Shown here: piece after piece, positions 1 through 64,000 of the stretch
Numbering within the stretch: the first letter of the stretch is position 1
Layout: each line of letters opens with the position of its first letter
Made by a program: the position numbers and the translations under genes
Origin: Macrostomum lignano
Lineage: Eukaryota
DNA length: 64,000 bases
Assembly: GCA_002269645.1 (NCBI GenBank)
Contig: NIVC01001176.1
Location: forward strand, 186,001-250,000
Reading direction: 5' to 3'
Notes under the pieces: generated by a model
What the model was told of the DNA's origin: nothing
The model's database searches: none
What the model saw: only the letters and a program-made list of their open reading frames with translations

Positions 1-8781: not shown

Positions 8782-11653
8782 GAAAAAACTGAGAAAGTTC
8801 AACCGGTCAGATGTAGCAAAGACGTTTTAGATCCCGAGGGGAAAAGGCGGACTGAAGTGGATCTTCTAGTGATTGGTAATTTACTAGAGGAGGCTCACTA
8901 TGTTTGGATTAAAGATCTTTCAAGACTCATTCACAAGCAGTTGAATAATCATCACGAGGCTGTTGCCATCTGCCGCTTGTGCCTTAAGCATTACAGTGGA
9001 CCTGAACGCTTTGAAAAGCTAACAGAGAATGAATTATCATGCAAGGATCACCCGACAAACTGCTCTCTTCCTTCAGCTGAAGAGAAGTATCTCCGTTTTA
9101 AGAACTATTACAAGATGGAGAAGCTCCCATTTGTTGTATATGCTGATTTCGAATGCTCAATCGTGCCAGAGACTCAAAAACAAACTCAAACTCAAAAACA
9201 TGTCCCCAATTCAGTAGCATATGCCTTTATTAATACAAAAGGACTTGTTGAGTCTAATTATTTCTTTGGAGAGCAGTGCGTGGAGCAGTTTATTGCCAGA
9301 ATGTTAGAGTTGCAAAGAGTAATTAGCACCCTTCAACCTGTTCCAATAAGTATGTCTGAGGAGGATGAAAGCAATTTCCTATCAGCAACTCATTGCCACA
9401 TCTGCAGGAAACAGTTAACTTGCACTGATTTTAAAAACCCCACCGTTAGGGACCACTGCCATTTTACTGGGAAATTTAGAGGTGCAGCGCATAACACCTG
9501 TAATCTAAAGCTAAAATCGAACATTCATGATCTAACAATATTTTGTCACAACGCAAAGAACTATGACATGCATTTAATAGTTGAAAAAATCGGCATGATT
9601 CCAGACATACACCTTGATTGCATCGCAGAGAACAAGGAGAAGTTTAAGTGTGTTGATATTAAACAGGATAATTCGGGTACAGGTAAAATAAGACTGAAGG
9701 ATTCATATCAATTTCTAGCTGCCAGTCTAGACGAACTAAGCAAGAATCTAAAAGATGAACAATGTACATATACAAAGATGTATGTAATTAAAATTAACAA
9801 CACTGATGAATCATTAAAACTTTTAAGAAAGAAAGGCTTCTACCCCTATGAGAATATTACTGGGTATCATGTATTTGAAGAAGGTTTACCACCACAAGAA
9901 AAGTTCTTTTCAAACCTAACAGACTCTGAAATCTCTGACAAAGACTATGAGCACGTGAAGCATGTCTATAATTACTTTAATTGTCAAAACTTCTTCCAGT
10001 ATCACCTGCTTTACCTCTTCACAGATGTTTTTCTGCTGGCCGATGTGTTTGAAACCTTCAGATACACCTGGTACACAGCATATGGCCTCGATCCAGCACA
10101 TTATGTGTCTCTGCCTGCCACTAGCTGGGAATCTTTGCTTAAAATGAAATGGGATCAAGATCCAGATTGGTACATTGAACTTCTTACAGACATTGACACG
10201 TACAATTTTGTCGAATCGTCAAAGCGAGGGGGAATCTCAATTTGTGTTAACAGGTATGCAAAAGCAAACAATCCCTACATTGGATCTTACAATAAGGAGC
10301 AACCCTCAAACTACATTACTTACTTGGACGCTAATAATCTCTACGGGTGGGCGATGAGTCAAGATCTTCCAGTTAGAGATTTTCGATGGCTACCCTCATC
10401 ATAATTCAAATGGGACTTTTCATTGGCTGCCATTTATTAGGTTGATGTTTACATTCCACCAGAGCTTCACGACTATTTCTCTGACTTTCCACCCTTCCCA
10501 GAAAACATCAAGTGCCCGAAAATAATTGAAACTCCCAATGATAATAATGGAACTTGGCACCTGTCAGGAACAGAAAAAGAACATACAGAGAAACTAACAC
10601 AGAATCTAAACAACAAGACACGTTACAAAATCCATTACAAACTGCTTCAATATTTTATCTCACTTGGTTGCAGGGTCACCAAAGTTCACAGGGCTCTTAC
10701 ATTTACAGAGGAAGCGTGGATGAAACCCTACATTGATAAGAACACCCAGTTTAGGACCAAAGCAACCAATGACTTTGACAAGAACCTCTTTAAGTTGGCC
10801 AACAACTCTGTCTATGGCAAGACTCTTGAGAATGAGAGGAAAAGAACAAACCTGAAACTTGTTACCTCATCAGAGCCTGCTGTTATTCAGGCAAATATGT
10901 CAAAGCCAACATTCAAAGAACTCCATATCTTTAATAGCTACTTGGGTGTGATCATATTTTACAAAACCAAGGTGACGCTGCGCAAGCCGATCTATACAGG
11001 TGTCACTGTTCTCGACGAATCAAAACGTCTAATGTACCAGTTCTTGTATGGCATGAAGCAGCAGTACAAGGATAAAATGAAACTCTTGTACACTGACACA
11101 GACAGTTTTATTATGGACATTCAAACCGAAGACATTTATCAGGACATGCTGCAGCAAAAAGATTTGTTTGACTTGTCTGAGTATGATGAATCTTGCAGGA
11201 CACAGAATGGTGATCAAGTGTTTGACGCTACTAACAAGAAAGTGATTGGGAAAATGAAGGACGAGATTGCTGGTGACATAATCACTGAATTCATTGGGTT
11301 GAGAGCAAAGTCCTATTTTGTAAAATGTGAGTCGTCAGACCCAATTAAAAAATCAAAGGGAATTCCGAAACACGTGGTTAGGAAGGAAATTACTGAAGCT
11401 GAATACAGAGACGCCTTGAATTGCAACAGAAAGACATCACATGAGTTCTCAAAGCTACAATCCAAAAACCATATTATTCACACAATTCGGCAAAAGAAGA
11501 TTGGGCTGTCAGGTGCAGATAACAAGAGATTCATTTTTGATGACAATATCAACAGTCTACCGTTCGGGCACTGGAGGTTAGGTTTAGGAGGTGGAGATTG
11601 GGTTTAGGTTTAAGAGAAAGTTTAATAAATCTCATAAAAAATGACATAAAAAA

Positions 11654-12052
11654 ATGACGACAAATAACTTTCTTAAAGATTTGGCTAACGAACTGGAAAT
11701 CCCAAACTTTAGAGGAATATTTATGAGGGACACTCTGCCTGATTTTCCTCTAAGAAAAGAATGCGGCATCATGAACTTTGACACCACTGATAAGCCAGGA
11801 TCTCATTGGGTTTGCTGGGTGATTGATCCCGATCGCAAGCACAAGTGTTATTACTTCGATAGCTATGGGACGGCAGTACCAGAAGAGCTAAGAAATTATA
11901 TGAAGGGAAAAAATAATAAAAAAATTTACAACTCAGACTTTATTCTCCAAGGTCTTAGCAGTGATATTTGCGGTGAGCTGTGCATGACTGTTTTGTATGC
12001 AATGACCAAAACACGAAAGACCTACAAGGAAATTATTCTTGGCTGTGTTTAA
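11654..12052 (+). CDS. Adenain-like cysteine (maturation) protease
   Basis: GSHWV (His), YFDSYG (Asp), LQ....CGELC (Gln/Cys); intact 132-aa ORF. Confidence 0.92.
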   Translation: MTTNNFLKDLANELEIPNFRGIFMRDTLPDFPLRKECGIMNFDTTDKPGSHWVCWVIDPDRKHKCYYFDSYGTAVPEELRNYMKGKNNKKIYNSDFILQGLSSDICGELCMTVLYAMTKTRKTYKEIILGCV

Positions 12053-12728
12053 TAAGGGTTCATTGTGCATTTCTCACCGTCCTTCTCGCCGAATTTCTTG
12101 CCGACTTTCTTTCCACATAATGTTGAAAAACTTTCTCGAGTTCATTTCTCAGCTGACTCATATCATCAGTACCGACCATGTTCAAGTTCATTCGAATTGT
12201 TTGTTCATAAAGATCCTGAATGGTTTTGAACTTATCCTCTGAAATGAACTTATCCTCGATTGCCCTTGAAATGTACCCTATGATTGAAGTGTGAACCCCT
12301 TTCTCTTTTACTTGCTTCTCCTGTAGCTGCTTTAGTTTTTTTCGCCTGTTTCGCGCTAATGCTCCAGTAATTGCTCAAATAAGTCCACATGCAGCACCCA
12401 CAGAGCCGAGCGGTATTGCGATTGGGACTGTGATGGCTGGCAACACTGAGACAGCTGCAGCAGACCCAGTTAGAACAGACACAGATCCTAGAAGCATATT
12501 GCTGTAGTTGAAAAATTTACAGTGGTTGTCATAGCGCTTAATTTTCTTTGTGTTGTGGAAAATATTTTTTTCAAGATCATCGCGCATTTTTTGAATCTCC
12601 ACCAGTCGAAACTGTTGAGAGTTACAAGTAATGACAGGGTAGAGTTTTTGTTGCTCATATTGAGGTGCACTAGGTGCTGTGGGAGCTGTGGGAGCGTTCT
12701 GATCATAAAGAGAATTTTGAGCATCCAT
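12049..12728 (-). pseudogene. GasderminX-like Polinton membrane protein, in-frame TGA plus a frameshift
   Basis: N-terminal PTAP/PSAP/LYP, QFRLVEI coiled segment, two hydrophobic helices, then (shifted frame) ISRAIEDKFISEDKF. Confidence 0.65.
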
Positions 12729-12838
12729 TTTTTAAGGAAATTTTTAAAAAAATATTCGACTACTAGTTGGTGGTGTTAGATTTGTTTTACGTTGATTGCT
12801 TCGTCTGCAGTGACGGCAACGGGTCTCTTCGAATTTGC

Positions 12839-14197
12839 CTATTCATTGTCTGTGAGCTCCATTCTACGCCTGATCTCAAACAAGTCGGTTGGATCACTTA
12901 TTTCCCTTGTGGTCTGTGGTGCCTCTTCAGCGTCAATGTTTTTGAGATTATGCAAGCGTTCAAGACGACCGATTCTTCTCACCGATTTCTGCCATTCGGT
13001 AAAAACTAAATCTACAAAGACTTTATTTGCAGTAATTCTTACTTTGATTTGATCATGCAACGCTGTTGACTGAGTCATGAACTCTACTAAATTCCTCACT
13101 TTACATGTGTTGGTTGCGACGTTTTCTTTAATTCTATCTTGCAACGCTATTGACTGGTTCATGAACTCTTCTAAATTATTTACTTTAGCTGTGTTTGTGA
13201 AAACTCCTCCTTCAAGAATACGCATCCGTCTATCAGTGGAATTTCCCAGAAGATTAACTGTCGATCTCAAGCCGTTGATTTGCGAGACCGCCGAAGTTAC
13301 TTCTGACCTTAGTCTTTGTTGAGGTGTGAAAACTCTTTGCTTGATTCTGTTCATTCGATCTGGAGAGTATTGTTCTAAGTGTTGCCAGTCTGTTGGGTGA
13401 TCATTTTTATATTTAGCTACTTGAGTCGGATCTGCATTTTCCAGTTGCCTGAGTACTTGTTCTTCTGTGAAATGTTGCTGCTGTTGTGGCGGTTGCTGTT
13501 GTTGCTGTTGTTGTTGTGGTTGTTGTCTTATGACCTCTTCCTGATCCGGCAAACCAAACCATTGTTTAAAGTATTTGTATTTTCTAAATCTGTTCAAGAC
13601 AATCCCGTTTTCATGTAAAATTTTCAAAACACCGTTGTTCTTGAGCATATCTATATCCCTATCGAGAGCTAAGGTAACAAGATCTTTGTAATTTTTGAGC
13701 TGCTTTTTAGACGTATTCTCTAGATTTTTAGTCATGTAATCAAGTAAAGTTTGAGTGAACTGGATTCTTTTAGTTTTTGCGCCTTTATTGATTGAAATGT
13801 TTTCCTTTGTCACTTCAATGTTGTAATCCGCCGGTTCCCCGGTAATATTTTTTCGCCAGGCGCTAATTCCAAAAATATATTTTCCATCATCCAATACTAG
13901 GCCAAAAAAGTTATCCGTCACTTTCATCTGCACCGGTTGTGCTTCTGGTTGTCCTGGTGAAGATGGGATTTTACCCAATGTGTTTTGCAAGTGGCTCTCT
14001 TGAATATCATCAACTGCTTCCTTCACAGTGTCGAGGTTTTTCTTCGCTTCTGTGTATCCGGGTTTGTGAAATTCGGTGGCTGCTTGGACAAACTCATTGT
14101 AGGATTGTTGTTCTTTGTTGATTAGCCCGGTAACTCGTTTCTCTGCTTGTGCTAGCTTCTCCAATTCAGATATCTGCTGTGTACTTTTTCGCTTCAT
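12839..14197 (-). CDS. Polinton-associated protein of unknown function (452 aa; poly-Q, internal 28-aa tandem repeat)
   Basis: Long intact ORF, divergent from the major capsid; a homologous copy occurs at 33471-33935. Confidence 0.75.
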   Translation of the reverse strand: MKRKSTQQISELEKLAQAEKRVTGLINKEQQSYNEFVQAATEFHKPGYTEAKKNLDTVKEAVDDIQESHLQNTLGKIPSSPGQPEAQPVQMKVTDNFFGLVLDDGKYIFGISAWRKNITGEPADYNIEVTKENISINKGAKTKRIQFTQTLLDYMTKNLENTSKKQLKNYKDLVTLALDRDIDMLKNNGVLKILHENGIVLNRFRKYKYFKQWFGLPDQEEVIRQQPQQQQQQQQPPQQQQHFTEEQVLRQLENADPTQVAKYKNDHPTDWQHLEQYSPDRMNRIKQRVFTPQQRLRSEVTSAVSQINGLRSTVNLLGNSTDRRMRILEGGVFTNTAKVNNLEEFMNQSIALQDRIKENVATNTCKVRNLVEFMTQSTALHDQIKVRITANKVFVDLVFTEWQKSVRRIGRLERLHNLKNIDAEEAPQTTREISDPTDLFEIRRRMELTDNE

Positions 14198-14227
14198 TTC
14201 TTATTTTATTTTATTTTTAGTTAAAAA

Positions 14228-15523
14228 ATGAACGACCCACTGACACCAGTTTTCTACAAAATTAACAAGCCTATTTTGAGTGATGATAGCACAATCAAAG
14301 CGACTCAGGTAAGAGTTCCCAGTCAGGAAAATCAGAATGAAACTAGTCTTGGTCCTGGCCAAACACTGACATTTACATACAATGGATGTTCGTCTTTGGT
14401 CAGCGTCCACAGTCTAAGGAGCGGCTTCTATATGACGTTTCAATTCAAAACTAAAGGAGGCGCAGACGCCGCTCATGCTAATGATGATCTACACAATGCG
14501 GATGTCGCACTAACCAGTAATTTCTGGGCTTATATGTTCAAAGAGTTTAATGTGTCCAATGGAAGTACAGAGTTGGAAAGAATAGCAAACTTTGGTGTGG
14601 TCTATGATACCCAGTGCTTGATTGAGAACCCGGATTTTATTCAGATGGGGAGCGGTGCTGGATTCATCCCCAATGAACAGACAGGAGATGAGAATGACCC
14701 TGGTTACAAAAAGAGAAAGGAGAGATACAACTATGCTCTTGCTGGTGAGAACGATGCTGCTAAGAATCCGCTGTTTAGGTCTGTAGATATTTTTGTACCT
14801 TTGAGGTTTATGAGTGGTTTCTGTAATAGTTTCAATCGGTTGACAAGCAACTTTAGCTACACATTTAGAGTGACTAGAGATGATCGGAACAGAGGAATTT
14901 GGTCGGGGGCCAATCATACATCGATGGAGATTAAGCTAACTAGCGTGGAGCTGTACTTAGAAATTATTGAGCCCAAGACTGCACTCAAAGCTGAATACTT
15001 GAAGGCGATTGAGAAAGACATTGATGTTGCTTATACAGCTTATATGTGCAGAGATGAGCGGAATGACGCAAGACACAATATTTGCATTAAAGAAGGCTCC
15101 TGTAGCAATCCAAGGTACATTATTGTCACTATGAGGAATACAACTAATGTAGGTAGATATCTACATGGAAACATTCGATCGATTCAACATGAGATCAGTG
15201 ACAATTTATACCCTGCATTGCCACAAAATGGGAATTTCTCGGAGAACAAGATTAGTAAGTTTTACAATGAACTGTCGGACTTGGCTGTCAAAGAGAATAA
15301 CGGTATTGTTTTGACAACCTTGCAGTATAAAAAACTATATCCAATATTTGGTGTTGATGTGACTGCTAGACAAATGCCTACAGACAATAGCCCTGTTAAC
15401 ATTGTGACTAATATCGAGCGGAAAGAATTTGGTGCCGCAACGGCTGTTGATCTGTTTATTATCTATGCATTTGAGAGGAAGATCAAGGTCAATATGATCA
15501 ATAACTCGTCTAGTAAAGTTTGA
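14228..15523 (+). CDS. Major capsid protein (double jelly-roll, Polinton-type)
   Basis: 431 aa, beta-rich pattern; SVELYLEIIEP, PRYIIVT, LYP..P, YPIFGVDVT; directly upstream of the minor capsid gene. Confidence 0.82.
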   Translation: MNDPLTPVFYKINKPILSDDSTIKATQVRVPSQENQNETSLGPGQTLTFTYNGCSSLVSVHSLRSGFYMTFQFKTKGGADAAHANDDLHNADVALTSNFWAYMFKEFNVSNGSTELERIANFGVVYDTQCLIENPDFIQMGSGAGFIPNEQTGDENDPGYKKRKERYNYALAGENDAAKNPLFRSVDIFVPLRFMSGFCNSFNRLTSNFSYTFRVTRDDRNRGIWSGANHTSMEIKLTSVELYLEIIEPKTALKAEYLKAIEKDIDVAYTAYMCRDERNDARHNICIKEGSCSNPRYIIVTMRNTTNVGRYLHGNIRSIQHEISDNLYPALPQNGNFSENKISKFYNELSDLAVKENNGIVLTTLQYKKLYPIFGVDVTARQMPTDNSPVNIVTNIERKEFGAATAVDLFIIYAFERKIKVNMINNSSSKV

Positions 15524-15546
15524 ATAATTTTTTTTTCAATAAAAAA

Positions 15547-16404
15547 ATGGAAGCCATAGCCGAAAGACTGAACAACATTGTTTCACACTCTAAGGAGAGC
15601 ATTCCAATCACTGTAGCGGGTCGCATTACTGAGTCAAACGGAATCTTCATTCAAAAATTGGAGCAACCACTTCGTTTGGATCCCGAGGCGAATTACCACG
15701 TCTATCTCAATGATTTCACTGGGTGGTCAAATGTTCCCAATGTGACAGCGGAAAATAACAAGTTTTATTACAAATGGAAGCGTACTACAACAGAGGTTGT
15801 GATATTTCCTGTCAGCACACAGAGCGTGGATACTTATAATTACTTCTTGGAGAACGTCTTCACTAAACGAAAGCATTTTGAGATACCGGATGAAAGCAAA
15901 CCAGAAAATAAACTGTTCCCTGTTAGATTAACTTATGATCTAACTGTCATGAGAGTTGTCTTGCAAGTTCATAAGGACGCAGAGGTAGAGTTTAAAGATG
16001 GCACTTGGTATCGCGAGTTGGGATTTGAAAAGAGAGTTTATGGTGGCGCCACAGACCAAAGCCCGCCGCAGGCGCCTGGCACTGTTGCTGTGTCCCGGCT
16101 AATATCCGGTATGTACTTGGCGCCAAATATCGCTGACATTGTCAAAGGCTTGAATATATTAATTCGCAGCAATCTGAGCCATGATTGGATATTCAAAGGC
16201 AAACGAAGCAACATACTTTTTAACATTTCAAACTCTGTTGCTGGTGGCAAAATGCTTGTGCAAAAGCCAAACCCCGTGAAAAGAGTGATTCTGAGTAATA
16301 GAGAGATACATGAAATCATTCTGCAGTTTGAAACAGAGGATGGCGTTGGTGTCGATTTTATCGGGGAAGAGTTTGTGCTAACAATTATTATTGAGAGAAT
16401 GTGA
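15547..16404 (+). CDS. Minor capsid protein (penton, single jelly-roll)
   Basis: YHVYLNDFTGWSNVPNV, ILIRSNL..D, SNILFNI, EIILQFETEDG..VDF.GEE..LTI; ATG at 15547 after an A-run. Confidence 0.8.
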   Translation: MEAIAERLNNIVSHSKESIPITVAGRITESNGIFIQKLEQPLRLDPEANYHVYLNDFTGWSNVPNVTAENNKFYYKWKRTTTEVVIFPVSTQSVDTYNYFLENVFTKRKHFEIPDESKPENKLFPVRLTYDLTVMRVVLQVHKDAEVEFKDGTWYRELGFEKRVYGGATDQSPPQAPGTVAVSRLISGMYLAPNIADIVKGLNILIRSNLSHDWIFKGKRSNILFNISNSVAGGKMLVQKPNPVKRVILSNREIHEIILQFETEDGVGVDFIGEEFVLTIIIERM

Positions 16405-16514
16405 GTCGTCTTCGGGCTTGTAAAAGTACGATATAAGCCACCAGGTACAACCTTGTAGTTGGCTACTACAACTGCCTTATAACTTCAGCAAGGTTATAAT
16501 AGCTGTCAAAATCG

Positions 16515-16703
16515 TTAATGACTACTCCGTGTTTTTTTAAACCAGTTAGATTTAAGTGCTTGATTAATATTAGGGACCTTGATATCAACATCAGGCCAAT
16601 ATTTTCTCATGTATTCGCTGCATTCAAGTTTGCATTGGTACTTACTCTTGTAATTGGGCTCGTGCGCTTTGTAATAAGAACCTGGAGAGACAACTGGAAA
16701 CAT
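16515..16703 (-). CDS. Small unknown ORF in the right TIR (paralogue of 1649-1885)
   Basis: Same N-terminal ~55 aa with substitutions; different C-terminus. Confidence 0.5.
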   Translation of the reverse strand: MFPVVSPGSYYKAHEPNYKSKYQCKLECSEYMRKYWPDVDIKVPNINQALKSNWFKKTRSSH

Positions 16704-17164
16704 TTTTATTGAGAATTTAATTTTTTTAAAAGGTGAGGACCCTGCGCTGATGATTTAAAATCTTTGGGATCTGGTTTCGCCGCTTCGGATTGAATGTGGG
16801 CCCCATGGGGAGAAGAATGCAGATTTTTTTCTGATTGTTTCGAAGATGCTATGGGTGGATGTCAGTGGATTATGTCAGTGTCAGTGAGCATAACAGGTGT
16901 CCACTGTCTGATTCTGTCGGGGATAATATGGATGGATTTAATAGGATTATGTTCGAAGTTTTCAGAGCCAGTGCGACCCCTCCCCTTTTTCAAGATTCTG
17001 TCAGTGATAATATGGATGGATTTAGGTGGATTATGGAGGATGCTTTGTGAGCGAGTGCGACCCCCCTTTTTTTCTGATTCTGTCAGGGATAATATGGATG
17101 GATTTAGGTGGATTATGGAGGACGTGAAAAATTTTGTCCCAAAAGCCCCCTCATGCCTTCTACT
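16520..17164 (-). repeat. Right terminal inverted repeat of the Polinton (inner limit approximate)
   Basis: Reverse complement of the left TIR, with one extra internal sub-repeat unit (three copies of the motif instead of two). Confidence 0.92.
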
Positions 17165-17404
17165 CCATTGTAGTAAGCTTTTAGCCGATTTATGTGTTCC
17201 GCTGAGAAATTGCCTAAAGTAACGAAAGGAATGATATTAATAAGTTTTACTACGTAGACGTAGATTACGTATCTAATGTTCACTCTCTCACACACGCACG
17301 ATGTACATTTAATTTGCGTGACAAATGCAATGCAACATTTTCCTGACACAGGCACGCTTATCCTATAGGAAAGCCAAAAAGAGAGAAGGAACCTTACGTG
17401 TGCC

Positions 17405-19106
17405 TAAAAATCAGCGTCACTAAGACTGTCGCTGTCGTTTTCACCAAGCGCCGTAAGTGGGAGATGAAAAACCTCACTGTCTATGGCAGAAACATCCCCT
17501 TCAAGAAGGAGGTCAAATACCTCGGTGTGACGCTAACGCATGACCTGCGCTGGACGAAGCACCTTGATAACGTCATCGGTCGGGCAAAACGCTGCTTTGC
17601 CCAGCTGCGCAGAGCCATCGGGCCGACTTGGGGCCTCTCGCCTAGAACGGTCCGTTGGATTTATACCGGCATCATCCGGCCCAGTATCACATACGCGAGT
17701 CTCATCTGGACTAGCGTGCTGGAGCAGAAGGCCGCCCGTCAGCGGCTGTACCAGCTTCAGGGCAGCATTTGCCGTGCCATCACAGGTGCGTACCCGTCCA
17801 CCCCTTACGAGGGGCTGAACACTATCCTTAACCTACCTCCGCTTCACCTATTTATTAGGGCGGAGGCTATGAAGTCTGCCTCCCGGCTTATCAGAGATAA
17901 AACGTTAAATAACGCGCCCTCTGGCTTTATGCCAATGAAAACATTAATCCCGCATATGGACTTTGTCCGCCGCGACCTTAACAACATCCACATGGACCTG
18001 GGCAATGTGGATAGTCGACCTCCCGCCCTCAACATCAGGAGGGGCTTCAAGACCGCCATCCCTGGCCGAGACAACATTCCGCTGGATGTCGGTGTGAACC
18101 GGCGCAGCCAGGGCATTCACTGCTTCACCGACGGCTCGCTGTTCAACGGCCGCGCTGGAGCGGGTATTGCCATTTTCCACGAGGGTAAGATGCTTCTCCA
18201 GGAAAGTCTGCACCTCGGTGAGAACACCTCAGTTTTCCAAGCTGAAATTTGCGCCATTGAGCAGTGTGCCCAGCAACTGTTTCAGGCGAACATTAATAAT
18301 TTTGACATTAATTTCTACACTGATAGCCAAGCTGCTATTAAGGCCTTAACCACTGAGAATATCTCCGCTGCTACAGTATCTCAATGCCACCGCAGTGTGC
18401 AATCTCTCTCAGTCCTTAACAGGATTAGAATTATCTGGACACCAGGTCACAGCAACATCCTGGGCAACGAGCTCGCGGACTCTCTCGCCAAGGAGGGCAG
18501 CAACCCAGACGGCAACCACCGTCTGATGAGGCTACCCACCCCCAGGTCGCAAGTCACCCGCCATATCAACAGGTGGCTCCATCAGCAGCACCAGCTCCAC
18601 TGGAACAGCTGCACCGAGTACAGGCAGAGCCGCTCTGCCATGCCTAACCTGAACAGGAAAGTCTCTGATTATCTGATTTCGCTTAACAGAACCGACCTCA
18701 GGGAGATGTGCATGGTCCTAACCGGCCACGGATTCTTCCAGAGACATATATCGTTGCAAACCGGTTGCCCTCCCACCTGTCCCTTCTGTGGCATAGGAGA
18801 GGAGACCGCGGAGCATCACGTCACCTTCTGCCCTTACTTCAACAAGGCGCGGCACAAATACCTCGGCCACCCCCAGCGGATGGACGAGCTGACCACCGCG
18901 GACAATATCCGAGACCTCCGCGCCTTCGTCCGGGACTCCGGCCGGATGAGGGTCGCCGATGCCTCCACTGCGGACCTGCCGACTACTGGCGGGGACTGGG
19001 CGCACCCCCAAGGCTAATCCTTGTGCTCTTTTACCTTGGGGTTGCGATAGGGGCCTCGCGGCCTATTCGCGGCGCCTGCGCCCCCCGTCAGTAGTAAGTA
19101 AGTAAG
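17405..19106 (+). mobile_element. 5'-truncated non-LTR retrotransposon (LOA/Lian-like; RT end, RNase H, Zn knuckle)
   Basis: 10-bp TSD TACGTGTGCC (17395-17404, 19107-19116); (TAAG)n tail; ORF to 19017 with FTDGS, TDSQAA, WTPGH..I.GNE.AD, CPFC..ETAEH. Confidence 0.93.
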
Positions 19107-19263
19107 TACGTGTGCCATGTATCCTATACACCCCAGACCAGGCGCTGACCTTACGCTGCTGGAACACCTTCTTCGTCATCTGAAGTTGTTTGCAAATATG
19201 CTACCAATTTCTAAATAGAGCCGATGGAGTACCATCACATAGAGGGTACAAGGTGGGGAAATA

Positions 19264-19288
19264 TAGCATTTTGCAGTCAAGTTTGAAC
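19264..19288 (+). repeat. Isolated terminus of the Tc1/mariner-like family seen at 58923-59451
   Basis: TAGCATTTTGCAGTCAAGTTTGAAC identical to 58923-58947, preceded by TA. Confidence 0.6.
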
Positions 19289-19549
19289 AACTTACAACAG
19301 GCAGTCAAGTTAGACGCTAGTGAAGCCGACCGAGTTAAAAAAGCAAAAAGTACCTATGGTCACAGAAAAAAATCACATTAACTGGCAATCAAGTTAGACA
19401 GAAAGCACTCAATCCAGACACCAATTGCTTGTTGAAACCTAATACACGGATGACTTTGAACATTCAACAACCTAGCAATTTCAGACACAAGATCACCACG
19501 CGGACAAGCCAAGCTTGTACGATTATAGCAAGTATAGCAAGAAGGGTAC

Positions 19550-21350
19550 AGAGGGTATGGTAGGTAGAAGCCTACCAGCATGGAAGGACGAAATAGAGAG
19601 TAGGATCCTAGCAGGCAAGTAAAAGGGTATTGAAGGTATGGAGGGTACAGCGAGTAGGAGCCTAGCAGGCGGGGAAAGAGGGTATAAAGAGTAGGAGCCA
19701 GCAGGAGGGCAAGGAGGGAATGGGAGATAGAAACCTAGCAGGCGGGGAAGGGGTGTAAGGAGGGTAAGGATAGCACGTAGTGTAGGAGCCTAGTAGGAGG
19801 GCAAGGAGGGTATGGAGGGTTGGAGGTAGGAGGACAAGGAGGGTATGGAGGGTTGGAGGTAGGAGGACAAGGAGGGTATGGAGGGTTGGAGGTAGGAGGA
19901 CAAGGAGGATATGGAGGGTAGGAGGACAAGGAGGGTATGGAGGGCATGGAGGATAGGAGCCTAGGAGGAGGGTAAGAGGGTATGGAGGGCATGGAGGGTA
20001 GGAGTCTAGCAAGTCTAGCAGGGAGGTAAGAGAATATGGAGGGTAGGAGGGCAAAGAGGGTACGGAGGGTAGGAGGGCTAAGAGAGTATGGAGGGTAGGA
20101 GGGCAAGGAGGGTATGGAGGGCATGGAGGGTAGGAGCCTAGGAGGAGGCATGGAGGTATGAAGGGTAGAAGCCTAGGAGGGGGTAAGAGAGTATGGAGGG
20201 TAGGAGGACTAGGAGGGTATGGAGGGTAGGAGGGCAAGGAGGGTATGGAGGGCATGGAGGGTAGGAGCCTAGGAGGAGGCATGGAGGGTATGGAGGGCAT
20301 GGAGGGTAAGAGCCTAGCAGGAGGATAAGAGGGTATGGAGGGTAGGAGGGCAAGGAGGGTATGGAGGGTATGGAGGGCATGGAGGGTATAGAGGGCATGG
20401 AGGGTAAGAACCTAGGAGGCATGGAGGGTATGGAGGGTAAGAACGGCATGGAGGGTAGGAGCCTAGGAGGAAGCATGGAGGGTATGGAGGGCATGGAGGG
20501 TAAGAGCCTAGGAGGCATGGAGGGTATGGAGGGCATGGAGGGTAAGAACCTATGAGGCATGGAGGGTATGGAGGGCATGGAGGGTAAGAGCCTAGCAGGA
20601 GGATAAGAGGGTATAGAGGGTAGGAGGACAAGGAGGGTATGGAGGGTATAGAGGGCATGGAGGGTATGGAGGGCATGGATGGTAGGAGACTAGGAGGCAT
20701 GGAGGGTATAGAGGGCATGGAGGGTAGGAGCCTAGGAGGCATGGAGGGTATGGAGGGCATGGAGGGTAAGAACCTATGAGGCATGGAGGGTATGGAGGGC
20801 ATGGAGGGTATGGAGGGTAAGAAGGACATGGAGGGTAGGAGCCTAGGAGAGTAGAGACATGGAGGACATGGAAGGCATAGAGGAAAGGAGCCTAGGAGGA
20901 GACATAGAGGGTATGGAAGGCATGGAGGGTAGGAGCCTAGCAAGAGAATAAGAAGATATGGAAGGTAGGAGCCAGCAGGTGGGGAAGGAGGGTAAGGAGG
21001 GTATAGACTATAGAGGGTAGGAGCCTAGTAAAAAGAGAAGGATATTGAGGATATGGAGGATAGGAGCCAGCAAGAGGATAAGAGGTCAAGAGGATATATA
21101 TTATAGAAGGTAAGACCCAGTAGATGGGAAAGGAGGATATAGAGGATAATGAGGGCATAGTGTTTGGTGGATTAGAACCTAGCAATAGGGTAAGGAAAAA
21201 TATATAGAAGGTATAGAGGATAAAAGCCTAGTAGGAGAGCAATAAGGATATGGGAATCCTTAGGAGGTTAGGAGAGGTTAGGGGGCTAGTAGGAAGGCAA
21301 GGAAGGCAAGGAGGATATAGGGATATAGAGAGTAGGAGCCTAGCATAAGG
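19550..21350 (+). repeat. Purine-rich complex minisatellite (GGAGGGTAT / GGAGGGCAT / AGGAGCCT units)
   Basis: ~1.8 kb of 9-mer-based G/A-rich repeats with strong strand asymmetry; limits approximate. Confidence 0.9.
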
Positions 21351-23210
21351 ATAAGGAATATATTTGTAGTATAGACAATAAAAGGACAATATAATACAGA
21401 TATACCCTATCTGTCCCCTTCTAGGACTATAGTCTAGACTCCTATTCTGTCTTCCTTTTCAAAGTTTTTAGCTAGAGGCCTAGTTAAGTTAATCCATGAC
21501 CATATTAATATTTCAAAAGTTTTCCTAATATAAATTAAGGAAAGAAGTCTTCTATAAGGTCTAGAAGAATTTAAGAATTTAAGAATTTTGCAGAAATAAT
21601 CAAATATATAGACAATAAATTAAAATCAATTCTTCCTATTTTGGTCTAAAGGTTTCAAACAATTTTTAGGTAGGCCTAACTTGAAGAAGTTTTGCAGCTT
21701 GTCACTCTTAGGTAACATTAATAATATTAATATTTTATTGGTTAGAGTAAATGATGATGAATTTGTAAAAGCACCCAAGAAAAAACATTAATTAATTTGT
21801 CATAGTTATAAAAACCTGTAGCCTGTATACAAAAACTCTCCACACTGAGGGGAGCCTTGACCTCGAGTAAAGTTTCAAACACATGAAGCACAAGCATAAT
21901 ATATATTTTATGCAAATGAATACGCTAGGCCAGTTCTATACATTTAGCAACGTGAAATTCAAATAAACACAAAACATGCTCAATTTAAAAGCATTATGCC
22001 CCGATTATATCGGGATGATGACATGTTGCCGAAATTCCCGCCATGTTTTCAACCCGATAACATCGGTAAAAAATGGTACATCTACTCCCGATAAGATCGA
22101 TGCCACTCGGGTGGTTTAAGCGCCATTTTAACGTCCTCAGTAAAACAAAACAAATGACAAGATTTTATTTTTAAAAACCGATAAGTATTTATAAACGATG
22201 TTTTAAGGGTTATAAAAACCTAGTTTAAGATTTTAAATGGGTAGATAGTCAGTAGAAACTTGTTTTCTACTATTCGATACTGTAAATTATAATAAATCGC
22301 TAAGTGAGAAATATTTATTAATGATGCTCTAGTTATTTCTTTAAAAAATTTATGATTCTTTTAGGGTAAATAATCATTTTAACGATACTAGATATCAGTT
22401 TAAATTACTTAATTAATATGTATAATCAAGTCCACGTGGACATTGACACGCAGCAATTTAAGTTTTCGTTGTATGCAATTTTCTCACTCCAAATATGTCG
22501 AATAAATTAAAAGATTTTTATTGTTAAGTTTATATCTTCTTCTTCGAATTAGGTTGCTAGATATCAGTTTAAATATCGCCTTGCGAGGGTTGGACTATTT
22601 GTTTCACTTTTTAATTTCTTTGCTTTTCTGGTTCGAATATCCTTGATTAAAATTTATGCTTAGTGTTGATATTATAAAACAATTAGTATTAATTTATGTA
22701 ACCTATCGTACTATTTTGAAATAAATTTTCAATAGTCCTTGTTTTAATTGTATTCAATAATTGCTACTCTGTACCTATTTTTAATTATTATTTTTAGCCT
22801 TGGATGTTGCTTGATTGGATAGTGAAGAAATTATTTATAAACTATTGCATTAATTGCTATTTATAAACAATTTCAATTACTACTGGTATCTAATGACAGT
22901 AGCCAAATGCACTATTTATTAATAATATCCGACTTCCGAGTTTTTGATTGTTATATTAATATTTTTTGGTAATAATCCACTCATTTCATTCAAGCAGTAT
23001 ATTACACACTGTCTTACACATTTACTATTTCTTAAGAATTTCATTTTTTTGTTTAGTTGAAATTTTCTGTAGTATTAATTGTGTTAATTCACTGATTTTA
23101 ATTAATCCCAAAAAGCTGTCTAATTGAAAGTTTTTTGTGTAATATTTACTCCTGCAATTTATCGGTCTGGTTTTTTCTACCTGTGCATTTATCATCACGA
23201 TTTTTACGTA

Positions 23211-26178
23211 ATGGATTTTCTTTATAGTGACGTTTTAGTTTTGGTGCAACAACAATGTGACGCGGTAGGTGATGCGCAGGTACTCGCGGCAAAGTATGTA
23301 AAAGAACCAAGGAAAAAGGTCAATAGATACATTGAGGATACAGTTTATCATTTTAACGACCATCAATTTCGAGATTATTTTAGACAGCCTCGTGCTGCTG
23401 TTCAGTCGTTAGTATTAAAGTTGGCCGCATTTCTCCATCTATTCTAACCGATTGGTACTAGCTCTGTTACAATTATTTTAGTCTTTCTGCGTTACTCTTC
23501 AACCCAGGAATCGTACGAATCTATAGGAACAATTTTAATTTATCTAAGAGTACAGTTAGTTTTATAATTCGTCGCGTATTGAATGCTATGCATGACCAGT
23601 GGGTTTTGTAGAGTCGGTGTATATTCCGTCGCAAGAAGAGTGTCTACAGCACGCCACGCGTTTCAGTCTGCAATCAAGAATTTTTTTTAGTGCTAGTGAT
23701 GGGTTTCGACCTTCGGGCTCCTTGTTAGGGAAGCCTTCGGGCCTCAGGCTCAGAAATAAATCAATTAGAGTCCTGGCCCCCCACTCCTGTCAGATGGTCA
23801 GCCCCATGGTAGCTTGATCGTGTGGCGAGCAGTCTAGGTCCTATAGCTAAGAGAGGGACAGCGAGAGACGAGCAGGGAGAATTTTGAAAGTAGAAATTAG
23901 CTAATCCACAGATCAACTAACTTGCTGCCACCAGCCCGTGCGCCCTGGCTCACCACACCGGGACTCTCGAAATCGGGCTTCCGACTAGAAGGGGCTTTGC
24001 ACTTACCTGCCAACTAGTGTCTTTTTGCTGTCAATCTCGAAGTCATAGCCGATGATAAGGGACACTGCTGGGACTTGATCGCATTGGCCATGCAGGTACA
24101 GAGGGGACTTGTGCAGGGGATTCTTGCGGTGGCGAGTCTATGGGGTAGCTGCATGTACTATTACATTGCTAAATACGAAGATATGTACTTTTGGCCTTCA
24201 ACGCGCCAACTAGCCTCTCATAGCGCTGATGATAGACTAACTCGAACTTCAGAGACCGCATGATTCGTTTACCCGAGCCGCTTGGCTACCCTAGAGTGCA
24301 CAAAGTACATCTCTGGCGCCGATTCTGCACTTCTGGCAGTTTTGCTCACTGATTTGATAGATTAGTCGACTGAAAACTGCCTTGCCATTGGTCCACTGTG
24401 ACCGGCGCCTACTAGCTTAGCTACTCATCTGAGCCATCGGCGAACAAAGAAATAAAACCGATAAAAATAACTGTTATATTTAACCTTCTCCTTAGTTCAC
24501 TTCACACTTCAGATTGAATTGGAGTCTTAGACTACTAGCAGTATTATTGAATGATTTCTGCCTCAGCAACAGCACTACTGAACAAAATGAGCAAAAGTGT
24601 GCGCCTAATTCAGCTACTGCAACAGGGGACAGATAAGGGATCACCCAATCAAGCAAGTCTAGGTAGCCTCTCACCCAACCAATCAGAAACTCAACAGCCG
24701 GAGACCAGGTAATCCATAGTGACCGAATCGGCTCGATGCTCTGCAGCTGTAGACTCGGGATGATGCTGTCACAATCTTCGCTGTTAGCTAGCAGGTGATG
24801 CTCTTAACTTGATGTTCGCTGCTGTCGACCGGGGGACTCGTCCTTGATGATGATGGGGGGAAGTCGCAATCCGGGGATCAAAAAACGACGGTCAGTTCCG
24901 GGCCGGTGGAGTAGGAACCAGGCCAGAGTCGGAACAGGTACCGGTCCGAGCGGGCCAAAAACACCGGTTTAAATAGCCGCCAACTGGACCGCAGTTTGTT
25001 ATAATGGAACACGTCGATTCTGATTGGCTGAGCCGTTTTGTTAAAATGAGCGCCGAATTTTCTGATTGGCTAAGCTTGTTGCTACCCAGAATCACGTGAC
25101 CGAGAGATCCTATCAGTTCCCACAGGGTCGTAAAAAGATGACAGGTGCGGCCATAAATCACTCAAAATCGCAACAAAATGATTTATGACTTTTCGCGTAG
25201 GATTGACGAAAATGAATGAAAAAGTATACATTAGAAAGCTCTTATTAAATAGAAAGTGAAGAAAATGAATAGAAATCGCTAATCGCTAATCCCACAGTAC
25301 TTTTAGGGGTAAAACGCATAGCTGTCAAAGCTGTCACACGCTTGAGTGAACACGAACAATAGGCTCTGACTTCATAAATCTTGATGGGCTGTCAAAATGA
25401 TGAGAAAAAAGCTACCGACCGCATCCTCTCAGACCATCTGGCGCCTGCCTCAACACTGAGTGAGGCGCAGGTGGCTGTCAGACCAGCTTCGAAAGCGATG
25501 ATTTATGACCCAAAAAGCTGCGCCTATGTTATTATGACTACTAGTATGACCAGACATTATATCTAGTATAAATTTTATGAAAATTCGCAGAAAAAGGATA
25601 AAAATGCCCACTGCCCACTGTTAGTAGGCAAGTAAGTTCAGAGCCCATGTGCTAGCGCGGGATTTGGGAAAAAGTGCGTCCTCATCACTAGTATAATTGG
25701 GGCAATAGACGTTAAAGAAGTCCGGATTTTCTGTCCATCTGACAATGGAGAAGCGTATTACAACAGGAAACAATTTCACTCAATTAAGCTGCAAATTGTA
25801 AGTACAAGCACGACCAAAATAATCGAATACTTCATTGGGTGGCCAGGCAGCTCCAACGATTCTCGAGCCTTCCAGCATTCTCCATTACGCGTACAGTTGG
25901 AGGTTCTGCATGAGTGGGGCTTTCGATTAATCGGAGATTCAGCATACCCATGTTCAGAATACCTATTGACACCGTATAAGGGCCGAAACCTTTCTCCGGG
26001 CAAAAAACAATTCAACAAAAAGCTAAGCAAACTACGTCAGTGTGTCAAGCGAACTTTCGGAATTCTGTCCAGGCGTTGGCAGCGAATTAATCACATCAAT
26101 TTCGATAGTTTGAACTCTGCATGCAAGATGATTGAAGCAGTATGCTGTCTGCATAATTTTTCGCTGAAGTTTGACTAA
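23211..26178 (+). pseudogene. Harbinger/HARBI1-type DDE transposase (interrupted at 23697-25687, stops/frameshifts)
   Basis: FRDYFR, FNLSKSTV-like HTH, IIGAID, YYNRKQFHSIKLQ, GWPGSSNDSRAF, LIGDSAYP, FNKKLSKLRQCVKRTFG.L..RW, CCLHNF. Confidence 0.92.
23697..25687. mobile_element. Unclassified 1991-bp insertion (TG...CA termini with CTAG duplication, or GTG...CAC with TA)
   Basis: CTAGTGATGGG ... CTCATCACTAG; removal restores the transposase frame (FFSAS-IIGAID). Confidence 0.7.
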
Positions 26179-26331
26179 CTGCAGTTCCGTCTGCTGGAAG
26201 ACAATGAGCTCATGTTCGTTTTCATTCTTGTTAACAGTTAATTTAATTATCGTAACTTAAACTGCTACGTAAGATGACGAAGTAACTTAAATTAAGTAAC
26301 TTATTGTTCTTAATGTACTTAGTGTTATTGC

Positions 26332-26497
26332 CAGGGACGCACAAGGGAGGGGGTCGGTCCCCCTCATCTAACTTTGGCAGAGACCTGAAAATCAATCATT
26401 GGGATCTAGCACATTTTCGTCAAACACAGAGTCCCCCCTTTTGGGGTCTTTACCCTCCAGAGTCTGGCCAGTCGAAAGATTCCGGGTTGCGCCACTG
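26332..26497. mobile_element. Degenerate hAT-type MITE
   Basis: CAGGG..CGCA / GCGCCACTG termini and G/C runs like the other MITEs; TSD only 5/8. Confidence 0.4.
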
Positions 26498-27116
26498 TCT
26501 ATTGTGATTTTGTTTTCTTTTTCTCAAATCTGCTTTTCTTCGCACACGCTCATACAGTTTTGATGTACATGTACATGTACGAGACATGTAAAATGATGAA
26601 ATTTTAGCAAACCAGTTGATTTATTATATGAACGAGTTTCATTTCAAAAAACGCAAGCAAACTGTAATTCAACGTTGAGTTATGAGCTACAAAGTATATA
26701 GGTTATCGTGGTGCAAATGACGTTGCCAATTGAGAAAGGGTCAGAATAAAGTTGACTTTTATCAGTTAACAGATTGAAGGCTGAACAAAAACAAAAGTGT
26801 TGTGTCTCTCCCGTTATTTTGATGCAACAGTAGTCAGGCTATCACAACCATAATATTGTCCTGCATTTGTCCCCAAGTTGGACCCTATAGATAGGATATC
26901 AATGTCCCTTTTCTTAATGACTTATCCCTGCACTTCGTCGCTCAAATCAGGCCGGAAGCGCTAGCCCTGTCTCATTAATGAATTATCGTTTCTCCGGTCT
27001 ATACCTTGAAGCAGGTGCCATGCAGCCGTGATTGAGCATTTACCTAAATTAAAAACTATAGATCAGTTGGCCGGGTTACATCTATGTAGATTAAGTACAT
27101 GTTTTACATGTACTCG

Positions 27117-28330
27117 TTATTGCTGCACACCTCGACTGCAAAAGTCGAGCATTTTTTTCATTATTTCCATTTCCTTCTCTCTGACCCCAAGTGCGTGCTT
27201 CTCATTCTGCAGTCGCAATTTTTCAACATCCAGTCGTTCACGTTGAATTGCCAACTGTCCTTCTTCTATGCTGGCAACTCTGTCCATGAGGCCTAGCAGC
27301 AGCTTTTTGTTCGACGCCTCGACATCGGTTGCCCTTGTCGTTACGCGCAGGATGGCTGTAGTGGTTGAGTCCTGGAAATCCCTAACTGTTTGGATTAGCT
27401 CAGCAGCACCACTCCGTCTTTTACGGGATTGGGTATAACTTTCAGTCGGTCTGCTGAATTCTTCTGGCGCCAGATCTATAAAGCAATGCACGGATATAGT
27501 ATAACTGTTTGGCGACAGGCCAAGCTTTAAAAAAATTTTATTAAAAAATAATAAAATTACTATTATGTACTTGTACCTAATGCATAAGAAGTTGGCTGTT
27601 GTGTTCGCACTTGATCGTCTATTTCGCCATTCCTCTCCTCCTCAGACAACAACGCCTTCCACTGACGTTTGCAAACACTGAGGCGTGGATCTCCTTTAAA
27701 GTATATGCAGATGAACCTAGTTATTCGAATTCAAGAGAAGTTTTTAGGGACCGCTGGCATTGAAAACCTTACCAACGTTCCTCGCAGAGGGTGCTGTCGG
27801 TAGGTGCTGACGGCCGTATTGCGCTTGGGTAGTTGTTAAGTCATTCATGGCAGAGGCAGATGCGGTCACAGAAGGTGCACATGTCGACGACAGGAGCACA
27901 CGGGGCTGAATCAGAGGGCTGTCGCCCATGTAGTCATCCATCATTGATGCGAATGGATAAACATGCTCCTTCGTCGAGCTGCCAGTTGGAGGATGCTTGA
28001 ATAGCCTGCACGTTTTTTAAATAAACATTAAATATTGCATATGAAACAAATTTCTTGATTATATGAATTCATATCGTATCAGTGAGTGCACACACCAGTA
28101 TCGCCTTCTCTCGTTGTACCACTGAGACTTTAATTGGGACACGGTCTGATGGAAACCTTTCGTCCGCATCTCTTTAGCTATCCTATCATATTTTTCAGCA
28201 GGTCGAACACCATTTAGCTGGTTTATATTTTGCTCGATGGCCAACTGCAAAAAGATTTTCCTCTCATTGAAATGCCATACTCTGGCCTGTGACGTGGAGT
28301 CAATGCGCTCCTGATCTTGCGCTGGGGACG
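27117..28330 (-). CDS. Harbinger second gene: Myb/SANT-like (trihelix) DNA-binding protein, spliced; 5' limit approximate
   Basis: VWHFNERKIF..KYDRIAKEMRTKGF.QT..QLKSQWYNERRRY; next exon ..MMDDYMGDSP; C-terminal coiled coil (LAIQRERLDVEKLRLQ). Confidence 0.8.
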
Positions 28331-30669
28331 AAATGGTTAACTTAATTATTAGATTGAATGGTATGTAATATAAAAATCAAATATATTTGTCAACAAACTA
28401 CTAATATAAACTTATCTCAAACTTGAAGATATTCGAAAGAATGCAACATACAACGATTGTTCTACGTGTACAAACACAAAACCCCAAAAATTTAACTGTC
28501 AATTGATGCACTGAACTAATATTAAAAATAATCATATTGCTTGCAGCTGGCGACCGTGCATTCACGAACGGCAACTCATTTGTTGTGAATGGGACACTCC
28601 TATCATCAATATCGTCAATGACATCGATGATGCGACTTGTAGTCTCGACGTCTTTGAGTGTCAGATTCAGCAATCCATTCTCGAAGGTTGCAGTTGCTAT
28701 GTTTTATTAAAACGTTAGAGTGCAAGAGTAGACTATTGTCTGAGATTGTTTAAATGACAATGCTACGGATTGTCAACCAAACTTAAGTAAGTACAAATCA
28801 GCATTGGGACTTGCAATAAAAATTGGACTTACCTCCCGACAAAAAGTGCACTGCACTGTCATGGCTAGTCGAGTCAACCAAAATCTTGAGTAGACGTCCA
28901 GCTTGCTAGATAAAAATCTGAAAGTTGGACATTACTCTGCAATTAAATTCTTAAGAAATAGTAAAATGTGAAATGTAAAATATGTAACGCAGTGTATGAC
29001 AGTGTGTAATATAATGATTAAATGAAATGAGTGGATTATTACCAAAAATATTAATATAACAATCAAAAACTTGGAAGTCAGATATTATTAATAAATAGTG
29101 CATTTGGTTACTGTCATTAGATACCAATTGTTTATAAATAAATAAATAAATTTGAAATTGTTTATAAATAGCAATTAATGCAACAGTTTATAAATATTAT
29201 AGCTAGCTTCACTGTCCAATCAAGCAACATCCAAGACTAAAAATCTAGAAAAATAGGTACAGAGTAGCAATTATTGAATACAATTAGAACAAAGACTATT
29301 GAAAATTTATTTCAAGATAGTACGGTAGGTTACATAAATTAATACTAATTGTTTTATAATATCAACACTAATTAAAAGTCTTTAACACTAAGCACAAATT
29401 TTAATCAAGGATATTCGAACCAGAAAAGCAAAGAAATTAAAAAGTGAAACAAATAGTCCAACCCTCGCAAGGCGATATTTAAACTGATATCTAGCAACCT
29501 AATTCGAAGAAGAAGATATAAACTTAACAATAAAAATCTTTTAATTTATTCGACATATTTGGAGTGAGAAAATTGCATACAACGAAAACTTAAATTGCTG
29601 CGTGTCAATGTCCACGTGGACTTGATTATACATATTAATTAAGTAATTTAAACTGATATCTAGTATCGTTAAAATGATTATTTACCCTAAAAGAATCATA
29701 AATGTTTTAAAGAAATAACTAGAGCATCATTAATAAATATTTCTCACTTAGCGATTTATTATAATTTACAGTATCGAATAGTAGAAAACAAGTTTCTACT
29801 GACTATCTACCCATTTAAAATCTTAAACTAGGTTTTTATAACCCTTAAAACATCGTTTATAAATACTTATCGGTTTTTAAAAATAAAATCTTGTCATTTG
29901 TTTTGTTTTACTGAGGACGTTAAAATGGCGCTTAAATTCATTTTAAGTCATTTTAAGTTATTTTAAGCCACTCGAACGCACCCTATACTTAAAATGAAGT
30001 AAATGAATACTTAAACTATGAAGTATAGAAAAACTATATTTTGTGTGATTTTATTACTGTTCTATAAAAATTTCTTTTTTGACGAAACTAGTATTAATTT
30101 TTGTTTATCTTAACACAATTATCCGAATATTCAAATTGCATTCTGAATCTCTTGTGCAGTATAAACATATTACCTTTGGCTTTATAGCCTAAAAAGTCCA
30201 GGTTTCATGCCTTCTAGTCTTATTCTGCAACTGGAAAATTCTCTAACCATAATTTTCAATCAAAATTGTTTATGCCTAGCTATGCGTATGCCTTTATAAT
30301 ATTAAATAATGATTTTGTAATTTAATTCAGATTTACTTTAATACTAATATAGCATAGGTAGGGCCTAAATGAACTTAAAAAAAAATCATTTAGCCATTAT
30401 TATGGTTTCAGTGAGAAAACTTAATATATAAAAGCCTATAGGGCTCATATTTTCATTAAGCTATTATTTATAGCCATGGCTAATTCAAGGAAATGGGCTT
30501 TGCTTGCTTGCCTTGCAAAGCCTTTGCTTTGACCTTTCTAATTCTAGGCTAATATATAATGATTGTTGTGATACCAATACAAGTGCAGCTAATTCTTGAG
30601 CAGCATTATGATATCATTCTGGAATATTCAAGAAGTGATTTTATCACTTCTTATCACTTCAATAAGTGT

Positions 30670-30895
30670 TTTCATTATTTATTTAGCTTGTAATTGTTTC
30701 TTAATTGCTGACCTTGCGGGTTTTTATTGTTTATTTAGCTTGTAATTGTTTCTTAATTGTTGAATTTGCTTGTTTTCATTGTTTATTTAGCTTGTAATTG
30801 TTTCTTAATTGTTAACTTTGTGTGTTTTTATTGTTTATTTAGCTTGTAATTGTTTCTTAATTGTTGAATTTGCGTGTTTTTTTGTTCATTTAGCG
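30670..30895 (+). repeat. 52-bp AT-rich tandem repeat (~4.3 copies)
   Basis: ATTTAGCTTGTAATTGTTTCTTAATTG recurs at 30681, 30733, 30785, 30837. Confidence 0.9.
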
Positions 30896-31462
30896 GCTTG
30901 TTTTTTTTACTTATTATTAAGTTAGCTTTCAGTTTATTCTTTCTTTGTCTATCTGTTCATTGTTTATTTAATTGCCACACCAAATAAATTTGATCTTGAA
31001 GCGGCCACCTTTGTTAATAATGCGACAGTCTGTCGTACCTAAATAAATATTTCGCACTATATTCACGACCATTTTTTGTTTACTCGGAAAAATAAACTCT
31101 TATTCGAGAGAGTAAAAACTAAATTGCATGTACGTGCAATTATTGTAAGAAAATATTGGAAGTAATTGTAATTCAATTGCAGTAAAATTGCAATTTTCGT
31201 GAAGTCTCGCATGATGATTGTAATTTTATTGCAATTTAATTGCACTTTTTGCACAATTGAATTGCACTCAAATTGCACTTCTTGCACAAGTTTTCGCAAT
31301 TATGGCACGTAATTTTTTGTAATTTTCGCAATTCGTTGGGTCATGTGTATTCTATGTACTGCAGTTCTAGTTTTGGTTCGTCCATTTTTAGAAGCATTTA
31401 TGAGCGTATTTCTACATTATACAGTATATAGTTATTGAACTTTGTATAGACTTTTGCTCAGT

Positions 31463-31665
31463 CAATGGCAGCGCAGCACCTCGCAGTTGGGGGAGGGGGT
31501 GGCGGTGGTTGGGTGGTCACCCCCCCCTACCCCCTACTAAAAATCAGCAAATTGTATGACTAGTCAGAAAAAAAATTCTCGTGGCCTTGCGCATACTTTC
31601 AGAATTTTTTGTTTAAGGGGTGCCAGTGGTCACCCGGGCGCTACAGCCCCACTGCGCCGCCACTG
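31463..31665. mobile_element. hAT-type MITE
   Basis: TIRs CAATGGCAGCGCAG / CTGCGCCGCCACTG; perfect 8-bp TSD TGCTCAGT. Confidence 0.85.
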
Positions 31666-33280
31666 TGCTCAGTTTAAATACTCGATATATTTCTGTTAGT
31701 ATAATGTGTTGTATGCATGTTTTCTGTTTTGTAAAAAAATCTTCACGCATTTATCCAGTTTTTGTTTTTTTGTTCTTTTCTCCAGCTCAGTATCATTTTA
31801 CACAGTGAGTTTACACCTCACTTTCTTATTTAGCAGTTAAAGATTTTCTCAAGACTTGCTATTTATTAGTAAAGCCCTGGAGTTTAAAATGTTTTTTGCT
31901 GTTTCCTGAGTTAATGTTTGAAAATATTTTTATAATTAGCCACGCAAATATTAATCTTAAAATCTATGCACAGTTCTGATTGCTTTAATTCTTTGATCAA
32001 CCTCGGATTGCTGTTTGGGTTGACCTGGTGAAGTCATCTCAGCTGCACGGTTGCATGACAGTTACAATTGAGCTGCAAGTAAGAATTTTGCATTGGTTAG
32101 CATCTCTTGATTAGCATCTCTTTTGCATTATTGTGCATCTCTTCTTTAAAGAAAGAGATAGATTTTTATAATTATTATAAATCATATATTGCAATAAATA
32201 TTGTTTTCTTTAACGACATGTAAATATACAATGCCAATTGTTATTTTTGTATGCTTAAATTTACTTTGTGACAAATTCAATTAAGCCTTATTATCTATTA
32301 GTACTTTTCGTGCAACCAACCATGGCTGAATCACATTCAGCCATGGATAGATCACGTTAAATATTTTATAATTAATATCTTGCAGCTGTCCCACAACATT
32401 TCTGGACCAAATGATTAAGACACATTTCTATGTTTTCTCGTGAAGAATAAAAATCGAGCAGGAAAGCATAAGTTGTATTGTAGGTACTGAATATAAAGCA
32501 TCTAACATGAATAAGTCAGGAACAAAATTAATTTTTTATGTGAATCCTAATTATAAATTAGATCTTACTTGAAGTGTTGAAATTCTAAATAAAAATGCAG
32601 AAATGAACATTAAGTAGAATTTCCATTAAGTACTACAATAAGTCATTTTTTATTTTTCAAGTAGGCCCCTAGTTTTTCAGAAGTAATATTGCAAAAAGTG
32701 CTGAGCGAAGGGTATTTAAAGATAGTTCCATTCCTTATTTAATAAATCTTTGTTTCTTATTTAATTTCAAACTGAGTATTGTTCATTCTTCAAATAGTCA
32801 AATATAGTAACTAAACATTCTAAACAAATATTTTTTAGACTTTAGGCTTCTTAATTCTATTGATCAGGAAGTCCTTTCAAGGAAGTCTTTTCGAGTACAA
32901 TGCTAATTTTTTTACGCCGGCAGAATTCTTGCCACGATAAATTTGAATGCATACGACTTGGAGCAAAAAAAACAAAATGTTGCTCAAAAACACTTTCTAC
33001 TTTGATTTACTGTTGCTATTGAAGCAAAAGTAAAAATAATTTGCATATTTAAAATAAAAAAGAATTAGAAGATTATTTTTTCACAATTTTTTTCGTTGTC
33101 CTTTCCGTTACACAGAGTAACAAATTGCTTAATTTCTTCTCATATTTCTGTTTTTCGTGGTTTTAATAGCAGTTTCCTAAAGACCTTGTTGAAAAAAAAC
33201 ACTTTTATGTGATTATTGACTATTTAAAAAACTTTTTTTCAATAACAAAAATTCTTGACCTAGCTTTGAGAACGACCCAT

Positions 33281-34390
33281 CCATTGTAAGTTAATGTCAG
33301 TGTTTGACCAGGACCAAGACTAGTTTCATTCTGATTTTCCTGACTGGGAACTCTTACCTGAGTCGCTTTGATTGTGCTATTATCACTCAAAATAGGCTTG
33401 TTTATTTTGTAGAAAACTGGTGTCAGTGGGTCGTTTATTTTTTTAACTAAAAGAAAATATAAAATAAGAAATGAAGCGAAATAATGCACAGCAGATATCT
33501 GAATTGGAGAAGCTAGCACAAGCAGAAAAGAGAGTTACCGGGCTAATCAATAAGGAGCAACAATCCTACAATGAGTTTGTCCTAGCAGCCACAGAGTTTC
33601 ATAAATCCGGGTATGGTGAAGCTAAGAAAAGTATTGATCAGGTCAAAGAAACTATTGATTGCGACATACAGGAAACCCAGGTGCAAAAGGCTTTGGGCAA
33701 AATTCCAGAGGCACCGCAGATACAGTCGCAACCACAACAGTCTAAATATACTAAATCTCTAATCCTATATACTAAAAATGAAAATCTTCACAACTAAAAG
33801 TGACATGTAACATTTTTGGACCAGCAGAACATGATGGGAAATATGTATTTGGAATAAGTATGTGGAGAAAAAACATTTATAATGAACCAGTGGAATATTA
33901 TATCGACATAAATAAGAATTTTTATTTGATCCAGCGTGCAAGAATGCTTTGGAAGTCGCCATATGCGTGCAGAAATGCAAGTGTCTAATAGCACCTTGAA
34001 TTTACATGTGCACTCCGTGCAGGAATGTCAATCGTGCAAGAATGTAATGCGCAATGTTTCTATATTTAGCATAACAGCCATAGACTGCAAGCACAATCTC
34101 CTTTCCATCGTGCAAGAATGTTCAGACTAGCTCGCGCATATTTTTTCTATGGTTCAAGTCTAACTCCACACCCCCAGCTCCATCCTTGTCTACTTTAGCC
34201 ACACATGTTGGATCAAATAAGAATGGGAATCAGGCACTTTGACTTGTGCGTCTATGGCAAAAACCCTCGGTTGGGAAACCTGTGTTTGGGAGAAGGGTTT
34301 GGTTTTCTATTGCACGCGCCCAGTAAAGAAATAGACAGAATGCTGAAAGAAATGAGAGTAGAATATTCTGTCAGTTTACATTGATAAAAA
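33281..34390. pseudogene. Fragments of a second, related Polinton (capsid N-terminus, 452-aa-protein homologue, PLA2 C-terminal module)
   Basis: 33281-33440(-) NDPLTPVFYKINKPILSD..SLGPGQTL; 33471-33760(+) MKR..QQISELEKLAQAEKRV; ~33820-33930 DGKYVFGIS.WRKNI; ~34270-34384 CLG.GF..LHAP.KE..R.LKE..VE. Confidence 0.9.
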
Positions 34391-37223
34391 ACTGAGAAAC
34401 AGAAGCCACAGATTATAGTTTTTTATGTGTAACAACTTTACGCTTCTGCTGCTCGACCGAAACCGTAATGGCTTCTAGTTCACCTATGGATGTCGATTGG
34501 CGTATAAACCTGTCTGGCGAAACAGCGCAACGGAGACTATGCGAGGTCTTATCTGAGACTTTAGCAGAAATCAAGGATCCAGTTAGAGCTGCGGAGAAAA
34601 GACAAAAGATCGCCAGATTTTTCGGGCTCAACAAAGAGTCGCTGCAAATGGAAGTCCTCACTCTAACGCGGCGGCAGGAGGCCAGTGATCGCGTGGCCAG
34701 AGCGGCGAGGTAAGCGCAAAGAAGACTTCAAACAGAAGCTCATCGTCTCACGAATTCCCCAAGCGGATGTTGGGAAACCTGCCGATGATGATGGCGGTGA
34801 TGTGGTAGAGCGTCTGCAGTGCGCTCTGCTTCGTCTGAGAAGGTCGCAGAAGAGTGGTCTGTATCTGCGATCCAATGTGAAAAAATCTTGTTGACATTTT
34901 AAAGCCAGTAACAAAAACTACGGTAGGAAGGCACGAAAACAGCATTTTGACTCGATCTTCTTGATCGAGTAAACCTCAAGGTATTGTCAGCAAACTGGAA
35001 ATGTTTCAAAAGGGTTCAGCTGGAAAGTGAATACCCTGGTCTTAAGAAAGTCTCCCTGCCGCTTCGTGATTTGAACGCTAATATGTCGATGTTAATGTCA
35101 ATGTCAATATTTTACATGTATGTTAGTTCATTGAAACTATTTTTGACAGAATTGCGCTTATATAAAGTTAAAATTTCAAATGTTTACACAAAAGAGCTTA
35201 CACGAAATACATCGAAACAATCGAAACAAACAATCGAAACAAACAACACGAAACAATATCAACTTTTGCCTCAAACCCTAATTTTACACGAATGTGCTCC
35301 ATTTTATGTCTACCTCTATCCTACTAACATTAATTTGTTTGTGTATGGCCTTAGATTTCAGAATACATGCGAAAGTAGTTCCGCGGATTGGAATTCCCCG
35401 TGTTTCAAAATCTTGTTTCAACAAGAAATCTTGTTTCAAAGTTTCAACAGCTTGTAGATTACTATATACGTATTTCTCTGCCTAAAATCTTTTATTTTTT
35501 ATTGTAATTACTACGTAATGTACAGAAACTGCTGGGTTTTCAGATGTTTTGACGCAAAAAACGCAAATTATACTAATATCTGAAAATCAAGTAAGTAGTA
35601 TATGAAAACGATATCCTAAGCGTGATATACATGGCATACTTCAATATGTACTCGCATATGTACATTAATCCATGTACTCACATGTGTACATTAATTTCTA
35701 TCTATCTCAAATTGTATATGTACATTGACTACTTCTATGTCTACCTCAATTCTATATGTACATTGTCTACTTGTACAGTGCATACTTCTATATGTACACT
35801 TGCGCATTAATCTACTTCTATGACAATTTATATACGTACAGTGTATACATTAATCCCCAATCTACACGACGGCCTCCGCTCTGCGTATTTGAATCGTCAA
35901 CCCCACAAGATTATATGTACAATTCCAACTCGAAACCCTAATTTATGCGTGTACAGTTGTATATGCGCAGAGGTGGGTCGGTGCGCGCGCGCGATGTACA
36001 ATCCCATCTACTACCAAATGAGTCAACTAATTGTGTAGCTCACATCGTATATGTATAAACTATTTACAAGAAAGAAATATTTAAAATAAATCAGTAGCAT
36101 ATTACAGGAAGTAATTTATATACAACATCACCAGCGAATAGAATATACAAAAAAATTTACATTGCTTTTCAATAATTTTCTCTTCATAAATAACTTTAAA
36201 CAAGTCCGAGACGCAAAATATGTACAATAGATTTTTACATTGGCAATTTCGCCGCATACAATACAAAAATGCTTTATGTACATTTGACATGCAAAATATG
36301 TACAACAAATAGATTTATTTTACTCTAATAAATTTAACAATACAAAAATGTACATTTAATAGTCGGTCCACAAGGGCTACATTATTAATAACCATAAGGC
36401 CTGCTGTAGACCCCGTACACGCGTTTCGTCAGGACGCGCTGAAACGTCTTTTCCATACTAACAGTTTGTACGGTGCAAGACGCCTTGTCACGCCTAAATT
36501 GAAACTGTGGCAGCTGCAAAGAGCCATTGACCCCGCTTTGAATTTTAGGCTGTCAAAAATGTTTGATTGATGACCCTCTGATAACACAGATCCTGCAGCA
36601 GCAAACATTGTAAAATTAAGAAAACCCCCTATCAGCAAGTGTCTCCATTGTGCCTCCTTGACACCTAGCAACAATACCATGCAGCCGCTTTTGGATTTTA
36701 AAGCTGTCATAAATGTCTGATTAATAACCCTCACTGTAGCACCCAAGTTTTATTGCTGCCAAACTCCTACTATCAATTACTGTGGTGATTACATCATGTT
36801 GAGCCTAAAAATCGGGGTTGATTTTATCACTGCCTCCTGCCTGCCCGCTGAGTCACGTTTACGCCCACCGCAGGATTGCTGTTTTTGCTTCTCTCTTGTT
36901 CAAGGATTAGTCGTATAGCCCCCTTGGAATTTTATGACTATTCTCTACAGGCATTATCCAACTATACAATCTTCTCTATACGCTCGTACTGCTGCGGATA
37001 TTCCCCAAAACTCTGATATTTCAATAGGCCTGAATTGAGAAATCCAAATAATCCAGTATATTCAAATAAATCCAGCTGCTACTGCTTCTGCTGCGATTGC
37101 GGCTGTGACTGCTGGTGCTGATACTCCTGTAATCTCCTTTATATAACCCAGGAAGAGGATGCCGCAAACAGAGAGCGCGCGGTGTGCATTATTTCTCTTT
37201 CCCCTGTACTGCATTTGCAAATT

Positions 37224-37277
37224 AGTGTACAATTGTACACTCAGACCCCAACTTGGTATAGAAAAGTTGGGGTCTGA
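37224..37277. promoter_or_regulatory. Palindrome plus hairpin at the centre of a putative bidirectional promoter (copy 1)
   Basis: AGTGTACAATTGTACACT palindrome abutting TCAGACCCCAACTT-9nt-AAGTTGGGGTCTGA; TATA-like motifs ~100-150 bp away on each strand. Confidence 0.6.
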
Positions 37278-37514
37278 AAATACCCCATCATTTTCGTTCT
37301 CGCACAGATTGTAATTGGATCTGAGTGCATCTAGCCAACCGGTAGTGTTGTAGGAACAAAAAATGCAGACCGCAGCCTCACCTCCTCAGAGTACAGTCGC
37401 TTTCGCGGGTATATAGAGGACCACGCTGGAGCTGAGAAATTTTTCAGAATTCTCGCTCCGACACTCAGCATCAGCAGCATCAGTCGCTCTCTTTCTCCGT
37501 GAAACTCTGTTAAA

Positions 37515-37854
37515 ATGTCTATTCCACTTGTTGAAAATTACGTGCTGCGCAAGCCTACATTCGATACTGATCGAGAACTGATTGAGATTCGGCGACAAGA
37601 AAGGCAAGTATAAGAAAGGTTTCCCCGGCGTGTTTCTAACTCGCATGGAGTGGCAGCAGCTCAAGCAGGCGCGCGGGATTATTGAGTCTCTGCGCATCCT
37701 CGACTGCTCTCGTCATGAACGGTTTCAGCTGGGCGAGGGCCGTAAGATCCTGGAAGTAAAAAACAGCCAGATTTGGCTGCATCGCAACAACCCGGCCGAC
37801 TCCGACAACGGATGCTGCGATGAGGGCGAGCGCTGGAAATACTCATTAAATTGT
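37515..37854 (+). pseudogene. PC4/Sub1-like protein, copy 1 (10-bp deletion, 3' end replaced by a LINE fragment)
   Basis: MSIPLVENYVLRKPTFDTDRELIEIRR..KKGKYKKGFPGVFLTRMEWQQLK; closely similar to 51392-51955. Confidence 0.65.
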
Positions 37855-38477
37855 TTCCATCACCAGCGACAGCCTGAGCGCCATCACGGCCCTGAGCGCT
37901 GGGCCGCTCAGACAAAGGGACCCCGTGGCAGCCGAATGCTGGCAGCTCACCCTGGACCTGGCCGAGCGCGGTACCAGGATCGGCTTCTGCTGGGTCCCTG
38001 CCCACTGCGGCATCACCGGCAACGAGGCGGCCGACCTGGCGGCGGCCCGGGCAGCTACTCTCGATCAAAGCCAGGTCCCGATCCAGGCGGACGCCGCCAG
38101 AGCGGCAGCCCGACGCAGCCGTCGCAACCTGGACGCCTAAGCAGTTCTGGAGCCCGCCCCTAGGCCTGTCGAGAAAACAGCAGGTCCTAATCAACCAACT
38201 GCGCGCGGGCGCCAGCATGATAGACAGCAAGACTCGCCACCGGCTCGGCATCGACGCGTCCCCTCTGTGCCCCGACTGCGGAGAGACGGACAGCGCCGAC
38301 CACGTCATCCTCCGCTGCCCAAGAGGCGACCGTCACCGAGCCCTTTGCGGCATCCCGGCCGAGACCTTGATGGAGAGTCCGGCCGCGGTTTTCGAGCTTC
38401 TGCGCAGTATGGGGCGCCTCTAGCGCCCCCGCCCCTATCGGTTTTCCGGCTCGGGCGCGCCCTGAAACAGAAGAAAA

Positions 38478-38508
<31 letters not shown>

Positions 38509-38520
38509 GCAGCAGCACCA
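37855..38520 (+). mobile_element. 3' fragment of a non-LTR retrotransposon (Ingi/I-like RNase H + Zn knuckle)
   Basis: SDSLSAITALSAGP, CWVPAHCGITGNEAAD, CPDCGETDSADHVILRCP, stop at 38423, then short UTR and (CAG/CAA)n tail. Confidence 0.8.
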
Positions 38521-39468
38521 ATGATGACGACTTCGTAGGCTGGTGCGGCGGCAGTTATTGCGGTAATAAGTTTGCCAGCCCAGCAACGGCTGTGGGCTAC
38601 TGGGGTCAAGCACTAAAGACTGGGAAGCTGCCATCGCAGCAGCCGCTGCCGTTACCGCCTCCGCAGCCGCCGCCGCCGCCGCCGCACCTATTGTCGAGTC
38701 GGACAACAGCAGCGGCCTGAAGCAGCAGAAGAAGAAAAGCAACGGATTGGAAATCAATCTAGCCCCGCCGCAGCTGAGCACGCCGACGACGACGAAGCAG
38801 CCTGCCAAAAATGTTTGCAACGTTGGTGCCGCGAAACAGATCTGGATGTGGTAAATATTATGACTGCTTGCTGAAAAACTTTTTAGCTAATTACATGCAG
38901 ATTCGAAAACTTTCAATGCATTATAGCCGGAAACTTTTTCACCCATTCCCCTTTCTAGCTAGCCGACTATTGTTTTGGCACTCCCTCTGAGGAGAGAGCT
39001 TATTACACGGTTGTGCAGGAGCGGCGTGAGCATGAGGCGGAGCTCCATGAGGAGGTCGCCGAAGAGCTAGATAGACTGTTCCCGGTTCGGGGCTTTGTTA
39101 ATATTGACAATTTAATGTTGTGTCTGCACGCATTTTTATTTTCATGCACCTTGTACATATCTTGTTTTTATCAAGTGTTGTGTCTGCACTCAACTTAATT
39201 ACATGCACCTCGTACTATATCTCAACTTTATTATTAAATGTTGTGTATGCACACATACTTTATCTATGCACCTCGTGTTAGTTTTCAAATAAATTGTTTT
39301 GTAAAATTTGGACTGTTAATTGAACATGGTGTTGAGTTTTTACCATTTTTTATTTCGAGTAATGATATTTAGAATGAATGCAAAACTATAACATTCTGTG
39401 TGTGTGTAAACACTGCGACTGATTCTAACCAAAAACTCACCAATTCCAGCTACATCAACCTCATCATC

Positions 39469-39990
39469 ATGGTTGCTTTAAAGGCGTCGCTGCTGACTGA
39501 AGGTGCTCGCCCGCCGGTCCGCCAGACGATCGGCTCTGTTGGCTATGATCTCTTTGCCTCTGAGGACGCTGTTGTCCGGGCCCGGTCGGTTGCGCAAGTG
39601 CGTCTCGGAATTTTAATCCAACCGCCTGATGGGACCTACGCTCGGATTGCCGGCCGGTCTGGGCTGGCGTTGCGCAAGTCAATACAAGTGGGCGCCGGCG
39701 TGATCGACCCTGACTATACTGGAGAATTGACTGTGGTGATATTTAATCATGGTAGTGCGGACTGGTTTATAACTCGGGGCTACGGTATCGCTCAATTAGT
39801 TTTGGAGCGTGTAATGATTGCTCCCGTAGTTGCAAGGGATCTCTATAGGGGGAATGGCGAAGAGGAGGAGGCTGCTTCCAGCAGCAACAACTCAACTCGG
39901 CTGGGGGGTTTGGGAGTACAGGCTATAATCAAGCCTCAACTTGTTGTTGTCCCCAGGCTGTTCTGTTCTCTGTTTCAACTATTGAAATGA
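39469..39990 (+). CDS. dut: Intronless dUTPase; motif 5 frameshifted
   Basis: GSVGYDL, RSG, GVIDPDYTGE, IAQL; a 1-nt deletion turns GGFGSTG into GGLGVQ near 39910. Confidence 0.93.
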   Translation: MVALKASLLTEGARPPVRQTIGSVGYDLFASEDAVVRARSVAQVRLGILIQPPDGTYARIAGRSGLALRKSIQVGAGVIDPDYTGELTVVIFNHGSADWFITRGYGIAQLVLERVMIAPVVARDLYRGNGEEEEAASSSNNSTRLGGLGVQAIIKPQLVVVPRLFCSLFQLLK

Positions 39991-41006
39991 AAATATACAT
40001 GATCTCCACTTTTCAAATGTAAAACTATGAATGCAATCTTTTTCAGTAAGAATCTTGACTCGAAACTCTACTAAAGGTAGTATAGTGTCAGTAATCAGAT
40101 ACATTTAGTTTTGAGTAATTGAACATATATATAGAAATATGCATATAGCGTGCTTTGTAAAACTTTAGGTTAATTGACTCATTTGGTAGTAGTAGATGAT
40201 GGGATTGTACAGCGCGCGCGCACCGACCCACCTCTGCGCATATACAACTGTACACGTAACAATAAGGGTTTCGAGGGGAATTGTACATATAATCTTGTGG
40301 GGTTGACGATTCAAATACGCAGAGCGGAGGCCGTCGTGTAGATTGGGGATTAATGTATACACTGTACATATAGAAATTGTCATAGAAGTAGATTAGTGCG
40401 CAAGTGTACATATAGAAGTATGTACTGTACAAGTAGACAGTGTAAATATAGAATCTGAGATAGATAGGAATTAATGTACATATGTGAGTACATGGGATTA
40501 ATGTACATATGCAAGTACATGGATTAATGTACATATACGAGTGGATATTGAAGTATACCATGTATATCACGCTTAGGATAGCGTTTTCATATACTACTTA
40601 CTTGATTTTCAGATAGTAGTATAATTTGCGTTTTTTGCGTCAAAACATCTAAAAACCCAACAGTTCCTGCACATTACGTAGTGTAATCTCACTTGAATTT
40701 TTTTATATTTTCTCTTTCCAAATCACTTACATTAAGTGATTTTCGAAGCCAGAAAGTGTCCACAGATGACATTTGCATGCGCTAATACATTTACTTATAG
40801 TGGTTAAAATGCGCATGAACTCAGTATTAATTCTTGTTGTAGGGGAAATGTGGACTCTGCTGCAGAAATTTCCGTGGGAAAACCACGGGCCTATAGTGTG
40901 TTAACATTGGTGGACCTGCAAAATTGACAACAATACACTACAAGGCTTTTGTTTCAGTGTTGCATGCTAAATAAATGTAAATATTTTTTTAATTTTCCCG
41001 TAAATC

Positions 41007-41350
41007 ATGTCTTCTATCTCTCTATACGAAAACTTTGTGGCGCGGAAGCCCACATTAGAAACCGAGCACGACTTAATTGAGATTCGAAGGCTCCACACAG
41101 ACGAGGCCGGAGTGTGGAAGGACGGCTTCCCTGCAATCTACTTGAGCGAACCAGAGTGGAAGAAGCTCGAGGGTGCGCGCCCTGACCTGGAGGCTGCTGC
41201 ACGTCTTCACGTGGACAAGTGGGTCGTGCAGGGCAATTTCAAGGCAGTCGAAGCTTCGCGAGGACGGCGGCTACACAATCGAGTTTACGCCTGAACTGTG
41301 GCGCAGGATGTTTGCCTCCCGTTTGGACAAGCTCTTTAAGCCTGCTCTCG
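41007..41350 (+). pseudogene. Divergent PC4/Sub1-like paralogue
   Basis: ENFVARKPTLETEHDLIEIRRLHTDEAGVWKDGFPAIYLSEPEWKKL; frameshifted continuation ..GYTIEFTPELWRRM. Confidence 0.6.
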
Positions 41351-41876
41351 CGCTCCGCCACCTATTAAGCGAGCCAAGACTGAGCCTGGCGCTCTTGATG
41401 CCCCTCTAATTGCCAAGACTGGGGGAACAATCTGCAGGACGTTCTCGAGGTTGTGGCCTCAAACCCTACCCATCCCCGCCCTGGGAAAATCTGTTTGACC
41501 ACATCACCTGCTGGGTTTGCCTATGTAACTAATCTGTCCCCTCTCGAGAGAGGTAAACCCATCCTAGCTCTGATACTATACTCTCTATCTCTCTTTATCT
41601 CTCTCTCTCTCTCTCTAAATTAACCTAAATTATTATGATTTACGTTTAGATTATATGCCAATATATATGTTTTTACAATGTGTTTTGCCTACTTTGTGTA
41701 AATATTTATATAAGCAATTTCACCTATTATAAGTAGTTTTCACTAGCCTAATTTTGTGTTAATACGTATCGATGGCTACATATCAGGCATATCAGGGCAG
41801 ATACATATCGGGAGGGTGCGCCAGCGGCATACACATCTATCTATCTATCTATTTATATCTCTCTATCAGATCTTAG

Positions 41877-42082
41877 CATGGGCGTAGCCAGGAATTTCCT
41901 ACGGGGGGGATACACCAAGGTGAATTTTATATGGGGGGGGGGGGATACACCAAGGTAAAAGTGCTATGACAGAGTCACATAGTAGCATGTATGGCAACAA
42001 AAGGCAACAAAAAAGTTTTGGTCAGGCTCTTCGGGGGGGGGATACATGATACATCCCCCCTATCCCCCTCCCTACGCCCCTG
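41877..42082. mobile_element. hAT-type MITE
   Basis: CATGGGCGTAG / CTACGCCCCTG termini; perfect 8-bp TSD GATCTTAG. Confidence 0.85.
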
Positions 42083-42686
42083 GATCTTAGATCTATCTAT
42101 CTATCTAACCCTACACCTTAAACCTTTATTTCAGTGAGCCTTAACCGCCGACGCCGCCGGCTCGGCACGGAAATCGGACAATGGGGATGCAATTTTTTGT
42201 ATTATAGCCGTCGCAGCTGCGGCCGCAGGTGCAGGTTATTTACTCCGCTGCAATCTCCAAATGAATTTTTCATTTGGACAAGTTTGAAATTACGTTAATT
42301 AGTTAGGAGATATATTAGCAGAGGCAGCAGCAGGCTCAATGAATACGAGGGCTACTAGAAGGCGCGGCAAGACGGCTGCTACGGGCGCCGCCGCTTCCGA
42401 TTCTGGTGCGCCGTCTTCCGCACAGCTGGTGCACCCCAGCTACACACTGTGAGTTTCCTGAGAGAACCTGCGTCGGTCCTCTCAGGAAATCTCTTTGAGA
42501 ATTTGACGTCTGCTGCCGACCCAGCCACAAATTGGACAAAGGAGGTAAGAGAGTAAAATTCGAAATTCGCAGAATACTGACATATACTACGTAACTAAAT
42601 ATTCACACGTATGGAACGTAGGTAAATTACACTGTAGCAAAATTCACTATGCTTCAAATATCCCGCGCACAATCACTACACACAGG

Positions 42687-43547
42687 CTGCTTCGCCGACT
42701 CTAGGCGCCAACAGGCCTGCCGGTTCGCCCGGCTCGGGAGTTGGAGTTGGTAGTGCAGAAGACGCATCAACCGTGCCTAAGGGCTCTAGCGACGTAAGAG
42801 ACTGAAACTGGATATTTGCCAAATAGTCAAATTAACAACGTATTGAAATTTTCACACGTCTGGAACGTATGTAAATTACAGTATAGCAAAATTCAAAATG
42901 CCTTAAAAATAAAACCCTGAGGTATAGACAACTTTTGCGATGTTCCCAAATCCAAACTTGTAAAATGCCGCCTACATTCAAAACACACAGGCTACCTCCC
43001 GTGCCAGAGGAAAGCGCGCAAAAACGAAAACCGCTGCCGGCGCCACCTCCGCTGCCGCCACCTCCGCTGCCGCCGCCTCAACCGCTGCCGCCACCTCCGC
43101 TGACGCCCGGGCTGCGACGCCCATTAGCGCCGCCTCGGAGTCCGGTGCGCGCGGCACCAAGGTTGGTGCTACTGCTTCGCCGACTCTAGGCGCCAACAGG
43201 CCTGCCGGTGCGCCCGGCTCGGGAGTTGGAGTTGGTAGTGCAGAAGACGCATCAACCGTGCCTAAGGGCTCTAGCGACGTAAGAGACTGAAACTGGATAT
43301 TTGCCAAATAGTCAAATTAACAACGTATTGAAATTTTCACACGTCTGGAACGTATGTAAATTACAGTATAGCAAAATTCAAAATGCCTTAAAAATAAAAC
43401 CCTGAGGTATAGACAACTTTTGCGATGTTCCCAAATCCAACTTGTAAAATGCCGCCTACATTCAAAACACACAGGCTACCTCCCGTGCCAGAGGAAAGGG
43501 CGCAAAAACGAAAACCGCTGCCGGCGCCACCTCCGCTGCCGCCACCT
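42687..43547 (+). repeat. 485-bp tandem duplication (~1.8 copies; a third partial copy at ~44758-44829)
   Basis: CTGCTTCGCCGACTCTAGG at 42687 and 43172; shared AT-rich block and MPPTFKTHRLPPVPEE start. Confidence 0.9.
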
Positions 43548-44003
43548 GGTGACGCCACCACGGCTGACGACACCTCGTCTCAGGCCACCGTCCCAGCTGT
43601 CGCCACCACCTCTAAGTCCACCTCCACCTCTGCCACGGAGGAACGCATGCAGCTTCGCAAGCGTTCGGGCTCCGACTCGGCGCCGAATCTACTGGAGCGC
43701 AAAAGGAGGCGTCAAATACCGCAGAAGGGAAACGAGAACAAAAGCAACAGCGAAGCCGATCCGGGTGAACTTCTGCAGCGGGTGCTACGCAGCTGCACAA
43801 CGGCACAGGGGTCGGGCGACTCCGAGACTACAACATCCAAAGTCTCGGGAATGTCGAAGGTGTCGGAAGTAGCCGAAGAACTCGTCGGCCAAGAAATTCT
43901 GCAATTCATCCGAAATGTAGGCCAGCCTACAGCCGGGACGCAAAGGCGGCAACGGTACAAGGAGAATGAGGAGACTGTGCAACCGATTGGCCGGAGGCTT
44001 TGA
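43449..44003 (+). CDS. Low-complexity Pro/Ser/Thr-rich ORF with basic NLS-like stretch, unknown
   Basis: 184-aa open frame after TAAAATG; RKRRRQ; a truncated duplicate start at ~42964. Confidence 0.35.
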   Translation: MPPTFKTHRLPPVPEERAQKRKPLPAPPPLPPPGDATTADDTSSQATVPAVATTSKSTSTSATEERMQLRKRSGSDSAPNLLERKRRRQIPQKGNENKSNSEADPGELLQRVLRSCTTAQGSGDSETTTSKVSGMSKVSEVAEELVGQEILQFIRNVGQPTAGTQRRQRYKENEETVQPIGRRL

Positions 44004-44471
44004 CTCTGTGTACTTGTAGCAGAGATGAGAGGAGAAAGGAGAGACAAGAGGAGAGGAGAGGAGAGTTGAGAGGAGAGATGAGAGAAGAGAGTAGAGGATA
44101 TGAAAGGAGAAATGAGACGAGAGGTGAGAGAAAAGATGAGGGATGAGAGGAGAGGAAATGACAGGAAAGATGAGAGAAGAGATGAGAAATGAGAAGAGAC
44201 TTACTTTGTGCATTTCTTTTTACCTTTGCTTTTGTAAGTCCTTGTAGAGCCGTGTAAATTTCGCTTAATGTTCTCTTATTTTCTTCACAACATTAATGTA
44301 ACACGAATTAAGTGCGTTATATGCATTTTAACCATTTGCTTTGCATTTTAATTCTTTTTCCGTGGAAAAAATACAAACACGGAGCAACCACTTTGTTTTG
44401 GAACTTCTTTGTGAGCAGTAAAAAGAAACGACTCAATCCAAGTTGACCCTTTTGTCCATTATTTACCGACA

Positions 44472-44712
44472 GTTTTTACTACTCTAGAATTGACTACTCA
44501 CAGTGTGTAGCATATTGTAAAGTGTAGTCAAATGTTTTTTACTACTCTCTGGAATTGACAACTCATAGTGTGTAGCAAATTCTAAAGTGTAGTCAAATGT
44601 TTTTTTACTACTCTCTGGAATTGACTACTCATAGTGTGTAGCAAATTCTAAGGTGTAGTCAAATGTTTTTTACTACTCTCTAGAATTGACTACTCACAGT
44701 GTGTAGCAAATT
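44472..44712 (+). repeat. 65-bp tandem repeat (~3.7 copies)
   Basis: GAATTGAC at ~44487, 44552, 44618, 44683; units rich in ACTACT / GTGTAG. Confidence 0.88.
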
Positions 44713-45133
44713 GTAGTGTGTAGCATCTAGCATGCGGAAGAAGTCCAGCCATATCTAGAGAGACTGAAACTGGATATTTGCCAAATAGTCAAATTAACAA
44801 CGTATTGAAATTTTCACACGTCTGGAACGGAATGGAACTATCTTTAAATACCCTTCGCTCAGCACTTTTCCATACACACTAAGACTATTGAAATTACAAT
44901 TGGTTTTAAGTTTGTCATATTATATGACAATATAGCCATGGGTCGTTCTCAAAGCTAGGTCAAGAATTTTTGTTATTGAAAAAAACTTTTTTAAATAGTC
45001 AATAATCACATAAAAGTGTTTTTTTCAACAAAATCTTTAGGAAACTGCTATTAAAACCACGAAAAAACAGAAATATTGAACGTTTTTAATTTTCAATTAA
45101 CAGTAGGAATACAAAGCCATTTTTCCGCCCGTC

Positions 45134-46668
45134 GAACTACCAAGAGGGGGGGGGAAATTCCCCCCCCTGACAATTTTTTTTGCTGCGCCGGAACGGAGCA
45201 ACGCAGGCACACGAAATTCAAGAACACGGGCTAACTTTTTGTTGCGCACCTTCTCAAACAAGAATCAAGTCGCCAGCCCTTCGGACCGTCGAGATATTCG
45301 ACGATTCTGCCAGAAGGTCGGATTTTTCCCATAAGTGCTAGTGTATTCAGTGCACCCCTGTGCGCCAATTAGCACTACGCCTCAGTGCAGCCTTGCCAAG
45401 TCTCCAAATTTCATCAGCACGTTGAACACATGTGTCTGCATCAGCTGTGACTTCGTTGGTCACTAGCCTTCACCCAAGTGGAGCTTCTGGACCCTCAACA
45501 GCTGTGGCACCAGGTGACTATGGACACTCTGATGCGGATTTCTCTAGTTTCGCCGATCAAGCCTCGACAGTGGGCAAGAATCAACCGCCAGACATTCTCA
45601 GCTAGTCTCTCAAGCATTCCGTCATCACCCCGACGCCGTCGGCACCTTCAACAGGTGGCACCAGGAGAGTAAGGACACCTGAGTGTGATTTTTCATCATG
45701 CTCTTAACATTTCTGAATCATTAAAAAAAACCGATTGAATTTACTGGCTTCTTAAAAGCATAACCCTTTCTGGATAAAAATTAAGTTCAATATTATAGTT
45801 GAATAAACTAAACAGCTTTTAGAATAAAATATGTATGTAGCTCGTATGCATAAAAGTATGTGTAATAATAATATAAATATACAGCAACATGCGTTCAAGC
45901 ATAACTACAGCAATGTCCGTGCTTTAAAAATTTTGAGAGCTTCAGAAATGTTCAGATGAAAAATCACGCTCAGGTGTCCTTACTCCCCTGGTGCCACCTG
46001 TTGAAGGTGCCGACGGCGTCGGGGTGATGACTGAATGCTTGACTGACTAGCTGAGGATGTCCAGCAGTTGAGGTTTGCCCATTATTGAAGCTTGATAAGA
46101 AAAACCTGACATATTTGCAACAGGATGTTCATAGTCACCTGTTGTAATCTGTTGAAGGAGCCGACGGCGTCGGGATGATGACGGAATGCTTGAGAGACTA
46201 GCTGAGAATGTCTGGCGGTTGATTCTTGCCCACTGTCGAGGCTTGATCGGCGAAACTAGAGAAATCCGCATCAGAGTGTCCATAGTCACCTGGTGCCACA
46301 GCTGTTGAGGGTCCAGAAGCTCCACTTGGGTTAAGGCTAGTGACCAACGAAGTCACAGCTGAGGCAGACACACGTGTTTAACGTGCTGATGAAATTTGGA
46401 GACTTGGCAAGGCTGCACTGAGGCGCAGTGCTAATTGGCGCATAGGGGTGCACTGAATACACTAGCACTTATGGGAAAAATCCGACCTTCTGGCAGAATC
46501 GTCGAATATCTCGACGGTCCGAAGGGCTGGCGACTTGATTCTTGTTTGAGAAGGTGCGCAACAAAAAGTTAGCCCGTGTTCTTGAATTTCGTGTGCCTGC
46601 GTTGCTCCGTTCCGGCGCAGCGAAAAAAATTGTCAGGGGGGAATTTCCCCCCCCCCTCTTGTTAGTTC
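45134..46668. mobile_element. Foldback element / large palindrome
   Basis: 45134-45697 is the near-identical reverse complement of 45955-46668 (right arm has an extra ~140-bp repeat unit); 257-bp AT-rich spacer. Confidence 0.88.
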
Positions 46669-47929
46669 TACTGTTAAATAACCTCAAAAAGACTCAGAAA
46701 TTTTTAACTTGGAGTGTTGTCAATTAAGCTCCAAGCCAAACATTGGCTACACAAAACTGAAAAAAATATTTGTACTCAATTGTGCGGCGCTATGACGGTC
46801 CTGCAGCCAGGATCCAGCTTCACCTGCATAAAATTCTTTTTACTTTTTAAAAAGTATTGTATTGTTTGTATTGTTTGTAATTTTCAATGTTCTTTTCTCG
46901 AAAATTAAAAAAATTGGGGTCTTGAATGACTCCTAATACGAAGGGCAGTATGGGGAGCAAGTATAACGCGCAGCAGGTGGCCTTTTTACTGCCTGTATCC
47001 TATTATTCTGAACTGGGTTTTGCTTGCAAGGGGGGATTGTGGCACGGTTAGACTTCTGCAATTTATTAAGATCTTTTCTTTTGTTCTTTGTGGGTGCCTG
47101 GTTCCTCTATTCTTGTAATGCAGAAATAGTTAGATCGAGAAAGAGTTTTTCAGCAACTTGGTTGATCGGTGTGGGGTTTTTTCTTTCTCGTTCTTTGTGG
47201 GTGCGCTGCAGTTGGAATTCCCGTAGTATACCCTACCATTTGGTTCGGTACCTTAGTATTTGATTTTTAATAGAAAAATAGGGTACGTGCGTAATACAAT
47301 TTCTGACGGGTACCTTATTACGTATTTTGCAATTAAAAAATGGGGTATGGACGTAATTTTCCATTACTACTCTCTATCAGTCGTGACTAAGGGGTAGCAG
47401 GCATCCAAGGTTACAAGGTAGCTGGCGTAAGAGGCCTTCAGAAGCCACCAAAAATGACCAGTTACAGTTGGGCTAGAACCAAATATTATCCTTGGGGTAG
47501 ACGCTAAGGCTGCATTATTATAAAATAATGTATAAGCATTACCAATCTATTTCAAATATCTAGGCATTGCAAGAGATGGCGCAAGACTAGCAAGAGCTCT
47601 AGCTAGCTATTGCCATCTAACTTTTATTCGCTAATTGATTTACCGATTATTGTGCTATTGCAATGCAGAGTTGCAAAAGGTTGATCCCAAATAAGAAAAG
47701 CATAACTCAAGAAAACGCAAAAGTGAGGAAGGAAGTCCGTTAGATAAATGGATGCAACTTATGACATGAGACCTGTACCAGCAGTATAGGCCTAGTTCAA
47801 ATTTGTGTGCAACATATGTAAGCAGTATCTTATTGACTACACAACTAAAATCGGTAGTCCTAAAATTAGGACACTTGGGAATAGGATAACATTTCTAATT
47901 CTACAGTAGTATAGGGCGAATGGGTCCCT

Positions 47930-48022
47930 GGACATTTCGGTGACAAGGCGTTTCGGTGACAGCCTTTTCGGTGACAATTTAGGACATTTCGGTGACAAAT
48001 TTAGACAATTCGGTGACACTTT
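47930..48022 (+). repeat. Five TTCGGTGACA motifs (subterminal repeats of a non-autonomous TE end)
   Basis: The motif recurs five times at 14-25-bp spacing; no matching opposite end seen. Confidence 0.6.
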
Positions 48023-48375
48023 TGAAAAATATAAGTCAATTGTCTGTAAGATAACATACTCATGAACAGGAGTTAGTACTTAAAACTCGTCATATTTTAT
48101 TGTTTTATGTTGATTTCGTCACTGACATACTGACTTTGTTATATCTATACACTTAATTGGGTCCTGCACTTGTTCAGATAAAAGGTCAGTCGGCCGAGGC
48201 GACACACGGCAAGCCGCTTATTTTACACACTGCGTCATTATGCGACATATTATACATTGATATACCTGTATCCAGGGCAACATGTAGCATATTTTTACTG
48301 CACGATTGATGCAAACAAAAGTTGTGGTTGTAAAAGTTGTTGTTGTCTATGATGATGACTATGGCTATGATCACG

Positions 48376-50308
48376 TTATGACGACGCGGGTTTACATGTA
48401 AATGGGCTACTAAAAAGCAAAGCAGCGGCATTTCCGCGATTTTCCTCCGGGGCGGGCCGAATACGGATACTCACCGAATACAGATTGGCAGCACTCTGAA
48501 GCTCCCCAGTCAGCTTTGTCTGCATTGGGGAGTCGGCCTTGATCGTTTGCCACGTATGCTTAGTAATGACCTTGACCTGCAGATCCGCGTAGACCTTGGC
48601 CACCACAAGCGCCCGAATTAAACAGCGCTTGTCTTTGTTGGCGATGACAACGTAATTGCGTCCCCCAATCGAATGGCGGGTCTGAATGTGCTTTTCCACC
48701 GCATCTAGGCTGCCGCAGCCGCCCCGTGGGACCCAGGCCTTGAGCAAAAACAATTTAAAGTTGTTGCCCAAGACACTGGAGTCCGACTGCAGAACCTTAT
48801 TAATATACTTGAATATTAACTCAGCTGTAAAGCGGGCGGCGCGGACCGGCGGGACATTGACGGTCAACATCATGTTGTCCGCCGTCAGCTTAGCTGAGAT
48901 GAAATCGTTTGCGTGCAAGTCACTGCAGAGTGCCGAAATTATATCCGCAAACGTGGTGCGAATATCGGTAGTATTTGTGAAGGCTACTTCATATTCGTAG
49001 CCTTTAGCTTTAAATTTAGGCAGGGTCTTTGCCCCGCCAAGGTGCGCAATGAAGCCTGAAAAAATGAGGGTTTTGAACTTAGAATTCCGAGAGGCGGCGG
49101 GTGAATGACTCATTAAATAAAATAAACTCCTTACCATCGCCTTCGACAGTGTCGGGCCGGGGCGGGGGTTGAAATTGAGCCAAATCTGCAATAAAAATGT
49201 GCATGGCGACTAAAATTCTGACCGCTTCGAATTTTTAAAACGGTCAAAAACTTTTGATTTATTGCCCTGCAGTAGCAGCAACTTATTCGCCCACCCCCAA
49301 GCAACAAAAATCGGCAAGTTGTAAAAACCCCAACTCGCAAAAAAAACAAAAGGAATGTGGGGTTGATTGACCCCGCTTTGAATTTTAGGCTGTCAAAAAT
49401 GTTTGATGACCCTCTTGATGACACAGATCCTGCTGCAGCAGCCATTGTAAAATTTAAGAAAACCCCCTATCAGCACCTGTCTCTATTGTTTCGTACCCCT
49501 CCTTGACAGATAGCAACGATACCACGCGGCCGCTTTTGGATTTTTAAAGCTGTCATAAATGTCTGATTAATAACCCTCACTGTAGCAGCCAAGTTTTATT
49601 GCTGCCAAACCCCTACTATTAATTGCAGCGGTGATTACATCATCATGCTGAGCCCAGAAAATCGGGGTTGATTTTTTTACTGCCAGAAAGCCTGCATGCT
49701 CGCTGAGTCACGTTTGCGCCAGCCACCGCAGGATTGCTGTTTTTGCTTCTCTCTCTCTCTCTCTCTCTCTAGTTCAAGGATTAGTCATATACTGCCCCTG
49801 GAATTTTTTGACTATCCTCTACAGGCATTATCCAACTATACGATTTCTATACTGCGGATATTCTCCAAAACTCTGTTATTTCAATGGGACTGAATTGAGA
49901 AATCCAGATAAATCTAAAGCAAAAGCAGTTTCTTCCCTTTACTTCAATACGATATCTATGTCAGGAGGACGGCCTGACTTCAGAAATTTTAAGCCAAAAG
50001 GAATGTTAAAGATGAAAAGCAGTGGTTTCAAAGAAAGCCCATATTTCAATAAGCGTGAAGTTTGCAAATCACATAAATGCTAAAGCTGAAAAGCAGTTAT
50101 ACAGCCCTATTTTTCTGAATTTAGAGTTTGCGAATGCTTAGGATGAAAAGCATAGTTTAACACGCAGAGACTTGCAACAAGACTCACCTAGCTGTCGTCC
50201 CCTCTTTGCGGCCGGAGGCTGAGACTGCTGCTGCTGCTGCTGTGAGGGGCCTGCTCGCCCCCACAAAGCTGAAATAGCGGCTTCAGCGGCTGGGCGTTTT
50301 GATGCCAT
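48376..50308 (-). CDS. Spliced gene encoding the N-terminal (terminal-protein/OTU-like) region of a second pPolB type (exons 50308-50188, 49185-49135, 49055-~48475)
   Basis: Exon 3: VPPVRAARFTAELIFKYINKVLQSD..PRGG..IANKDKRCLIRALVVAK..W..I......Q..L; canonical GT-AG sites, both junctions phase 1; no polymerase core downstream. Confidence 0.62.
49366..49915 (+). repeat. Dispersed direct repeat of 36525-37050
   Basis: Shared from ATTGACCCCGCTTTGAATTTTAGGCTGTC to GAATTGAGAAATCCA with substitutions and indels. Confidence 0.9.
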
Positions 50309-50500
50309 TCTTTGCTTCTGCTTCTTCTTCTGCGGCTGCTGCTGCTGCGATTGCGGCTGATGCTGCTGTGATTGCGGCTGTGACTGCTGATGCCGATACT
50401 CCTGCAATTTCCTTTATGTACCCCTGTAGGAAGGGATGCCGCAAACAGAATGCGCGCGGTGTGCATTATTTCTCTTTCCCCTGTACTGCATTTGCAAATT

Positions 50501-50554
50501 AGTGTACGATTGTACACTCAGACCCCAACTTGGTATAGAAAAGTTGGGGTCTGA
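50501..50554. promoter_or_regulatory. Palindrome plus hairpin of the putative bidirectional promoter (copy 2)
   Basis: Hairpin identical to 37241-37277; one mismatch in the palindrome; 50335-50810 is homologous to 37075-37530. Confidence 0.6.
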
Positions 50555-51391
50555 AAATACCCCATCATTTTCGTTCTCGCACAGATTGTAATTGGATCTG
50601 TGTATCTAGCCAACCGGTAGTGCTGTAGGAACGAAAAATGCAGACTGCAGTCTCACCTCCTCAGAGTACAGTCGCTTTCGCGGGTATATAAAGGACCAAG
50701 CTGGAGTTGAAATTTTTCAGAATTCTCGCTCTGACACTCTCAGCATCAGCAGCAGCATCAGTCGCTCTCTTTCTCTGTGAAACTCTGTTAAAATGTATAT
50801 TCCACTTGTTGATGAAATATTTATATGTCTATTTCAAATATCAATGTGAGAGCCAAATAACTGAGGCGGCGGATTCAACTGACTTCTCCTGATGATGCAA
50901 AACACTTGATGGTAACTTACAGACCGTTGTATTTGATGGTCACAATCTCGAGATGTTATCTTACAAAATATAATGTCTAAGATGGAATTCCAAATAAGAA
51001 GCTCGTTTTGTTCGAGTTCCAAGGGGTTTCCAAGTTTTCGGGTGAACCGAAGGTTCAGACTATTGTGGAACGTGGGTTGGTTGTTGTTTTGGTTTTAGTG
51101 AGTTAATTTATCAGTTTTAGTATTTGGGTTGAGACCCTAACTGTGTCAATCAAAAGTAGTCAGAGTAGGTATGTTAGAAATAGCGAGAAGAGAGAAGAGA
51201 GGCGAGGCAAGGCGAGCTCCTTGCTTGGTTAACATGGGCTTTTATAGTACTTTTCAGTCTTGATCGCATTGGATAGTACATAGCTGCTTTTCATTGGTTG
51301 AGGTTGGGGTCGTGTCCCCAGCTTTTGCTAGTTGGAGCGCATTCATTGGTTAAAATACATTCAATCTGGATGGGAACTTTCTAGAGCCAAA

Positions 51392-51955
51392 ATGTGTCAC
51401 TTCATTGAAAATTACGTGGTGCGCAAGCCCACATTCGATACTGATCGAGAACTGATTAAGATTCGGCGTTTCTACACCGACAAGAAAGGCAACTACAAGC
51501 TCGGTTTCCCCGGCGTGTTTCTGACTCGCATCGAGTGGCAGCATCTTAAGTGGGCGCGCTGGATTATTGAGTCTCTGCGGATCCGTGACTACTCTCGTCA
51601 TGAACGGTTTCAGCTGGGCGAGAGTGGTCGCAAGATTCTGGAAGTGAAAAACAACCAGATTTGGCTGCATCGCAACAACCCGGCCGACTCCGACAACGGA
51701 TGCTGCGATGAGGGCGAGCGCTGGAAATACTCAATCAAGTTGAGCATTAAATTGTGGACTGCTCTAATGGATGCTGACGTTGATTCGCTGTTTGTCTCGC
51801 AGTCGCCGCCACCGCTGCCAAGACGACGGCTTCAGAGCCAGCATCGTGGTTCAACGGCAGCAGCAGCAACAGCAATGATGATGACGGTGAGGGTAGCCGC
51901 CGCCGCCACAGTGCTGACACCCCGCCGCCGATTGAACTGCAGCCGCCGCCGGTGA
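51392..51955 (+). CDS. PC4/Sub1-like ssDNA-binding-fold protein (probably tandem domains) with low-complexity tail
   Basis: IKIRRFYTDKKGNYKLGFPGVFLTRIEWQHLK aligns gaplessly, 12/32 identical, with human PC4 [32 protein letters not shown] (from memory); a second weaker repeat FQLGE..RKILEV....W..SIKL..KLW. Confidence 0.65.
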   Translation: MCHFIENYVVRKPTFDTDRELIKIRRFYTDKKGNYKLGFPGVFLTRIEWQHLKWARWIIESLRIRDYSRHERFQLGESGRKILEVKNNQIWLHRNNPADSDNGCCDEGERWKYSIKLSIKLWTALMDADVDSLFVSQSPPPLPRRRLQSQHRGSTAAAATAMMMTVRVAAAATVLTPRRRLNCSRRR

Positions 51956-52087
51956 AGAAGCTTCCCACTACTACGGCTGGCAGCGAAGGCGACGGCAGCA
52001 GCAACAACGGCAGCTACAAGTGGTGGTACTCGTTTCCTAAGGACTCGACTGAGGAATTCCAAGCTATGCCTGGGAGGCGGGGCGCAT

Positions 52088-52278
52088 ATATTGGTTAAAC
52101 TAAAGGGGAACGGATAAGGCTTGCTACTCCTACGCGACTCTGTCAATTCCACCATTCCCGAACCGCGACTGCTCGACAACCCATATTGGTTAAACTAAAG
52201 GGGAACGGATAAGGCTTGCTACTCCTACGCGACTCTGTCAATTCAACCATTCCCGAACCGCGACTGCTCGGCAACCCA
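52088..52278 (+). repeat. 95-bp tandem duplication
   Basis: ATATTGGTTAAACTAAAGGGGAACGG at 52088 and 52183. Confidence 0.9.
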
Positions 52279-55200
52279 TTATGGCTATGCAAGCCCAACT
52301 CGAAAGGACGAGGAAGACGGCGGATCAATGGTGGTGGCTCTGTCGGCGGTTGTGGGAACTCGAGTTGCTGCTGGAGGACGGCTGGCCCCGTGACACGAAG
52401 CGGGGTGCTCGGCGGGGTTCACGGCTCCTGTCAGCGTTCAGACGGCTAATCACATCCGTCCGCAAGTGGTGTGAGCGCCGCCTCTAATGGTGGCAGGAAC
52501 TCCGGCAAGTCGAGGAGGAAATTGTAGCGGGACGTCGCTGGGGCAATTTTATTCTAGTTTACTGTAATTAGGGGGCAACTGACTAAAGGTAGGGCTGACT
52601 TGAGTTTAATTTTCCTTTTTTGTAATTTTCTGTATAGTTCTTTTTGTAAATATGCTAGCTATGGCTGAATGATTTATTAGTGTATATATTATTGTTGCAA
52701 AAACCCTTTTTGTGTGTGAATGTTTATAAAATACATAACTTAAACTAACCCGTTCAACTTTTTAAATCAACGCAGGCTGCTTTAAGAAAAGGGGGAAATA
52801 TGGGCAGAGTTCTATTTTATTAAGGTAGGTGTAGTTCATAGCAGGTGTATGCCATTATATGAAAATCAAAATTCTTGTTTTTTAACTTGACACCACTGTA
52901 AAATTAAATAATTTTTATACTAAGCCTAAAGTTATTTTATATATCAAATTTGTAAGAGTATTTAGCTTTTAAAGTCTAACTAAAAGCTATAAAAGTTTTA
53001 TTACTAAACTTGAAGATATCTGCGATAGCTAAAAACTATTTTTCTTAATTTTCATTTTGCTTTTTTTATAAATTACATTTATACCATTTTTTTATTTTTG
53101 CTTGCAAAGAGTTTGCATACATGGTAGCCATTCAAAATAGTTTAGAATTGCATGCTATATATCTTATATATACAGCAAGTCATATACTATTTAAATTAAT
53201 ATTAAGATTAACAAAAAAATAGCAATAAATTAAGATTAAAGTTGGCATACACAATATTTATGGGATAAAACATTATATAACAAAATAAAAAGAATACTTT
53301 ATAATTAGGTTTAGTTAATAGCAATCTGTGTATTGAGAGAAAGGGTCGAATTCATTAAGCCTAACTGCAGCCAACTGCTGGCTGCCATGCATATAATTAA
53401 AACATTAGGTAGATGCTGCTATGTATATAGGCTCTCCATTTTGCTTAAATATTTTTAAAAGAGCTCATTGTTGGTTGATATTTATTTGTATGGCAGTATT
53501 AGGCTTGAACTTGGCTATTTGTTGAATGCTAGCTATGTACAGTCATTATTAAACCTGAAACTTTAAAATTCTAAATGAGTATATGCCATGTATATATCAA
53601 GATAATCAGTGAGGGCAAAAATATAGTAGAATTGTCTAACATAAGAGCCACCTTGTAGACAATGGTATATACCCTATTAGAAAGCTAGAATGAATAGTGA
53701 ATAGTGAGGTGAAATGCCTCAGTTAGCTAGTGTGGTATGCCAACACCCCAACTCAGCTAGACAGAGGTTGGCGGGGGGGGGGGTTTCCAGTGCAGCTACA
53801 TTGGTGCTGCCAGTCATGTAGTCTGGCCACCACAATAGGCAACTAGATACAAATTAATAGCTTATTGATATGAAAAATTAGTCTTAAAAAGACTGTCTAT
53901 ATTTTTATATCTATTTTGTGTAAAAAATAATTCTTTTTAAACTACCTCTTTAAAAAAGAAAAGTAAGTCCTTTCGTACAATACTTCCCCCAAAAAAGATA
54001 GAATCCAACCTATTTACTTCTATTGATATAGACATAGAAATATAGATATAGACATATTGAGCTTTCACTGCAAGAAAAATACACAAATTAGATAGGGAAA
54101 ATACAGTTTTTTGAATATTTAATCACTTTAGCAATAAGCTAGAGCTCATTAAAATAGCCCAAAGCCATCCTTGGAAAATTTGCACTTCTCCCATATAAGT
54201 CTAGGCATACTATATAAATTGTTTCTTGATAGCCTGTCTTTAAATTTAATTATGAAAGTAGATTATAGAATATTTACTAACAAAACAAATGTCAAAATGG
54301 GTATATACTTTGTAAATACATACAGAAACAAATGCTGGCCAAACTAGCTAATTTAGCCATTGTAAATTATAGTATACCAAGGATAAATTTCAAAATAAAG
54401 TTTAGCAAAAAACAAAAAAGTCAAAAAGCAAGAAAGGTAAAAGCAAAATAAAAGATAAAAGTGGCATTAAGAAATTAACATGATATAGTACAACAAAGTG
54501 AGAAGCAAAAATAGAAAATACATTTTAAAAGAAGCAAACTAAGTAGCATAAGAGATTTTGTAAGTTGCAAAAAGCAAACAAAGTCATAAAATAAAGCTGC
54601 ATTTTTATTAATACTAAGTAAGATAGCCTGTGAATTGTTAGAGGTTGCACATGTATGCTTGTAAATTCAATAATCCTATTCCATAGTCAAAAAGATGGCT
54701 TTCTTTATAAAAAATTCTTGCACAAAAAGGGTTTGGACATAAGCTATACTGGCACATTCTGATACAATAATAGGCAAAGAAGAAAAATCTGGCACAAAAT
54801 AATGCAAGAAAAAAGTTTCCATTGTACAGTGCAAGCAAAATTTAATTAGGATTTTTTCAACAACAATGTGCCATGCTCCTGACTATGGCAGAGACAAAAT
54901 CAATTAAAACAATAAATTTCTAAAGTAGGTTGCTACTTAGTCAACTATAATTAGTAATATGTTTATACAAAATAAATCAAGTATTGTGCTATGTTAGTGT
55001 ACTGAATTTTTAACCCATTATGATGCAAAATAGTTTAATCCCAAGATTTAAAGTCTAGAAATTTATAAGCTATTTACTGCTAAAGTCTTGTTTAGTGTGG
55101 CATCATTTTATCAAATGAAACATATTAGTAAGCATATATAGGCCCAAGCATAAACCTTATATGTACTTGATAAACAAAGGATTATTGCACCTAATATGCA

Positions 55201-56190
55201 AAGAATTTATAGACTCCACGCAGCTTGGAGTTTATCAAACATGGGTAAACTGCTACTATTGCTGATGTTAGCATTCCCTTCTCAGTCGGTGAGGTTAGAA
55301 TTGATGGACTGGTTGATCGCATGTGTTTCCTGAGTCTCCTCAGCCTGCTGGCTGCAACTGCTTAGTCTATCCAGGCAGTCAGTCAGTTGGCCAAATTTGG
55401 CTAAATCCACATAGTCGTCAGATAGTTTTGCCAAATTTTGCCAAATTTGCCATTAGTTTGGCCAAATTTGGCTAAATCCACATAGTTGTCAAATAGTTTT
55501 GTGCGCAGATCTCTGTTAGCGCACAACAATGTGTGCCTGCCTGCCCAACCCATTTGGTCAGCAATAGCAAATTTGCCAGCAACATCATTGGCTTTTGCAC
55601 CTTATAGTTAACAAAAAGAACTTTAAAAAGTCCAATCAGGGAATCAGTGCCCTAAGTCACTGAGCCGGTCTCTGACCTCAGTGCCAAATCAAGGAATCAG
55701 TGACCCAAGTCACTGAGCCGGTCTCTGAGCTCGGTTTCAATAATAACCTTAGAGAACAACTCACAGAAGCAGTGACAATTTAGGTCATTCATTCAAACTA
55801 CTGGGCTAAAAAACTCGGCTATATTTTGCAGTCATCTGGAATATTGCATTCGATCTGAAAATTTTAAACGGAGTTTGAATACTCGTAAATAAAGCATTTA
55901 CAGAAATTCAATTAGCTTGTATTTAGTTTTTTAAAAACAAAGAAGCAAACGGATTGTTCGGGTTCTTCTCGATAGCCACAGTCACGTGCATTCTCATCGA
56001 GCCTTGGTGAAGTAGCACCTCGGCAGCCTCTCTATGATCTCAACAGCCAAGTTGTACAAGTCCATGTCGAAGCTGGAGCTCTGCGAGTCGGAGAACACCG
56101 TGGCCGACTCTGTGACTCGGATCTGCGGACTGTGGGGCAGAGGCGACAGGGGCTGATGAACTGGCTAAGCTGGGATAGATGGGCTTATGG

Positions 56191-56457
56191 GATCTGGGAG
56201 GCTGGCCCAGCAACTGAGGATCTAGGAGGCTGGCCCAGCAACTGAGGATCTGGGAGGCTGGCCCAGCAACTGAGGATCTAGGAGGCTGGCCCAGCAACTG
56301 AGGATCTGGGAGGCTGGCCTAGTAACTGAGGATCTAGGAGGCTGGCCCAGCAACTGAGGATCTGGGAGGCTGGCCTAGCAACTGAGGATCTGAGAGGCTG
56401 GCCCAGCAACTGAGGATCTGCGAAGCTGGCCCAGCAACTGAGGATCTGGGAGGCTGT
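56191..56457 (+). repeat. 28-bp minisatellite (~9.5 copies)
   Basis: GATCTGGGAGGCTGGCCCAGCAACTGAG head-to-tail, no spacers. Confidence 0.95.
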
Positions 56458-58529
56458 AAGTGTAAAACAAACATGTTTTATTAATAAAGAAACTTTATAA
56501 AGGTTCACAGGAACAAGAGCTTTATGAGCTACTCAATTTATGATAATTGAGTAAATTGTAAGTTTTTCTGCAATATAATTGTAAGAATGCCAAGTACAAA
56601 AATGTCCTATCACTCTACTGACACAAGTGGCATTTGAAGCTTTTATATCTTGCTTATATATCTAGCTTATAATCCTAGACAAGCCTAGAATTACATGCAT
56701 GGGAACTATATATGTTATATATACAGCAAGTCATAATTCATACAATAAGTCATAAGCCAAGTCATTTTAAGCCTCAGTTTTTGTGCCAAATTTAACTTTG
56801 TAGGGCTTAGATTCCCCACTGCCGCGAGGTTCAAACATTATTTGGCAGCTAGGGGGGGGGGGGGTGGGGTATCCCAATATAGCAAATTGAAATTGTCATG
56901 CAAAATTAGATTGTAAGAATTGTAACTCCATAAATGTATACTACCCTACTTATACAAGTAGCACTATGAGCGCATCATAATTGAATAAATTGTAAGTTTT
57001 TCTGCAATATAGTTGTAAGAATGTCAAGTACAAAAATGTCCTATCATTCTACTGACAGAATTAGCATTTGAAGCTTATAAAAATTAAACAAATTGTAATT
57101 TTCCACCAAATGAAATTGTAATTTGAGTCAATTGCCTCAAGAAAATTGCAAGGTTCAAAATTTTTGCGCAATTTGGGGGGTCATGTGAACAATGCACACC
57201 TGCCTGCCTGACCTGTCGGTGTCGGCAATAGGAAATTTGCCAGCAACGTCATTGACTTGTATTGACTTGGCGTGAAGGAATCCGCAAGTTCCATCAGATT
57301 CTCCCCAGTGTTCCGTGTGCCAAAATGATATATGTTTGGTAGCTATGATAGCTATGCCATGATAAATTGGTATGGCTATATTTATTACATTACTAAAACT
57401 TTTACAGCTACAATTTAGCTGATATTTGGTCTTCTCTTTGCTTTAGCTTTATTTAAAATTTTAGCTTTCCCTTACTAATATAGTGTAGTTTTCAGAAAAT
57501 TCTATATTCTTTAAAACAAAAAGCTGCGCAAGTTTGCAAGCATAGGGCCTATGAATATTTTATTATTTTATACACAAAATGCTTTTTATACAAAAAATTG
57601 TCTTTGAGTATTATAACCTAATATTAGCTCAATTTTTATACCAAAGAGCTTGCTTGCACAATAGCCATGCACATATACCTATTATTGAATTGCATGCATG
57701 GCACAGCAGCTAGCAATTGATTTAATCAATTTTAATCAATTGAGAATTGGGGTCCTTAAATCAATGCATTGGCATTGGCAAACCTAATTAAAAATTATTG
57801 TTATTAGATTGTTTTATAATGTTATATCGCACATAAAGAATAAAACTAAAATTATAACTATTATTATAAATATAAACCTACAATAGGTGTAATCTGGGCT
57901 AATTCCATCAATGGGACATTGGCCTAGAATAACTAGTAGAAAGAAGTAGAAAGATAGGCATAGATAAGCATAATAGGCTTACTTAAAAGTCAAAGCCCTT
58001 AGCTAAAAGTTAGTCATAAAGCCTAAGTTGTAAGACCTACCAGGTCCAGGCCTAATATTGGAGAAAGACTAGAGATTAGAGCCAATGAATATAGAATTAA
58101 AGCATTAACAAAAATGCAATAGTTAAGTTTCAAAACAGAAGTAAATGAGTTCTTGTAGTTTTAAATATTTAAGAAATATGTTTTGTAAATAGACAAACAA
58201 TTAAACTCTTTGTGTCTAACTTTGTGCACTACTTGAGCATCAGGAAGCTAATAGTATAATGACAATCCTTTCCTTATATGCCAAGTTGTTTTGTTTAATG
58301 TAACAATTTTGTTTCCATAAGACACAAATGCAAAGACTGCATTTCTACCAATTCCATATATCACCAGAACCCTTATGTTTGAGATCTTGATAGAAGCTAA
58401 CATAAGGCAGGTGCAAATTTCATTTATAGTTAAGTTTCAAAACAGAAAAGCAAATGAGTAGTACAGATTCAAATCTCATTTAATCTTGATGAATTAACAC
58501 TTTAACACTTTCAACAATTATTAAGGAGT

Positions 58530-61500
58530 ATGCCGCCGAAAGGACCTGGAAGGAAGCCTAAACGCGCTACCTACGGGCGTCCATTCGAGTCTAAAACGAA
58601 GCCGCCAGCCGCCGCTATTGATTGCAAGACAGGCGAACCTGCTGCTGCTGCTGCTGCTGCTACTGCTCTTGAGCCTGAATCAAGCACACCTGCTGTCGCT
58701 ACTGTTGTATCTGAAGTTACAAATTTCGCAGTTGCTGCTGCTGATTCTGGTGGTTCTGACAATGTTGTTGCTGCTGAAGATGCGACTGTAGACTATGAAT
58801 TGCGCAATGCTGCTGCTGCTTTGAAGGAGAGTGGATTGTGTGACGAAACTCGCGGTAAGCTTGTGTTACTCCTTGCCATTGCCAACTTTCACATACGAAT
58901 AGATTGTAACGGAACTGGAATATAGCATTTTGCAGTCAAGTTTGAACTGCGGGCATTCAAATTAGACAAGAAGGGAAGAGCCAAATTTCAGAATCCGTCC
59001 CCAAGTCAAGCAGAACTTTATGTCTGTGGCACAAACTGAAACACACTGACGGGCACTCAATTTAGACAACGGGCATTCAAATTAGACAAGCAGCGGAAAG
59101 TCTATGTGTGCCAGAGAGAAAGACCATGGACAATCCGATTCGTCGCTATGCAAAAATTTCCAGAGAGAAGCGTGACCTCATTATTGGGGCATGCCAACGT
59201 GGTGACTCTGTGGTTGAAATTGCCAACATGTTGGATGTCAAGAGATCATCAGTGTACAACAGACGCAATACGATCTTGAATTGCCCAGCCAATGCGCCTG
59301 AGAACTTGTCTAATTTGAATGCCCCTTGTCTAAATTGAGTGCCCACCAGTGTGATTTTGTCTAGGCCATAGATAGCATTTGTGCCAGCAGTGAGATCTGG
59401 TCAAGCGTCTAATTTGAATGCCCGCAGTTCAAACTTGACTGCAAAATGCTATAGTTGGATTCAGATGTCATGAAAGTTGGATGATAAAGTTTAGAATGCT
59501 GTTTTAATGTATATGCTTGAATTATAAGCCTATAACTTTGTATTATACTCACCCTAATGTGCTTCAGACTGCCCAATTGCTGTTGTCGTGTCTACTACTG
59601 ATGAATTAGCAGGACAACAAACTGAATTGGACGAAGCTGCTGCTGCACTCAGAGAAGCAGGTTTTGGCCACACTGACGGTAAGCCTGCCTTAGTTTAGTG
59701 TCTATTCTGGGTGGCATAGTTTTTTAAATCAAGATTTTGAAATTTAATATAATAAATGCTAATATAGAATCTACAAGTATTAAGATTGGAATGTTTGGCC
59801 ATATCTCAGATTTCTCAATGGAGACATTCCACAACTGTTAATTTGTATTTCGTCAATTTAGCATTTTAGAGAAAAGCGATTTTGAAAAGTCATGGTTCGA
59901 ACAAGGAATATTCTTTCATCAATATTTAAAGCGCCATTATCAAACCAGTCTCGTTAGAGTATTTTTTGCTGGTTGGGTGGGTTTTTATGGAAAATTAAGA
60001 TTAATAGTTTCAGTTTTGGAAGTGGGGTTTTCGGTAGTCACTTAAGTCACTGCAGCTATAAGTGGTTTGAGGGTTGTAAAGCACTAGCACTATAGTTCTG
60101 TAAAAGCAGACAGACCAAGTGGTAAGCTGATCCAATTTTTTGTTACAAAAAGTGCATGTCTTTTAACTTCAAAGGTGTCGCGACTCTGGAAGACGACACA
60201 GAGGACCGAGTGAGTCTGGCGAGGCTACAAGTTGGCCGTGCCCCACAATGGGTGCCCTTGTCTGCCTGCTGGCTGAAGCGCATCGCAGGTGATGGAAACT
60301 GCTTCTTTTCGGCTCTGTCGGATCAATTGCAAGGCACAGCTTTGGAAATGAACGCAGATAATCTTCGACAAGCGCTGGCAATTCAGCTAGAGAATTGGAT
60401 CGACAGTGCGGAGAACGACACTGGCATTTCCGAAGCAGAGTGGCGCGATTTGTTGGAAAAGACCAAACGGAAAGGCGAATATGTTTCTGACCACGTGGCT
60501 TCAGCAGCAGCTAGACTGCTTGGCATTGAGATCTATGTGTACCAGAACATGGACGCTGGTTCTAATCTCGACGGCATTTATCTAGGCCCAGTCGGTGTGG
60601 AACCGCGAGCGACAGTTCGATTGCATTTCAATCGGCAAACTGAGCATTACCAGTCGGTACATGTGCGCCAATCGTCTCGTCTAGCCGCTGAGGATGATGG
60701 TGCAGCCAAGATGATGCCGCCGCCGCCGCCTCCTGCCATTCCGATGCAGAGTGTTGCGCAGAAAGTGCAAGAATGGAAAGAAGTGAAATGTAACCGACGA
60801 GCATGCAGGAGGGTACTAGGTGCGGCTGCGACTGATGTGGACAACAAGTTTAGCATTAGAGTCGACGAGAATCGGTTCAATGTACTATGGAATGTCGACC
60901 TAGATGCGGAAGAGGAGGAGCCCAATCTCTCTGTGTGTAGCGGCGATGATTCAACCAGCAAGGTTTCGTCGAGTGTTTCGCGGCGGAGTCGTCGAAATCG
61001 AAGTGTTCCCAGTTGTCCTACGCGACGTAGCAGTCGTTTAAGCGCGAAAGCGTGCAACAGCAGCAATGCGTCTGTATTGTCGTCAACAGAAGCTTCTGAC
61101 AGTTGCGCTTCAAGTGTAGTTCGACGCCGAAAGCGAATTGTCAAGCCTGGCAGTCCAACGCGTCGAAGCGAGCGATTACTAGCCAAGAAAAGGCGCATAG
61201 AAGAAGGTGACGCTTCCTCAGTTAGTACATCAAATTTAAGCAGCATTGGAGAGGCTGCAGAGTCCGATAAAATGAGCAATGTTTCGTCGAGTGTTTCGCG
61301 GCGGAGTCGTCGAAATGGAAGTGTTCCCAGTTGTCCCACGCGGCGTAGCAGTCGTCTAATCGCGAAAGCGTGTGGCAGCAGCAATGCGTCTGTATTGTCG
61401 TCAGAAGCATCTGAAAGTTGCGTTTCAAGTGCAGATCGACAGCAAAAGCGAGTTGTCAAGCCTGGCAGTCCAACGCGTCGAAGCGAGCGATTACTAGCCA

Positions 61501-64000
61501 ACAAAAGGCGCATAGAAGAAGGTGACGCTTCTTCAGTTGGTAAATCGAATTTAAGCAGCATTGGATCGGCTGCAGAGTCTGACAAAATGAGCTGCATTGC
61601 ACGGGAGGAAGAAGTCGAGTTGGCAAGTGTAGTTCTAGAAGAGAGCAATGATCATCAGCGACCGACAAAGACCAAGACTCGACAAAGAGAAGGACAAAAT
61701 GTTCAAAGTGAGAGTCGAAGTTCACCAAGAAAAAAGGCCAGTAATGAGCAGTCCATACCAGATACTGTTTTAGAAGCATCGCCGACAAAATGCAGGCGTA
61801 AACCGGACAACCTTGAAGAGGGTCGTTCTTCGCCTAGAAAGAAGGCACACATTGAACAGCAGCAGCAGCAGCAACGAGTTGAAATTGAGTCCGAAGTGCC
61901 AGAAATCCAGCACGTTGCGGAAGAAGAACCCAATTCTGATTTTGAAGAGCAAAACGCTAGCAATATCAGTTTGCCGCAATGTCTTCGCAATCCTTTTACT
62001 AAACAGTACAAGAAGATGCGAGTTGACTTCTTTCAAGAATGCATATCGAAGCTGAGTAATCTGAAACGATGCTTAGTATGTAAAGAAAAATTTCCCGGCA
62101 TTTTCATTAAGCACAATAGTGATGTAGCTTGCCATCGATGTCTTCGAGATTCTGGAAAGCCGAAGCTGTTTAGTGACGAAAATAATGCCAATCCAATGTG
62201 TGAGCAGCCGGAAGAACTACGCGATTTGTCAGTTGCGGAGCAAATGTTGATTTCGCCGATATTGTCTGTTATTGTAGTCTATCGGTTGTTTCCGCAAGGC
62301 CAGCATGCTTCGAGAGGGCATGGAATCATGTTTCCGCAGGATCAGGCAAGCGTTGTGAGAGAATTGCCGAGACGAACTCTACCTGTGGTGCTGATGTATG
62401 ACAAAAAGCTGCAAAACAATCCTGGCAGTACAGTTACGGGAGCGATGAACAATCTGCGAGTGAGACGCGACAAGGTGTTGAATGCAATCAGGTATCTGAT
62501 TAATAATAATCAATATTTTCAACGATTTTCTGTCGGTATTGATCGCGAAGCGTTGAATTCGTTGCCAGAGAATGGATATGCGCAGCAAATCAATGAAATG
62601 GTTAATCAAATGGACACTCAAGATGTCAATGTTGATCTGGATGCGGCTGAAGAGGAAGCCAGACAGCCAGATGAAGATGAGCAAAGGCAACAAATGGAAG
62701 AAGCTCAGTTGGAAGAGACGACAAGCGCTTTGCTGAATACGCCATTGCGTCGTTTGGAAGTAAAGATTCGCGATCGTTTGCTAGAAGAGAAATTGCAATG
62801 GCCAAGATCGAGCCGAGTACCGGTGAATGAATTCGAACAAGAAGGCTTGTTTAGTCTGGCCTATCCTCACCTATTTCCTGACGGCAAAGGCGACTACAAG
62901 ACTCCGCGAGTGCGTTCGATAGGCCTGGGCGACTATGCGAAGCACTTGATGCAGTTTCACTGCTCGAGATTTCGTTGCGATCCTCGCTTTCGCTTTTTCA
63001 TTGAGAACATGGTGATGCGTTGGAGAGCATTGGAAGTTGGACGAGTATTTGTGCACGACAAGAATTTGGCTGGCTTAAGTGCGCCAGAGATGCTGGAGAA
63101 GCTGAAAGACCCAGCGGTGATGTCCAGCGTGTCAGCCAGAGCATCAGAGTTGCGTGGAACAGCCAGCTATTGGCAAAGCAAGCGTAGACAATTGGAAGCA
63201 ATGATTAAAACAATTGGTTTGCCGCACTATTTTGTGACGTTATCCGCGGCGGATATTCAGTGGCCAGAGTTGTTGCAAGCTTGGCAAATCGAAGAAGACG
63301 TCGACAATGATAATTGGCAAGAAATCCGAGACGAGTTGCGTTCCAGACTGCAAAAGGATCCTGGCATGGCGGATACTGTGTTTTGGATTCGTTTTGAATT
63401 GTTTTTGCAAAGATTTTTTGTTCAGCACTGGAAAGTAAAGGACTTTTGGTTTCGCATCGAGTATCAGAGTCGAGGAAGCCCGCATGTTCATGGCTGCGTT
63501 TGGATGCCGGACGGAGTGGATGTGACTTCGGAATCCTTGCAAGCAGAAGATTTGGTTGCCTTTGTGGACAACCACATTTGCAGTTGGAACACGTGCATGG
63601 ACGAATCAGATAGCGGTCGCGAAATTTCGTCTGGCGGAGTAGGAGCGGAGCCGGCTCGATTGAAGCCGTCCGAAATTAAGGACGATAAAGCTGATTTGCA
63701 AGCACTTCTTCACAACAACATGAGGCACTCAAGGTACAGTAATCGGTGCCTACGAAAGGAAAAGAACGGCTCTTTGAAATGTCGATACAAATATCCGCGA
63801 GATACGCAGACAAAGACTGTCGCCAAAAAGCTGTCGAGTTTAAACTGGAAGGTTGAGACGCAGCGCAACGACCAATATATTGGCATGTACAATCCTCAAG
63901 TACTGTGCATGTGGAGAGCTAACCTAGACATTCAGATGATTTCTTCGGCCAAAGATTTGATTCGCTATTTGATCAAGTATGCAAGCAAAGGAGAGAAGGA
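58530..64000 (+). CDS. Helitron (Helitron2/Helentron-like) RepHel gene with N-terminal OTU domain; spliced; runs off the window (exons 58530-58854, 59568-59678, 60175->64000)
   Basis: OTU GDGNCFF...EHY; CxxC..CxxC; PEELRDLS.AEQMLI; PVNEF..AYPHLFP.GKGD; HUH motifs FVTLS, EYQSRGSPHVHGCVW, YLIKYASKGE; phase-1 GT-AG junctions; same frame from 60177 to the end. Confidence 0.93.
58923..59451. mobile_element. Tc1/mariner-like internally deleted element in Helitron intron 1
   Basis: ~45-bp perfect TIRs (TAGCATTTTGCAGTCAAGTTTGAACTGCGGGCATTCAAATTAGAC), TA TSD; HTH remnant ISREKRDLII..GDSVVEIANMLDVKRSSVY. Confidence 0.88.
60963..61593 (+). repeat. 318-bp (106-aa) in-frame tandem duplication inside RepHel
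   Basis: GTTTCGTCGAGTGTTTCGCGGCGGAGTCGTCGAAAT at 60963 and 61281. Confidence 0.92.

Follow-up and report, generated by a model that had tools for sequence, protein, structure and literature searches.

Compact elements with a spliced protein-primed DNA polymerase and no detected integrase or capsid genes in the genome of the flatworm Macrostomum lignano

The analysed window, a 64,000-nucleotide stretch of a Macrostomum lignano contig, contains an element bounded by terminal inverted repeats (TIRs), whose first base lies at 35510 (ACTACG) and whose last bases, CGTAGT, end at 40682 (Table 1). The TIRs of about 520 bp noticed in an earlier, sequence-only reading were confirmed, with 89% identity over 528 aligned columns. 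The exact ends had to be redrawn: the base preceding ACTAC, given as T or C in that reading together with CAC...GTG termini, was A, C, G or T across 30 loci, and the supposed 4-bp TAAT flanks are part of a 6-bp duplication (GTAATT/GTAATC) with one mismatch. Besides a PC4-like gene and a dUTPase gene, the interior holds features that had previously escaped attention, namely a remnant of a protein-primed PolB (pPolB) gene, a fragment of a non-LTR retrotransposon, and frameshifts in both of these genes, the C-terminal glycine-rich motif of the dUTPase being in frame in four other copies. The retrotransposon fragment carries what we take to be an RNase H-like WVPAH motif and a CCHC knuckle; a Pfam search with one of its frames gave no match. 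As for the proposed hairpin bidirectional promoter, the hairpin itself was found, with a 14-bp perfect stem (37241-37277) between two TATA-like boxes, and a promoter role is suggested by the gene layout.

Table 1. Features of the element and of a related piece in the window (positions are those of the window).
Feature	Position	Strand	Basis or remark
Left target-site duplication, GTAATT	35504..35509	.	6 bp
Left TIR, start ACTACGTA	35510..36030	+	TIR alignment and end survey
pPolB last-exon remnant, about 46 codons and stop; pPolB 3' untranslated region follows towards the TIR	36385..36525	-	
Deletion junction, with about 4.0-4.3 kb lost from the pPolB gene	36525..36526	.	
Non-coding pPolB 5' region (probable first intron of full copies)	36526..37047	-	Alignment to the C1263 and C157 copies, donor sites
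Intergenic region of the divergent pPolB and PC4-like genes	37077..37514	.	TATA-like boxes near 37138 and 37410
PC4-like ssDNA-binding gene	37515..37844	+	Frameshifted (stop at 37611), 3' end cut off
Non-LTR retrotransposon 3' fragment, in place of about 1.3 kb of the element	37845..38465 (about)	+	
Low-complexity ORF remnant, found in dUTPase-bearing copies	38466..38840	+	
Intronless dUTPase	39469..39930	+	Frameshift just upstream of C-terminal glycine-rich motif
Right TIR, end TACGTAGT	40170..40682	-	TIR alignment
Right target-site duplication, GTAATC	40683..40688	.	5/6 vs left copy
Another piece of this family, decayed, with pPolB N-terminal exon, hairpin region and PC4-like ORF	48376..52000	.	

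Longer elements with the same TIRs were found in the genome, and they encode pPolB, not a CMC transposase. Losses of about 4 kb and about 1.3 kb aside, the window copy aligns colinearly with these elements, in agreement with the earlier proposal of a linear virus-like replicon shortened by deletion, and its pPolB deletion junction was detected elsewhere only at a duplicate locus (contig C1753). The window element is a dead deletion copy of a family, here termed A, whose TIR elements measure 8.5-10.8 kb. Together with a sister family, B, this family comprises about 190 elements (160 A-type and 222 B-type ends counted), of which 34 (22 A and 12 B), chosen through pPolB, dUTPase or TIR similarity, were read whole. 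A pPolB gene was located inside the shared TIRs in 18 of the 22 complete A elements and in all 12 complete B elements. The end motif is ACTACG in family A and ACTACT in family B; the two ends of one element were identical (40/40) in 22 of the 34, whereas ends vary between elements. The survey of target-site duplications (TSDs) that the first reading had called for yielded a length of 6 bp, not 4 (length scan of 22 elements, table of 34). Perfect 6-bp TSDs flanked 30 of the 34 complete elements, comprising 18/22 paired A elements and 12/12 B elements; the window copy matched at 5/6 positions and three A elements at 2/6, the ends of these three being also unlike (23-31 of 40 terminal bases). Seven out of seven further A pairs, some of them duplicate loci, had perfect 6-bp TSDs as well. 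Larger A elements (12-24 kb) were considered as fuller versions and discarded, those whose ORFs were read holding retrotransposon-like insertions.

The pPolB gene models matched Pfam PF03175, fold matches included adintovirus PolB and the phi29 polymerase, and identity with proteins from oyster, fish, frog and insect ranged from 28 to 37%. With regard to the terminal-protein and vOTU domains expected at the N-terminus of a Polinton pPolB, the predicted structure has confidently folded N-terminal domains, with a Cys and a His that appear to be placed as described (PMC11161782), and its atlas matches were unnamed clusters only. Within the animal Polinton-type pPolBs of the phylogenetic tree, the A and B polymerases form a sister pair with a long stem. 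This pair lies far from the polymerases of three intact local Polintons and is not sister to a relic on contig C234, a decayed intronless Polinton of the same polymerase class. Four GT..AG splice joints were identified in contigs of up to three studies, from runs regarded as RNA-type by conjecture, no run being recorded as RNA; none was found in the DNA-type run. Intron sites are the same in A and B, while pPolB relatives in viral contigs are intronless, and four of six such contigs that were checked showed integrase, capsid, protease or ATPase matches. The A and B polymerases are 62-72% identical with synonymous sites near saturation (pS 0.68); since both families nevertheless share the minimal plan and the introns, one old loss is indicated. 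Calculated on stop-free copies only and pooled over non-independent pairs, dN/dS of pPolB was 0.11 in both families (10 A and 7 B copies), compared with 0.28 and 0.22 for the PC4-like gene and 0.26 for the dUTPase. The polymerase is under purifying selection.

The assignment of the PC4-like gene was borne out, as 7/7 aligned homologues matched Pfam PC4 at E<=0.1 (best 6e-8; E 9e-4 for the second copy in the window), and human PC4 was the top Foldseek match of the predicted structure (best E 0.005, none <=0.001). This gene lies beside pPolB in 12/12 B elements and in 3/18 A elements; absent from 15 of the 18 pPolB-bearing A elements, it is dispensable or supplied in trans. The nearest PC4-like genes of the genome outside A and B are located in full Polintons, and a PC4-bearing third group, considered as a sister family, was discarded because its members proved to be full Polintons. 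The intronless dUTPase was likewise verified (Pfam PF00692, E 7e-27), although it was not shown to be 'viral-type', grouping with the host gene not being rejected (AU test p=0.117). The first reading had also weighed whether such TIRs occur widely without this cargo and whether the dUTPase is a retrocopy of the host gene. The TIRs are indeed common without it, the dUTPase being present in 5/22 complete A elements, but a recent host retrocopy was discarded, as the likely host gene (C52, C55, C600) shares about 47% identity with the element dUTPase and is not its sister in the tree. On a separate long branch, the element dUTPase does not join the clade that nine local Polinton dUTPases form, and its 120 database matches are almost all unnamed.

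Queries for integrase, major and minor capsid proteins, ATPase and protease, taken from three Polinton families of the same genome, detected none of these genes in the 34 elements at E<0.1, the sole sub-threshold match (E 0.092) lying over the dUTPase. No relevant family, transposase or helicase was detected by Pfam among 115 representative other ORFs of 10 compact elements. Both ORF and tblastn tests would miss a gene split into many short exons. Some B copies (the query and 6 others of the 12) carry an accessory ORF, which was discarded as a hidden integrase: it gave no Pfam or atlas match and is missing from the youngest B copies (C1412, C173, C1247), which offer little room besides the TIRs, PC4 and pPolB.

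At least three integrase-bearing Polinton families are present in the genome, one of them represented by 204 matches for a 22-mer from the integrase gene. All canonical Polinton ends read (C4072, C130, C219, C136, C6, C530, C356 and the window) start with AGT and none with ACT, so that an integrase acting in trans would have to tolerate another base at the second position. TSDs of 6 bp also flank the canonical Polintons of C4072 and of the window. A candidate end architecture in common with AGT-ended Polintons gave 24 matches vs 12 in the control. Among 86 ends, 12 lay within Polinton or A/B sequence, including one B inside a capsid gene, a count inflated by the choice of loci.

Taken together, these data point to families that carry a spliced pPolB, with no integrase or capsid gene found, and that probably replicate as linear molecules by means of the polymerase they encode, the integrase for their insertion probably being borrowed from local Polintons. 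The host, judging from the four splice joints, transcribes and splices the pPolB gene. The polymerase, with putative N-terminal priming and protease domains, would start at the ACTAC ends and proceed by strand displacement, presumably assisted by the ssDNA-binding PC4-like protein and by the dUTPase that some A copies carry. Protein-primed copying would keep the ends of one molecule identical and would yield snap-back palindromes, which may be replicated in turn and integrate as defective passengers. Non-coding palindromes of 9-10 kb account for many of the young A copies (9.1-9.9 kb measured; palindromic derivatives on C2786, C4430 and C2132). Joining of the ends to host DNA would be performed by the retroviral-type integrase of a full Polinton, and insertion leaves the 6-bp duplication. 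The window copy subsequently lost most of pPolB, gained the retrotransposon fragment, and has not spread in its deleted form.

Other explanations were weighed against borrowing of a Polinton integrase. Deletion derivatives of an ACTAC-ended Polinton that donated the integrase until recently, and that is now missing from the assembly or circulates as a virus, seem rather improbable. Non-autonomous Polinton derivatives were reportedly described by Kapitonov and Jurka in 2006, and within this genome a 1.3-kb PC4-only AGT-ended derivative (C356) and the C234 relic fit this explanation. So do swamp eel Mavericks with ends starting with AC (PMC8097293). However, two families so divergent in pPolB, with the same plan and introns, point to one old loss, and TIRs up to 100% identical denote recent insertion, yet all 111 candidates of the search for outgroup polymerases were scored and the placeable ones were A, B or the C234 relic. 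Unlikely too is a two-segment system, in which the pPolB element would serve replication, while the integrase and capsid genes would lie on a second ACTAC-ended segment, similar in length. It would account for the many 8-10 kb end pairs without pPolB, the strikingly constant unit length and ends unlike every Polinton end read, and the segments of bidnaviruses share matching termini (PMC8502044). Against it, the pPolB-less A pairs are near-perfect palindromes in whose arms the longest frame measures 106 codons (the centre of the C301 copy was read to within 0.8 kb at most), and most indels of the arms differ from a multiple of three (445 of 3012), which disfavours an A-type second segment. Furthermore, for the first 100 listed ends of each family, no end pair enclosed any of 73 capsid matches (inspected by eye; 126/195 candidates scored). 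Within that range of listed ends, about 15 pairs with B-type ends and a length of 8-10 kb (e.g., C93:602814-611469, C181:502515-511202, C303:572722-582109, C436, C625) appear in no pPolB, PC4 or accessory-ORF match list and are known from their ends alone; such pairs, with those on C1575, C2944 and C3377 among them, might represent a second segment, in which case the whole would be a segmented Polinton-like system. A 40.6-kb B-ended pair on C271 (276939-317558), known from its ends and one match alone, spans an integrase match, which was rejected as window-type given its absence from the 22-mer list.

Integration by an enzyme from outside the Polintons (LTR-retrotransposon or Ginger-type integrase), or by a hidden element gene with heavy splicing, is very unlikely. 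The mismatch between the element ends and those of local Polintons and the 2971 integrase-like candidates of the genome would suit it, but 6 bp is the Polinton-type duplication (PMC8097293), produced by local Polintons too, and the lack of room in the youngest B elements speaks against a hidden gene. The Pack-type element with captured viral genes suggested in the sequence-only reading is refuted by the TSD survey, and nothing speaks for it with the ends redrawn. CMC/Chapaev transposons are characterized by CAC...GTG termini, short TSDs of 2-4 bp and, in autonomous copies, a DDE transposase, whereas these elements have ACTAC...GTAGT ends and a 6-bp TSD, and the long copies hold pPolB and no transposase, none being found in the 34 elements save for unrelated insertions.

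A further-reaching proposal, in which A and B would be genuine satellites that live on the Polinton viruses of an animal, is doubtful: they would represent an old replication-module lineage with host-spliced introns inside the three catalytic motifs of the polymerase, using both the integrase and the capsids of helper Polintons and giving rise to unit-length defective palindromes. The definition of Polintons rests on polymerase plus integrase, and they are now seen as endogenous viruses. A polymerase-only lineage under selection, with two families and some 190 copies, shows that the replication module can persist as a mobile element of its own in an animal nucleus. Surveys that demand an integrase beside pPolB, as one did (10.1101/2023.08.22.554363), or intronless ORFs would miss A and B, and such elements may therefore be widespread. 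A culturable flatworm with a transcribed and spliced pPolB and several young Polinton families offers a handle on Polinton biology, bringing within reach questions such as free protein-primed Polinton DNA, end recognition by integrases and particle formation. No account of such elements was found in the literature available as full text, and an entry in Repbase, a subscription paper or a supplement is possible.

Non-autonomous Polinton derivatives have TIRs and 6-bp TSDs without integrase, a label that fits the window copy and the non-coding palindromes; in contrast, the parent of A and B keeps a selected polymerase, and no cognate integrase-bearing parent was present in the sequence read. Polintons/Mavericks share with A and B the animal-type pPolB, long TIRs, 6-bp TSD and a short repeated end motif, and local Polintons also PC4-like and dUTPase genes; indeed, A and B fall within the Polinton ranges for TIRs (100-1500 bp) and TSD (5-8 bp). 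They differ in the integrase, capsids, ATPase and protease not found in the 34 complete A/B elements, in size (8.5-10.8 kb vs 13-25 kb; 10.1101/2023.08.22.554363), and in their ACTAC ends and spliced pPolB, compared with the (AGT)2, (AG)3 or (AC)3A motifs of Mavericks and the absence of introns from intact vertebrate ones (PMC8097293). Transpovirons are likewise capsid-less linear TIR elements, which are dependent on a second virus and able to integrate into it (PMC11161782; 10.64898/2026.10.13.758929), but they carry a Tlr1-like helicase and accompany mimivirids of protists, whereas A and B have a plain pPolB, reside in an animal nuclear genome and would need Polintons. Fungal linear plasmids (cytoplasmic pGKL, mitochondrial kalilo) are also capsid-less pPolB replicons; the cytoplasmic ones derive from Polintons through loss of the morphogenetic module (PMC11161782), and a kalilo deletion derivative is reported, in work cited there, to form hairpin and duplex DNA. 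These plasmids are episomal and extranuclear, whereas A and B are integrated with clean TSDs and spliced by the host.

The window element is bounded by two long terminal inverted repeats (TIRs), 89% identical over 528 aligned columns. Of the two origins proposed in the sequence-only reading, a Pack-type CMC element with captured virus genes or a deleted linear virus-like replicon, the second was supported: longer elements with the same TIRs were found, they carry a multi-exon gene for a family-B polymerase, and the window copy is a deletion form. It is colinear with the fullest copies (contigs C157, C1263 and C694) except for the loss of 4.0-4.3 kb of protein-primed DNA polymerase B (pPolB) and a 1.3 kb replacement. 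The hairpin, the PC4-like gene and the dUTPase previously noticed are all present, although both genes are frameshifted and the PC4-like gene is truncated by a non-LTR retrotransposon fragment. Among the best 40 of 93 candidates scored, the deletion junction was found only in the window copy and in a duplicate locus on C1753 with an identical right flank, and therefore the deleted form has not spread. The window copy itself is a dead derivative of an ordinary kind, whereas the family behind it is out of the ordinary.

Two details of the boundaries had to be revised. In a search of the 764-Mb genome with the first 192 TIR bases (best 40 of 213 candidates scored, 30 loci compared), the base preceding ACTAC was A, C, G or T; since it varies, the supposed (T/C)ACTAC terminus includes a base outside the element, which starts at 35510. 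Likewise, the flanks taken for a 4-bp TAAT duplication read GTAATT and GTAATC, a 6-bp target-site duplication (TSD) matching at 5 of 6 positions. Perfect 6-bp TSDs were observed in 18 of 22 paired elements of this family (family A), two of whose sites lie in simple repeats and are uninformative on length, in seven of seven further A pairs, and in 12/12 elements of a sister family (B). This set probably counts two loci twice, as C2786/C4430 and as C485/C3173. The three remaining A pairs match at 2/6 and, with dissimilar ends, seem to pair the termini of different elements.

The fullest A copies show the order TIR, pPolB, hairpin region, PC4-like gene, low-complexity ORF, dUTPase, TIR, with pPolB and PC4 divergently oriented. 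Family B has ACTACT ends, a PC4-like gene and a pPolB 62-72% identical to that of A. Tight end patterns counted 160 ends for A against 5 in the control, and 222 for B against none. Among complete elements, pPolB was found in 18/22 A and 12/12 B, PC4 in three of the 18 pPolB-bearing A and 12/12 B. Wide occurrence of the TIRs without the cargo of the window element, one possibility raised beforehand, was indeed observed (dUTPase in 5/22 A, 0/12 B). As to the accompanying one, a host retrocopy, the element dUTPase is not a recent retrocopy: its identity is ~47% with the likely host gene, and with the dUTPases of local Polintons it is 45-52%. It forms its own long branch, a grouping with the host gene not being rejected by the test. 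The likely host gene (C52, C55, C600) has three copies, intronless over the catalytic region.

When these 34 complete elements were searched with integrase, major and minor capsid, ATPase and protease queries taken from three local Polinton (Maverick) families, nothing matched at E<0.1 save one (0.092) over dUTPase; such a search would miss genes in short exons. Ten compact elements (8.5-10.8 kb) contain 301 frames of at least 85 codons, 50 matching pPolB, PC4 or dUTPase. From the remaining 251, 115 representative frames were scanned and showed no relevant Pfam family, short-exon genes again escaping. Longer elements whose ORFs were inspected contain retrotransposon-like insertions. A 40.6-kb B pair on C271 spans one integrase match, probably a nested insertion. 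Half of the B copies examined carry a ~340-codon accessory ORF downstream of PC4, for which neither Pfam nor the atlas gave a match. About 15 B-ended pairs within the first 100 ends listed had no pPolB, PC4 or accessory-ORF match; these could be palindromic inside or represent a second segment.

Four GT..AG introns of the C157 pPolB are skipped in contigs from one, three, two and three of three presumed RNA runs (three studies); a DNA-type run gave no such contigs. Families A and B share the codon positions of the donor sites, each pattern in 28/34 elements, and three introns fall inside the catalytic motifs DVV/SLYP, NS/LWGK and DTDS, which we take to be polymerase motifs A, B and C. Their positions resemble those that inteins and homing introns prefer. 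Pooled over non-independent pairs of stop-free copies, dN/dS was 0.11 for pPolB (A and B), 0.22-0.28 for PC4 and 0.26 for dUTPase. In a quick-search tree built from one natural exon (47 rows), the two families group as sisters. Their long stem branches off among Polinton-type polymerases of animals, at a great distance from those of the three intact local Polintons, and a decayed relic on C234 falls elsewhere. An outgroup search scored 111/111 candidates, and all those placeable, by position or reading, were A, B or this relic. The predicted fold of a pPolB database gene model resembles adintovirus PolB and phi29 polymerase, and putative terminal-protein and vOTU domains are suggested by a Cys and a His at positions matching the description in PMC11161782. 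In relatives from viral contigs, the corresponding region of pPolB lacks introns, and intact vertebrate Mavericks are described without introns (PMC8097293, in part).

In 22/34 elements the 40 terminal bases are the same on the left and on the right, and bases 8-27 differ between elements. Of the first 35 bases, both families keep positions 1-5 and a run of T at 28-31 fixed; positions 8-27 look like exchangeable blocks of 4-5 bases in mosaic arrangement, shared by the two ends of an element. In palindromic derivatives (C2786, C4430, C2132), either the pPolB arm or the dUTPase arm is present twice, once at each end. In addition, the arms of a young 9.1-9.9 kb A-ended group without pPolB motifs match the ORF-poor element C3158 twice, inverted, with at most 0.8 kb unseen in C301. 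C301, C657, C903, C1299, C1526, C2205 and C2455 are such young, non-coding, near-perfect palindromes of about coding-form length, which might point to a limit on size, for instance from packaging. Identical ends and palindromes may be signs of strand-displacement replication and would be consistent with snap-back copying of free linear DNA.

Families A and B are probably integrase-borrowing, self-replicating satellites of Polintons: they would replicate through their own pPolB and be inserted by a Polinton integrase of the same genome. Integrase genes occur in at least three local Polinton families; for one of them, a 22-mer of the integrase gene has 204 matches and the end pattern 348. Canonical local Polintons also leave 6-bp TSDs (C4072 and the Polinton at 1269-17164), a Polinton signature (part of PMC8097293). 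The nearest PC4-like genes outside A/B lie in full Polintons. Moreover, 12/86 A/B ends, a count inflated by locus choice, are surrounded by sequence of Polintons or of A/B elements, and one B element lies within a capsid gene. No helper was identified, because all eight Polinton ends examined begin with AGT, versus ACTAC in A/B; AC-starting Maverick ends are reported from one fish (passages of PMC8097293), and therefore such integrases can handle AC ends. Three full Polintons (loci L175, L187 and L184) encode a two-domain PC4-like protein beside integrase; the literature yielded no paper on adintovirus together with PC4. Judging from the fragments around the window element, related elements are nested in this region.

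Features in the window and at other loci (L) of the genome
Feature	Position	Strand	Remarks
Canonical Polinton	1269-17164		AGTAGA ends, TSD CCATTG; PLA2-like, integrase, adenovirus protein-X-like, pPolB with endonuclease VII-like domain, protease, capsids; family with 348 end matches genome-wide
Non-LTR retrotransposon	6597-8798		interrupts this Polinton
PIF/Harbinger-type element	22115-29936		553-bp perfect TIR core; DDE_Tnp_4 and Myb/SANT fragments
Polinton fragments	33193-33797		from the window Polinton
TIRs of window element	35510-36030, 40170-40682
pPolB C-terminus remnant	36385-36525	minus	46 codons
Hairpin	37241-37277		14-bp stem
TIR-like sequence, then PC4-like fragment	40837-41294		150 bp right of element; C219/C356 Polinton family, then family B
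Short element	45131-46671		mostly two 550-bp inverted arms, 96% alike
Accessory ORF	L140 4297-5424	minus	family B
Motif-internal pPolB introns	L074 8210, 8839, 9201; L121 7576, 8210, 8572
Mini-element	L181 4552-5885 (G000:C356)		1.3 kb, AGTAGT-ended; sole ORF PC4-like; 5/6 TSD

No description of A/B-type elements was found in the full-text literature, a scope outside which Repbase and supplements lie, or in the passages of PMC8502044. As far as their available text goes, a pPolB survey covered only integrase-linked pPolBs (10.1101/2023.08.22.554363), mobile pPolB modules are paired with DDE integrases (10.64898/2026.10.13.758929), introners occur within dinoflagellate Polinton-like elements that retain integrase and capsid (PMC12166617), and transpovirons and fungal plasmids are noted as capsid-less pPolB elements (PMC13215967). 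Families A and B resemble such capsid-less pPolB replicons, namely fungal linear plasmids and, in lifestyle, transpovirons. However, they lack the helicase of transpovirons, and differ from Polintons in lacking integrase and capsid, in having introns, and in their ends and size.
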